In this document: piece by piece, positions 1-38,253 of the stretch
Layout of the letters: each line of letters opens with the position of its first letter
Position numbering within the stretch: the stretch's first letter is position 1
Virus record (IMG/VR): IMGVR_UViG_3300025607_000001
Length of the DNA: 38,253 bases
Strand: one strand, 5' to 3'
Origin: a virus
Notes under the pieces: model-generated
Told to the model about the DNA's origin: nothing
What the model saw: only the letters and a program-made list of their open reading frames with translations
The model's database searches: none
Made by a program: the position numbers and the translations under genes

Positions 1-127
1 ATCAGGTACAACAAGCTCAGTTACAAATGGCTAAAGATGGGTTGGCTGTTTGTGTTGGTGCAACATACTGGCTCAACAGACAGCACCCCAATACGTCTGA
101 GGGGCTTAACGGGTCAACAAACTTTGA
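1..127. repeat. Terminal overlap identical to 38127..38253 (circularisation signature)
   Basis: Base-by-base comparison: the first 127 nt equal the last 127 nt, and the identity runs exactly to both window edges. Confidence 0.97.
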
Positions 128-1088
128 AAGAATACACCTGAACCCACTTGGTTATCAGTATTTGGGTGATATGTTCAAAAGAGCCGTCAAACTTGGTACG
201 TCATTCAAGCCATTGCATGTAGAAAGTTATGAATGGGTAACAACAAAGCAATTAAAGTTACATGTACATAACCCTGAGATTGGCTCGACGCTTGTTATTG
301 ATACTACTCAGCCATTTTTACCAGCCTTTGCGGGCAGTGGCATAGAGGTCGAACGGCCTAATGGTGAGCTTTTCCCTGCAACCAACGTTACTGTCAATGA
401 GAACACAATCACTGTTGATTTTGCTGGTGACGTGCTGATAGGTGACAGGATTCGGTTAGGTTTTACGCCAGAAGATATGAAATATGACGGTGAATTTGCA
501 CCTAACCCAGCTATAGGTTCATACCCTTCTGCAATGATAGGCACAAACATAAGGGGCAGCAAGTCATTACCAGCAAGCCTTGGTAATGATGATTACTATG
601 ATTGGCTTGCGGTTGATTCGATAGATACCGAGGCGCTGCCATCTTCACCTGTAGTTGCTCGCGGTAATAATTGTTGGAAAACTGGGGCAACACAAGGTAT
701 AGCGGGATGGGGTTCTTCTCGCACTTTCCTTGGTGGGGTTATGACTGTCGTTACTGATGGTATTTCGGAGGAATTCCCGATATCACGAAGCCTACAAAAT
801 GCAGGGACAAATAAAGAGCACAGTACATGGAATATAAAAGCCGCTCGTACTTTTGAGTTTACCGCTAATGCCGCTATTGATACTGATATAGCGTATTACC
901 AAGTATTTATCGGAGGTGCTGGGACAAACATAGCACAATCAGACATAGTGGATGGCAAAGTAACGCTACAACTAACCGCAACAATTGATTTTGATATCCG
1001 TGTAGCATTGAAAGAACGAACTGGTGAGGATATCACAGCATTTACTGGCCACTTGAGTGATATAGAAATTAGAGAGGTGTTTAGCTAA
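1..1088 (+). CDS. Same esterase gene, C-terminal part (whole product 586 aa after removing the duplicated 127 nt)
   Basis: Track ORF 27..1088 is in frame with 37454... FERIHLNPLGYQYLGDMFKRA resembles the SASA/SGNH His block. The long C-terminal extension is unassigned. Confidence 0.65.
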   Translation, partial: QVQQAQLQMAKDGLAVCVGATYWLNRQHPNTSEGLNGSTNFERIHLNPLGYQYLGDMFKRAVKLGTSFKPLHVESYEWVTTKQLKLHVHNPEIGSTLVIDTTQPFLPAFAGSGIEVERPNGELFPATNVTVNENTITVDFAGDVLIGDRIRLGFTPEDMKYDGEFAPNPAIGSYPSAMIGTNIRGSKSLPASLGNDDYYDWLAVDSIDTEALPSSPVVARGNNCWKTGATQGIAGWGSSRTFLGGVMTVVTDGISEEFPISRSLQNAGTNKEHSTWNIKAARTFEFTANAAIDTDIAYYQVFIGGAGTNIAQSDIVDGKVTLQLTATIDFDIRVALKERTGEDITAFTGHLSDIEIREVFS

Positions 1089-1102
1089 ATATTTATGAGT
1101 AA

Positions 1103-1139
1103 AGAGGAAACCTTAACAAGTTTCCTCTGCTTCTTTTCC
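1103..1139 (+). terminator. Intrinsic terminator after the esterase gene
   Basis: 9-bp stem AGAGGAAAC / GTTTCCTCT with an 8-nt loop, followed by a T-rich tract. Confidence 0.6.
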
Positions 1140-1347
1140 GTACTTTTTAAGATTTAACTTCACCTGGTGGCTTTTAATGAAGCTGTCTCAACTCATTGTC
1201 GCTTATATCTAGTTATTAAAGGGAAAAGCAGACAATAGCTATTAGTCATTGCCGAACGCTTTTAAACCCAGTAATAACGGACTTCCACGGAAAATTACTA
1301 ATTAGCACAACCCACGAACAACACAACCTTAACAGAGTGAGTAATTT

Positions 1348-1569
1348 ATGAGTTTAACTTCAGGTAAACCACAAGAACACCAAGGCGGCGTTGTTGTCGT
1401 GCAAGTGGCCCTTAATTCAGGCACCGCCGTTATTGAGGCGTCAGTAGGCAACTTACCTTTTAAGCCATTTAAAACAGTGACCATTCCCGACGAGTTTGTC
1501 AGAGTGCAATTGAACGCCGGTAATCGTTGGCGTGTAGTGTTAACCGGTGCGGCTGTTGCCGCTATCTAG
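1348..1569 (+). CDS. Hypothetical small protein (73 aa)
   Basis: Track ORF in the late-operon orientation, preceded by a purine-rich stretch. No recognisable motif. Confidence 0.45.
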   Translation: MSLTSGKPQEHQGGVVVVQVALNSGTAVIEASVGNLPFKPFKTVTIPDEFVRVQLNAGNRWRVVLTGAAVAAI

Positions 1570-1577
1570 CGCCCATT

Positions 1578-1943
1578 ATGACACGTAGAACCACAGGCCG
1601 CCCCTGCCGTCAATGCCGCATAGGTATTCACTATGGCTCGGGTTATTGCGCTAAGTGTGAGCCAAGTGCTACCACTACCAAATGGGCACAGCACCACAAA
1701 GGTAAGGGCACTACACAGCGCGGCTATGGTAGCGAATGGGAACAAGACAAGAAAATCATCTATCAACGTGACAAAGCATTGTGCCAACCCTGTCGGCGCA
1801 AAGGCATTGCAACCCAAGCCACACAGGTCGATCACAAGATAGCCAAGGCGAATGGCGGTACAGATGAACACCGCAATTTAGAGTGCATTTGTACACCTTG
1901 CCATGACACTAAAACCGCACAAGATAGACGAACGAGGCGTTAA
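1578..1943 (+). CDS. HNH endonuclease (HK97 gp74-like, terminase-associated)
   Basis: Internal ATG of track ORF 1527..1943. Has Cys pairs CRQC, CAKC, CQPC, CTPC and DHKIAKANGG...HRNL...CHDTKT, i.e. an HNH motif. It sits just upstream of the terminase genes. Confidence 0.85.
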   Translation: MTRRTTGRPCRQCRIGIHYGSGYCAKCEPSATTTKWAQHHKGKGTTQRGYGSEWEQDKKIIYQRDKALCQPCRRKGIATQATQVDHKIAKANGGTDEHRNLECICTPCHDTKTAQDRRTRR

Positions 1944-2166
1944 AACTATGGCTCAACCCTTAACAATCACTATAAAATTAGCGCTACCTGGTTTCGTTTT
2001 TATGTCTTGGGTGTGGTCATTGTGAGCAAATTAACAGGCCGTAAAATAGACCCGCTAAAGCTCAATTACTGGTTAGATAAAGCATTAACCTTTACTGACG
2101 GGCAAGGCAATAAAATAAAAGGCTTAGACAATGATTCACGCATTAACAAGTAGCCTTATTCACATA

Positions 2167-2227
2167 GGGGGGGTGGTCAAATCGCTACAGCCTTTTGCTT
2201 CCTGACCGTACCCCCAGGCTTTTTTTT
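2167..2227 (+). other. GC-rich imperfect hairpin plus T8 run in the HNH-terS gap (candidate terminator and/or cos region)
   Basis: GGGGTGGTCA (2170-2179) pairs with TGACC-gt-ACCCC (2203-2214). A G7 run lies at 2167-2173 and T8 at 2220-2227. Confidence 0.3.
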
Positions 2228-2293
2228 ATGTGCGCGCATGAGAAAGTTTTAGATCCTACCAAGATCCTTTAGAAAATAACCAAAGTGATTAAG

Positions 2294-2307
2294 TGTGACG
2301 CGTCACA
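2294..2307. repeat. Perfect palindrome TGTGACGCGTCACA, copy 1 of 3
   Basis: 14-bp perfect palindrome ending 15 nt before the terS ATG. The 12-nt core GTGACGCGTCAC recurs at 30561 and 36330. Confidence 0.9.
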
Positions 2308-2322
2308 GATAAGGTTTTCATT

Positions 2323-2784
2323 ATGGCACGAAAAGGCGGGCAACAAGCCAAGCCCACGGCACTGAAAAAAGCACAGGGCAATTTGGGCAAACGAAAATTA
2401 AATGAGCGCGAGCCAGAATATCAAACGCTAACGCACATTGACCCGCCAAGTAGCTTGGTTGGTAACATCGCTATTCAGGCTTGGGAATTTTACATGCCCG
2501 AGTTAATCAACAATAAAATTTTAACGGTTGTTGATATTCACAACCTAGAGCAATTTTGTAATTGCATGGATTACATTCAGCAAATGGATGAAATTCTAAA
2601 AGATTCACATTTCATTGTGGGCAAAGCGGGAATGAAAAAACACCCAGCCCACACCATACGCGCTGAGAACTTACGGTTTTTAGATAAGTTCGGCTCATTG
2701 CTTGGGCTTGATCCTAGCAGTCGAGTTGGTTTGATAGGTAAAGATAAAAACCCAGATAAGACAAACCCTTTTTCAAAGTTTTAA
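2323..2784 (+). CDS. Terminase small subunit (P27/Terminase_4-like)
   Basis: N-terminal KPTALKKAQGNLGKRKLNEREPE and C-terminal LGLDPSSRVGL are typical of P27-family small terminases. It lies directly upstream of terL. Confidence 0.85.
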   Translation: MARKGGQQAKPTALKKAQGNLGKRKLNEREPEYQTLTHIDPPSSLVGNIAIQAWEFYMPELINNKILTVVDIHNLEQFCNCMDYIQQMDEILKDSHFIVGKAGMKKHPAHTIRAENLRFLDKFGSLLGLDPSSRVGLIGKDKNPDKTNPFSKF

Positions 2785-2790
2785 AATTCT

Positions 2791-4518
2791 ATGGCCAGTT
2801 ACCCTAATGTAAACGCCGCATTTCGTTATGCGCGTGAAGTTGTCGCGGGTAAAATCTTAGTTAATCAATTGGTGCTTGCTGCTTGCCAACGTCATTTAGA
2901 CGATATGGAAAGAGCCAAAATGAGGACTAAAGATTTTCCCTATGTCTTTGACAAAGAACTGGCCGAAAGAAACTGTGAATTTATTCAATTGTTGCCACAC
3001 GCTAAAGGTAAGTGGGCCGCAAAAAAAGAACTGATCGTTTTACAACCTTGGCAATTATTCATTCAATGTATGATTTATGGCTGGGTACATCGCAAAGAAA
3101 AAACCCGCCGCTTTCGTACCGTGTATATTGCCGTTCCCAGAAAAAATGGTAAGTCGGTAATTGCAGCCGGAAACGGATTAGCATTATTTTGTGCTGATGG
3201 TGAATACGGTAGCGAGGTTTATTGTGGTGCGACAAATGAGAAACAAGCGTTAGAGGTTTTTCGCCCTGCTAAGGCAATGGCGAAAAAGACCCCTGAATTA
3301 TTAGAACACTTTGGCATTGAAGTTAATGCCAAGTCGCTTTTTATCGGTAGTGATGAATCACGCTTTGAACCTGTCATTGGCGATCCTGCTGATGGTGCAA
3401 GCCCACAGTGCTTTATTATTGACGAATACCACGAACACAGAACAAGCGCGATGTTAGATACTGCGCAAACAGGAATGATGGCGCGCGATCAGCCGCTTAC
3501 ACTAATTATCACCACTGCTGGTTTCAATGTCGACGGGCCATGTTATCAAATGGAACTTGATATACGTGATCTGCTAGAGGGTAAGTTACATAACGATCAG
3601 CTGTTTGGCATTATTTACGGCCTTGATAAAGACGACGATTGGACAGACCCAATTAACCTGGCGAAAGCTAACCCTAATTTTGGCGTGTCTATTAACGCAC
3701 AAACGTTAATGCAAGATCACAAGCAAGCAGTACAACTGGCCCATAAAGCCAACGCCTTTAAAACCAAGCATTTTAATATTTGGGTTGCTGCCGCGAATGC
3801 CTTTTTTAATATGCAGCACTGGAACCAAGGAAAAGACCCTGATTTAGATGCTAGCGCCTTTTGTTATGACGATGCTTGGTTTTGTTTAGATTTAGCGAGC
3901 AAAATTGATATAGCCGCGTTTATTCGTGTCTTTGTTCGTCACATTGATGGGGTTATTCATTACTACATTTTTTCACGGTTCTATATTCCTTATGACACCG
4001 CCCATGATACTGAACACCCAAGTTATGATTTATATCAAGAGTGGATAAAGTCTGGTGAATTAGAAGTAACCGGCGATGCCGAAATTGATTTTAATGCCAT
4101 CGAAAAAGATGTAGTGCATTTTTCCGAGGGTTGCCAAGTTCGAGAAATACCACACGATCAGTGGAACGCTTTGCAAATGGCCAGTTCTTTGGCTGCACAA
4201 GGTTTTACCCCTGTTGCCGTACCACAAACCGCGCCGCATTTTTCCCCTGCCATGAAAGAAATGGAAGCGGCTCTTGCTGCCGGTAGGGTACACCATAGCG
4301 GTAATCGTGTTTTAACTTGGATGGTTGGCAACGTAACCAGCCATGAAGATTGGAACGGTAATCACTTTCCACGAAAAGAAACTAAAACCAGCACGCGAAA
4401 AATTGACGGGGCAGTAGCCGCCATCATGGGCATAGGCCGAGCGATGCACGACCAAGGCGATTACTCTATTTATGACGATCCCAACTACGACCCAAGCGAA
4501 GCGAGCCTTGACGATTAA
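2791..4518 (+). CDS. Terminase large subunit
   Basis: 575 aa with a Walker A-like VPRKNGKS, a Walker B-like CFIIDEYHEH and a C-terminal nuclease region. Position is canonical. Confidence 0.93.
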   Translation: MASYPNVNAAFRYAREVVAGKILVNQLVLAACQRHLDDMERAKMRTKDFPYVFDKELAERNCEFIQLLPHAKGKWAAKKELIVLQPWQLFIQCMIYGWVHRKEKTRRFRTVYIAVPRKNGKSVIAAGNGLALFCADGEYGSEVYCGATNEKQALEVFRPAKAMAKKTPELLEHFGIEVNAKSLFIGSDESRFEPVIGDPADGASPQCFIIDEYHEHRTSAMLDTAQTGMMARDQPLTLIITTAGFNVDGPCYQMELDIRDLLEGKLHNDQLFGIIYGLDKDDDWTDPINLAKANPNFGVSINAQTLMQDHKQAVQLAHKANAFKTKHFNIWVAAANAFFNMQHWNQGKDPDLDASAFCYDDAWFCLDLASKIDIAAFIRVFVRHIDGVIHYYIFSRFYIPYDTAHDTEHPSYDLYQEWIKSGELEVTGDAEIDFNAIEKDVVHFSEGCQVREIPHDQWNALQMASSLAAQGFTPVAVPQTAPHFSPAMKEMEAALAAGRVHHSGNRVLTWMVGNVTSHEDWNGNHFPRKETKTSTRKIDGAVAAIMGIGRAMHDQGDYSIYDDPNYDPSEASLDD

Positions 4519-4678
4519 CATCGTTTTTATTTTAGGGTTTATCGCGTTAACAGCGGGTTTATATTTACATTACGGCTTAGCCATTACGTTGATAACCACA
4601 GGCTGTTTACTGCTTGTCTTGGCTTTGGCGGCAGTGCTTAAACCAACGAAAATCATTATCAATAAGCAAGGCGCTTAA
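4472..4678 (+). CDS. Small two-TM membrane protein between terL and portal (start uncertain; TTG 4508 possible)
   Basis: Two hydrophobic segments (IVFILGFIALTAGLYL, ITTGCLLLVLALAAVL). It ends 2 nt before the portal ATG. Confidence 0.35.
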   Translation: MTIPTTTQAKRALTINIVFILGFIALTAGLYLHYGLAITLITTGCLLLVLALAAVLKPTKIIINKQGA

Positions 4679-4679
4679 C

Positions 4680-5969
4680 ATGTTAACGAATTTATTTGAA
4701 AGCCGATCTACTCTAAGTTCTAGTTATCCGGCAGTGCTTGAACTCTTTGGCCTAGCTAACACCGAGGCAGGGGTTGCGGTGACTGAAAACAACGCCTTAA
4801 AACTTAGCGCGGTATACAGTTGTTTTTATGTGCTGTCTTCCTCGCTTGCTCAATTACCTTTGCACGTATTAAGAAAAACAAAAGACAGTCGCGGCAAAGA
4901 GCTTATAGAAAGAGCCAGTGATCACCCCGTCTTTCATTTGCTGCACGACGAGCCAAACATGTGGCAAACCAGTTATGAATGGCGCGAAAGTAAAATGTAT
5001 CAAACCCTTGCGTGGGGTAATGGTTTTACTGAAATTATTCGTCGTAGAAATGGCGAAATAATGGAGCTTGATCACCTCGACACATGGAATATATCACCGC
5101 CCGAAAGAGGCACCGCCTCAAATAAATGGCTCTATCCCTTATGGGATGAAGACGGCAAAAAAAATCGCGCTATTCGTCCTGAGAACATGTTGCACATTAA
5201 AGCGCTCACAGGTAATAAAAAATGGGGTGTTAGCCCTATACGCCAACACGCCGACACCATCGGACTTGGTTTGGCTGCGCAAAAATATGGTAGCCAGTTC
5301 TTTGGCTCGGGTGGTCGTCCAAGTGGCATATTAATCAATAAATCAGGCGGTCAACGTGGCGATGGTCAGAACAATTTAAAAGAAGCTTGGAAAGCTGGTG
5401 GTATAGGTAAAGGCGGTGGCCGTACTGCGGTATTACATGGTGATGTGCAATACCAAGCCATTACCATTAGCCCAGAAGAGGCGCAATTTTTAGAAACCCG
5501 CAAAATGACCCGATCAGAAATCGCCGGTATTTTTAACGTGCCCGCGCACATGATTAACGATTTAGACAAAGCCACCTTTTCAAATATCACCCAACAATCA
5601 ATACAATTTGTTCGTCACACTATGGTTCCTTGGGTGGTTAAGTATGAACAAGAATTAAACCGAAAATTATTTACTACCGCTGAACGCTTAGCGGGTTATT
5701 ACGTTAAATTTAATTTAGCCGGTTTATTGCGCGGTACACCAAAAGAGCGCGCCGAATTTTATCACTATGGCATTACTGATGGCTGGATGGATAGAAACGA
5801 AGCAAGAGCGTTTGAAGAAATGAATCAACGCGATGGCTTAGACCAGCTATTAATTAGCGTCAACGCTAAACACCCTGATCAACTTATCGAAGACGGCAAA
5901 CCAGACGATAAGACCGAAGACACACCCAACAATAACCCCGAAGATAAAGGCGCAAGTGATGAAACATAA
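4680..5969 (+). CDS. Portal protein (HK97 family)
   Basis: Internal ATG of track ORF 4614..5969. Length, position and the motif SGILINKSGG...EEAQFLETRKMTRSEIAGIFNVPAHMI are typical of HK97-type portals. Confidence 0.88.
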   Translation: MLTNLFESRSTLSSSYPAVLELFGLANTEAGVAVTENNALKLSAVYSCFYVLSSSLAQLPLHVLRKTKDSRGKELIERASDHPVFHLLHDEPNMWQTSYEWRESKMYQTLAWGNGFTEIIRRRNGEIMELDHLDTWNISPPERGTASNKWLYPLWDEDGKKNRAIRPENMLHIKALTGNKKWGVSPIRQHADTIGLGLAAQKYGSQFFGSGGRPSGILINKSGGQRGDGQNNLKEAWKAGGIGKGGGRTAVLHGDVQYQAITISPEEAQFLETRKMTRSEIAGIFNVPAHMINDLDKATFSNITQQSIQFVRHTMVPWVVKYEQELNRKLFTTAERLAGYYVKFNLAGLLRGTPKERAEFYHYGITDGWMDRNEARAFEEMNQRDGLDQLLISVNAKHPDQLIEDGKPDDKTEDTPNNNPEDKGASDET

Positions 5970-6582
5970 AATTGCTCAAGGCGAACAAGAAACCCGTATT
6001 TTTAGCGCCGAAGTGCGTGCCTATACCCCAGAGGGTGAAAGCCTCCCACACTTAACGGGTTATGGCGCAATGTTTAATAGTCGCTCTGAAAATTTAGGCG
6101 GCTTTCGTGAAATCATCAAAGAGGGCGCTTTTGATGAAGTGATAGATCAAGACGTTCGCGGCTTTTTCAATCACGATCCTAACTATATGCTTGGCCGTAC
6201 AGCGTCCGGCACCATGACATTAACCATTGATGCTCGCGGCTTACATTATGATATTACCCCGCCTGATAGCCAAACCATACGCGATTTAGTGTTAACACCC
6301 ATGGAACGTGGCGATATTAATCAATCATCATTTACCTTTATTGTTGCCCGTGATGGTGATCGCTGGTACGAAGACGAAGAGGGCATAATTATTAGAGAAA
6401 TAAGCAAAATATCACGCTTGCTCGATGTTAGCCCCGTATCTATCCCCGCCTACCCAGATACCACAGCAGCAAGTCGCGGCTTTGGTGATTTTGAAAAAAA
6501 CAAACAAGCCATGACTGACGGCCTTGAGGGCCAAGAGCAAAGACAACGAAGACAAAGACAATTGTTTCTTATTAATAAATAA
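5956..6582 (+). CDS. Prohead serine protease (HK97 / S78 family)
   Basis: LTGYGAMFNSRSENLGGFREIIKEGAFDEV...FFNHDPNYMLGR matches the HK97 prohead protease pattern. It overlaps the portal stop. Confidence 0.88.
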   Translation: MMKHKIAQGEQETRIFSAEVRAYTPEGESLPHLTGYGAMFNSRSENLGGFREIIKEGAFDEVIDQDVRGFFNHDPNYMLGRTASGTMTLTIDARGLHYDITPPDSQTIRDLVLTPMERGDINQSSFTFIVARDGDRWYEDEEGIIIREISKISRLLDVSPVSIPAYPDTTAASRGFGDFEKNKQAMTDGLEGQEQRQRRQRQLFLINK

Positions 6583-6613
6583 ATTTTAACAGCACCACCA
6601 AGCAAACCCCATG

Positions 6614-6646
6614 CCCGCATTTTCATATGAGAATACGGGTTTTTTT
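6614..6646 (+). terminator. Intrinsic terminator-like hairpin plus T7 upstream of the capsid gene
   Basis: Imperfect stem CCCGCATTTTCA / TGAGAATACGGG followed by TTTTTTT. Confidence 0.5.
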
Positions 6647-6672
6647 ATACCTGTATTAAAGGAAAGTTAACT

Positions 6673-7881
6673 ATGGCTTTATTAAAAGATAAAGTAGAAA
6701 AACGCAATCTTATCGCAAAGCAAATGCGTAGTTTAAATGATGAAATTGGCGATAAAAAATGGACTCCTGATCAAGAAAAACGTTGGGGTAACATGCAGCA
6801 AGAGCATGAAGATATTGATCAAGCAATTGTCCGTGAAGAACGTTTATTAAAGTTAGATGAAAACTCACTTGATACTAACGAGCCTGAACAACGCAATTTA
6901 GCCGGTGATCTTGACTCAGTAGAGCAGCGCAGTTCTAACGCCTTTGAAAAAGGCATCCGTTATGGCTTTGAAAGCTTAGACACGGAAGAACGTAAGCTAG
7001 TTATTGAAGCACGCGCACAAAGTGTTGGCACTGACTCAAAGGGCGGTTTTACTGCACCAACACAATTTAGAAATCAAGTGTCGGATGCCATGAAAGCCTT
7101 TGGTGGTCTTGCTCAAATTGCCACTATTTTAAATACTGACAGTGGTAATAATATTTCATGGCCGGTAAGTGACGGCACCAGTGAAATGGGCGTCATGATT
7201 GCTGAAAACGCCCAAGCGGGTGAAGAAGATGCAGAATTTAGCGAAGAAACATTAGGCGCTAAAAAAATGACCTCAAAAATCATTCGTGTCTCTAATGAAT
7301 TATTAACCGACAGCGGTGTTGATATTGGCGCGTATTTATCACGCCGTATTGGTCAACGTATTGGCCGTGGAGAAGCGAATCAGCTAATTAACGGTAGTGG
7401 CACAGGTAACAGCATTAACGGTTTATTAAACCAAGCTAATGTCGGCCATACTGCCGCCGGTACTGGCGCATTAACGTGGGAAGAGTTCCTTACCCTTAAA
7501 CACAGTGTTGATCCTGCTTATCGTGCGGGCCTTGCGCATTGGTTATTTAATGACACTACCTTATTAAGCCTTAAAACCATGAAAGATGGCCAAGGCCGAC
7601 CGCTTTGGATGCCGTCTGTTGCTGGCCTTACTCCGGCAACGATTGATAACGATGCGTATCAAATCGATCAGGGTATGCCGTCTATTGGTGCGGGTAATGT
7701 GCCTGTTGCTTACGGTGATTTTAAGGCGGTGCAAGTTCGCCGCGTTAAAGCGATGGGTATCAAACGTTTATTAGAGAAATACGCCGAGTTTGATCAGGTT
7801 GGCTTCTTGGCATTTCATCGTTTTGATATGGTGCTTGAAGATTTAGGCGCAGTTAAAACAATGAAAAACGCCGCTGCTTAA
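6673..7881 (+). CDS. Major capsid protein (HK97 fold, with N-terminal delta/scaffold domain)
   Basis: 402 aa with a coiled-coil N-terminus followed by GGFTAPTQF and a C-terminal HK97-like region. A strong RBS AAAGGAAAG precedes it. Confidence 0.9.
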   Translation: MALLKDKVEKRNLIAKQMRSLNDEIGDKKWTPDQEKRWGNMQQEHEDIDQAIVREERLLKLDENSLDTNEPEQRNLAGDLDSVEQRSSNAFEKGIRYGFESLDTEERKLVIEARAQSVGTDSKGGFTAPTQFRNQVSDAMKAFGGLAQIATILNTDSGNNISWPVSDGTSEMGVMIAENAQAGEEDAEFSEETLGAKKMTSKIIRVSNELLTDSGVDIGAYLSRRIGQRIGRGEANQLINGSGTGNSINGLLNQANVGHTAAGTGALTWEEFLTLKHSVDPAYRAGLAHWLFNDTTLLSLKTMKDGQGRPLWMPSVAGLTPATIDNDAYQIDQGMPSIGAGNVPVAYGDFKAVQVRRVKAMGIKRLLEKYAEFDQVGFLAFHRFDMVLEDLGAVKTMKNAAA

Positions 7882-7905
7882 TCAATCGTAGCAAGTAACA
7901 TTTTT

Positions 7906-7937
7906 AGCCGCTATTTTATCAAATAGCGGCTTTTTAT
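7906..7937 (+). terminator. Intrinsic terminator after the capsid gene
   Basis: 10-bp perfect stem AGCCGCTATT / AATAGCGGCT with a 6-nt loop, then TTTTTA. Confidence 0.7.
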
Positions 7938-7950
7938 TGGAGTATACCCC

Positions 7951-8460
7951 ATGAGTGAGAAACAAATTTTAGTGGTATTAACTACGTGCTTGGCCACGGG
8001 CCTTGGTAGTTTTGGTGTCGGTGATAGTTTCCCCTGTAAAAGTGAAGACGAAGCCAAACGCATGGTTGATGCAGGGCAAGCAACATACCCCAGCACTGAA
8101 CATGTATCACAAGCAGAGTTCAACGCGTTGCAATTGGTTAATCAGGGCTTAGTAACTGACTTAGCCGCCGCTAATGAAAAGCTAACCTTGTCAGGTGAAG
8201 TGCCAGGCGAATTACCCGCCGAAGTAAAACAGAAAATTAGCGATCTTGAATTACAACTTGTTAGCGCTAATGAACAATTGAAACAGCCAACGACTTTACC
8301 TGTAGAAGTTGAAGATCAAATAAATAAATTAACCACCGAGTTAACATCATCGAATAAAGAAAAAGAAGAGTTAGAAAAAAACTTAGAAGCAGCAAGTAAA
8401 AATATTATTGCTATCAATAAAAAGTTAAAAGCGGCAGAAACCAAGCTAAAGGCTAAGTAA
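7951..8460 (+). CDS. Coiled-coil head-associated protein (function unknown)
   Basis: Track ORF with RBS GGAG. The C-terminal two thirds are heptad-rich (LELQLVSANEQLKQ...KEKEELEKNLE). Confidence 0.5.
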   Translation: MSEKQILVVLTTCLATGLGSFGVGDSFPCKSEDEAKRMVDAGQATYPSTEHVSQAEFNALQLVNQGLVTDLAAANEKLTLSGEVPGELPAEVKQKISDLELQLVSANEQLKQPTTLPVEVEDQINKLTTELTSSNKEKEELEKNLEAASKNIIAINKKLKAAETKLKAK

Positions 8461-8462
8461 TC

Positions 8463-8810
8463 ATGTTATTGACGTTACCAGTAATCAAACAGCAGTGCCG
8501 TATTAATCCAGATGATGATAGCCGCGATGCCTTATTAACGGTTTATGGCAATTCAGCCAAAAAAACCATTGAGAATAAAACCGGCCGTAAATTGTTTGCG
8601 TTAAAAACGGAAATACCAGCGGAAAATGGTTGGTATGCGTCAATAGATGATTGCCCTGATCTTATGTTAGCTATGTTGTTATTGGTAACGCATTATAACG
8701 ACAATCCAAGCGCCACGACTGAAAGCACTACGCGAACATTGCCGTTTTCAGTAAAAGACTTGGTTTCGCCTTACATCGTCTGTGATTCATCAATACTACC
8801 AGACGCTTAA
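8463..8810 (+). CDS. Head-tail connector (gp6-like)
   Basis: LPVIKQQCRINPDDDSRDALLTVYGNSAKKTIENKTGRKL resembles the gp6-like connector N-terminal pattern. Position follows the capsid gene. Confidence 0.7.
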   Translation: MLLTLPVIKQQCRINPDDDSRDALLTVYGNSAKKTIENKTGRKLFALKTEIPAENGWYASIDDCPDLMLAMLLLVTHYNDNPSATTESTTRTLPFSVKDLVSPYIVCDSSILPDA

Positions 8811-8882
8811 AGTAAATAATTAGTAAATCATTAGTATGTATATTTTATTTCTTTTTGCATATTATTTTTAATGGATTAACGC

Positions 8883-9194
8883 ATGATTTTAGCAAAAGAC
8901 TTAAAACATATCGGCTTAATAAAAGCGCCGACTAGTTACAATGTCACTGGCCAAGCTATTGGTTGGGAAACTCAGTTTTCTTTATATTTTGGCATTGATA
9001 ATGAAGCCGTTAGCGAAGCGGATCAAAGTAATAACAGCGGTAATCAAAAAACGCTGTCTTTGTTCACCCGTTATGATGTCCGGATTCAAAACGCACAGGT
9101 TATTTTTGCTAACGGACACAGTTATAAAATAAGCCAGCTTGATAATGTCGAGCTAGCAAATCGCCGTTTAAATTTCACCGCCACACCGCTTTAA
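8883..9194 (+). CDS. Head closure / head-tail adaptor protein
   Basis: About 100 aa, with a C-terminal ...GHSYKISQLDNVELANRRLNFTA pattern typical of adaptor proteins. Call also rests on gene order. Confidence 0.6.
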   Translation: MILAKDLKHIGLIKAPTSYNVTGQAIGWETQFSLYFGIDNEAVSEADQSNNSGNQKTLSLFTRYDVRIQNAQVIFANGHSYKISQLDNVELANRRLNFTATPL

Positions 9195-9214
9195 TTACTC
9201 ACTAAAGGTTATTT

Positions 9215-9640
9215 ATGATCTCTTCTTCAATGAATGTTAAGGGATTGGCCGAGTTAGACAAAGCACTGGCTAAAATTGGGGCTGTTGCCGGTGGTCGTGC
9301 CTTGGTTGCTGCGCTAAAAGATGCAGCCGAGCCGGTACATTCTCACATGGTAGCCAATGCCCCCGAAGATTCAGGCGATTTAAAAGCTAGAATTAAAAAA
9401 CGTGCTAAAAAAGGAAAAGGCGGGGGTAAAACCAGTGCCAAGGTTAGTGTAGGTACTGCAAAAGTTGATTTTTACGGCGCAATATCTAACGAATTTGGCC
9501 GTCCTGACAGGCCACCAAAACCCTTTATTCGCTTAGCATTAGAGAAAAACTGGCGCAAATCAGCGTCTATTTTCAGCTACGCATTAAAAAAACGTATTCA
9601 ACAACAAGCCAAGCGCTTAGCCAAGCAAGCCGCAAAATAA
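9215..9640 (+). CDS. HK97 gp10-like head-tail joining protein
   Basis: APEDSGDLKARIKK motif and a basic C-terminus, plus gene order. Confidence 0.6.
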   Translation: MISSSMNVKGLAELDKALAKIGAVAGGRALVAALKDAAEPVHSHMVANAPEDSGDLKARIKKRAKKGKGGGKTSAKVSVGTAKVDFYGAISNEFGRPDRPPKPFIRLALEKNWRKSASIFSYALKKRIQQQAKRLAKQAAK

Positions 9641-9682
9641 CTAACCATTCATTTTAATGACTAACAAAACAAGAGCGACTTT

Positions 9683-10060
9683 ATGATCGAGCTAACCGTG
9701 AGCCTGTGGTTAAGACAGCTTGCCGCTATGGTGGCTGTAGTGCCCAATATTTACGCCATGACTTTGCCCAAAACAGATATTTACCCTGTGTTAAAAGTAT
9801 CACGGTTAAATACTGAATTTGACCAAACCTTTGACGGCCTAAGCGGTGAAGAAACCGCCATTATACAAGTTGATTATTGGGCTAACACCACCGACGAAAT
9901 AACAGCCATTAAAAAAGAGCTCACCACGTTTTTTAATACCTTGTCAGTTAATCAAGACAAGGTATTAAGCGTGCATAATTTGCGCGAACAGCCCAGCTTT
10001 GAACCGAAAGAAAACGTTTTTAAACAAACCCTCGAACTAACTATAATTTATAAGGAATAA
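9683..10060 (+). CDS. Tail completion / terminator protein
   Basis: Called from size and its position directly upstream of the major tail gene. No strong motif. Confidence 0.45.
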   Translation: MIELTVSLWLRQLAAMVAVVPNIYAMTLPKTDIYPVLKVSRLNTEFDQTFDGLSGEETAIIQVDYWANTTDEITAIKKELTTFFNTLSVNQDKVLSVHNLREQPSFEPKENVFKQTLELTIIYKE

Positions 10061-10064
10061 AGAC

Positions 10065-10481
10065 ATGATAGGCGATAAAACTAAATTACTACGCGGTGAC
10101 GGTGCCGATCCTGAAGTATTCACCGAAGTAGCCAGTATTGTTGATTTTGGCGATTTAACTATCAGCCGCGCTATGAACTCAAGCCCGCCAACGTTTGACA
10201 GTCCTGACGGTTACGAAACGGTAACGCCAGGTGCTAAAAAAGTAGAGCCGCTAGAGATAAAAGTTAAGTATAAAAAAGATGAAGATGTTGCCGCGCAAGT
10301 CAAAGCTGATTTTGAAAGTGACAAGCCAACAAATTATCAAATTCATTGGCCTGACACCCCGCCAACCAAAAAACAAATGTCAGCGTTTGTTAACCAAATT
10401 GTTATGGCTACCCCTCAAAATGAAGACGTAACCGAAACCTTTACTTTCACGCCTACGGGCAAAGTTATAGACGTTGTATAA
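10065..10481 (+). CDS. Major tail (tube) protein
   Basis: 138 aa, RBS TAAGGA. It sits immediately before the chaperone pair and tape measure. Confidence 0.6.
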   Translation: MIGDKTKLLRGDGADPEVFTEVASIVDFGDLTISRAMNSSPPTFDSPDGYETVTPGAKKVEPLEIKVKYKKDEDVAAQVKADFESDKPTNYQIHWPDTPPTKKQMSAFVNQIVMATPQNEDVTETFTFTPTGKVIDVV

Positions 10482-10489
10482 GGATAATT

Positions 10490-10912
10490 ATGGCAGATAA
10501 ACAATTAAATACTGCGCAAGCCTTACTTGCGCATATTGGCCTTAAAACTAAGGATTTTCCGATTTTTGGCGCAATGATTTTAGTAAAGCAATGGACAGCA
10601 AGCGAGCGCCTTAAATACATGGGCTTTATTAGTAATACTGAGGTTGATCTCGATGATGAAATTTCGATAGTACGACCGCAAGCCAATATTTTTGCCTTGT
10701 CGTTAGTCAATAAAAATGGCGAGCCGTTATTTAAGGCTAAATGGCAAGATAACCAACCCGTTTTTGATGATCCTAAAGCAATTGAAACCTTTTTACAAAA
10801 TCGCACCGCCGAAACCTCAGCGGCGTTTATTGCCATAGCAAAGTTTAACGGCATTTACTTTGGTGATCCCGAAGACGAGAAAGACAAAGAGGATACAGCA
10901 GTAAAAAACTAA
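10490..10912 (+). CDS. Tail assembly chaperone, short form (gpG-like)
   Basis: Lies between the major tail gene and the tape measure. It ends with the slippery heptamer A_AAA_AAC followed by TAA. Confidence 0.75.
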   Translation: MADKQLNTAQALLAHIGLKTKDFPIFGAMILVKQWTASERLKYMGFISNTEVDLDDEISIVRPQANIFALSLVNKNGEPLFKAKWQDNQPVFDDPKAIETFLQNRTAETSAAFIAIAKFNGIYFGDPEDEKDKEDTAVKN

Positions 10913-11214
10913 AAGCGCAGCCCGAGCGATTGTTTGCAATGCACCTCGCTTTGGCTGCGGGAAACTTAAACGTTAATGAAGTGCTCGATAATATGTCGAG
11001 TGAACAATTCAGTGAGTGGCAAGCGTTTGCCCGCATTTACCCCTTTGGCCCAAGTGCTGAAACAGAACGTTTTGCCATTCAACAAGCAAACACACTCAAC
11101 GCCCCGCATTTTTCCACTAAAAAAGTGCGTTTAGCCACTGAGTTTATACCCACCTTTAAACCGAAAAAGAAAACCGTAAAACAACAAATAGCCATGTTTA
11201 ATCGCTTGGGCTAA
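10490..11214 (+). CDS. Tail assembly chaperone, long form (gpGT-like fusion by -1 frameshift at 10903..10909)
   Basis: The downstream ORF has only a TTG start and no RBS. It is in the -1 frame and contiguous with the slippery site. This is the conserved G/GT arrangement upstream of the tape measure. Confidence 0.65.
10903..10909 (+). promoter_or_regulatory. -1 programmed ribosomal frameshift site A_AAA_AAC
   Basis: The zero frame reads GTA AAA AAC TAA. The -1 frame from 10909 (CTA AAA GCG CAG CCC GAG CGA TTG...) has no stop and runs into track ORF 10930..11214. Confidence 0.7.
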
Positions 11215-11247
11215 ATCTTGCCACCTCTACTTTATAAGTGAAAAACC

Positions 11248-13086
11248 ATGTCGGTATTATCAACACTCGTTATTGATTTAAAAGGTAACAGCGCGCACTT
11301 TCAAAAAGAGTTAAAAAAAGCTAACGCTAAATCTAAATCTTTTGCTAAAAAAGTGCGGGCCAATTCTCAAGCGGTGGTTAAATCACTGGGCGCAATTGGC
11401 ACAGTGGGAGCCGTAGCTTTGGGGGCTATTTATCAACAAAGCGCGGCTAATATTGACGCACTGGCCAAACAAGCTGACAAACTGGGCGTAACTACTCAAG
11501 CGTTAGCAGGGTTACAACATGCGGCAGACTTAACCGGCGTTTCAAGTAAAGCACTTAACAAAGGCTTGCTTGATATGACGGTCAAAGTGCAAGACGCGGC
11601 CAAAGGTACGGGCGAGGCCAAAGACGCATTAAAAGAGCTTGGTTTAAATGCGCAAGTACTCGCTAAAATGTCACCCGATCAGCAATTTAAAAAAATAGCC
11701 GAAGCGATGAAAAGCGTTGAACACCACGGCAACAAAGTGGCCATTGCTTATGATTTATTTGGCGCTAAAGGTACTGATTTAATCAATACCTTGGCCTTGG
11801 GTGAAGCGGGTTTGAATCAAACAGCCAAAGAGGCTGAATTATTAGGGCTTTCGCTTAATCGTGTTGATGCGGCAAAGGTTGAAGCGGCCACCGATGCTAT
11901 GACCAAAAGCGCGGGAGTAGTTAAGGGCTTAGGTAATGCCATTACTGTTACCTTAGCGCCTTATGTTAAAGCGGTTTCAGACGAGTTTTACAATGCCGCC
12001 CTTGAAGCGGGTGGCTTTGGTGAATTCACCACCACAGCAATGAAAGCGGTGGTACAAGCTGTGGGTTATACCGCTAATGTTATTCATGGCCTAAAAGCCG
12101 TGTGGCAAGTAGTAAAGCTTGCCTCGGCTGCTGCTATCACGGGTATTTTAGAGGGCTTAACGTGGTTAGATTCTGGCTTAACCAGCTTTTTAAACTCATT
12201 GCCAGGTGTTGAAGCAAAAGCCAGTAGTTTTTTATCGGGCATGGCCGGTGCTATGCGCGCAGAAATGAACAACATACAGGATGATTTAACCGCCTTTGCC
12301 ATGAAGCCTTTACCCCATGACGGCATTGTAAAATGGGCAGAAGAAGCTAAGCGAAAATCAATAGAAGCGGCTGAAATAGTGGCCGCTGCTGCCGCACAAA
12401 GTGGTGGTTACTCGGAAGAACAAGCGGGCATAGGCCAAGCAAGTGAAGACGGAACCAGCACCGATGAAGAAAAAGACACCCAAAACAAAAAGCTTACCGC
12501 CAAGCAAGGTGACGAACAGAAAAAAGTAAAAAGTCATGAAGAAAAAATCCTCGACATAAAAACCAAAAACAGCAAAAAGTTTGCCGCTATTCAAGACGCT
12601 ATTCGCATTAAAAATCTTATTAGAGAAAAAGCCTCACAACTTAAAATCGCCATTGGTGAGGGTTATGTTGCTATTCAAAAAGCATGGGCTAGTGCGCCGT
12701 TCCCTTACAACTTGCCAGCCGTAGCAATGGCAACAGGCTCAACGGCCATGAATGTCGCGGGCATTGCGGGCCTTGAAAATGGCGGTAATGTGGGTAATCG
12801 CTCAATTGTTGAAGTGGGTGAAAAAAACAAACCTGAATTATTAGAATTTGGCGGTAAAAACTTTTTACTCGGTGGTAATGGTGGTGCCGTATTTAATCAA
12901 TCACAAATGCAATCTGTTAGTGGTAGCGGCGGTGGCGGTAGTGGTGGAAACATTAACATTGAATTAAACAACGTGTTTGAGGGTGATGTTTCAGAAGACA
13001 AAATGAGCGACTTTATCGCCCAAAATTACGAGGCAGTGTATAACGCCGTAGCCAATGCTAAATCAGATCGCGGGGAAGAGTTTTAA
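11248..13086 (+). CDS. Tape measure protein
   Basis: 612 aa, Ala/Gly-rich and helical, with a Gly-rich C-terminus (GSGGGGSGGN). Position is canonical. Confidence 0.88.
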   Translation: MSVLSTLVIDLKGNSAHFQKELKKANAKSKSFAKKVRANSQAVVKSLGAIGTVGAVALGAIYQQSAANIDALAKQADKLGVTTQALAGLQHAADLTGVSSKALNKGLLDMTVKVQDAAKGTGEAKDALKELGLNAQVLAKMSPDQQFKKIAEAMKSVEHHGNKVAIAYDLFGAKGTDLINTLALGEAGLNQTAKEAELLGLSLNRVDAAKVEAATDAMTKSAGVVKGLGNAITVTLAPYVKAVSDEFYNAALEAGGFGEFTTTAMKAVVQAVGYTANVIHGLKAVWQVVKLASAAAITGILEGLTWLDSGLTSFLNSLPGVEAKASSFLSGMAGAMRAEMNNIQDDLTAFAMKPLPHDGIVKWAEEAKRKSIEAAEIVAAAAAQSGGYSEEQAGIGQASEDGTSTDEEKDTQNKKLTAKQGDEQKKVKSHEEKILDIKTKNSKKFAAIQDAIRIKNLIREKASQLKIAIGEGYVAIQKAWASAPFPYNLPAVAMATGSTAMNVAGIAGLENGGNVGNRSIVEVGEKNKPELLEFGGKNFLLGGNGGAVFNQSQMQSVSGSGGGGSGGNINIELNNVFEGDVSEDKMSDFIAQNYEAVYNAVANAKSDRGEEF

Positions 13087-13646
13087 TGTTATTTCCAAAA
13101 AATATTGGTTTTTTACAAGTCGAACCGCTGAGTAATTCCCCTGCCTATATTAGCGAGTCAAAGTCATTGAAAACAGTGACCACAAGCACAGGCGCACAGC
13201 GTTGGGAATGGACATTAACAACAGACATTTTAAACGAGGTTAATTTTCGTCGCGGCTGGGCATTTTTAAACAGCTTAGCGGGTAAAACACACACCTTTGA
13301 CATTCAATTGCCGCTTTTCAGTGAGCCGCTAGGCGTGGTCAGTGGCTTGGTGCAATCAATGGCGAGTCATGGCATTGGTGAAAATGTTGTTAATTTTACT
13401 AATTATATTGCGGAAATTGGCGATTTTGTGCGTTTTGTTGGGCATAGCAAAACCTATCAAATTATTGATACGGCGGGCAGTTCAGCCACGCTATTTCCAC
13501 CACTGATAAAACCTGTTAGCAGTAGTGAAGTTGTACAAGTCAGTGACTTGTTATTTACCGCCAGGTTAAACAGTTCAATTTCAAAACTAAAAGTGCCCAG
13601 CACCAAAAAGGCCAAGTTAAAATTTAAAATTATCGAGGCTTTTTAA
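13086..13646 (+). CDS. Distal/minor tail protein
   Basis: First gene after the tape measure, with an ATG overlapping its stop. Called from gene order only. Confidence 0.5.
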   Translation: MLFPKNIGFLQVEPLSNSPAYISESKSLKTVTTSTGAQRWEWTLTTDILNEVNFRRGWAFLNSLAGKTHTFDIQLPLFSEPLGVVSGLVQSMASHGIGENVVNFTNYIAEIGDFVRFVGHSKTYQIIDTAGSSATLFPPLIKPVSSSEVVQVSDLLFTARLNSSISKLKVPSTKKAKLKFKIIEAF

Positions 13647-13647
13647 T

Positions 13648-14208
13648 ATGCGAACGCTGCACCCCGACACCTTAGCGGCTCTTAAAACTGACCATTTACG
13701 CGCTATTTTAATTAAGCTCGATTTCACCCCAACGCCTATTTATTTAAGTAATACCGCCTTTGATGTGGTGCATAACGGCAACACCTATTTAGGCAATGGC
13801 CAACTGCTTAAAATCGGCAAAATACACCAAGACATTGATATTAGAGTATCAACCGTTGAGCTAACCCTCGACGCGGTTGACTCGTCATTAGTGTCGTTGT
13901 TGCTTGGCTTGCCGCAACACGGGCGAAACGTTGAATTATCACTAGCTATTTTAAACAATAACTATTCGATTATTGGTGATGTTATGCCTATGTATTCCAT
14001 GATCATCGACGGTGCGCCCAGCATTATTGACGACCCCAGCAAAGGCAAAGCTATCATAAAACAAAAAATATCTAGTGAGTTTGCCAACTGGAAACAAAAA
14101 GGCGGCATAAGAACAACACCGGCTAGCTTGCAACGCTTTTCACCAAACGACACGGGCTTTGATTTTGCTGCTGAAAGTGGCCGCGAATATAAATGGGGGG
14201 CAAAGTAA
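13648..14208 (+). CDS. Minor tail / tail-tip protein
   Basis: Second gene after the tape measure. Its TAATG overlaps the next gene. Confidence 0.5.
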   Translation: MRTLHPDTLAALKTDHLRAILIKLDFTPTPIYLSNTAFDVVHNGNTYLGNGQLLKIGKIHQDIDIRVSTVELTLDAVDSSLVSLLLGLPQHGRNVELSLAILNNNYSIIGDVMPMYSMIIDGAPSIIDDPSKGKAIIKQKISSEFANWKQKGGIRTTPASLQRFSPNDTGFDFAAESGREYKWGAK

Positions 14209-17200
14209 TGGGTTGGTTATCAAAAAAATGGAAACAAATAAAAGGCTGGTTTACTCCAAGCGAGCCAAAACCACAGGGCGTAAATGTTGAAAAAAGCGGC
14301 ACTAATCAAGGCGTGCCCATTATTTATGGTTACATGAGTAAAGCCCCGTGTATTAAAGTATTTAAAGTCACTACCGATAAAGCCGGAGGCGCAAGTAACG
14401 AATACTTGCATTACATTTGTGTGTTTTGCGTGGGCGAAATTGAAGCAATAGGCAAACTGTATTTTAACGACATTCCTGAAAACCAAATAGACAACAAACG
14501 TTATTTTGTACAGCGCTTTAACGGCAGTGAAAGCCAAGCGTATTGCAGCGAGTTATCAGCTGAATTTAATCAATGGAAAGCCACCGCAACGTTAAAAAAT
14601 GTCGCTTATGCTTATGTGCGTTTAAAGCAAAACAGCGAGGTGGATTGGTGGAACGGCGAGCCAAGAATATCGGCTAACATTCAAGGCTTAAAAGTCTTTG
14701 ATCCGCGTAATGGACAAACCCAATATAGCGACAATATCGCCTTATGTGCCCTTGATTATTTAACTAACGACAATTACGGCAAAGGACTCACCGCCAACAA
14801 AATAAACAGTCAAAGCTTTGCCAATGCTGCTGACTTTATTGAAACCAGCAAAACATACACCCGTACTGTGTATAAAAACTGGTTTGACCCTGAATTAAAG
14901 GTATGGGAGAAAATAGTTACCGGCACAGTAGACGAAACCATTATTGAAAATTTAATGACCTGTAATGTCAGCTTGTCTCCTGAAAATACGCTCAAAAAAA
15001 ATGTTGAAATATTACTCGGCGGTATGCGGGCAATATTGCCAGAAACCAATGGAAAATACAGGCTAGGCATTGAAAAAGATGATGCACCCGTTTTTCCTTT
15101 TACTGAACATAACTTAATCGGGCCAATACAGTGCCAAGGCGGTAGCCAAAGTGATCGCTATAATCAGGTTATCATTAAATATCGCAATCAATTAACCGGC
15201 GAAGACGACGAGGCGGTTTTTCCTGATGATGATGCCTTGCACCAAACATGGAAAACCGAAGACAGCGGCAAACTATTATTAGGCGAGTTTGATTTTGATA
15301 CTATCAACAATAAAGCCGAAGCGCTGCAAATGGGCCATGTTATTGCGTATCGTAGCCGCCAACTGATCGGCGCATTGTTTACCGGTTTACCTGAAACTAT
15401 CGTTGTTGAAGCGGGTGACGTTGTCACCTTAGACAGCCAAATATTAGGCTGGAACGCTAAACCGTTTCGTGTTGAAAGTGTTGATATTGACCTAGAGTCA
15501 GGGCGCGTGAGCTTTCAAGGCGTAGAGCATCAAAATTCAATTTACCCGTGGGCCATTGGTGATGTAACCGAAGAGTATGCCGACACAAGTTTTGCACTGC
15601 CACAAAGCATACAAACACCAACAGGGTTAACATTGCTAAGTACCCCGAGTGATAGTGAATACAAGGGCGTGTTGTCGTGGGACGATCCGAACAATACCGC
15701 GGTAACTTCTCACAACATTACTATTTATTCAGTGGGTGACAATGCGGTTGTTCACGCAGAAAACAGCGCCTTTAATGCGGTTTTTATTCCGCTTTTAACG
15801 GTGGGTGATTATCGGGTTGAAGTGGTGGCAAAAAACAGCCTGTTTTTGTCTGACGCTGCTACCTTGTTATTTACGGCACAAATACCCAACGCGCCAATAT
15901 CACTTGGTCTGGTTGCCTCTACTTTTGAAGTAGGCGCAGCACCCACAGTAGGTATTGATAATCACTATGTTAATTTTGAGCTAATGTTCGGTACGGTTAA
16001 CAACCGGCTAAATGCGCAAAAGGTTGGTCGTGGTAGAACGTTTACCATTATTGATCGCACCCCTGAAACCACTTATTATTTTTGGGCTAAAACCGTGACA
16101 CCTTTTGGTGATTCGCCGTGGGTAGCGGGCAATATAACCACGGGTGATGGCACCGCCATTGTTGAACTCATTGAAACCTTATCTAATGAGGCCGTGGTTG
16201 AGTTAGAGCAAGATGTTGTATTGCTCAATTCTGATATGAAGAAAATATTAGAATCTCTAATTTGGAACACTACCCAACACCAAGAAAAAACCACTGAAAC
16301 GGCTTTTATCTCTGCTGATGTAAAACAAACCGCCACCGCACTAGCAACCGAAGCACAAGCAAGAGCAACCCAAGGCACAGCAATTGAAGCCATTATTAAC
16401 ACCGAAAAAGGCCGTACTAGTGCGCTTATCTCGCGTGTTGATCAAGCCACTTCTGATATTAACGGCAATGCCCAAGCGATTAGCTTTGTAGATGGTAAGG
16501 CTAGCAGCGCGTCAAGTACTGCCAGTTCAGCTTATTCATTGGCGCAACAAGCAAAATCTAGCGCTGACGGCTCAGCCAGTTCTATTACCGTAATTAGCAA
16601 CAAAGTTAATGATAGCAGTACAGGACTAACCGCTACCAACTCACTGGCACAATCGGCAAAAATAACCGCTGAGGGTAATGTTAGTGCGGTAACACAATTA
16701 CAAGCCAGCATTGATGACATTGTAGGATCGGGCACTGCCACCACTGCTGAATTGCAATTGGCCGTAGTGGGCAATAAAAACCAGATAGAAAGCGTGCAAG
16801 CACAAGCCTTTTTGTTTGCTGATGTAAACGGCCGAATATCAGGAGTAAAAGCAACCAGTACAGCCGCCCAAAGTAATCTTGATTTTATCGGTGGAAATGT
16901 ACGTTTTTTAAAACAAGACGGTTCAGTGGCTATTTATTTTAATACGGTTACGGGTGAATACGAATTTAACGGTGACGGTAATTTTAACGGCACAGTACGA
17001 GCCGATAAAATTATAGGCGAACAAGCCTCGGGTGCTGCTGTTTCGTTGTCATATATTGAGCTAAGCCAATCATATAAAACATTGGTTGGCTTTACCGTGT
17101 CTAGCTCGGGGTTTGACCGAGTGATTAATATTCCTAGCCCCTTTTTTATCTCTAACAATAGCAGTGATCCTGATTCAAAAATTGCTGTTCAGTTTTTAGC

Positions 17201-17417
17201 TAACGGCTCGAATATATACCTTGATTCGGCCGTCAGCGGCACCACTGAAAGCGGCTATTTTACCGCCCCGCCCCGTTTCTATAATTTGTTAGCTAATCGG
17301 TCGGTAACAATAACTATACATGCGAAGTTGATCGGCGGTAGCGGCAGTACAGCAATGTTTTCTCAAAACTACGCACCGACCGTTTTTAAAGCCAGTGACG
17401 AAATAACGTTTAACTAA
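14208..17417 (+). CDS. Host-specificity (gpJ-like) tail tip protein with FN3-like and Ser/Ala-rich fibrous regions
   Basis: Internal ATG 14208 (TAATG coupling). GVPIIYGYMSKAPCIKVFKV... resembles the conserved N-terminal block of J-like/Phage-tail_3 proteins. About 1070 aa. Confidence 0.78.
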   Translation: MGWLSKKWKQIKGWFTPSEPKPQGVNVEKSGTNQGVPIIYGYMSKAPCIKVFKVTTDKAGGASNEYLHYICVFCVGEIEAIGKLYFNDIPENQIDNKRYFVQRFNGSESQAYCSELSAEFNQWKATATLKNVAYAYVRLKQNSEVDWWNGEPRISANIQGLKVFDPRNGQTQYSDNIALCALDYLTNDNYGKGLTANKINSQSFANAADFIETSKTYTRTVYKNWFDPELKVWEKIVTGTVDETIIENLMTCNVSLSPENTLKKNVEILLGGMRAILPETNGKYRLGIEKDDAPVFPFTEHNLIGPIQCQGGSQSDRYNQVIIKYRNQLTGEDDEAVFPDDDALHQTWKTEDSGKLLLGEFDFDTINNKAEALQMGHVIAYRSRQLIGALFTGLPETIVVEAGDVVTLDSQILGWNAKPFRVESVDIDLESGRVSFQGVEHQNSIYPWAIGDVTEEYADTSFALPQSIQTPTGLTLLSTPSDSEYKGVLSWDDPNNTAVTSHNITIYSVGDNAVVHAENSAFNAVFIPLLTVGDYRVEVVAKNSLFLSDAATLLFTAQIPNAPISLGLVASTFEVGAAPTVGIDNHYVNFELMFGTVNNRLNAQKVGRGRTFTIIDRTPETTYYFWAKTVTPFGDSPWVAGNITTGDGTAIVELIETLSNEAVVELEQDVVLLNSDMKKILESLIWNTTQHQEKTTETAFISADVKQTATALATEAQARATQGTAIEAIINTEKGRTSALISRVDQATSDINGNAQAISFVDGKASSASSTASSAYSLAQQAKSSADGSASSITVISNKVNDSSTGLTATNSLAQSAKITAEGNVSAVTQLQASIDDIVGSGTATTAELQLAVVGNKNQIESVQAQAFLFADVNGRISGVKATSTAAQSNLDFIGGNVRFLKQDGSVAIYFNTVTGEYEFNGDGNFNGTVRADKIIGEQASGAAVSLSYIELSQSYKTLVGFTVSSSGFDRVINIPSPFFISNNSSDPDSKIAVQFLANGSNIYLDSAVSGTTESGYFTAPPRFYNLLANRSVTITIHAKLIGGSGSTAMFSQNYAPTVFKASDEITFN

Positions 17418-17444
17418 TTCAATCAACATTAAATAAGGGATGAA

Positions 17445-20120
17445 ATGACCCAACAAATAGATATTGCTGATTTAACGATCACCAAGGGCCAAGCCACCGT
17501 TACCGTTAACAGTAACGAAAGCCTGAAAGGTTATAAAGACGGCGACATTATTTTTACCACAGGCAACAAGCCTATTTTCGTAAAAATAATTACCGGGAAA
17601 ATTATTACCTTGCGTAGTAATGCCAGTTTTACGGCTAATAACGTAACTGCCGTTTTGATGGCTAATAACGTATCTTTACGCGAAGCGCTCACCACAATAC
17701 AAGAAAATAACAAAGCGTGGTCTGTGCACTTCTCGCCGTTTTTACATTGGATTTCAACCAATGAGCAAACCGCCGATTTAATTGATTCTAGCGGTAATGT
17801 TATCAATGTTTATTCTGCTCAAGGTATGAATGCTTTGGCGGTTAATATTGGCTCAGCGGTTAATGATGCGGCGCAATTACAACTTAATGTAAACACACTA
17901 ACCAGCACAGTGAGCAGTATTCAAAGCTCGCTTGACGCGTCGAAAAATGCAGCTAGAGCCAGTGAGGATAAGAGTAAAGCCAGTGAGAACGCAGCTAAAA
18001 CCAGTAAGGATCAAGCCGCCACCAGTGCCAGCGCTGCCGCTACCTCAAAGGCTGACGCGTTTAATAGTAAAAACTCAGCTAATACGGATAAATTAGCCGC
18101 CGCTAATAGTGCCAACGCTGCCAAAACAAGCGAAAACAATACCAGTGACAAGGTAACGTTAGCGAGTCAATACGCTAATCATCCCGAAGATGAATATATA
18201 CCAGGCACAACAGAATATTCTTCGAAGCATTGGAAACAAAAAGCTAAGGCTTTGGCCGGTGGTACTGCCCCCAACTCATTAGAGCTTGGTAATAAAACTG
18301 CCGCACAGTGGCAACAAGAGGTTGATGATGCGGGGGCATCGTTACCATTACCGTTAGTACACTTGTTTGCGCCTAATGAGATAGTAAAAACGCTTAGCGG
18401 AAAACTTACCAGTGCACGCCTCGGTCCCGCTACATATATTGATAGATACGGGAAATTGATTTATTCGCCTAGTCCAGTGGTCACTAACGGGGTTCCTTAC
18501 AGTGAAGATATAACAGATATATCTTGGGAAAAATTAGGCGTTACCGTTACAGGAAATGCAGGAACTGACCCTTTTGGCGGCATCAATGCAACGTTAATCA
18601 CTCCAACAGGGGGTGATTCTCTCCACTGTATTCGAGCATTTCAATTAAATTCTGTTTCTGCATCGACGACCCATTCTATTTTTGTAAAATACGCTGGTTA
18701 TAGCACTGTCGCTGTAGGTATTTATTCTGGTGGTCAGTCGAAAGAATGTAAGTTTGATTTTGATACTGGAGCTATTGACGTTGGGTCGGTTGGCGGTTCG
18801 ATGTCTGATATTGTTAGCGGAGGGGCCGAATACATATCAGAGGGGTGGTATCGTATATGGTTGAAAACAAACTTGCAGAGAACACAGATTATAATAGCTC
18901 CTAATTACACAGGAACATTTACGGGAGATACTGACAAAGGTGTGCTGGTTTTCGGTGTGGCAATTGAAAACGGTGTAACAGTGCCTAGCGGCTACCTTAA
19001 AACCACAGGCGCATCAAAGTCAGGTATTAGTTACCTTGGTATTGATACTTTGCGCATTAACGAAAAAGGTGCGCTGATCGAGGGTAGTAGCACCAACCTA
19101 TTCGCCGCTAACAGCATCAAGAGCTATACATTTTGGAATAAAGATGAAAACAACACGCTATTTTTTGATGATAGCGTACAAAATATTGACGGCACAATGG
19201 GGGCAATACGGGTAACTAACAACGATGTTAATACACGTCGAATTCACAATTCAAGAGCCAGCCCCTTAGCTTACGTTGCTAACACTAAAGTTACCGCGTC
19301 ATGTGTCGTTAGAAGCGGTAACGGTGGTGGTTTAAGAGTTCGCTTTTATGGCGATGGTGGATTATTTAAAGGTGATAAACTTTATAATATCGGTACGAAA
19401 ACACCCTCTGTATCATCGCCTAACGTCACTCTACTCAAGGTCGAGCCATTAGCTCATGGCTGGGACAGAGTGTCATTTTCCTTTGAGTCCGGCGTAAACA
19501 TTACAGATTTAGTGGCAGAGTTTTACACGTGGGACATTGGCAATATTACTGGTCAGACTATGTATATAGACTACATGCAGTTTGAAAATATTCCGTTTGC
19601 GTCAAGCATTATCATTAGTGGCGCATCCCCCGAAACAAGATCGGCTGACGATGTCAGTATACCTTGGCAGAATAATATAACGTTCGATAATTACACTATT
19701 ACAGCGGAAGTGACCTTACTTTCTAAAGATGAAGTCGTTTCAGGAACTAACGGAAGAAAGTATCTTTATAACATGAAGGGGTTTGCCATCCATGCTGCCT
19801 TTATTGATTCCGTAGGTACAAGGTTTTTCGCGTATGGCGCGGAAGGAACCACGGGGGCAGCATCTAACAGCGCTATTCCAAATACGCCTAACTTAAAAGT
19901 AGCTGTTGTTCGTGGAGCTAGCCCACAACAATTGCAAGTATACGCAGACGGCGAGGGAAGCGGAATAGACACTAGTTTTACGGAGAACGTTGTCTTGCCT
20001 CCCTCTACTAGTCGCTTTGAAATAGGTAGGCTATCTAGCGTGAGGTATCTATGGGGTTATATCAAAAACTTTAAAATATTCGATGTAGCATTAACAGCGG
20101 CGCAGGTGAAAAAATTATGA
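17445..20120 (+). CDS. Tail fibre with Ala/Ser-rich fibrous repeats and a LamG/concanavalin-like C-terminal domain
   Basis: SKASENAAKTSKDQAATSASAAATSKADAFNSKNSANT repeats. The C-terminal RYLWGYIKNFKIFDVALTAAQVKKL is typical of LamG-type domain ends. Confidence 0.75.
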   Translation: MTQQIDIADLTITKGQATVTVNSNESLKGYKDGDIIFTTGNKPIFVKIITGKIITLRSNASFTANNVTAVLMANNVSLREALTTIQENNKAWSVHFSPFLHWISTNEQTADLIDSSGNVINVYSAQGMNALAVNIGSAVNDAAQLQLNVNTLTSTVSSIQSSLDASKNAARASEDKSKASENAAKTSKDQAATSASAAATSKADAFNSKNSANTDKLAAANSANAAKTSENNTSDKVTLASQYANHPEDEYIPGTTEYSSKHWKQKAKALAGGTAPNSLELGNKTAAQWQQEVDDAGASLPLPLVHLFAPNEIVKTLSGKLTSARLGPATYIDRYGKLIYSPSPVVTNGVPYSEDITDISWEKLGVTVTGNAGTDPFGGINATLITPTGGDSLHCIRAFQLNSVSASTTHSIFVKYAGYSTVAVGIYSGGQSKECKFDFDTGAIDVGSVGGSMSDIVSGGAEYISEGWYRIWLKTNLQRTQIIIAPNYTGTFTGDTDKGVLVFGVAIENGVTVPSGYLKTTGASKSGISYLGIDTLRINEKGALIEGSSTNLFAANSIKSYTFWNKDENNTLFFDDSVQNIDGTMGAIRVTNNDVNTRRIHNSRASPLAYVANTKVTASCVVRSGNGGGLRVRFYGDGGLFKGDKLYNIGTKTPSVSSPNVTLLKVEPLAHGWDRVSFSFESGVNITDLVAEFYTWDIGNITGQTMYIDYMQFENIPFASSIIISGASPETRSADDVSIPWQNNITFDNYTITAEVTLLSKDEVVSGTNGRKYLYNMKGFAIHAAFIDSVGTRFFAYGAEGTTGAASNSAIPNTPNLKVAVVRGASPQQLQVYADGEGSGIDTSFTENVVLPPSTSRFEIGRLSSVRYLWGYIKNFKIFDVALTAAQVKKL

Positions 20121-20500
20121 TTACAGATTATATATTTGCAGTAACAGATTTAGAGGCTTTCAGAGTCTCGTTGTTATCAATTGAGTCTGATTTGGTAAGT
20201 ATTGGCGAAGATGGTGTAGCAACCATTCTCAGCCCGACCACAATGATTAAATACAAGGGGAATCAGTCAGTTGCTATTGCTAGGATTGATACTAACTCAC
20301 TGTCTGAACTAAGTAGTTTTGCTAGTATGGTTTTAGTGGGTGAGGCTAAGCAATCATTCATTAAAACTAACGATGATGTTAATTGGCTCAATGAAGATTT
20401 ATATCATTCGATTCATAGTATCGAACCGATAACTTATATAGATGATTATGGTTTTGAACAAAGCTATATCCCGTCTAAACTTCATTGTGTTTTTGCGTAG
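20117..20500 (+). CDS. Hypothetical protein (possible fibre accessory/assembly protein)
   Basis: ATGA overlap with the fibre gene stop. No motif recognised. Confidence 0.4.
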   Translation: MITDYIFAVTDLEAFRVSLLSIESDLVSIGEDGVATILSPTTMIKYKGNQSVAIARIDTNSLSELSSFASMVLVGEAKQSFIKTNDDVNWLNEDLYHSIHSIEPITYIDDYGFEQSYIPSKLHCVFA

Positions 20501-20511
20501 GAATATTAATC

Positions 20512-20877
20512 ATGGGTATTTGGTCTAGTTTATTTGGTAAAGACAATGTTATTCAAGCGGGCATTGATGGCCTTGACAAAATAGTGCACACCGACGAAGA
20601 AAAGTCAGACGCTAAACAAGCGTTTTTAAAGTTATACGAACCGTTTAAAATTGCACAACGTTTGTTGGCTGTTATTTATGGCGTGCCTTATGCGCTCGCG
20701 TGGTTTGTTACCTTTATGGTGTCATTTTTTACGGACGTATCAAAACAAGAGGCGTTATTGCAGGGCGATATAAGCCGCATTGTTTTTGCTATTGTTAGTT
20801 TTTACTTTGGTGGTGGTGCTGCTGAGGGTGTTGTTAGAATGTTAGCTAATAGAGGTAAGAACAGTGAAAGAAAGTAA
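20512..20877 (+). CDS. Holin-like membrane protein (3TM GTA-holin-like)
   Basis: Internal ATG (MGIWSSLFGK...) after AGGAATATTAATC. A hydrophilic N-terminus is followed by hydrophobic helices (LLAVIYGVPYALAWFVTFMVSFF, IVFAIVSFYFGGGAA). Confidence 0.45.
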   Translation: MGIWSSLFGKDNVIQAGIDGLDKIVHTDEEKSDAKQAFLKLYEPFKIAQRLLAVIYGVPYALAWFVTFMVSFFTDVSKQEALLQGDISRIVFAIVSFYFGGGAAEGVVRMLANRGKNSERK

Positions 20878-21094
20878 ACGTCATTATTTAATGCGGGTCT
20901 TAATCGCCTTTGACCAGTTTTTTAATGTACTGGTTTTTAATGGACGGCCCGATCATACTATTTCTGGTCGTGTTGGTTATTTTGCTATTAAGGGTGAAAA
21001 ATGGGCGTTGTATTGGGAAAAAATAATTAACACTTTGTTTTTCTGGCAAGCTGATCATTGTAGAAAATCAATTGAATGGGATGAAATGAAGTAA
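20864..21094 (+). CDS. Small conserved-looking phage protein (76 aa), last gene of the late operon
   Basis: Overlaps the preceding gene and is followed by a strong terminator. No function assigned. Confidence 0.45.
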   Translation: MKESKRHYLMRVLIAFDQFFNVLVFNGRPDHTISGRVGYFAIKGEKWALYWEKIINTLFFWQADHCRKSIEWDEMK

Positions 21095-21116
21095 GTACAA
21101 GGTGAGTATAAGTTAA

Positions 21117-21154
21117 GCAAGGCTATGATTAATCATAGATCCTTGCTTTTTTTT
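21117..21154 (+). terminator. Intrinsic terminator ending the late operon
   Basis: Long stem GCAAGGCTATGATT / AATCATAG-at-CCTTGC followed by T8. Confidence 0.75.
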
Positions 21155-21218
21155 GCTGTAGCATAACCGATCATCAATATATCGTTCAGGCTATTTAAAT
21201 AATAAAATAGTGGAAATA

Positions 21219-21245
21219 ATCACATATTGTGATACATTGTGTATC
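21219..21245. promoter_or_regulatory. Two overlapping palindromes upstream of repA (candidate operator)
   Basis: ATCACA-TAT-TGTGAT (21219-21233) and GATACA-TTG-TGTATC (21231-21245). Confidence 0.4.
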
Positions 21246-21315
21246 ACTTGCCATCGTTGGTGGCTAAAGGTAAGTATTAAGAAGAAAATTTAAACAATCA
21301 CCGAAATTCAGACAT

Positions 21316-21378
21316 AAAAAAACCGCTTTTGGCGAGCGGTTGATTTACTAGGTTTAAAATCACAAACCCCATAACAAG
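21316..21378 (-). ncRNA. Predicted countertranscript (CopA-like antisense RNA) in the repA leader
   Basis: Minus-strand promoter at 21385-21413. Minus-strand terminator: stem AACCGCT/AGCGGTT (21321-21341) followed by a U run (A run on the plus strand, 21316-21320). The predicted RNA is about 60 nt. Confidence 0.5.
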
Positions 21379-21384
21379 GACTTG

Positions 21385-21413
21385 ATTTTAAGCTGACGGG
21401 TTTCTTTTTGCAA
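21385..21413 (-). promoter_or_regulatory. Sigma70-like promoter for the antisense RNA
   Basis: On the minus strand: TTGCAA (21413-21408), a 17-nt spacer, then TAAAAT (21390-21385). Confidence 0.5.
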
Positions 21414-21436
21414 GAAAAAAATAAAAAGAGCTTAAA

Positions 21437-22243
21437 ATGAGAGTAAAAAATTCAACTCCGGCGTTTACTCGTCCGAATCATCAAAAGAATTTACCGTCTT
21501 TTTTAGTGGCATGTAACACCATGCTAACCAAGTGCCCTGCGTCGGCGTGGGACGGTTGGCAACTTATTCGCCGTGTTCATGGCAAATCATTAATGAATAC
21601 TCACCGCGCGAGTGCGATCAATTCCCTTTTCATTGCTATTGCTAATCATGTTGATTTAAAGAGCAGCGTGGTTTTTTCTAATGTTTATGATCTGGCCCAT
21701 GCTACGGGCTTGGCTACGGTAAGTGCGGCGGGTAATGTTTCAATAACGCGTTGTAGTCGTGCCATAATCGAAATGGAAAAAGCGGGCTTTCTTGAAACTG
21801 AATTGGTTTGGGATCGCGTCTTGGGTTGTCATATACCAAAATTTATTAATGTCACTGATTTGTTTTGGGAGATAGCACACCCCGAGGGCACAAAGGGTTA
21901 TCATGCAGCGCGTGAAAGCCAAATTTCTTACCAAAGGCAAGGTTTAGCAGAGCCAGAGGAATGGTTGACCGTGAGCCAAGCCAAAGAGCGCCGCCGTAGA
22001 ATGCACATTAAAACCGCTTTTAAGTTAAGACGCGCTAAACATGAAAAATCAAAGCAGCGAACAGCGGCCAAGAAGCTAACCAATGACAACATTGTTGTTT
22101 CTCGCGGTAAGATAGGCAAAGAAATACTAGACGAACTTGGCTCTTTACACGGCCTAGACCCTAAAGCGTTTCAGGTGATGATCAGCCAACGTTACGCACT
22201 GTATAACAAAATAGCAGCAGACCCCGCACCCACAAGGCACTAA
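21437..22243 (+). CDS. repA: Plasmid replication initiator, IncFII RepA family
   Basis: The segment GLATVSAAGNVSITRCSRAIIEMEKAGFLETELVWDRVLGCHIPKFINVTDLF aligns by eye with R1 RepA GLATESAAGKLSITRATRALTFLSELGLITYQTEYDPLIGCYIPTDITFTSALF. The C-terminus is basic. Confidence 0.85.
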   Translation: MRVKNSTPAFTRPNHQKNLPSFLVACNTMLTKCPASAWDGWQLIRRVHGKSLMNTHRASAINSLFIAIANHVDLKSSVVFSNVYDLAHATGLATVSAAGNVSITRCSRAIIEMEKAGFLETELVWDRVLGCHIPKFINVTDLFWEIAHPEGTKGYHAARESQISYQRQGLAEPEEWLTVSQAKERRRRMHIKTAFKLRRAKHEKSKQRTAAKKLTNDNIVVSRGKIGKEILDELGSLHGLDPKAFQVMISQRYALYNKIAADPAPTRH

Positions 22244-22262
22244 GCCAACTTATTAAATAAAA

Positions 22263-22283
22263 CCCTGCCTTGGCGGGGTTTTA
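22263..22283 (+). terminator. Hairpin plus T run just after repA
   Basis: CCCTGCC / GGCGGGG (one G-U pair) followed by TTTTA. Confidence 0.45.
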
Positions 22284-22379
22284 GTCGTTCCCTCGAATAA
22301 ATAACCATGTAATATGGGCCTTACTCACTTCTCATTATGCCGTTTTCACCCCTGTTTTTAATCATTCTGCGCTAGATAA

Positions 22380-22500
22380 ATCACATCCTTTAGTTATACA
22401 CAATATAATGCAATTGCTTTATCTAATATAACGCCCACGTATAGATATATAATGCAAAGTCACTATAACTACTTATATATAAATAAACCTTATGGCTACG
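22380..22500. other. Candidate replication origin (oriR-like): DnaA-box-like site plus AT-rich repeats
   Basis: TTATACACA (22394-22402) fits TTATNCACA. The 11-nt direct repeat ATATAATGCAA lies at 22403 and 22447 (44 bp apart). The tract is very AT-rich and begins about 150 bp after the repA stop, as in R1. Confidence 0.4.
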
Positions 22501-22802
22501 CCTAAAGTGAATAAATGCACGCCCTTGGTTTTTTTGCTAAAGAAACAGCAAAAGGGCGTAATTGTCGTTTGGTTCACTGCCTGGTGATAACTGACCGCTG
22601 CGTCACCTACATTTTCAATGAGATAATACCACTTGAGTAATCGTTGATGTTGAAGCTTATTAAGAGCGTCGCTTCGCTCAGTTTGGCAAGGGATAGACAA
22701 GTTTTGTGCCTATTTGTTTAATAGGCCTGTTTATTCTATTATGCGTGCTTATTACTTCATTACGGCTCACTAACAACACACCCCATAAAAGGAATTTAAC
22801 GC

Positions 22803-23015
22803 ATGGCTAAAGATTTAGAACGAACGCTAAAGAAATGTAAAAAGTGCAAAAGAAAAACTGAGCACTTACGAAATACAGACAAAACAGGTTTATTGTCCCT
22901 GTTAATCCATATAGCGTTAATTTTTATTACGGCTGGTATTTGGCTTATTCTTATTGTTATTTACAAGATCCTTAACGCTAAGGTGGGCGGCTGGCAGTGT
23001 AGCGAGTGTGGTTAA
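22803..23015 (+). CDS. Small membrane protein with split zinc-ribbon (CKKC...CSEC) flanking one TM helix
   Basis: 70 aa, RBS AAAGGAA, followed by a strong terminator. Confidence 0.55.
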   Translation: MAKDLERTLKKCKKCKRKTEHLRNTDKTGLLSLLIHIALIFITAGIWLILIVIYKILNAKVGGWQCSECG

Positions 23016-23047
23016 ATGGGTTTTTCCCTACAGTTTAATAGCTATTA

Positions 23048-23077
23048 AGCCTGTATTTTTATACGGGCTTTTTTTTG
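23048..23077 (+). terminator. Intrinsic terminator
   Basis: AGCCTGTAT / ATACGGGCT stem, TTTT loop, T8 tail. Confidence 0.75.
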
Positions 23078-23150
23078 ACCTAAAATAACCGTTTTGGTGA
23101 TTTAGTGCTTAATATTGCTTTAATACTGAGCATATAGAATAAACAATATT

Positions 23151-23180
23151 CAACGGCAGTAAACGGCAGTAAAAGACAGT
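23151..23180. repeat. Three tandem 10-bp units (cAACGGCAGT aAACGGCAGT aAAAGACAGT)
   Basis: Read directly from the sequence. The repeat has helical-turn periodicity. Confidence 0.8.
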
Positions 23181-23342
23181 TGTTATTATTTGTTAAATTA
23201 ACGTAAATTTAGCGTCTATTTTGGTGTTGATATTTGTAAGGCAGTGTAATGGCGATGTGTATTTGTTTAGCGTAGATTCGCCCGTATCACAAACGACCGT
23301 TATTTGACCACCACGTAAACACGGTGTTAATTAATGCTTTCG

Positions 23343-23397
23343 TGTTTCAAAACTATGTGTCACTATTGATGTCTCAAAACAACGGCTTTATGACACA
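23343..23397. promoter_or_regulatory. res-like / recombinase-binding array: four TGTNTCA half-sites
   Basis: TGTTTCA (23343), TGTGTCA (23356) and TGTCTCA (23370) are direct; TGACACA (23391) is inverted. The last pair forms a 28-bp unit, TGTCTCAAAA-N8-TTATGACACA. The array ends 6 nt before the recombinase ATG. Confidence 0.5.
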
Positions 23398-23403
23398 CAG
23401 ACA

Positions 23404-23955
23404 ATGAAATTTGGTTACGCAAGGGTTAGCACTAAACAACAAGAATTAGCCTTACAAGTAGACGCGCTTAAAGCGGCTGGCTGTGATGAAATAATCACCG
23501 AAGTTGAAACAGGCGCGAACAATGATCGCCCCGCACGATTGGCCATGATAGATAAGCTTAGAAAAGGCGATATTGTGACGGTGTGGCGTTTAGATAGGTT
23601 TGGCCGTTCTATGCCTGATTTAATAGAAAAGGTTGAACAGTTAAGCGCCCAAGGTGTTGAGTTTATCTCGTTACAAGAAAATATAGATACTACCTCAGCC
23701 ACGGGCCGGTTAATTTTTCATATTTTTGCGGGCCTCGCAGAATTTGAACGTAATTTGATTTCAGAAAGAACAAGAGCCGGATTAGCAGCAGCACGAAAAC
23801 GCGGTAAATTGGGTGGAAGAAAAAGAATTATGAATGATATTCAGGTCAAAACAGCTAGACGATTAATATCAGGGGAAAACCCCGTAAATCGTGAAGAAGT
23901 GGCCAAAATGCTTGGCGTTAGCCGGTCAACACTTTACCGAGAATTAAAAGAATAA
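23404..23955 (+). CDS. Serine recombinase (resolvase/DNA-invertase family)
   Basis: GYARVSTKQQ (catalytic Ser), VWRLDRFGRS, AGLAAARKRGKLGGRKR and a C-terminal HTH (GVSRSTLYRELK). Confidence 0.92.
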   Translation: MKFGYARVSTKQQELALQVDALKAAGCDEIITEVETGANNDRPARLAMIDKLRKGDIVTVWRLDRFGRSMPDLIEKVEQLSAQGVEFISLQENIDTTSATGRLIFHIFAGLAEFERNLISERTRAGLAAARKRGKLGGRKRIMNDIQVKTARRLISGENPVNREEVAKMLGVSRSTLYRELKE

Positions 23956-24062
23956 AAACCTTACTTTTTATATTGATTTTAATCAAAATAATCACGAATC
24001 GTGTTTAAAAAATAGTAAGCGTGTCGTATTATAGAGACTGGTTTTTTATTGGGAAATGAATA

Positions 24063-24260
24063 ATGGAAGTCACGAATTCAGGCGTTAAAGCAATAGTTAA
24101 TATTGGTCCGGAAGATAATAAATTACAAAAAATCGAGCCGCAACAAGATAAAGCGACTGCGGCACTCAGCACAGACAAGATAACATTGTCTGATGATTTA
24201 ATTATGACTATGGGTACTGGTGGCGGCACTACTAAGCCACCACCAACAACAGAAAACTAA
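24063..24260 (+). CDS. Small hydrophilic protein (65 aa) with a Gly/Thr/Pro-rich tail
   Basis: Track ORF with a weak RBS. Ends ...MGTGGGTTKPPPTTEN. First gene of a three-gene unit. Confidence 0.4.
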   Translation: MEVTNSGVKAIVNIGPEDNKLQKIEPQQDKATAALSTDKITLSDDLIMTMGTGGGTTKPPPTTEN

Positions 24261-24270
24261 AGGACATTAC

Positions 24271-24873
24271 ATGGATGTATTATCGTTCTTGATATTTATT
24301 GATGGGTACGTGGGGAGCTTAAATCATGTACTTATCAATAATCTACTTGCGTTGATCTTGGTTGTTTTGGCTTATGACAATAAAGAAGATAGTAATTTTT
24401 TGTTTGTTATTTCTATGATGTTAATACCAAAGCTAGTTGATATTTTGGTATTGAATGATTTTTTATTGTCTGACTTTGTGCCGAATTATTTATTTTTCTT
24501 ATTTTATTCTGTTTATGACGCACTCGTTCTTTGGTTGATTCTATATAGAACCAAAGTGATTCGTCTTTTTTTGATTATAAAAATAAAAGTGTGCCACCTT
24601 TTAAATATAAATAGTGATGCTGAAACTTTTACCTATGTCCGTCATGTTAACGAATATAAAATAACAGTTATCTTTGCAGTAAGCATTCTTATTAACTTAA
24701 TTGTAGCTGTCGAATACCCGCTAAGATGGTATATAAGTGATGAAATATTATATTTTTACTATTTGTATGCACCATTAAAATTTGGATTGAATATAGCGTT
24801 AGTTTATTGGGGTTCAAAAATGAATCCCGAAAAACAAAATACCTCAAGGAGTACACCAGGTGAATGTAAGTAA
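24271..24873 (+). CDS. Polytopic membrane protein (about 200 aa, roughly 5-6 TM), unknown family
   Basis: Internal ATG after AAAGGA. Very AT-rich, with multiple hydrophobic helices. Confidence 0.6.
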   Translation: MDVLSFLIFIDGYVGSLNHVLINNLLALILVVLAYDNKEDSNFLFVISMMLIPKLVDILVLNDFLLSDFVPNYLFFLFYSVYDALVLWLILYRTKVIRLFLIIKIKVCHLLNINSDAETFTYVRHVNEYKITVIFAVSILINLIVAVEYPLRWYISDEILYFYYLYAPLKFGLNIALVYWGSKMNPEKQNTSRSTPGECK

Positions 24874-25201
24874 CTTTATTGTTGAATTATTTGAACTGTC
24901 AGGATTGAGTGAGCATGATTTCTGTCAAAAACTCGATATTGATGCCGAACAGTTGGCTGAAATAAAAGCGGGTAAAGCTCCAAGCGGCTCAGCTTGTAAA
25001 ATGTTGTTAAAGGCTGTTTCAGTCGCTTTATTTTCCAAAAAGACAAACTGTGACCTTGATGAAGTTCACGACGAATTGACAAAGGCTCGGGCTATCATTG
25101 TGACGGTTGGGGAAAGCTCGCATTTAGCCGAACATCATCAGGATTCACTATCGGCGGCTGCTGAAATGATTGATAACTCAAGGCAAAGAATATCCTCATA
25201 A
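24860..25201 (+). CDS. XRE-type HTH protein (antitoxin-like)
   Basis: GTG start 8 nt after AAGGAG. GLSEHDFCQKLDIDAEQLAEIKAGKAPSGSACKMLL resembles XRE/HigA/MqsA-type HTH domains. It overlaps the membrane protein gene by 14 nt. Confidence 0.6.
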   Translation: MNVSNFIVELFELSGLSEHDFCQKLDIDAEQLAEIKAGKAPSGSACKMLLKAVSVALFSKKTNCDLDEVHDELTKARAIIVTVGESSHLAEHHQDSLSAAAEMIDNSRQRISS

Positions 25202-25219
25202 CATTAAATACCAGACAAT

Positions 25220-25258
25220 AAAAAGCCGCTCTTATATAATCAATAAGAGCGGCTTTTT
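25220..25258. terminator. Bidirectional intrinsic terminator
   Basis: 11-bp perfect stem AGCCGCTCTTA / TAAGAGCGGCT flanked by A5 and T5. Confidence 0.8.
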
Positions 25259-25275
25259 AATGGTTTATAACTTAC

Positions 25276-25401
25276 CTATTTAATGTTGAACTGGTTCAAG
25301 AAAGGGTAGTAAACGGCTAGGCTTTCACGGATGAATAAAGGCAGTAATATTAATTGTGTTAGTGGCATAGCTCGTAATATGGTAAATTGTTCAATAGACA
25401 T
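25276..25401 (-). CDS. Possible small ORF (41 aa, MSIEQFTILRAMPLTQLILLPLFIRESLAVYYPFLNQFNIK)
   Basis: Not in the track because it is under 60 aa. A GAGGA lies 6 nt upstream of the ATG. It sits between the twin hairpins and the bidirectional terminator. Confidence 0.3.
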   Translation of the reverse strand: MSIEQFTILRAMPLTQLILLPLFIRESLAVYYPFLNQFNIK

Positions 25402-25430
25402 TGTTTATCCTCACAGGTTTTAATAATGTT

Positions 25431-25477
25431 GCCTTAGTTAGTGCTAAGGCGGTTGATGGGCTGTTAGTGCAGCCCAT
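25431..25477. other. Twin hairpins with identical hexaloops
   Basis: GCCTTAG-ttagtg-CTAAGGC (25431-25450) and ATGGGCTG-ttagtg-CAGCCCAT (25456-25477), 5 nt apart. Confidence 0.6.
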
Positions 25478-25486
25478 TAATTTATT

Positions 25487-25518
25487 TAAATTGATTTAAT
25501 TCAATTAAATCGATTTAA
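25487..25518. repeat. Centromere-like motifs downstream of the partition operon
   Basis: TAATTCAATT (25498-25507) and the palindrome TTAAATCGATTTAA (25505-25518). Both recur upstream of parA. Confidence 0.5.
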
Positions 25519-25790
25519 ACTAATCTTTCATGGTTGAGCAAGTCTGTATTGTTTTTCAGGAAGTTTTTTAAATATGTACCCAGCGGAAGTCCTCCCGCTT
25601 TTGCTGTAAAGTTTTCAAGCTCTTGTGGTGTAAGTGTTAACGTTACTCTTTCAGATGCTTTCTCTTCTGGAGCCAAAGCTTTTTTACCTGGCTTTGCTCG
25701 TTCAGTGGTTGAGGCGTGTTGTTCTGCTGCTTTCAAAATTGACGGCTTAGCCACCTTTATTACACTATTCTTTTTTTTGTCATTACTCAT
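25515..25790 (-). CDS. Ribbon-helix-helix centromere-binding protein (ParG-like)
   Basis: Internal ATG (MSNDKKK...) overlaps the parA stop by 8 nt. ERVTLTLTPQELENFTAKAGGLPLGTYLKNFL fits an RHH strand-helix-helix pattern. Confidence 0.65.
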   Translation of the reverse strand: MSNDKKKNSVIKVAKPSILKAAEQHASTTERAKPGKKALAPEEKASERVTLTLTPQELENFTAKAGGLPLGTYLKNFLKNNTDLLNHERLV

Positions 25791-26445
25791 GATTGCTGAT
25801 CTCCTGATAAATATTATTAAGTTGTTCGGCCTCGATGCCATACCTATGTTTCAATAAATTACTTGATTGGGTTAATTCAATGAGTGATTTCTCTTCATCG
25901 TCTACCAAATCAAAGCCGTTAGAAAACTTCAATGGTAAAATAGGTAAGCTAAAATCAATGTTAGCCTCTACTTGTTTTTTGATATTTATATAGTCTTCTG
26001 ATGTGGTCCAGTCGTATGGCCCTATACTCAAATTACCCTCTTTCTTTTTGCCTACCACTTTGCTTTTAGTTAACTTAGTCGCTACGACAATTATATTTTT
26101 AGTGAACTGTGCAACCTCTAAAATAGTCTGAATACCACCTTGTAAACATCTTAGGTGATTGTAGATAGGGACTATAACAACGTTAGATTGCTTTATAGCT
26201 GACGTAATACTCAATGACTTGTTGGAGATAGCCCCTGATAAATCAAAGACAATATCAGTGTCTTTGCTTAGCAATGGGAACTCTTCACTTTGCCCAACGA
26301 CTAGTTGCTGTTCTTCTTCGAATAAATCACTGTAAACATTAATCGATTCATTAGTACCAATACAGTAACCGTGATCTAGCGCTATATTAGTGGATAGCGG
26401 TGTTTTCCCTGCTGACCCTTTGATGTTGTATACCGTAATTTTCAT
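25783..26445 (-). CDS. parA: Partition ATPase, small ParA (type Ib, ParF-like)
   Basis: 220 aa with the N-terminal deviant Walker A ITVYNIKGSAGKT. Followed by a small RHH gene and flanked by repeat arrays. Confidence 0.85.
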   Translation of the reverse strand: MKITVYNIKGSAGKTPLSTNIALDHGYCIGTNESINVYSDLFEEEQQLVVGQSEEFPLLSKDTDIVFDLSGAISNKSLSITSAIKQSNVVIVPIYNHLRCLQGGIQTILEVAQFTKNIIVVATKLTKSKVVGKKKEGNLSIGPYDWTTSEDYINIKKQVEANIDFSLPILPLKFSNGFDLVDDEEKSLIELTQSSNLLKHRYGIEAEQLNNIYQEISNHE

Positions 26446-26466
26446 GCTTCATTCCTTAACACGTTT

Positions 26467-26578
26467 GATTTGAATTGATTAAAACATATTAAATCGATTT
26501 AATCAAATTAAACCGATTAATTCAATTTAATTCAATTTAATTCAATTTAATTCAATTGTATCGATTTAATTGAATTAT
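26467..26578. repeat. Centromere/operator-like repeat array upstream of parA
   Basis: TTAAATCGATTTAA (26489-26502); four tandem TAATTCAATT units (26518-26557); TCGATTTAAT; and an inverted copy, AATTGAATTA (26569-26578). Confidence 0.65.
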
Positions 26579-26702
26579 GTTGATTGGTTAAGCTATTTAG
26601 CCTGTATCAACATAATGCTTTACCCACCAATAAAAATGAATTAATATATTAATTAATAAGTAAATGATTTATTAATTAATTAATGTATTAAAGGGGTTTG
26701 AA

Positions 26703-27659
26703 ATGGAAGTTAAAAAAACAGCAGGGCGCACAGGTATAGATAAAGCGGTTTATATCAATCAAATTCAAACATGGTTAAATGGTGATTTCCGCTTATCTGA
26801 CATTACCGCAACAAAGTTACAAAAAGCTGTTGGCGGTCAATATAAAAAAGCGGTGGATTATTTAGAAGACTTTAAGCAAGGTTATGAAACTAAAGAGCTT
26901 GCCGACTTGCCACAACCACCCGAAGCATTCACCAACCTATTACATGCGGCAGGGCAAGACGCTTGGCGTGTATTGTGGGAAGAAAAAAACAAAGCTGTTG
27001 CTGATGCTATCGCCGCTTTTGATATTGAACGTACAGCGTTAAACGTTCGCGCTGATGAATATTTAAGTGTGATTGATCAGCATGAACAAGAGATTGACGA
27101 GCTAAAAGCACAACTGTCGGATAGTGATAAAAGTATCAATGAGGTTAACCAAGAAAAAACCACGCTTAATGATGCGTTAACCAATGAACGCATTGCCTTA
27201 GCGCAAACAAGCGAACGCGCTGATCAGTTAGATGCACGTTTAACAGAAGCAAACGGCCAGTTAAACGTTTTTATTGATAAAAACGCGCAACTTGAAAGAG
27301 AGAAAAACCAAAGTAAACAAGACATTGACACGATAACAGAACAAAGAAACGTGTTAACAACGAAAGCCACCAACTTTGAGGATCGCGCCGCTGAATTGCA
27401 AGCCTCACTAACTAACGAAAGCGATAATACTAAGGTGTTAACCAACAAGCTTAATGAGAACGCCGCCGCTAACACTGAGTTAACCACGGAACTAGCCACC
27501 AAAACAGCATTGTACGATCAGTTATTAACGCAATTAACCAAAGAGCAGGCCCAAGCAGAAAAAGCCAATGAACAAAGCGTAAAATCGTTAAGTGATGTAA
27601 ATAAGCGATTAGATAATTTACAACACGAGTTGGTTAAAATTGCGGGAAAGGCTAAGTAA
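26703..27659 (+). CDS. kfrA: KfrA-like protein (N-terminal DNA-binding domain plus long coiled coil)
   Basis: The N-terminal roughly 60 aa are followed by about 230 aa of heptad-rich, Q/E/L/N-rich sequence. It lies next to the partition locus. Confidence 0.6.
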   Translation: MEVKKTAGRTGIDKAVYINQIQTWLNGDFRLSDITATKLQKAVGGQYKKAVDYLEDFKQGYETKELADLPQPPEAFTNLLHAAGQDAWRVLWEEKNKAVADAIAAFDIERTALNVRADEYLSVIDQHEQEIDELKAQLSDSDKSINEVNQEKTTLNDALTNERIALAQTSERADQLDARLTEANGQLNVFIDKNAQLEREKNQSKQDIDTITEQRNVLTTKATNFEDRAAELQASLTNESDNTKVLTNKLNENAAANTELTTELATKTALYDQLLTQLTKEQAQAEKANEQSVKSLSDVNKRLDNLQHELVKIAGKAK

Positions 27660-27689
27660 CTGAATACCCCAAAGTGTTGCATTTAGGTG

Positions 27690-27718
27690 ATGCGGTCTAG
27701 CTATAGGCCGCATTCTTT
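27690..27718 (+). terminator. Terminator-like hairpin after the kfrA-like gene
   Basis: ATGCGG / CCGCAT stem followed by TCTTTC. Confidence 0.4.
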
Positions 27719-27750
27719 CGTTATGGTGATCGGGAATATGCTTTGATATG

Positions 27751-27778
27751 TGCAACAGTTCTGTGCAGTTCTGTTGCA
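27751..27778. other. Hairpin TGCAACAG-N12-CTGTTGCA containing the AACAG motif
   Basis: 8-bp perfect arms. The loop carries the direct repeat CAGTTCTGT x2. Confidence 0.5.
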
Positions 27779-27829
27779 TTTGTGAAAACGGACTAAATTT
27801 AAAGCCCGTATATTAAGTATAGTTGTTTG

Positions 27830-28003
27830 CTATTTTAATTCTTTATCCGCTAAACTTTTTAGCCATGCCCCAAGCTTTAACCCCTGCTTTTTGGCTTCTG
27901 CCTCATAGAGTATTTTCATATCTGGTTCAACCCTAAATTCACATCTAGCGCTTGCCTTGACTTGTTTCATAGGTCGCCCAACCTTTTTTTTATCATCTTT
28001 CAT
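27830..28003 (-). CDS. Ribbon-helix-helix repressor (57 aa), paralogue-like to the ParG-like protein
   Basis: Internal ATG (MKDDKKK...). ARCEFRVEPDMKILYEAEAKKQGLKLGAWLKSLA parallels VTLTLTPQELENFTAKAGGLPLGTYLKNFL. Confidence 0.65.
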   Translation of the reverse strand: MKDDKKKVGRPMKQVKASARCEFRVEPDMKILYEAEAKKQGLKLGAWLKSLADKELK

Positions 28004-28010
28004 GCTGCGA

Positions 28011-28039
28011 ATATTAGTACGTACAATAAACAAATGCAA
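28011..28039 (-). promoter_or_regulatory. Promoter of the RHH gene with an embedded operator; predicted leaderless mRNA
   Basis: Minus strand: TTGCAT, a 17-nt spacer containing TTGTACGTAC, TAATAT, then 7 nt, then ATG. Confidence 0.5.
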
Positions 28040-28054
28040 TATTTAATTAATGTC

Positions 28055-28108
28055 CGTACTTTTATTGACTTTATAAAACAATAATGTATTATTGTACGTA
28101 CATTAATT
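28055..28108 (+). promoter_or_regulatory. Promoter/operator copy A (TTGACT-16-TATTAT, operator TTGTACGTACA)
   Basis: -35 at 28065-28070, -10 at 28087-28092, GTACGTAC at 28094-28101. Shares 15-nt and 24-nt identical blocks with copy B exactly 280 bp downstream. Confidence 0.6.
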
Positions 28109-28133
28109 ATCTGAACAGTTCTAAGGCAATCAA

Positions 28134-28298
28134 ATGGAAACTTTAAATTTAGGAAACAACGAGTCACTAGTTAGAGGCGTATTCAATAATAACGATGGCA
28201 CTTTTACAGTATTAACTTTTACTCGGTCTTGGACTTACAAAACAGAAAAAGCCGCTAACAAAAAATGGTCTGCCTTAGTATCAGCCGACTTGGTTTAG
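28134..28298 (+). CDS. Small protein (54 aa, METLNLGNNESLVRGVFNNNDGTFTVLTFTRSWTYKTEKAANKKWSALVSADLV)
   Basis: Not in the track because it is under 60 aa. AAGG lies upstream. It is bracketed by the two promoter copies. Confidence 0.45.
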   Translation: METLNLGNNESLVRGVFNNNDGTFTVLTFTRSWTYKTEKAANKKWSALVSADLV

Positions 28299-28334
28299 TC
28301 GATTACGTACAATAAAAATAATTACTTTATTGTA

Positions 28335-28388
28335 CGTACTTTTATTGACATCTATAAATATAGGTGTATTATTGTACGTACATTAATT
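28335..28388 (+). promoter_or_regulatory. Promoter/operator copy B (TTGACA-16-TATTAT, two GTACGTAC operators)
   Basis: -35 at 28345-28350, -10 at 28367-28372. GTACGTAC at 28332-28339 and 28374-28381, plus the near-copy TTACGTACAA at 28303-28312. Confidence 0.6.
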
Positions 28389-28415
28389 GTTTAGACACTT
28401 TCCAAGGTATACAAA

Positions 28416-28628
28416 ATGAATTCATCAATAAACATCACAATAAAAGACTTTAGCTGCACTGATTATGACGTTAAACGTGATTCAAAATTGGTTGGGACTT
28501 TAGTCAAAAACAATAAATATTCAAGCTTACTTAAATTCGTACCGCTTGAAGATTCAGGGCTTATGCACTTGGATGGCAAAGTATTCATGGATGTTTTAAC
28601 GGCTAATTTAACTATTGCAAAGGCGTAA
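28416..28628 (+). CDS. Small protein (70 aa), translationally coupled to the methyltransferase
   Basis: RBS CAAGG. Its TAATG overlaps the next gene. Confidence 0.5.
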   Translation: MNSSINITIKDFSCTDYDVKRDSKLVGTLVKNNKYSSLLKFVPLEDSGLMHLDGKVFMDVLTANLTIAKA

Positions 28629-29239
28629 TGAAATTGAAGATATTAAATTTATATGCGGGTCTTGGTGGAAATAGAAAGTTATGGGAGGGGCACGAAGTCA
28701 CAGCCGTTGAAATGGATGAAAAAATTGCCGCTGTTTATAAACGATTAAACCCTAATGATGAAGTGATTATTGCTGATGCTCACGAATACTTATTACAACA
28801 TTATCAAGAGTTTGATTTTATTTGGGCCTCGCCTCCATGCCAAAGCCATTCCCGTATGATCAGGTCTGGCAGAAATAGAAAGCCCCGCTTTGCTGATATG
28901 AAATTGTATGAAGAAATTCTATTTTTAGAACATAACTTTGATGGTCAATGGGTGGTTGAAAATGTCAAACCTTACTACCAGCCATTGATTGAATATCAAA
29001 ATATTGGCCGTCATGTTTTTTGGTCTAACTTCGATATTCCGCACATGGATGAACCAAAATTTAAAAACTTTATTAATGCGCAAAACCTAAAAGCGAAACA
29101 AGCCTTAATGGAGTGGTTAGATATTCACTACGAAGAAAACATTTACTACGGTAACAACCATTGCCCCACGCAGGTTTTGCGTAACTGTGTACACCCTACC
29201 GTGGGAAAACACATCATTGAAGCGGCAATTGCTGCATAA
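28628..29239 (+). CDS. DNA (cytosine-5) methyltransferase, unusually short (203 aa)
   Basis: Motif I LNLYAGLGG, motif IV ASPPCQSHS, motif VI VVENV and a C-terminal RNCVHPTVGKHI (motif X-like). Confidence 0.82.
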   Translation: MKLKILNLYAGLGGNRKLWEGHEVTAVEMDEKIAAVYKRLNPNDEVIIADAHEYLLQHYQEFDFIWASPPCQSHSRMIRSGRNRKPRFADMKLYEEILFLEHNFDGQWVVENVKPYYQPLIEYQNIGRHVFWSNFDIPHMDEPKFKNFINAQNLKAKQALMEWLDIHYEENIYYGNNHCPTQVLRNCVHPTVGKHIIEAAIAA

Positions 29240-29270
29240 ACTGAACAGAATAGCCCGTAGGGATAAACAA

Positions 29271-29552
29271 ATGATTGTCATATTTAAAAACGAACAGGGT
29301 ACTTTTTCGGTAAGACCTGCATTTATAGGCTTTATCAAAAACGATATTATTCGAAGAACTTTAACCTCGTTATTCTTCCCACTAATACTATTTTTAACCA
29401 TCGTTATTAATATTATTCAAGCGGCTTTTGTTTCCATTATTTTATTTGCTAGGTCTGTTTATTATCCATTATCAAAGATAAAACCAATGTGGAAAACAGA
29501 TATTTGGCATAGGCCAAGAACGAAAAACGACAATAAAAAAACATTAAACTAA
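29271..29552 (+). CDS. Small membrane protein (93 aa)
   Basis: Internal ATG of track ORF 29187..29552, chosen because it lies after the MTase stop and after the AACAGAAT junction motif. Hydrophobic core LFFPLILFLTIVINIIQAAFVSIILF. Confidence 0.45.
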   Translation: MIVIFKNEQGTFSVRPAFIGFIKNDIIRRTLTSLFFPLILFLTIVINIIQAAFVSIILFARSVYYPLSKIKPMWKTDIWHRPRTKNDNKKTLN

Positions 29553-29565
29553 ACAGAATTAAGCG
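29550..29565 (+). repeat. Intergenic junction repeat TAAACAGAATTAAGCG (identical copy at 29828..29843)
   Basis: Exact 16-nt identity. Each copy lies 28-30 nt upstream of a start codon. Confidence 0.9.
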
Positions 29566-29579
29566 GAGTTAGATCGGAT

Positions 29580-29825
29580 ATGGAAAAAATAACATTAAAA
29601 ATAGGTCGTCATGAGTACGATATTAGTAGTGACGATACATTTATGGATAACAGCCATTGCGTTCAATTAACTTCACAAAGTAAAGAGAACATAGATATTG
29701 GTGGTGGTCGTTGTAACCCTGTGCTTTCTCAACGTGCAGTTAAACAAATAGCAAGTTTTGAGCGAATGCAATTACAGCATGGCTACGGCTCAAATGTTCA
29801 AATATTTAGCTTGAACATCAATTAA
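29580..29825 (+). CDS. Hypothetical protein (81 aa)
   Basis: Track ORF, preceded by the exact 16-nt junction repeat and a purine-rich RBS. Confidence 0.5.
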   Translation: MEKITLKIGRHEYDISSDDTFMDNSHCVQLTSQSKENIDIGGGRCNPVLSQRAVKQIASFERMQLQHGYGSNVQIFSLNIN

Positions 29826-29827
29826 CT

Positions 29828-29843
29828 TAAACAGAATTAAGCG
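29828..29843 (+). repeat. Intergenic junction repeat TAAACAGAATTAAGCG (second copy)
   Basis: Exact copy of 29550..29565. Confidence 0.9.
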
Positions 29844-29859
29844 TACAGATAGGAATGTT

Positions 29860-30093
29860 ATGAATAAATACGATGAAACTTTACCAGTATTAAATAAAGA
29901 TCAAGTCTTTGTTTGCGAGGATGGCTGTGGTGACTGTGAAGCTGTTGAGTTTGATTATTGCTATAGCCGGTCTGAAAACCTAGCAACTGGCAAAGTGGTT
30001 GAACTGACACATAGAGCTTATAAATCTAGCTGCTGTGGAGCCAAAATTAATGTTTGGGATGAATCAATAGAAGATATTGTTCAACAAAAGTAG
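29860..30093 (+). CDS. Cys-rich small protein (77 aa; CEDGCGDCE ... SCCG)
   Basis: Track ORF, preceded by the exact 16-nt junction repeat and AGGAA. Confidence 0.5.
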   Translation: MNKYDETLPVLNKDQVFVCEDGCGDCEAVEFDYCYSRSENLATGKVVELTHRAYKSSCCGAKINVWDESIEDIVQQK

Positions 30094-30148
30094 GCTTTTA
30101 TATAAAGCTAAATGTGCAACACAATTACCCCTACCGGAGCAATAAACA

Positions 30149-30340
30149 ATGAGTATCGAAGAATTTAACAAGTATCAGCATCATGCAAACATGTGGGTGA
30201 TGTACCAAGGGAAAAGAAAATACGTTATTTCTGTTAGCTTTACAGAGGCGCTTTTTGGTCTTTGTGATGATAAAGAAGAAACCCCACCTGACGAATGGTC
30301 ATGGGTTCGTTGTGAAAACGTAGAAGTGATTTATGAGTGA
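30149..30340 (+). CDS. Hypothetical protein (63 aa)
   Basis: Track ORF with RBS GGAG. The variant junction motif AACACAAT lies 31 nt upstream. Confidence 0.5.
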   Translation: MSIEEFNKYQHHANMWVMYQGKRKYVISVSFTEALFGLCDDKEETPPDEWSWVRCENVEVIYE

Positions 30341-30476
30341 TAAGCAAATGCAAGAAATTATGGTTTTACAGAAAATACGTGAAGCGGTGGGGGATAATGG
30401 CAAGTTAATGCAAGACGAACTTGTTGAATATATCGCAGATTTAAAGCGTAAAGCTGATTTGTTCGATAACCTTTAA
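30333..30476 (+). CDS. Possible small protein (47 aa, MSDKQMQEIMVLQKIREAVGDNGKLMQDELVEYIADLKRKADLFDNL)
   Basis: Its ATG overlaps the upstream stop (ATGAGTGA). Helical and charged. Not in the track because it is under 60 aa. Confidence 0.4.
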   Translation: MSDKQMQEIMVLQKIREAVGDNGKLMQDELVEYIADLKRKADLFDNL

Positions 30477-30504
30477 TTTTTGCAACAGAATAACCAATAG
30501 GAAA

Positions 30505-30532
30505 CAAAAAAAGGGCTTAGGCCCTTTTTTGT
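30505..30532. terminator. Bidirectional terminator between convergent operons
   Basis: AAGGGC-ttag-GCCCTT flanked by A7 and T6. Confidence 0.8.
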
Positions 30533-30560
30533 TGTTCGTGTTTTATCTAATTACTATAGT

Positions 30561-30572
30561 GTGACGCGTCAC
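30561..30572. repeat. Perfect palindrome GTGACGCGTCAC, copy 2 of 3
   Basis: Flanked by the direct repeat TATAGTGTG (30555 and 30576). It ends 15 nt from the stop codon (30590..30588) of the minus-strand gene 30588..31406. Confidence 0.9.
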
Positions 30573-30587
30573 GTTTATAGTGTGCGG

Positions 30588-31406
30588 TTATCCGTTGTAA
30601 TTTATTGCTACCCGATCATCGTCTTTTACTTCACCTTGTTGTAATTGATTTACTTTATACAGCCAATTATGAGCAAAGTCTTTAGCCTCGATTGATGGTC
30701 TTAAACCATCTTTGGGTAATGGGCTAAGAGTGCTTTCGCCACTTTGCGGATCAAAGGTAATAAAAGCACCGCTACCGCTTTGGTGTAAGTATAATAAGTT
30801 AGTGCCTTGAAAGCTTGAGCCGTCAGGGCGTAACATATCGTTTTTTTGCGGCCAGATAACCAAATGATGATCGCCGTTATGATATAAGCCTTGTGCTTTG
30901 TTGTTGTCTAACGCGATACGTTGCATTTCTACCACTTTTTTGCACGCGGCTTTGTCTTCGTTGGCTTGGTTTAGTTCGTGCTTGGTTTTGCTTAGCTCGC
31001 CATTTAAACGGGTAATGGTTTTGGTTTTCTCGGCTGATTTTTCTTTAACGCGAATCACCTGGTCTTTTAAATTCTTCTGACTGTTTAAGGCGGTTATTTC
31101 TTGTTGTGCTGTGGTGAGTTGTTCACGAACACGGGCTAATTCATTTTTTTGCGCAATAGCGTTGGCCGATAACTTGTCGGCATCGGCTAACCCTTTATTG
31201 GCTGTTATGAGATCGGCGTCTTGTTGGGCAATTGTTATTTTAAGTTGGGAATTTTCATCAGTCAGTACATTAATTTCAAGTTTTGTTTCGGCAAGTTCAG
31301 TGGCGCAAATCTCGCTTTGTTCTTGCTCTTTATTGTAGTTATTAATAAAAGAGGTCAGTAAATCACTTGAATGTAATTCTTTTAAATCAGTCATTGTTTT
31401 ATCCAA
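30588..31406 (-). CDS. Coiled-coil protein with an unassigned globular C-terminal domain (272 aa)
   Basis: About 170 aa of heptad-rich sequence, then GLYHNGDHHLVIWPQKNDMLRPDGSSFQGTNLLYLHQSGSGAFITFDP.... It lies 29 nt downstream of the Dam-like gene on the cI strand. Confidence 0.55.
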   Translation of the reverse strand: MDKTMTDLKELHSSDLLTSFINNYNKEQEQSEICATELAETKLEINVLTDENSQLKITIAQQDADLITANKGLADADKLSANAIAQKNELARVREQLTTAQQEITALNSQKNLKDQVIRVKEKSAEKTKTITRLNGELSKTKHELNQANEDKAACKKVVEMQRIALDNNKAQGLYHNGDHHLVIWPQKNDMLRPDGSSFQGTNLLYLHQSGSGAFITFDPQSGESTLSPLPKDGLRPSIEAKDFAHNWLYKVNQLQQGEVKDDDRVAINYNG

Positions 31407-31435
31407 AGTAAATAAAATGTATTTATAAAGTATGT

Positions 31436-32065
31436 CTAAAGGGTTTCTAATTGCTGCGCTAAGGCGGCATGGCCCATTTTTATTAGTACGTCTTTTCTAA
31501 TGCTTTTGTGAATAGTTGCGCCTGTGTGCATTGGGTCAAAAATAATCAATGACATAGGTTTGTTAAGTTCGTTTTTCTCTTCAAGTCCTGTTTTTGCATT
31601 AACAAATTTAATACCGCCACTGACCCATTTTTTAACCGTGGTGCCTTTGCGTGGGCCGATTTTGTAGGTGTGGTTTTTGTAATATCCGACAATGTCCCAA
31701 ATTTCTGAGGCTTGGCTATGTGGCCACCATTCTGCGCGGTTTTCATGGGGCACAAATAAGGTATTTAAAACGCCTTTGTCGCGTTGTTCTATAGCCTTAT
31801 GTGTCCAAGGTAAAATATTGCTATACGGCGGGTTAACCCATACAGCGGGTTTTATTTCGTCAGCGAGCAATAAAGACCAATCTTTTTTTAAGCTGTTTTG
31901 TTTGGGGGTTATAAAGCGTTTACATAAAGCCGAAACAGGCAGCGCGGCACCGTCTAAGTTGTAATTAAAGCGGTGATTAAATGCTTCAAATAACCATTTA
32001 GGCGTCTGGGTAAAGTCTCGAAACGCCTTATTGCTTTTACTTGCGTGATTGTTGATGTTAGCCAT
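31436..32065 (-). CDS. Phage-type DNA N6-adenine methyltransferase (Dam family)
   Basis: TQTPKWLFEAFNHRFNYNLDGAA and VWVNPPYS (NPPY catalytic motif). Confidence 0.85.
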   Translation of the reverse strand: MANINNHASKSNKAFRDFTQTPKWLFEAFNHRFNYNLDGAALPVSALCKRFITPKQNSLKKDWSLLLADEIKPAVWVNPPYSNILPWTHKAIEQRDKGVLNTLFVPHENRAEWWPHSQASEIWDIVGYYKNHTYKIGPRKGTTVKKWVSGGIKFVNAKTGLEEKNELNKPMSLIIFDPMHTGATIHKSIRKDVLIKMGHAALAQQLETL

Positions 32066-32121
32066 AATTCCTACCTGTTAAATGGTGTCTTTTCGTGTTT
32101 TATGATCACGTATCGTGACTC

Positions 32122-32171
32122 TATAGGGCAAATAAAAGGCGTACTAATGCACGCCTTTTGTTTGCCCTATA
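32122..32171. terminator. Long hairpin (21-nt arms, one mismatch) overlapping the cI stop codon; terminator in both directions
   Basis: TATAGGGCAAATAAAAGGCGT - actaatgc - ACGCCTTTTGTTTGCCCTATA. The inner GC stem is followed by a T-rich tract on both strands. Confidence 0.65.
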
Positions 32172-32751
32172 ACCAGCGATTTATATTAACCACACTGCCT
32201 ATTATGTCGAGGTCGTCGACACTTTCTACTTTTTGATCGGGATAGTTTTCTTTGTCTGTACAATAAACAGTAAAACCGCCTGATAGCTCGGGACGTATCC
32301 ATTTTATCCACAAACCGCCATTGCCTTTTATTACGTACAGCCCTAATTTATCAACGGTGTTGATAGCGCTATTTATTAATACTTCATCGCCTTTGTCTAT
32401 TTTGGGCGAACAGCTATTATCCATTGCAACATGAGTCAGGATATTATCTCGATTAATGCCGCGTTCGGCTAATCGGTCTATTTGGCTGACTTGGTTATTT
32501 GTTGAGTTTTTTAAAAAGTCCCATGCTAAGAGTTCACGGGTGGTGCCAAGTATTTTGGCCATGCTTTCGTAAAAGTGGTGGCTTGGCTCTCTTATGCCTA
32601 GTTCCCAATTATTCCATTGGCTACGGCTAAAAGGTTGCCCCTCAAGCTCTGACAATTTCTTGCTGGTTTCTACCATATTCAACCCGAGTTTTTTACGGCG
32701 TTGCATTATGTATAGACCTAATTTTCCTGTCCATTCACTTTTTTGACTCAT
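32167..32751 (-). CDS. CI-like repressor (XRE HTH plus S24 LexA-type autopeptidase domain)
   Basis: N-terminal HTH (LGLNMVETSKKLSELEG...WELGIREPS). C-terminal NSCSPKIDKGDEVLIN (Ser block) and GGLWIKWI (Lys block). Divergent from the cro-like gene. Confidence 0.82.
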   Translation of the reverse strand: MSQKSEWTGKLGLYIMQRRKKLGLNMVETSKKLSELEGQPFSRSQWNNWELGIREPSHHFYESMAKILGTTRELLAWDFLKNSTNNQVSQIDRLAERGINRDNILTHVAMDNSCSPKIDKGDEVLINSAINTVDKLGLYVIKGNGGLWIKWIRPELSGGFTVYCTDKENYPDQKVESVDDLDIIGSVVNINRWL

Positions 32752-32834
32752 CCGAAACACCTGTGTTTATTAAGCAGTACGTGACTATTGTTTTTAGTTT
32801 ACCACACAATGCAGATATTGCTAATGTAAATACC

Positions 32835-32869
32835 TTGATACAATCACGGTGTGTGTTATATTTAACACA
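32835..32869 (+). promoter_or_regulatory. Candidate rightward early promoter with overlapping operator palindrome
   Basis: TTGATA (32835-40), a 16-nt spacer, TATATT (32857-62). The palindrome TGTGTTA-TATT-TAACACA (32852-32869) overlaps the -10. Confidence 0.5.
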
Positions 32870-32893
32870 TATTGTGGTATAAGGTGTTTGATA

Positions 32894-33121
32894 GTGACTT
32901 TACAAGAGTGGGTACAAAAAACATACGGTGATCGAGGCGCTACCAAAGCGGCTGAGTTCCTTGGTTATCCCTATAAAACGGTGATGGCTTGGATTCATTT
33001 AATACGTTTTCCGCGTCCTAAAGCGCAAGAGGTCATTAAATTAAAAAGTAATGGTCAGATTGATATGGAGGCGTGGCGAACTAATTATTTAGCGGCAGAA
33101 ATTAAGCGTAAAAAATCATGA
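32894..33121 (+). CDS. Cro-like / YdaS-type HTH regulator (75 aa, GTG start)
   Basis: GTG lies 7 nt after AAGGTG. GATKAAEFLGYPYKTVMAWIH...PRPKAQEVIKLKSNGQI resembles Cro/YdaS-type proteins. The track start at 32849 would lie inside the operator region. Confidence 0.55.
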   Translation: MTLQEWVQKTYGDRGATKAAEFLGYPYKTVMAWIHLIRFPRPKAQEVIKLKSNGQIDMEAWRTNYLAAEIKRKKS

Positions 33122-33519
33122 TTGTTGTCGTGCTGGGCGGCAGTGAAATTTTGCGTGATGATGTGATCAGCCAATTGATGCAAAGCAAGATCTCCTTGAT
33201 CAGACATTTTAATATTACCGGTTTAGTTAACTGTAAAGACGTTGGGCTTTCGCGCTTAAAAACCGAGTTTGAACGACCAAAGAAAGTGACTAACTTAGTG
33301 ACTATCGTCAGTGGTATTTCTACCAATGACGAGCTAGTTTATTTACGCAGTAAAGACGCGATTATTTGTCATTGTTACGGCGAGTTAACCGATCTTTATA
33401 ATCAGGTTGCTTGTGAAAAGGGTGATAAATATATTTTACCTGATCCGCTAAAGTTTACCGCACCCGAACATGTTTATTCACCCGATGAAGTGTTAAGCGA
33501 ATGCTACATTAAGGGCTAA
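33118..33519 (+). CDS. Hypothetical early protein (133 aa)
   Basis: ATGA overlap with the cro-like gene. No secure motif. Confidence 0.45.
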   Translation: MIVVVLGGSEILRDDVISQLMQSKISLIRHFNITGLVNCKDVGLSRLKTEFERPKKVTNLVTIVSGISTNDELVYLRSKDAIICHCYGELTDLYNQVACEKGDKYILPDPLKFTAPEHVYSPDEVLSECYIKG

Positions 33520-33521
33520 AC

Positions 33522-33782
33522 GTGACGACTCATTTAAGCCATTCAACCAACAAACACGCCTTTGATGTAGTGCAATGTCAGCGCATTACCTCGATGTGGG
33601 CCAATGACTTAGCACGCGGCACCATTACCCGCGATAAAGTCACTCGTTTGATCAGTGAATACCCAGACGAACAACAACCAACGTTTAAACATTGGCTTAA
33701 TACCTACCGTGAAGCAGTGCGTAAACGAGCGCAAGCCAACGCGGTAAAGCCTCGCCATGTTCCCCGCTGGGTGAAGCGCTAA
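33522..33782 (+). CDS. Hypothetical early protein (86 aa, basic C-terminus, GTG start)
   Basis: Track ORF. TAATG coupling to the next gene. Confidence 0.45.
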   Translation: MTTHLSHSTNKHAFDVVQCQRITSMWANDLARGTITRDKVTRLISEYPDEQQPTFKHWLNTYREAVRKRAQANAVKPRHVPRWVKR

Positions 33783-34204
33783 TGAAGCTTTCTAACAAGA
33801 GCCTTGATGTTTTATTGCATGATTGGGCTGATTGGGTGCACAGGGGCGGTAATTCTGGCGGCTTTCAATCTGTTCTACATAAAATGATGGTCACAGGCGG
33901 TGTTACCTCAAGCGGTGGTGGCGGTTATTCTGCTGAAATTCACACCATCGAGGCTGACATTGAATCAGCGTTATTGTCTCTTGTTCGCCAAAAACCCGAA
34001 GAACTCAATTTAATGCGCGTTAATGTGCTGCGCTATGAGTTTGGCGCTAAAACATTAGGCTGGCCAAGCGATGCAACACAATGTGATAAAGCCCACCGTA
34101 TTGGTATTAGCTTGCGAACCTATAAGCGGCACATTAAATACTGCAAAGAATATCTATTTACTCACTTACAACTTAAACATAAGGGCACTCGCCATGAAAC
34201 TTGA
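33782..34204 (+). CDS. Q-like late-gene antiterminator (tentative)
   Basis: The N-terminal LDVLLHDWADWVHRGG resembles the L.RWG.W opening of lambdoid Q-family proteins. The C-terminal ...AHRIGISLRTYKRHIKYCKEYL is HTH-like. It lies in the rightward early operon. Confidence 0.45.
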   Translation: MKLSNKSLDVLLHDWADWVHRGGNSGGFQSVLHKMMVTGGVTSSGGGGYSAEIHTIEADIESALLSLVRQKPEELNLMRVNVLRYEFGAKTLGWPSDATQCDKAHRIGISLRTYKRHIKYCKEYLFTHLQLKHKGTRHET

Positions 34205-34370
34205 TAGCAACGCTAAAAAACTACTTGATTGCAATAAACGTACTCGCGGCAATACCATGCCTGTTTATACCAAGGCTCGCAACATTGCCCGTATAGCGAT
34301 TGAGAACAGACGCGATTTAAAACAATTAACCCAAAGTTTTGAATTAACCTTATCCACAGGAATTGTGTAA
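34194..34370 (+). CDS. Possible small protein (58 aa)
   Basis: Internal ATG of track ORF 34071..34370, overlapping the Q-like stop. Confidence 0.3.
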   Translation: MKLDSNAKKLLDCNKRTRGNTMPVYTKARNIARIAIENRRDLKQLTQSFELTLSTGIV

Positions 34371-34386
34371 AACAGGTGCATAAGTT

Positions 34387-35568
34387 ATGAATGCTATCAC
34401 CGTTAAGCTGTCAGACGCTGAGCTAAAGCGACAAATTGAAACCGAGGTAAAGGAATTAAACGATCCTAGATTACCACTTAGGGTGCGTTTTCATAAATCC
34501 CGAGAAAAGGCCACTATCTTTTTAGTGGAATACGTTAAGGGCCAAGGTAAATGGCATAGGGTTGGCTATTGGCCGCAATTAACGATTAAAGCCCTAATTA
34601 ACACTAAGTATTGGGCTGAGCTTCAACAAAAGTATTTGTTATCAGGTCAGGTTGAGTTTGATGCCTTTTATTTGGCGGCTGACGTACTGGTTTGGTACAG
34701 AGAACGGGCGTTAAGTCAGGTTAATTTATCTAAAGATAGAAAAGCTAATATTAAGTCGGTGATCAATAAACACTTAATCCCCATGATAGGCCATTACCAG
34801 GTAAAAGAGTTTTCCCCCGAAATCATAGAAGAGGCTTTTATCTGGCCGTTACAAAGTCGCTATAAATTATCGACAGTACAACAATATTTCAAAGTATTAA
34901 AACGTATTTTCAAACAAGCAAAATTAAGTAAAAAGCTATGTAATAACCCATTGGCCGACATTAAGTTAAGTGACTCGATCACCGGAAAAATAGAAATAAA
35001 AGCCTGTCAAATAGCAACACATGATCTAGATGCTCTATTTAAAACCATGAAGATAATACCCTTTGAACCCAGCTTTTTAGTATTAACTATGTTGTGTTTT
35101 GGTACGCGTATAGGCGAAACACGACAAATGAAAATAAGCCATTTAGAACATGATCAGCAGCAATGGCATTTACCCGCAAAAATAACCAAAACCAATGAGC
35201 CATTAGTTACCCCAATAAGCGATTGGTATTTAACTTTACTTAACGAATATAGAAAAAAGCAAACGTTGATAAATGGCTATAGCGGTGTCTATTTATTTCC
35301 TAATACTAAGGGCGATTGTATTAATGAAAACACCGCCAATGATTATGTTCAATACTTATCTAATAGAGAATGGACGGCTCACGATTTACGCAAATTAGCG
35401 CGTACTACTTGGGCAACATTACACGTTGATTATTTTGTTGGTGAGCAGTTGTTAAACCATAAAATGAAAGACTTAGACGCCGCTTATATTCACAGCACAT
35501 TAGATGAATTGAAACGAAAAGCCATTAACGATTGGCATTTTTTTTTGGCGCAAAAAAAGCCGAAATAA
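34387..35568 (+). CDS. int: Tyrosine integrase (P4-like)
   Basis: N-terminal arm-binding-type domain (PLRVRFHKSREKATIFLVEY...GYWPQLTIKA). Catalytic residues in GTRIGETRQ, AHDLRKLARTTW and LNHK...AAYIH. Confidence 0.9.
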   Translation: MNAITVKLSDAELKRQIETEVKELNDPRLPLRVRFHKSREKATIFLVEYVKGQGKWHRVGYWPQLTIKALINTKYWAELQQKYLLSGQVEFDAFYLAADVLVWYRERALSQVNLSKDRKANIKSVINKHLIPMIGHYQVKEFSPEIIEEAFIWPLQSRYKLSTVQQYFKVLKRIFKQAKLSKKLCNNPLADIKLSDSITGKIEIKACQIATHDLDALFKTMKIIPFEPSFLVLTMLCFGTRIGETRQMKISHLEHDQQQWHLPAKITKTNEPLVTPISDWYLTLLNEYRKKQTLINGYSGVYLFPNTKGDCINENTANDYVQYLSNREWTAHDLRKLARTTWATLHVDYFVGEQLLNHKMKDLDAAYIHSTLDELKRKAINDWHFFLAQKKPK

Positions 35569-35686
35569 AACCTTGATGATACCAAGATCAAGCAAGGATA
35601 CGTTAAAAGGTTAAACCGTAGCACTAACAAGCCTTACACAAGCAAAGCAACCTATAAATAATCTTTACCATACAGGAACATATTAT

Positions 35687-35974
35687 ATGACTAAGCAAGC
35701 AGTAATTGACTACCTAAAGTCACTCGATGAAACAACATTAAGCAGTGAAGAATTTGCCGAAAAGCTTCTTGATAAGTTTGATATGACCACTCGGTTGCAG
35801 TGTGATCATGAGTGGGCGGCACGTTGGGCACATCATGATTGTACCAAGTGTGGGGCTGTCAAATTTGGCAACTCTAAAAATGACCGTAGTGACTACGGTG
35901 TTGCGGCTGGTAAGACATTTAAGAACATGGCCACCGCAAAGTTTTATCAACAAAACGGTCGCTTACCAGAATAG
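35687..35974 (+). CDS. Hypothetical protein (95 aa; CDHEW...HHDCTKCG metal-binding-like)
   Basis: Track ORF with RBS AGGAA. Confidence 0.45.
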   Translation: MTKQAVIDYLKSLDETTLSSEEFAEKLLDKFDMTTRLQCDHEWAARWAHHDCTKCGAVKFGNSKNDRSDYGVAAGKTFKNMATAKFYQQNGRLPE

Positions 35975-35985
35975 GGGGTATAGCT

Positions 35986-36333
35986 ATGGCTAAAGCACGA
36001 ACGGATGCCCAAAGGCAAAAGAAGAGTCGAGACAAAAAAAAGGATTTAGGCGAGCGAGAAATTAGGCTTAAAGTATCATCGGCAGAATATGCCATGATTG
36101 AAAAACTATGTAAGTTGCGAGCCGGTTGCCGCGAACCTTACACACCAGGTGATTACTTGGTGACATTATTTAGAAAGGTGTTACCGCTCGATGATGAAAA
36201 ATATCATACTCAAGCCAAAGCCCTTGGCATGTGTGATTATTGTAATGAGGTAATGCCCGCTGGTTGTGGGGGTGCTTTTAAAGGCCAAAAGGAATGTTAT
36301 CACACCAAGCAATACAGAGAGTTAGAGTTGTGA
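35986..36333 (+). CDS. Putative regulator: basic N-terminus plus RHH-like segment plus Cys-rich C-terminus
   Basis: REIRLKVSSAEYAMIEKL is RHH-like, and CDYCNEVMPAGCGG...CYH is Cys-rich. Its TGA stop lies inside palindrome copy 3. Confidence 0.45.
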   Translation: MAKARTDAQRQKKSRDKKKDLGEREIRLKVSSAEYAMIEKLCKLRAGCREPYTPGDYLVTLFRKVLPLDDEKYHTQAKALGMCDYCNEVMPAGCGGAFKGQKECYHTKQYRELEL

Positions 36334-36343
36334 CGCGTCACAA
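36328..36343. repeat. Perfect palindrome TTGTGACGCGTCACAA, copy 3 of 3
   Basis: 16-bp perfect palindrome at the start of the gap that precedes the late operon. Confidence 0.9.
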
Positions 36344-36377
36344 AGCAAGCCGTTTATCAGGGTGATAAAAAACAAAT

Positions 36378-36414
36378 AAACACATTTCGTGGTTAAATGT
36401 CACGAAATGTGTTT
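36378..36414. other. 14-bp perfect inverted repeat with a 9-nt spacer
   Basis: AAACACATTTCGTG - gttaaatgt - CACGAAATGTGTTT. Confidence 0.7.
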
Positions 36415-36496
36415 ACAGGCGTGGCCTAAAAATATACCATCTTCTATAACGTGTACTTCTTGCGTTGATTTGACTACAACAATTGCTCCCTTATAG

Positions 36497-36526
36497 CCGC
36501 TTCTTTCATGAGTCGCGGTTTTTTTT
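36497..36526 (+). terminator. Weak hairpin plus T8 just upstream of the first late gene (tR'-like candidate)
   Basis: CCGC...GCGG with few extra pairs, then TTTTTTTT (36519-36526). Confidence 0.3.
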
Positions 36527-36541
36527 CGTCTGGAATTTACT

Positions 36542-37024
36542 ATGACCTTTCATTACGGCGTTACCTCGGTTTCAAGTCTTAAAGTTATTTGTAAGCGCGT
36601 GGTTGCTGTGCTTGGTGGTGGTGACGATGCCGTTAATTTATTAATTGAAACCTGTTGCGCTGAAACGTTGGCGGGTCTTTATCCTGATAATACACCTGAG
36701 CGTTTAGGGGTTGGCGTGACGCAAATAGACCAAATCGCCTTAGATGATATTCACCAAGAGGGTGAACAACGTCATTTTGATTTGATCGCGCAAGAGTTTG
36801 GTTATGACATTAAAAAAACCCGCCTCTCCTATTTAGCGTTTAACCCTGAGTTAGCCGTTATTATTGCCCGTTTAGTTTATAAGCGTAAACCGCAAGCCAT
36901 ACCCGAAACATTATGTGGTCGCGCTGACTACTGGAAAGAGTTTTATAACACGGCGGCGGGCAAAGGCAGTTGTTTACATTACTTTGATAACGTGGCCGAA
37001 GTATTAGGCGAGGAATGGCGCTAA
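36542..37024 (+). CDS. Lytic transglycosylase (SLT)-like endolysin (tentative)
   Basis: LLIETCCAETLAG (candidate catalytic Glu), GVGVTQID (GLMQ-like) and YLAFNPELAVIIARLVY (AYN/P..N-like) occur in SLT order. Followed by a TM protein gene. Confidence 0.45.
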   Translation: MTFHYGVTSVSSLKVICKRVVAVLGGGDDAVNLLIETCCAETLAGLYPDNTPERLGVGVTQIDQIALDDIHQEGEQRHFDLIAQEFGYDIKKTRLSYLAFNPELAVIIARLVYKRKPQAIPETLCGRADYWKEFYNTAAGKGSCLHYFDNVAEVLGEEWR

Positions 37025-37266
37025 TGAATAACAACAACTCGCCAGAGCAATGGCACATGAAAAAAGAAATCAACCTTGCTCATGTGATCGTCACTGTGTC
37101 GATGGTCATTACCATGATGTGGTTTTTTGCTGATCTCGATAAACGCATTGACGGCAACACCAAAGACATTACTCATATTCAAGAGCAGCGCACCGAAGAT
37201 GTACAGCGCACAGTAAAACAGCTCGATAAAATAAACACCAAATTAGATAAGTTACTGATTCGCTAG
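37015..37266 (+). CDS. Single-TM protein with a coiled-coil C-terminus (holin or i-spanin-like); start 37015 or 37024
   Basis: TM helix AHVIVTVSMVITMMWFFADL, then a charged helical tail. Overlaps the lysin stop (TAATG at 37022-37026). Confidence 0.5.
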   Translation: MALMNNNNSPEQWHMKKEINLAHVIVTVSMVITMMWFFADLDKRIDGNTKDITHIQEQRTEDVQRTVKQLDKINTKLDKLLIR

Positions 37267-37281
37267 TCAAGGTTAATAAAC

Positions 37282-37446
37282 ATGATTCATTCCAGCATTT
37301 GCGGCCCTATTCATGGTCCTGTCCATAGTTCTATCTTAGGGCATTTTCCGTTGTTTTCACAAAAATTTCCAAACAGCTTTATTCAAGGGTGGAATGAACC
37401 CATCAACATGAACGGCATCATTTATTTAAACCAAATTTTAGGATAG
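37282..37446 (+). CDS. Possible small His/Gly/Pro-rich protein (54 aa)
   Basis: AAGG lies 9 nt upstream. MIHSSICGPIHGPVHSSILGH.... Not in the track because it is under 60 aa. Confidence 0.3.
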   Translation: MIHSSICGPIHGPVHSSILGHFPLFSQKFPNSFIQGWNEPINMNGIIYLNQILG

Positions 37447-37453
37447 CAATAAC

Positions 37454-38253
37454 ATGACAATTCCACATTTAATAAAAGGCGTTTCAAACGTTGATGATTT
37501 ATTTGATCGTGTAAACGCTCTTATTACCGCACAAACTGGGGTTGAACTGCCTGTTGTAGCAGCTCCTTTTGATATATGGATGGTGGCGGGTCAATCACTT
37601 TCAATCGGCACATTAAACCCTGCATTTAACGTGAAGCCACCGCAGCCGCAAATACCCAGTAACTTTAAAATGTTTAATCAAGTTGGCTCAACTGGCGTAC
37701 AAGATAGAGCACTAATCCCAAGTGACATTAATGAGTTAGTAGCGTATCAAGAGCAAGGCGAATCGGGCATGGCTAGCTATTACACGCTAGGGACTACATT
37801 TTTAGCTGGAACTACAACCAAGGAAACCGCATGGATTCCTGCGGGTAAAGGCGGTGGGTCTATAGAAAATATCGGTAAAGACGGTTCATATGCGTGCTAT
37901 GCGAACCAGCAAGCTATGCTAGCAAGGCTAAAGGTATTGCAAAGCAGTGCAACCGTTAAAGGGATTATTTTCATTCATGGTGGTGCTAATTATCAGGACA
38001 CCAAGCAAGAATACTACGATAAAATGGTAGCGTTTTTAGCTGACCAAATAAGTGCTATACAAGCTGAATATCCCAACCAAACCCCTCCTTTGTACATATA
38101 TCAACACGGTGGCGAGCGAATTACCGATCAGGTACAACAAGCTCAGTTACAAATGGCTAAAGATGGGTTGGCTGTTTGTGTTGGTGCAACATACTGGCTC
38201 AACAGACAGCACCCCAATACGTCTGAGGGGCTTAACGGGTCAACAAACTTTGA
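37454..38253 (+). CDS. SGNH/SASA-type carbohydrate (O-acetyl) esterase, N-terminal part; continues across the circular junction into 1..1088
   Basis: ATG 37454 follows an in-frame TAG (37439-41), and I found no stop before the window end. My translation contains WMVAGQSLSIG (GQS nucleophile block) and IIFIHGGANYQD. The frame joins position 27 of the window (38153 = 27). Confidence 0.65.
   Translation, partial: MTIPHLIKGVSNVDDLFDRVNALITAQTGVELPVVAAPFDIWMVAGQSLSIGTLNPAFNVKPPQPQIPSNFKMFNQVGSTGVQDRALIPSDINELVAYQEQGESGMASYYTLGTTFLAGTTTKETAWIPAGKGGGSIENIGKDGSYACYANQQAMLARLKVLQSSATVKGIIFIHGGANYQDTKQEYYDKMVAFLADQISAIQAEYPNQTPPLYIYQHGGERITDQVQQAQLQMAKDGLAVCVGATYWLNRQHPNTSEGLNGSTNF
38127..38253. repeat. 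Terminal overlap identical to 1..127
   Basis: Same 127-nt string as the window start. It lies inside an open reading frame. Confidence 0.97.

Follow-up and report, generated by a model that had tools for sequence, protein, structure and literature searches.

A temperate HK97-like siphovirus of 38.1 kb from a marine source, probably maintained as a low-copy circular plasmid

Phage genes and circular assembly

The source host of the DNA is an uncultured marine bacterium, and the window, meaning the whole stretch of 38,253 nt analysed here, carries the following phage features.

1578-21094, plus strand: late operon, from precomputed Pfam matches on identical genes in L007 and L001
32167-32751, minus strand: CI-like repressor with HTH and S24 peptidase domains, from domain matches
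34387-35568, plus strand: tyrosine integrase, with 42-43% identity to its counterparts in PhiPS02, K256/TG34 and p114-2
37454-38253, continuing at 1-1088, plus strand: SASA-esterase gene of 586 aa (the first interval is its 5' part), in which a 1.74-kb stretch equals the copy in a second phage
1-127 and 38127-38253, no strand: terminal overlap of 127 nt (repeat D2), from the identity of the two ends

The HK97-like morphogenesis set claimed in a preliminary description of this DNA was recovered, with HNH, TerS (P27/Terminase_4), TerL, portal, S78 protease, HK97-type capsid (PF05065) and connector genes, and with tail_T, tape measure, J-like and tail fibre genes in the tail part of the operon. 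TerL is 53-54% identical to those of the Vibrio phages PhiPS02 and K256. Domain searches also bore out CI and the tyrosine integrase, the latter P4-like and to all appearance intact, while the sole match of a protein that had been called Q-like was a PHROG of unknown function. Pfam recognised neither an endolysin nor a holin; the interval 36542-37446 corresponds to the holin/lysis region of PhiPS02 and K256.

The identical ends make the assembly a circle of 38,126 bp, the junction of which falls inside the esterase gene and is crossed without interruption by two further contigs (L004 and L005). Both the circular closure and all of the long contigs containing the element pass through the 1.74-kb esterase stretch that is identical in the second phage; the free circular state in the source is putative. 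Three other samples yielded contigs of 79, 91.5 and up to 107 kb in which the element lies between two copies of a 1.9-kb segment of this gene. SNPs at the edges of this segment fit a single-crossover pattern, and its central 1740 bp are identical, a length beyond the resolution of short reads. The flanks of the element in these contigs are phage genes and none is a host gene. Every contig that was read continues without a break on both sides of int.

The replicon

Between the late operon and the recombinase lie the features of a plasmid replicon.

21113-21150, plus strand: terminator-like hairpin and T-run closing the late operon, read from the sequence
21229-21247, plus strand: candidate repA promoter, the conserved GTGATACATT, with an extended -10 (TG-a-TACATT), from conservation
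21313-21378, minus strand: candidate antisense RNA of ~66 nt, from its fold and conservation in relatives
21385-21413, minus strand: promoter-like site for the countertranscript, TTGCAA-17-TAAAAT, invariant in six related elements
21437-22243, plus strand: repA, IncFII-family plasmid replication initiator of 268 aa, from Pfam, NCBIfam and PHROG
22258-22283, plus strand: repA terminator hairpin, read from the sequence and kept in relatives
22385-22515, no strand: candidate origin, a non-coding block conserved in the window, L060, L063 and L057, with diverging flanks
22803-23015, plus strand: 70-aa zinc-ribbon membrane protein, from a weak LITAF-like match and synteny

Profile searches upheld the assignment of RepA to the IncFII family, with 116 bits against PF02387 (E 2.7e-33), 165 bits against the NCBIfam model NF040977 (RepA_IncFII_LM; E 2.4e-48, cut-off 70) and 163 bits against phrog_7060. 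As had been claimed, it is the sole recognisable replication gene; profile searches found no replication domain in any remaining ORF. The narrower label of an R1-type replicon holds at the level of family and organisation but not beyond it: RepA scored 48-50 bits against the classical IncFII equivalog models, whose cut-offs are 447-478, Rfam gave no CopA match, no CopB-like gene was found and a tap/repB-type leader peptide was neither clear in the window nor conserved among relatives. IncFII (R1/NR1) and IncL/M-type replicons encode a countertranscript within the leader of repA and have an origin with a DnaA box downstream of it. The window has the same RepA family and predicted versions of both elements, but its antisense RNA is shorter (~66 nt) and it is without the CopA match and the CopB-like gene.

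The putative repA promoter contains GTGATACATT, which is invariant in the window, L057, L059 and L060-62 and in the window belongs to the dyad GTGATAC-N5-GTATCAC. On the opposite strand the candidate antisense RNA has a variable 5' hairpin followed by a terminator hairpin (21341-21321) with its U7 run, and complements the part of the repA leader that lies 60-125 nt ahead of the ATG. Its folding energy is -17.9 (z -2.3), and all six relatives have the same two-hairpin fold on the minus strand, each time more stable than on the plus strand. In L063 the pairing of the stem is retained only as minus-strand RNA, via a G-U pair. Downstream of repA the conserved block holds a DnaA-box-like TTATACACA at 22394-22402, two copies of ATATAATGCAA (22403-22413 and 22447-22457) and the AT-rich TATATATAAATAAACC. 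The countertranscript and the origin are predicted parts of the replicon that were added to the preliminary description, and both were taken as further support for a phage-plasmid. In sister elements the zinc-ribbon gene, too, always sits between repA and the recombinase.

Resolution, partition and the KfrA-like gene

The remaining plasmid-type features are these.

23283-23399, no strand: res-like array of six half-sites related to TGTNTCAAAAC, with positions kept in five relatives
23404-23955, plus strand: serine recombinase of resolvase type, 183 aa, with C-terminal HTH, from PF00239 and HTH_7
25476-25524, no strand: downstream centromere-like cluster, 4-5 units of 10 bp, from a repeat search
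25515-25790, minus strand: 91-aa probable ribbon-helix-helix (RHH) centromere-binding protein, ParG-like, from profile matches of homologues
25783-26445, minus strand: parA, small ATPase with a deviant Walker A motif (KGSAGKT) and no N-terminal DNA-binding domain, from profiles and AlphaFold/Foldseek
26470-26583, no strand: upstream centromere/operator-like array, ~11 units of 10 bp (AATTCAATTT / AAATCGATTT), from a repeat search
26631-26691, no strand: AT-rich palindromic region directly upstream of the KfrA-like gene, from a repeat search
26703-27659, plus strand: KfrA-like protein, from its N-terminal domain, coiled coil and C-terminal tail

The serine recombinase (PF00239, E 8e-44; also HTH_7) and the res-like array upstream of it were both found where they had been described. 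The half-sites form an inverted pair at 23283-23311, with forward copies at 23343, 23356 and 23370 and a reverse copy at 23391; a window-wide enrichment test of TGTNTCAAAAC half-sites was not significant. The surroundings of the gene contained neither an invertible segment nor a long inverted repeat.

The proposed ParA/RHH operon between centromere-like repeats was also sustained, with its two proteins identified as probable from fold and weak profile matches. Profile searches of parA detected the Walker A motif (E 0.004-0.017), which is invariant in this family, and nothing beyond it at the sequence level. The AlphaFold model (pLDDT 88.6) matched TP228 ParF/ParA, McdA, Soj and MinD in Foldseek (E 3e-7, probability 1.0), with TP228 ParF as the top structural match, and on this modelled fold, the one means by which it is recognised, the gene product is a divergent small ParA. 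Its family is distinct, mostly marine, comprises ~400 clusters and is seldom recognised by Pfam. The start of the 91-aa ORF overlaps the 3' end of parA, and in 13 of 20 loci of this ParA family a homologous small ORF comes next; among 38 homologues 11 match RHH_7 and seven match NikA-like profiles, making a ribbon-helix-helix fold probable. The pattern TTAATTCAATTTAAT with up to three mismatches occurs 32 times (expected 7.4 +/- 2.6), and 25 of these occurrences fall in two clusters, 25477-25519 and 26488-26578, that bracket the par operon, with the upstream array reaching into the region of the parA promoter. With the type Ib system of TP228 (ParF/ParG/parH) the window shares a small ParA that lacks a DNA-binding domain and, in the same operon, a small RHH-like partner; with pB171 par2 (parC1, parC2) it shares short repeats both upstream and downstream of the operon. 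Similarity between the window ParA and type Ib systems is not detectable in sequence.

The KfrA-like protein, a possible member of the KfrA family, combines a conserved N-terminal domain of 100 aa and a likewise conserved C-terminal tail with a long coiled coil that varies. KfrA_N was matched in only 2 of 11 homologues (E 7e-4), and hhalign against R751 KfrA gave 91% when the coiled coil was included but 35% when the N-terminal domain was aligned by itself. The palindrome upstream of the gene is a possible operator.

Relatives and known systems

The window is collinear with Vibrio phage PhiPS02, V. parahaemolyticus p114-2 and V. crassostreae TG34/LG49, all with a homologous integrase; 17 collinear homologous genes are common to the window and PhiPS02, most of them present also in K256 and p114-2. 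p114-2 (NZ_CP060090), from a cultured V. parahaemolyticus, is a plasmid of 36.9 kb with a closed circular sequence (PMC8209731). PhiPS02 (PV649651) was read by its authors as integrating, the reported attL/attR being predicted only (PMC12724201). Both elements (35-37 kb) share with the window the order HNH, P27 TerS, TerL, portal, HK97 head and tail, an IncFII-family RepA (87 bits in p114-2) right after the tail-fibre genes, a plasmid/accessory region with ParA, a conserved coiled-coil ORF, Dam, CI and Cro, and lastly three conserved early ORFs, integrase, regulator and lysis genes. The p114-2 homologue of the KfrA-like gene is 60% identical across the N-terminal domain. In contrast, the window and these elements show no similarity at the nucleotide level, and their proteins are 27-61% identical (RepA only 27-28%). 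The Vibrio ParA is of the ordinary CbiA/AAA_31 type and BLAST-unrelated, the genes for tail tip and fibres are unrelated as well, an exonuclease of the Vibrio elements is missing from the window and the resolvase, full-length in the window, is a fragment in p114-2.

K256 (OZ195684) belongs to LG49/TG34, a circular phage-plasmid of V. crassostreae with infectious particles, extrachromosomal contigs and a plasmid:chromosome ratio of 3-10 by ddPCR (PMC13230959). This group resembles the window in backbone and size and is the sole relative with experimental plasmid-like maintenance plus infectious particles, but the RepA slot of K256 is occupied by an ORF of 239 aa that matches nothing in Pfam and shows no similarity to the window RepA, and the par genes also differ. 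The best RepA match, and the closest in the plasmid database (35%), is that of Serratia sp. pJSRIV006_2 (NZ_CP074139, 44 kb), a lambda-like phage-plasmid recorded as a plasmid, in which repA likewise directly follows a tail-fibre gene and which has ParA and a repressor; it differs in its lambda-type tail genes, early region, toxin-antitoxin system and enterobacterial host. Classical phage-plasmids (P1, N15, SSU5/pHCM2, pKpn, pSLy3, AB) embody the same concept of a temperate phage with plasmid replicon, partition and multimer resolution, but measure 55-111 kb, whereas the window has 38 kb, an HK97-like head, a lambda-like immunity layout and a retained tyrosine integrase. The element is new in member, not in kind: close architectural relatives in Vibrio are known, and the earlier remark that it was worth documenting overstated its novelty, as the same architecture is already in public records.

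Lifestyle of the element

The window is best read, at a probability of about 0.75, as a complete 38.1-kb temperate HK97-like siphovirus (HNH/P27-terminase, cos-type) with a prophage that is a low-copy circular plasmid. This central claim of the preliminary description, a plasmid-type RepA, a ParA operon with repeats and a resolvase on a temperate HK97-like siphovirus, is well supported by the component calls and the circular assembly together with the collinear documented plasmids p114-2 and TG34/LG49, the Serratia phage-plasmid and sister elements with 76-88% identical RepA on contigs of only 25-43 kb, and a complete maintenance kit of initiator, copy-control RNA, partition and resolvase makes extrachromosomal persistence very probable. 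Counted against it were the seemingly intact integrase and the reading of PhiPS02 as integrating, closure via a gene identical in a second phage and the long contigs with the element between two copies of that gene, the identification of ParA and the RHH protein by fold and weak profile matches, the predicted nature of the antisense RNA and origin, and a sister element (L052) without repA altogether, so that the replicon is dispensable in at least one relative.

An ordinary integrating temperate phage, with RepA and origin for early or lytic replication only and with accessory or vestigial par and resolvase genes, would accommodate the intact P4-like integrase, the published description of PhiPS02 and the 79-107 kb contigs, and RepA, as the only replication gene, must serve lytic growth regardless. 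It is nevertheless unlikely. A copy-limiting antisense RNA, a two-array partition operon and a dimer resolvase would be useful solely to a stably inherited episome, and the extrachromosomal p114-2 and TG34 have homologous integrases. Moreover, the contigs are unbroken on both sides of int, the long ones are joined via the shared 1.9-kb segment and not at an att site near int, their flanks are phage and not host, and a search of the window found neither a tRNA nor an attP-like feature. Those same contigs, with their edge SNPs and unresolvable identical core, could instead mean that the element forms one segment of a larger replicon, having joined the second phage as a cointegrate or an insertion through homologous recombination in the esterase gene, with the 38-kb circle an assembler shortcut. 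This is improbable: mis-joining would explain the long contigs equally well, sister and Vibrio elements stand alone at 34-43 kb (among them one closed plasmid and genomes packaged in phage), and the phage and plasmid gene set of the window is complete, self-sufficient and of packageable size. Hardly to be expected is a defective remnant, a plasmid with a captured prophage that no longer makes infectious particles. p114-2 was first described simply as a prophage-carrying plasmid, and the window has many ORFs of unknown function besides its want of Pfam lysis matches, yet the morphogenesis operon is full and uninterrupted, the HNH/terminase pair is intact, and PhiPS02 and K256, of the same gene order and with a matching lysis region, were isolated as plaque-forming phages.

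For the plasmid-prophage, repA would be transcribed from a promoter ~200 nt upstream, while a constitutive ~66-nt antisense RNA from the opposite strand would pair with the leader and limit RepA synthesis, setting copy number and incompatibility with its variable 5' hairpin as the specificity determinant. Together with host DnaA, RepA would start theta replication at the conserved block that lies 140-270 bp past the end of repA, with its DnaA box, repeated ATATAATGCAA and AT-rich stretch. Following type Ib logic, the RHH protein would bind both repeat arrays and nucleoid-bound ParA-ATP would segregate the copies, dimers would be resolved to monomers at res and the KfrA-like protein may be an accessory DNA-binding or scaffold factor. 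DNA damage would lead to CI cleavage and switch on the late operon, and lytic replication would also have to be fed by the same replicon or by an unknown early ORF. The integrase would be a conserved gene of the lineage, used perhaps for occasional integration or recombination and unneeded for maintenance.

Replication initiator and phage gene complement

The product of 21437-22243 had been described as an IncFII-family RepA forming the only recognisable replication gene of an HK97-like siphovirus, and profile searches bore this out. It matched PF02387 with 116 bits (E 2.7e-33, cut-off 22.9, residues 3-231) and the NCBIfam equivalog NF040977 RepA_IncFII_LM with 165 bits (cut-off 70, residues 4-254). 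The description of the replicon as R1-type stood as to family membership, but not as to the classical type, since the protein scored only 48 and 50 bits against the R1/NR1 RepA equivalogs TIGR03474 and NF010313, whose cut-offs are 447 and 478. The best identity to any RepA in the plasmid collections was about 35% at most. Among the remaining ORFs of the 20-37.5 kb region, none gave a Pfam or PHROG match to a helicase, a primase, an O/P-like protein or any other initiator; several of the small early ones carry no functional assignment. The RepA also matched phrog_7060 (163 bits), a phage family labelled 'unknown function', which makes IncFII-like initiators a gene already seen repeatedly in phages.

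The late operon includes every part of an HK97-type set, among them HNH and a small terminase of the P27 family. The CI repressor (HTH plus S24) and tyrosine integrase are also present as first described, so that one molecule carries a complete phage morphogenesis set together with plasmid replication and partition genes. No tRNA genes were found in the window.

Close relatives of the RepA are few, with only five other protein clusters at 88, 80, 76, 56 and 56% identity, and a single, distant relative in IMG/VR. The clade was not found in 185,579 representative genomes queried with the RepA alone and with an alignment of the RepA clade; an alignment including distant homologues was too divergent for use in the locus scan. 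A 40-mer from an NCBI MAG contig bearing the 76% RepA had no match in species-representative genomes.

Predicted leader RNA and candidate origin

The features flanking repA are as follows.

21413-21385, minus strand: countertranscript promoter-like site, TTGCAA-17-TAAAAT
21341-21321, minus strand: intrinsic terminator of the countertranscript, a hairpin plus U7, preceded by a first hairpin
22394-22402: DnaA-box-like TTATACACA, TTAYNCACA in four relatives
within 22385-22515: repeat ATATAATGCAA, two copies 44 bp apart

The predicted antisense RNA is ~66 nt long and forms two hairpins (MFE -17.9 kcal/mol, z -2.3). Six related elements keep the promoter hexamers and the terminator, either unchanged or with compensating substitutions, and the first hairpin varies in sequence while keeping its shape. 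The leader folds more stably on the minus strand than on the plus strand in every related element compared, and in the sister contig L063 the terminator stem is fully paired in the minus-strand RNA only, because a G-U pair there becomes a C-A mismatch on the other strand. Copy-control countertranscripts are known in IncFII, IncB, IncI and IncL/M replicons. Judged from the conservation of sequence and fold, the minus-strand leader RNA is the signature of such a countertranscript, and its expression is predicted.

Downstream of the repA terminator a non-coding block (22385-22515) is conserved in four elements between divergent flanks, and contains an AT-rich run in addition to the DnaA-box-like site and the repeats. 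Its place and content are those expected of an IncFII-type origin and it is a candidate ori. The window has in common with IncFII-type replicons a predicted leader countertranscript and a downstream origin-like block with a DnaA-like box and AT-rich region, but it also departs from them. Rfam at a permissive threshold returned no CopA-like or other RNA family in the window, and no CopB-type repressor gene was found, there being only short unconserved ORFs between the late-operon terminator and repA. The one candidate for a leader peptide (tap/repB), a 10-codon TTG ORF at 21408-21440 with an ATGA overlap with the repA start, has its TTG within the antisense -35 hexamer, and its frame is kept in neither L063 nor L060, another sister contig; no tap-like leader peptide coupled to repA was conserved among the relatives compared.

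Partition module and KfrA-like gene

The par operon is bracketed by two clusters of 10-bp repeat units (AATTCAATTT / AAATCGATTT).

25783-26445, minus strand: parA, 220 aa, assigned by predicted fold, with an invariant KGSAGKT
26470-26583: upstream repeat cluster, ~11 units of 10 bp, over the parA promoter region
25476-25524: downstream repeat cluster, 4-5 units, just beyond the gene for a 91-aa protein

The preliminary description had named this a ParA/RHH operon with centromere-like repeats. By profile search the ParA call was weak, covering the Walker A stretch only (E 0.004-0.017), and against the PDB neither phmmer nor a 30-sequence profile gave a ParA. The call was sustained by the predicted fold. 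The family comprises about 400 clusters, mostly from marine metagenomes, and has KGSAGKT as an invariant motif, and an AlphaFold (AF2) model built from the family alignment reached a pLDDT of 88.6. Foldseek placed TP228 ParF/ParA at the top of the matches to this model, followed by McdA, Soj, MinD and other ParA-like ATPases (E 3e-7, probability 1.0, TM 0.53-0.63). The confident model and its structural matches therefore identify the product, at the level of predicted structure, as a small ParA of the type Ib kind without an N-terminal DNA-binding domain. The family is widespread, with 40 loci in genomes and MAGs of marine Alpha- and Gammaproteobacteria, of mussel symbionts and of other organisms; it is nearly always missed by Pfam and named MinD-like or BcsQ at source, with an ~85-aa RHH-like ORF as its usual partner.

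The 91-aa ORF downstream overlaps parA and has 40 detectable homologues. A homologous small ORF follows the ParA in 13 of the 20 genomic loci examined. The assignment as a probable RHH protein comes through the homologues, with no Pfam match to the window's own protein: 11 of the 38 homologues scanned matched RHH_7 (best E 1.8e-4) and seven matched NikA-like, also a ribbon-helix-helix family, while the family profile gave weak PDB matches to the small proteins 2kke and 1x93. The centromere-like repeats were confirmed, a 15-mer made from the repeat unit occurring 32 times in the window (7.4 +/- 2.6 expected), with 25 of these occurrences in the two clusters. Two repeat arrays around a par operon are also the layout of pB171 par2 (parC1/parC2).

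The ORF at 26703-27659, previously described as KfrA-like, and parA diverge from a common intergenic region. Only ten other homologues were found. All members have a conserved N-terminal domain of 100 residues and a C-terminal tail that is likewise conserved, separated by a coiled coil that varies. KfrA_N (PF11740) was matched by two of the 11 members (best E 7e-4) and not by the window's protein itself. In hhalign comparisons with R751 KfrA the probability was 91% (E 1e-6) for an alignment that took in the coiled coil, and 35% (E 4e-4, 41 columns) for the N-terminal domain alone; the long alpha-helical coiled-coil tail gives matches to SMC, Rad50 and crescentin-type proteins over residues 93-314. 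What stands of the earlier description is a coiled-coil tail in a par-adjacent gene, an architecture and genomic position that fit KfrA, but homology to it is not established. The GC content of 24000-30000, the stretch that includes the par/KfrA-like unit, is 0.33-0.36, against 0.41-0.45 in the late operon.

Two copies of a 74-nt unit, 77% identical (28047-28120 and 28327-28400), lie nearby; in them the palindrome TTGTACGTACAA accompanies promoter-like hexamers of strong type (TTGACA/TTGACT-16-TATTAT). They precede two small-gene operons, one with DUF1391 and the other combining a 70-aa ORF with a C5 methyltransferase gene, and adjoin a 67-aa ORF (27830-28033, minus strand) with a weak NikA-like/RHH match. 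These units and the 67-aa ORF may form a separate repressor-operator circuit.

Serine recombinase

The serine recombinase at 23404-23955 was confirmed (PF00239, 150 bits; C-terminal HTH_7, 27 bits). Directly upstream (23283-23399) are six half-sites related to TGTNTCAAAAC, whose positions are kept in five relatives. The half-site motif was not significantly enriched in a window-wide count, so that the res-like array of the preliminary description rests on local clustering and conservation. The PHROG label of the family is 'DNA invertase', and this reading was set aside because no inverted repeats of length bound an invertible segment in the window and the half-sites are directly upstream of the gene. 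Two further genes (24271-25201 in the window) are conserved downstream of the recombinase in all sister elements. They encode a multi-pass membrane protein of 200 aa and a weak-HTH protein of 113 aa, for which superinfection exclusion is a guess.

Relatives in Vibrio and other named elements

Near-identity DNA searches of phage and plasmid collections found no nucleotide similarity to the plasmid region or the late operon. At the protein level the TerL is 53-54% identical to those of Vibrio phage PhiPS02 and a large set of Vibrio phages 'K2xx/K3xx', and 17 genes have same-order homologues in PhiPS02 (34.7 kb) at 27-61% identity, most of them also in K256 (37.5 kb), a phage-plasmid of Vibrio crassostreae, and in the closed circular V. 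parahaemolyticus plasmid p114-2 (36.9 kb).

Amino acid identity of window proteins to the Vibrio relatives
HNH, TerS, TerL, portal, capsid, connector, tape measure: 26-54%
268-aa coiled-coil ORF: 43%
CI: 33%
Cro: 48-50%
three early ORFs: 28-37%
integrase: 42-43%
late regulator: 37-39%

The 268-aa coiled-coil protein (30588-31394, minus strand) has no family match; its counterpart in PhiPS02, K256/TG34 and p114-2 is a 288-aa ORF beside ParA and Dam, and the gene, present in all sister elements, is lineage-specific. In PhiPS02 and p114-2, as in the window, an IncFII_repA protein (87 bits) is encoded directly 3' of the tail genes, whereas K256 has an unrelated 239-aa ORF in the RepA slot.

K256 and K303 belong to genus 49, which is LG49 or TG34 (supplementary table, PMC13230959). 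TG34 is described as a circular phage-plasmid from which infectious particles were recovered, with extrachromosomal contigs, a plasmid:chromosome ratio of 3-10 by ddPCR and a partition system (PMC13230959). The plasmid p114-2 was published as one 'never reported in Vibrio' that carries a prophage (PMC8209731) and PhiPS02 as an integrating temperate phage (PMC12724201), neither paper remarking on a dual phage/plasmid nature. On these protein comparisons the window is a distant new member of the p114-2 / PhiPS02 / TG34 lineage. It is not in the same genus, because there is no nucleotide similarity, and its kind is already known, because p114-2, PhiPS02 and the experimentally supported TG34 represent the lineage.

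Elsewhere, a 44-kb Serratia 'plasmid' that carries the best RepA match in the plasmid collection (35% identity) is a lambda-like phage with a ParA, its RepA also encoded just after the tail fibre gene, and an IncFII RepA is present in the Yersinia phages vB_YpM_39/41/44. A Sodalis phage-like plasmid was dropped as a precedent, the actual match being pSG2, an ordinary mobilizable plasmid.

Sister elements and proposed exchange of modules

The RepAs of 76-88% identity are found in sister siphoviruses with the same block of RepA, 70-aa gene, resolvase and membrane-protein gene and the same CI-Cro-integrase backbone. These differ from the window in their tail tips and in that an ordinary CbiA-type ParA replaces the ParA/RHH/KfrA-like unit, and because of this difference the unit was probably swapped recently.

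One of the two 56% RepA clusters is on a P2-like myovirus contig (L064, 2804-3610). Another P2-like contig, L053, carries a 66% KfrA-like homologue beside a very different 334-aa IncFII RepA (7134-8273), only about 16% identical to that of the window, together with a leader/antisense cassette 77.5% identical over 129 bp. In a 35.9-kb contig from Logan SRR12157859 (L052, 4756-5922) the cassette (80%) and the 70-aa gene are kept and repA is absent, with ~900 bp holding only a 40-codon ORF in its place. The persistence of the cassette in L053, where a different initiator follows it, and in L052, where the initiator is missing, suggests that the control region may itself be a recombination module or an incompatibility determinant. 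The RepA clade and the ~130-bp cassette were seen in HK97-like siphoviruses (the window, L057, L060 and L063) and also in P2-like myoviruses (L053 and L064/L066), all on contigs of 22-43 kb. This distribution is evidence for exchange of the replicon, along with its control cassette, across siphovirus and myovirus backbones of marine bacteria.

Physical state

The ends of the window overlap exactly by 127 nt, and it is therefore a circular assembly of 38,126 bp. The exact RepA was found on eight metagenome contigs, three of them of 50-200 kb. A 91.5-kb contig has the element flanked on each side by a direct copy of a 1.9-kb SASA-esterase segment; it is one of the contigs of 79-107 kb, from other samples, that place the element between two copies.

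Window, 37365-38253 and 1-1161: SASA-esterase segment
Contig L007, 6449-8371: SASA-esterase segment
Contig L004, 10824-12746: SASA-esterase segment

The central 1740 bp are identical in the three copies, and the contig copies differ from the window at their outer edges only. Beyond them is a second, unrelated phage, X, represented by tail proteins at one end and by an integrase, a UmuD-like protein and methyltransferases at the other. Chromosomal integration was rejected as a reading of these contigs, since phage genes flank the element on both sides and are joined to it through a shared gene, not an att site; the sequence beside the window's own integrase was uninterrupted in every contig read. 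Extension further along the 91.5-kb contig yielded nothing in an exact-pattern metagenome scan and only short unrelated contigs in a protein scan, and the SASA protein had no match in the species-representative genome collection.

The long contigs are either a real cointegrate, formed by a single crossover between the circular element and X, or an assembly join across a repeat too long for short reads. The SNPs at the edges of the SASA copies have the pattern of a single crossover; the circular closure of the window also runs through the SASA gene, and is subject to the same assembly caveat. Under both explanations the identical gene is shared, which implies a common host for the element and X and a recent exchange of the gene. 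The assemblies are compatible with a free circle and do not prove it. Extrachromosomal maintenance in lysogens is predicted, with support from the relatives p114-2 and TG34.

Implications

The preliminary description was essentially right. The element is very probably a phage-plasmid, an HK97-like temperate siphovirus with an IncFII-family replicon predicted to be antisense-controlled, type Ib-like partition and a resolvase, and with its integrase kept. The broader reading, to which a probability of about 0.4 is given, is of a group of small marine phage-plasmids (about 22-43 kb), so far undescribed, in which an antisense-RNA-controlled IncFII-like cassette moves between unrelated virion types, this element possibly also cointegrating with a co-resident phage through the identical 1.74-kb esterase gene.

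Catalogued phage-plasmid groups are mostly of 55-111 kb and come from enterobacteria and Acinetobacter. The window, its metagenomic sisters and the Vibrio relatives are compact (~35-40 kb) phages of lambda-like layout that are probably also plasmids in marine bacteria, using a replicon family best known from resistance plasmids. For annotation, relatives are filed as 'plasmid' or 'integrating phage' without their dual nature being noted, and the ParA family is invisible to Pfam and needs structure-based recognition. The element offers a small, clean model of how one RepA/antisense-RNA replicon could serve both lysogenic copy control and lytic growth, of why phage-plasmids retain an integrase, and of how replication, partition and virion modules are exchanged. 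Its main points of interest are the exchange of a replicon and its cassette across virion types and a partition ATPase family that is recognisable only by structure.

Follow-up and report, generated by a model that had tools for sequence, protein, structure and literature searches.

A start-associated motif as a candidate cassette-junction element in a hypervariable, probably RHH-controlled phage operon

Genes and regulatory features of the array

The window is the whole stretch of DNA that was analysed (38,253 nt). Its array, from 28134 to 30476, comprises eight ORFs of 54, 70, 203, 93, 81, 77, 63 and 47 aa, and not the nine genes counted in the original prediction. This accessory operon is hypervariable and belongs to a temperate, siphovirus-like marine phage. 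The genes and regulatory features are as follows.

27751..27778, no strand assigned: inverted repeat, TGCAACAG-N12-CTGTTGCA, 3' of the RHH gene; membership in the system uncertain
27830..28003, minus strand: ribbon-helix-helix (RHH) repressor gene (putative), 57 aa from the ATG at 28003, extendable to a TTG at 28039; divergent from the array
28015..28103, no strand assigned: operator cluster 1, with TAGTACGTACAA at 28015-28026, a degenerate ATGTCCGTACTT at 28050-28061 and TTGTACGTACAT at 28092-28103
28065-28092, plus strand: promoter P1, TTGACT-16-TATTAT, inside operator cluster 1
28134..28298, plus strand: o1, 54 aa, DUF1391 (YdfA family; Pfam PF07151, E = 1.4e-19; phrog_751)
28301..28383, no strand assigned: operator cluster 2, with GATTACGTACAA at 28301-28312, TTGTACGTACTT at 28330-28341 and TTGTACGTACAT at 28372-28383
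28345-28372, plus strand: promoter P2, TTGACA-16-TATTAT, inside operator cluster 2
28416..28628, plus strand: o2, 70 aa, directly 5' of the methyltransferase gene
28628..29239, plus strand: o3, 203 aa, short C5-cytosine methyltransferase-like protein; start overlaps the o2 stop
29271..29552, plus strand: o4, 93 aa, hydrophobic (membrane) protein, the hydrophobic stretch being visible in the translation
29580..29825, plus strand: o5, 81 aa
29860..30093, plus strand: o6, 77 aa, Cys-rich
30149..30340, plus strand: o7, 63 aa
30333..30476, plus strand: o8, 47 aa, overlapping the end of o7
30507..30530, no strand assigned: bidirectional intrinsic terminator, ending both the array and a convergent leftward operon

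Residues 4-79 of o3 match PF00145 (E = 2.4e-9), and the protein also matches TIGR00675 and, in the PDB, DNMT2-type chains (E ~6e-4). The motifs LYAGLGG, PPCQ and ENV can be read directly in its translation, and at least 595 relatives of about 200 aa are present in IMG/VR. Homologues of o2 (64-75 % identity) are the first gene ahead of C5 methyltransferases of 475-480 aa, which are unrelated to o3, in three other contigs (L093, L097 and L261). Judged by this placement, o2 appears to be a conserved partner positioned right before a methyltransferase gene. An ORF 57 % identical to o8 adjoins a methyltransferase homologue in L031, L033 and L034. A search for homologues of o4 found none, and 11 homologues of o5 (58-78 % identity) were found in other contexts. 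The AF2 model of o5 (pLDDT 89) had no match in the PDB, and its BFVD matches were all uncharacterised viral proteins.

The protein encoded divergently from the array has 18 homologues (55-100 % identity), and the regulator of one relative sits in a Pseudoalteromonas genome. The Pfam NikA-like RHH profile matches 17 of the 18 members of this set. In the AF2 model, an extended N-terminus is followed by two helices, and the top Foldseek matches were Arc, NikA-N, RHH antitoxins, CopG and ParG, all with non-significant E-values. Operator cluster 2 is a duplicate of cluster 1 (77 % identity), and in each of the nine related loci checked, operators of the form GTACGTAC adjoin the RHH gene. The view that the array is operator-controlled is thus upheld by two tandem TTGAC(T/A)-16-TATTAT promoters, strong and close to the sigma-70 consensus, lying amid TTGTACGTACAA-type palindromes, by the divergent RHH gene and by the retention of the operators in relatives. 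The putative Arc/Mnt-like RHH repressor probably binds the TTGTACGTACAA-type palindromes, which overlap both promoters.

The junction motif in the window

The sequence AACAGAAT, which had been noticed ahead of several start codons, occurs seven times in the window against 1.8 expected, a count reached in none of 100 shuffles. It belongs to an extended, strand-specific motif, Y-K-N-AACAGAAT-W-R-CCC-S, of which the window has five strong copies, all within the array and on the coding strand, and a diverged variant in the leader of the first gene.

28111..28122, plus strand: leader variant, CTGAACAGTTCT, within the 5' UTR of o1; marks the left edge of the hypervariable block
29240..29259, plus strand: copy 1, ACTGAACAGAATAGCCCGTA, core 29244-29257, 27 nt before the o4 ATG (29271); 28.5 bits
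29548..29567, plus strand: copy 2, ACTAAACAGAATTAAGCGGA, core 29552-29565, 28 nt before the o5 ATG (29580); 21.1 bits
29826..29845, plus strand: copy 3, CTTAAACAGAATTAAGCGTA, core 29830-29843, 30 nt before the o6 ATG (29860); 21.3 bits
30114..30133, plus strand: copy 4, GTGCAACACAATTACCCCTA, core 30118-30131, 31 nt before the o7 ATG (30149); 22.9 bits
30480..30499, plus strand: terminal copy 5, TTGCAACAGAATAACCAATA, core 30484-30497, with no ORF behind it; 21.4 bits

Scores are from a 20 nt weight matrix for the extended motif. Its 15 seed copies come from the window and from contigs L099, L093 and L092, and their own scores are therefore fitted by construction. In the window, the matrix gave five matches of 21-28 bits, all on the plus strand within 29240-30499, and nothing above 10.2 bits elsewhere. 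A scan of both strands of ~0.77 Mb of unrelated phage DNA gave only two matches of at least 14 bits. Within the 14 nt core, A1, C3, T8 and C11-13 are near-invariant, a pattern to which the matrix-based selection of the copies contributes.

Copies 2 and 3 form a 23 nt direct repeat (91 % identity) that includes an exact 16-mer, TAAACAGAATTAAGCG, at 29550 and 29828, and the o4 stop codon falls inside copy 2. Copy 4 carries the variant AACACAAT at 30118, and its TACCCC subtype is also found in L093, L099, L104 and L263b. Copy 5 is followed by AGGAAA and then by the terminator, and is the right edge of the hypervariable block. The diverged leader variant, CTGAACAGTTC, which includes AACAGTTC at 28114, 20 nt before the o1 ATG (28134), recurs in the first-gene leaders of L093, L261 and L103. 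All coordinates originally given for the motif, the ATGs, the 16-mer, the AGGAAA and terminator, and the hairpin at 27751-27778 proved correct. The statement that most genes are preceded by the motif is too strong: four genes have a strong copy (starts at 29271, 29580, 29860 and 30149) and the first has a diverged one. The remaining three (starts at 28416, 28628 and 30333) have none, and the last two of these overlap the preceding stop. All four internal junctions that have a spacer bear the motif.

In predicted folds, most of the motif is unpaired, and the junction RNAs show less structure than their shuffles (mean z = +0.6). Its complementarity to 16S rRNA, for which the E. coli sequence stood in for that of the host, did not exceed that of shuffled controls.

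Distribution of the motif in other arrays

In total, 36 copies were found in nine independent arrays of related and unrelated uncultured phages, with five in the window, seven in L099, six each in L093 and L263b, four in L261, three in L104, two each in L103 and L195, and one in L092. The matches in L103, L104, L261, L195 and L263b are independent of the matrix seeds. The proposal of a shared cis element, with absence from homologous arrays of relatives named as the finding that would count against it, is supported, the motif being present in such arrays.

All 36 copies lie on the coding strand, co-oriented with the genes. At junctions with an assignable start, the motif is 25-40 nt from the start codon, save for one junction at 49 nt, whereas anything from 0 to 88 nt may separate it from the previous stop. 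One copy in L261 even lies inside the upstream ORF, yet the distance to the next start is kept. In L099 (position 647) and L104 (position 583), a copy lies immediately past the main promoter, in the 5' UTR. The arrays of L093, L195 and L263b end with the AACCAA subtype represented by copy 5; in L099 this subtype stands ahead of the last gene. Copy 5 had been taken for a scar of gene loss. However, five of the arrays studied have the terminal copy, GCAACAGAATAACCAA, as a conserved junction at the array end, which excludes a recent scar. The motif is missing from three RHH-controlled arrays (L094, L097 and L100) and is therefore not required for RHH-controlled operons. The L195 stretch examined contains a cassette and no RHH operators.

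Gene content and cassette boundaries

When the 78 ORFs of the arrays were compared all-against-all using BLASTP, only three families were shared. The window and L099 have in common the RHH/promoter block, up to ~28110, and everything to the right of ~30499. They have nothing in common in between, and a motif copy adjoins each of the two breakpoints. In different phages, unrelated ORFs are preceded by identical junction runs of 22-27 nt. The 27 nt run at copy 1 is identical to a junction in L093 that lies behind an unrelated 480 aa methyltransferase, and the 23 nt run at copy 2 is found in the L263b array before a different ORF. In contig L103, two contexts of the same gene become identical exactly from the first base of the motif. 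In L195, an unrelated phage, copies of the AGCCCG and AACCAA types flank a cassette of two genes that lies between an HTH gene and the terminase genes. As the motif recurs in eight other arrays with almost entirely different genes, it appears to mark the boundaries of exchangeable cassettes. Among the roles originally suggested, recombination boundaries that shuffle cassettes have the most direct support, inter-array homology breaking at motif edges while gene content is almost all different.

Operon heads are occupied by C5 methyltransferases of four different sizes, or by a protein with an SGGxxS (PP-loop-like) motif. This recurring cargo of DNA-modification enzymes points to an early self-protection role for the operon head. 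The recurrence of methyltransferases in this position is the one feature that would speak for the putative establishment or anti-defence island; database searches with the small array ORFs of the window returned no known anti-defence protein.

Interpretation of the junction motif

We favour, with a probability of roughly one in two, the interpretation that the motif is a start-associated cassette-junction element, serving both as a standard leader and as an exchange patch in a hypervariable, RHH-controlled cassette operon. The RHH repressor would keep the operon shut; the operon would fire when the DNA enters a cell that contains no repressor, and then be shut down again. Behind the promoters stands a chain of promoterless units, each made up of the 14 nt motif AACAGAAT-W-R-CCC-S, 0-12 nt, a Shine-Dalgarno sequence, an ORF and a stop, with one extra copy of the motif ending the chain ahead of the terminator. 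As part of a single-stranded, C/A-rich 5' leader, the motif may aid the expression of each cassette at the level of translation initiation or mRNA processing. As the cassettes have no other sequence in common, general or phage-encoded homologous recombination could also cross over at the motif and so swap, insert or delete them; this role would be comparable to that of the PeSL elements of T4-type phages.

The candidate roles are translation or RNA processing, recombination alone, and protein binding. A role at the RNA level is suggested by the position, strand and lack of structure of the motif. Against the favoured reading, RecA-type homologous recombination would have only a short core of 14-27 nt to act on. 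Part of the conservation could stem from repeated exchange, that is from common descent of the junctions, rather than from selection for function. No trans-acting partner of the motif was identified.

The L5 repressor blocks elongating RNA polymerase at 13 bp stoperators, which are the repressor's operator and occur genome-wide. It seems unlikely that a lysogen repressor similarly binds the motif as an asymmetric DNA site and blocks the polymerase at every junction. The motif does resemble the stoperators of L5 and Cluster A phages in being short, asymmetric, intergenic, present in many copies and strictly co-oriented with transcription (PMC3203893), and the CI half-sites A(A/C)CACAAT of the window and L099 are faintly like its core, AACA(G/C)AAT. 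However, it is unlike either operator type present, as the array promoters have their own TTGTACGTACAA operators and the CI operators lack R-CCC-S, the best-conserved part of the motif. The same motif occurs in the window and L099 though their CI proteins are only 31 % identical. In the L263b stretch no immunity repressor was identified, the sole S24-family protein seen there (132 aa) being unlike these CI repressors. Copies are also limited to one operon, and a roadblock has no need of a fixed distance to the start codon.

We hold it equally improbable that the motif is the target of a trans-acting factor, namely a RegA-like repressor, an endoribonuclease or a small RNA with a G/U-rich seed, that co-regulates the cassettes after an early burst. 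A single-stranded, sequence-conserved motif at a set distance from the Shine-Dalgarno sequence and start codon would suit such a factor. GcvB-type sRNAs target C/A-rich elements, and the composition of the motif is similar. The plus strand of the hairpin at 27768-27778 (GTTCTGTTGCA) is complementary to TGCAACAGAA(C/U). However, this arm is base-paired, the loop is not conserved, and the hairpin is kept only in the window, L095 and L093 and is absent from L099 and L104, both of which bear the motif. The link between hairpin and motif drawn in the original prediction is accordingly not sustained. There is no other antisense copy of at least 11 bits in the window, an Rfam search found no RNA gene, and the arrays have no conserved factor in common.

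An internal promoter giving each cassette its own transcript is a poor candidate. CAGAAT (positions 3-8) would serve as a -10-like hexamer, with RCCCS as the GC-rich discriminator behind it; A4 and T8, both invariant, fall on the two key -10 positions, and the predicted start site is ~10-25 nt ahead of each ATG. A phage or host activator might replace the -35. Several junctions have a strong intrinsic terminator directly 5' of the motif, so that the next gene would need its own promoter, and these terminators would fit promoter function better than a purely post-transcriptional one. Against this, -35 matches at 16-18 nt average 2.5/6, equal to shifted control offsets, so the internal promoter element proposed earlier, if of the sigma-70 type, finds no -35 signal at the junctions. 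A scan for consensus promoters returned none of the junctions, an invariant C at -12 is atypical for sigma-70, and the arrays share no sigma factor or activator candidate. Copies a few nucleotides past the start of the main promoter, or before the terminal terminator, would be pointless as promoter sites.

Least probable is an integron-like site at which a phage recombinase would capture and excise cassettes. Co-oriented promoterless ORFs behind a single promoter, a conserved site at every junction plus a terminal one, hypervariable content and the tyrosine and serine recombinases encoded in the window recall an attC array, but the junctions are only 30-60 nt and have no attC-type inverted repeat or hairpin, IntI and attI are not adjacent, the recombinases are far from the array (the invertase being a family match only, phrog_125 DNA invertase), the runs of identity shared by arrays have no fixed crossover but stop at variable points, and the L195 cassette lies in a stretch with no RHH operators.

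Comparison with known systems

The cassette-junction element that we favour resembles two known types of repeat but belongs to neither. The SAS/ESAS of Cluster K mycobacteriophages is a 13 bp sequence, GGGATAGGAGCCC, located 3-7 bp from the start codon and containing the Shine-Dalgarno core (Pope et al. 2011, PMC3203893). Both it and the motif are short, asymmetric, multicopy repeats confined to the non-structural gene region, lie in essentially one orientation upstream of the starts of genes from different families, sometimes contain the upstream stop codon, and are conserved across related phages. However, the motif has an unrelated sequence, is mostly 25-40 nt upstream and precedes the Shine-Dalgarno sequence, its copies coincide with mosaic breakpoints, and the hosts are Gram-negative marine bacteria. 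The PeSL of T4-type phages is a composite of a sigma-70 promoter and a terminator stem-loop (Arbiol et al. 2010, PMC2839356; Comeau et al. 2014, PMC4122927). PeSLs are likewise conserved intergenic motifs flanking orphan ORFs in hyperplastic regions, and recombination between copies accounts for the insertion, deletion and replacement of ORFs among relatives. In contrast, the motif has neither a -35/-10 promoter nor a stem-loop, the cassettes are promoterless behind one regulated promoter, and the window phage is temperate, siphovirus-like and 38 kb.

Like P22 immI, the regulatory region is a secondary control region that lies between the virion genes and the lysogeny module and has a small RHH repressor and a strong promoter overlain by palindromic operators, and Arc is the top structural match of the window regulator (non-significant E-value). 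In P22, the Mnt and Arc RHH repressors control Pant, and there are two RHH genes and an antirepressor, Ant. The system in the window has one RHH gene, which would control DNA-modification enzymes and orphan ORFs, and no homologue of Ant was detected. In the Qin prophage of E. coli K-12 (dicA-ydfABC-dicF-dicB-ydfD), the repressor, DicA, is of the HTH type, the remaining genes are unrelated and no junction motif is known. What the two have in common is a DUF1391 (YdfA) gene at the head of a repressor-controlled run of tiny genes, ydfA being the first gene past dicA in the small-gene operon.

Junction motif in the array

Small orphan genes grouped in arrays make up much of what phages deploy for counter-defence and host takeover. 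To our knowledge, little has been established, except in the T4-type phages and mycobacteriophages, about the way in which these arrays are put together and their genes expressed jointly. The small-gene array in the window contains eight ORFs, o1 to o8, not nine as in the original prediction, though all of the coordinates in that prediction were found to be correct when re-checked. The string AACAGAAT, recognized originally as a repeated junction motif, occurs seven times in the window (1.8 expected), and none of 100 shuffled sequences reached this number. Four of these copies are intergenic, all on the + strand:

29244, +, intergenic AACAGAAT
29552, +, intergenic AACAGAAT
29830, +, intergenic AACAGAAT
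30484, +, intergenic AACAGAAT

Alignment of copies from the window and from related phages revealed a longer motif than was first seen, namely Y-K-N-A-A-C-A-G-A-A-T-W-R-C-C-C-S. Positions A1, C3, T8 and C11-C13 are almost invariant, with the logo partly reflecting the matrix used to select copies. This was a 20 nt weight matrix built from 15 seed copies found in the window and in L099, L093 and L092 (L-numbers denote comparison loci from other phages or contigs). With it, five copies in the window score 21-28 bits and the rest of the window, on both strands, scores 10.2 bits or less. In approximately 0.77 Mb of unrelated phage DNA, both strands included, there were two matches of at least 14 bits. 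All five window copies are on the coding strand and none is outside the array. They are found at every internal junction that includes a spacer, i.e. upstream of o4, o5, o6 and o7, and the starts of o3 and o8, which overlap the preceding stop codon, are not associated with a motif. The first gene is preceded by a diverged leader variant, CTGAACAGTTC, at 28111.

The motif in other phage arrays

Relatives were sought using the ribbon-helix-helix (RHH) protein encoded next to the array, the o2 protein and the motif itself as anchors, and arrays were drawn from assemblies in IMG/VR, JGI, ENA and Logan and from a single bacterial genome. Absence of the motif from homologous arrays of relatives would have counted against the original prediction. 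Instead, it was found in eight further independent arrays, bringing the total to 36 copies in nine arrays, and 36 of 36 are on the coding strand. The matrix had no seeds from L103, L104, L261, L195 or L263b, and the matches in these arrays are independent of it. Subtypes of the motif, named for their variable part, are AGCCCG, TACCCC, AACCAA and TAAGCG.

Copies of the junction motif in arrays other than that in the window
L099: 7
L093 (identical to L105): 6
L103: 2
L104: 3
L092 (prophage of Pseudoalteromonas luteoviolacea CPMOR-1): 1
L261: 4 strong, plus weaker ones
L195 (same cassette as L132): 2
L263b (second phage region on L263): 6

The distance from the start of the motif to the assignable downstream start codon is 25-40 nt, with a single exception of 49 nt. 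The distance from the previous stop codon is widely variable (0-88 nt) and, in several cases, the stop codon is inside the motif. In L261, one copy is within the upstream ORF and the distance to the next start is kept. Further copies immediately follow the main promoter, within the 5' UTR (L099, position 647; L104, position 583), and several arrays end in one copy immediately ahead of the terminator or the following module.

Three RHH-controlled arrays, L094, L097 and L100, do not include the motif but have other repeated junction strings. In L094 (reverse strand, array positions 2100-3650), TTGGAATAAG-type strings are found four times just before start codons and in L097 (2250-2925) (T)AGATAGGAAAAGG-type strings are found three times in this position; neither contains AACAGAAT.

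The 91.5 kb contig Ga0209395_1000200 (L263) contains the window phage followed by a different phage region. This second region (17800-21182) encodes a separate integrase and a 132-aa S24-family protein, and its array, on the minus strand, is made up of a 199-aa methyltransferase-like gene and five small ORFs, with six motif copies that include a TAAGCG subtype.

Exact-word scans of IMG/VR yielded only two clear new arrays, L132 and L195. Scans with a 14-mer and a 16-mer found no arrays beyond these and the matches were mostly isolated, most matches to a 17-mer did not look like gene junctions, and L233, L235, L240 and L241 are singletons.

Proposed exchange of cassettes at motif edges

When the 78 array ORFs were compared all-against-all, only three families were common between arrays, namely the methyltransferases, the family of o2 (70 aa) and a family of 116 aa. 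The window and L099 have the RHH gene and promoter block in common up to approximately 28110 and everything rightwards from approximately 30499 (about 75 % identity), and nothing in common between these points. Both breakpoints abut the motif, the left one at the leader variant (28111) and the right one at the terminal copy (30484-30497). Identical junction runs of 22-27 nt are found ahead of unrelated ORFs in different phages, for example after the 203-aa methyltransferase in the window and after an unrelated 480-aa enzyme in L093. In the unrelated phage L195, a two-gene cassette located between an HTH gene and the terminase genes is flanked by an AGCCCG-type copy and an AACCAA-type copy. One gene is found in two contexts in contig L103, and identity between the two sets in exactly at the first base of the motif. 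Judged from these alignments, conservation is far stronger for the motif than for the flanked genes, and the motif marks mosaic boundaries, in agreement with the original suggestion that it might mark the boundaries at which cassettes are shuffled.

A short, precisely positioned motif thus outlasts the flanked genes across at least nine phage arrays and coincides with mosaic breakpoints. It offers a concrete cis code for finding such arrays in metagenomes, for predicting cassette boundaries and the true start codons of orphan ORFs, and for asking whether, among temperate phages infecting marine Gammaproteobacteria, signals for expression also act as substrates for recombination.

The possibility that the motif is a passenger of o5 was rejected, as o5 homologues in other contexts (L085-L091, 58-78 % identity) do not have it. 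The exceptions are a 16.8-bit match in L085 and an inverted 11-mer by the L090 copy, the latter not convincing statistically.

Relationship to known repeats

The closest descriptions appear to be those of SAS (start-associated sequences) and PeSL (promoter-early stem-loops). SAS, found in Cluster K mycobacteriophages, are asymmetric, start-linked repeats of unknown function that are in one orientation and precede genes of different families (PMC3203893). The junction motif is likewise a short asymmetric repeat present in many copies in one orientation in a non-structural region, is found before different gene families and is conserved among related phages. However, the SAS consensus, GGGATAGGAGCCC, lies 3-7 bp from the start codon and includes an AGGAG ribosome-binding core (PMC3203893), whereas the motif is unrelated in sequence and is upstream of the SD, beginning 25-49 nt ahead of the ATG (25-40 nt with one exception). 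PeSL are conserved intergenic motifs of T4-type phages found where orphan ORFs shuffle (PMC2839356, PMC4122927). Here too, the region is hypervariable, orphan ORFs are flanked by the motif, and the breakpoints of indels or replacements fall at it. In contrast to PeSL, there is no sigma-70-type early promoter and no stable terminator stem-loop, a separate upstream terminator being present at only a few junctions. Hence, the motif appears to work like SAS and PeSL yet is a member of neither, because it includes no SD, is not 3-7 bp from the start, and has neither promoter nor stem-loop, and so does not have their defining features.

Possible roles of the motif

The conservation of the motif would be explained by a role in the expression of each cassette, by use as a homology patch for exchange, or by both. 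The combined reading, that the motif serves cassette expression and doubles as a homology patch for cassette exchange, is the most likely (probability about 0.5). Predicted RNAs for the junctions have less structure than shuffled sequences (mean z = +0.6), and most of the motif is left unpaired when they are folded in silico. Going by these folds, what remains is a probably single-stranded, C/A-rich, start-associated leader element. No known RNA family was detected in the region using Rfam. The main observation that is poorly explained by the combined reading is the presence of terminators ahead of some junctions.

Strong intrinsic terminator hairpins, e.g. AAGCCGCTTTATTGCGGCTTTTT, are found directly upstream of some copies, in L103 at 1190-1212 and in L104 at approximately 900-975 (array positions). 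In L104, the order is motif copy, terminator and a further motif copy, with no ORF between them.

A specific translational operator or processing site, both raised originally, would be recognized by a specific factor. No protein family is common to the motif-bearing arrays, which argues against this reading, and a trans-acting factor encoded in the arrays was rejected for the same reason. It is conceivable, though we consider it unlikely, that temperate marine phages have a cassette platform not described before, defined by the motif, in which promoterless ORFs with 14-nt start-associated junctions would be captured, ordered and exchanged between unrelated phages behind a repressor-gated burst promoter, the junction also acting as a shared post-transcriptional control point for a specific host or phage factor. 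If true, this platform would be the phage counterpart of the integron, with its own cis code, for DNA-modification and probably counter-defence genes.

Several other candidates at the RNA level were rejected. Energies for duplexes with 16S rRNA did not differ from those for shuffled motifs (using E. coli rrsH, which may not match the rRNA of the host). Stems predicted for sequestration of the SD by the CCC run are of only 2-3 bp, and shuffled sequences are more structured than the junctions. As to stop codons in three frames as a designed insulator, the junctions did not differ from a neighbouring control window. An antisense RNA from the hairpin at 27751-27778, an element pointed out originally, was not upheld; this hairpin is shared by no loci other than the window, L095 and L093, among which the loop differs, and it is absent from the motif-bearing L099 and L104.

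An activator-dependent promoter at each junction is considered improbable. The internal promoter element proposed originally, if of the sigma-70 type, is not supported, as −35 sequences are not enriched and the junctions are missing from the promoter scan, and the consensus sequences for sigma-54, sigma-28 and ECF promoters do not fit the junctions (checked by eye). The motif could also be a DNA site resembling the stoperators of L5-type phages, which have the same sequence as the operator for the repressor at the early promoter and at which bound repressor blocks elongation. However, the motif has no identity to either operator type, differing from both the putative RHH operators (TTGTACGTACAA) and the CI operators, and it is probably not a stoperator. 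A dedicated site for site-specific recombination is considered improbable. The motif is not an attC site, as integron attC are imperfect inverted repeats (R''/L''...L'/R') of 57-141 bp that form a hairpin and are found next to an IntI integrase and attI, whereas the junctions here are 30-60 nt without inverted repeats or attC-like folding and the integrase is 4 kb away in another module.

Control region and putative RHH repressor

The features of the control region are:

27830-28003, −, RHH gene (57 aa), divergent from the array
28065-28092, first promoter, TTGACT-16-TATTAT
28345-28372, second promoter, TTGACA-16-TATTAT

Repressors of the RHH (Arc/MetJ/CopG) type are about 45-60 aa, with an N-terminal beta-strand followed by two helices, and bind palindromic operators. 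The 57-aa protein is predicted to share these features, with a strand-like segment, two helices, the appropriate size and palindromes by the gene. Its AF2 model has an extended N-terminal segment and helices at residues 27-40 and 44-56. The top Foldseek matches are Arc, NikA-N, VapB/AtaR/KacA, CopG and ParG, with E-values that are not significant for so short a chain. Among 18 relatives (55-100 % identity), 17 match the Pfam NikA-like RHH family, below the curated cut-off.

The two promoter blocks are 77 % identical and are interleaved with TTGTACGTACAA-type palindromes, the putative RHH operators. In each of the nine related loci examined, operators of the form GTACGTAC lie next to the RHH gene, regardless of the genes that follow. 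From this conservation we infer, on good grounds, that the RHH protein represses the array promoters. The original view of the array as operator-controlled is thereby supported, with conserved putative operators over two promoters next to the divergent RHH gene.

The promoter/operator block is duplicated (28047-28120 and 28327-28400), and o1, a DUF1391 gene, is between the copies. In L093, L097 and L261, which have readable leaders, the o2 homologue is first behind the promoter with no o1-type gene between. In the Qin prophage of E. coli, YdfA (DUF1391) is likewise the first gene of a repressor-controlled small-gene operon. The CI-cro intergenic region (32761-32880) contains A(A/C)CACA...TGTG(G/T)T palindromes, e.g. 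AACACATATTGTGGT. The CI half-site resembles the core of the junction motif, with a common core of at most 6-7 nt, and the CCC part is missing.

Array cargo

Operons behind the RHH/operator module start with DNA-modification genes, which would tie control of the DNA methyltransferases of phages to an RHH repressor whose operators are fixed.

Leading enzymes of operons behind the RHH/operator module
Window: 203-aa C5-methyltransferase-like protein (o3, 28628-29239, +)
L093, L097, L261: C5 methyltransferases of 475-480 aa
L100: 305 aa and 440 aa
L092: 293 aa

The catalytic domain of C5 methyltransferases includes motifs I (FxGxG), IV (PCQ) and VI (ENV), and the full-length enzymes, of about 320 aa or more, also have a target-recognition domain and motifs VIII-X. 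LYAGLGG, PPCQ and ENV are all present in o3, and PF00145 matches residues 4-79 (E = 2.4e-9, above the cut-off). However, o3 is only 203 aa, the profile match ends at about residue 118, and the best PDB sequence matches are DNMT2-type tRNA methyltransferases (E ~6e-4). It belongs to a large family of phage proteins of about 200 aa, a length insufficient to include a canonical target-recognition domain. IMG/VR contains at least 595 related stretches, with identities of 49-76 % for the best 80 (L005-L084). As a synteny anchor the methyltransferase was of no use, none of 80 loci fetched being syntenic.

The 70-aa o2 is a conserved partner ahead of otherwise unrelated methyltransferases. The o4 product is hydrophobic, that of o6 is Cys-rich, and o5 gave a confident model (pLDDT 89) that matched no PDB entry and nothing of known function. 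Searches of Pfam, PHROGs and NCBIfam with the small ORFs returned no informative anti-defence match. Hence, the anti-defence island originally proposed finds support in the methyltransferase at the head of the operon and none in the small ORFs. An early self-protection role for the methyltransferase is plausible, and an anti-defence role for the small ORFs is a guess.

The RHH promoter of L099 is followed first by a gene (array positions 679-1596) that encodes not a methyltransferase but a 305-aa protein with an SGGYSS motif of the PP-loop type (SGGxxS), assigned by eye, and this is possibly another DNA-modification function.

Phage genome and setting of the array

The window is a complete temperate phage genome. 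Its ends (1-127 and 38127-38253) are identical over 127 nt, indicating a circular assembly and a genome of 38,126 bp. The array has the virion and accessory region on one side and the lysogeny module on the other:

1-21 kb (approximately), virion genes
23404-23955, DNA invertase
27689-27714, terminator-like hairpin, left boundary of the array region
30507-30530, terminator-like hairpin, right boundary of the array region
32167-32760, −, CI-like repressor
34387-35568, integrase, in the separate module 4 kb from the array

No close relative was found in phage and plasmid reference collections, and the proteins encoded on either side of the array gave no relatives at all in IMG/VR. The phage itself, at ~100 % identity, is also present on several JGI metagenome contigs. 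One homologue of the RHH regulator is on a Pseudoalteromonas luteoviolacea genome contig, which suggests an Alteromonadales-type host.

A 23-nt direct repeat (27736-27758 and 30466-30488, 78 % identity) that ends in TGCAACAG flanks the whole RHH-plus-array module, and hints that the module itself may have been inserted or exchanged at motif-like sequences. A 12-bp palindrome, GTGACGCGTCAC, is found three times in the window (2295-2306, 30561-30572 and 36330-36341; 0.03 expected). One copy is 17 nt upstream of the probable start of the small terminase gene (2323) and another is just to the right of the array terminator, and the palindrome is probably a binding site for a regulator.
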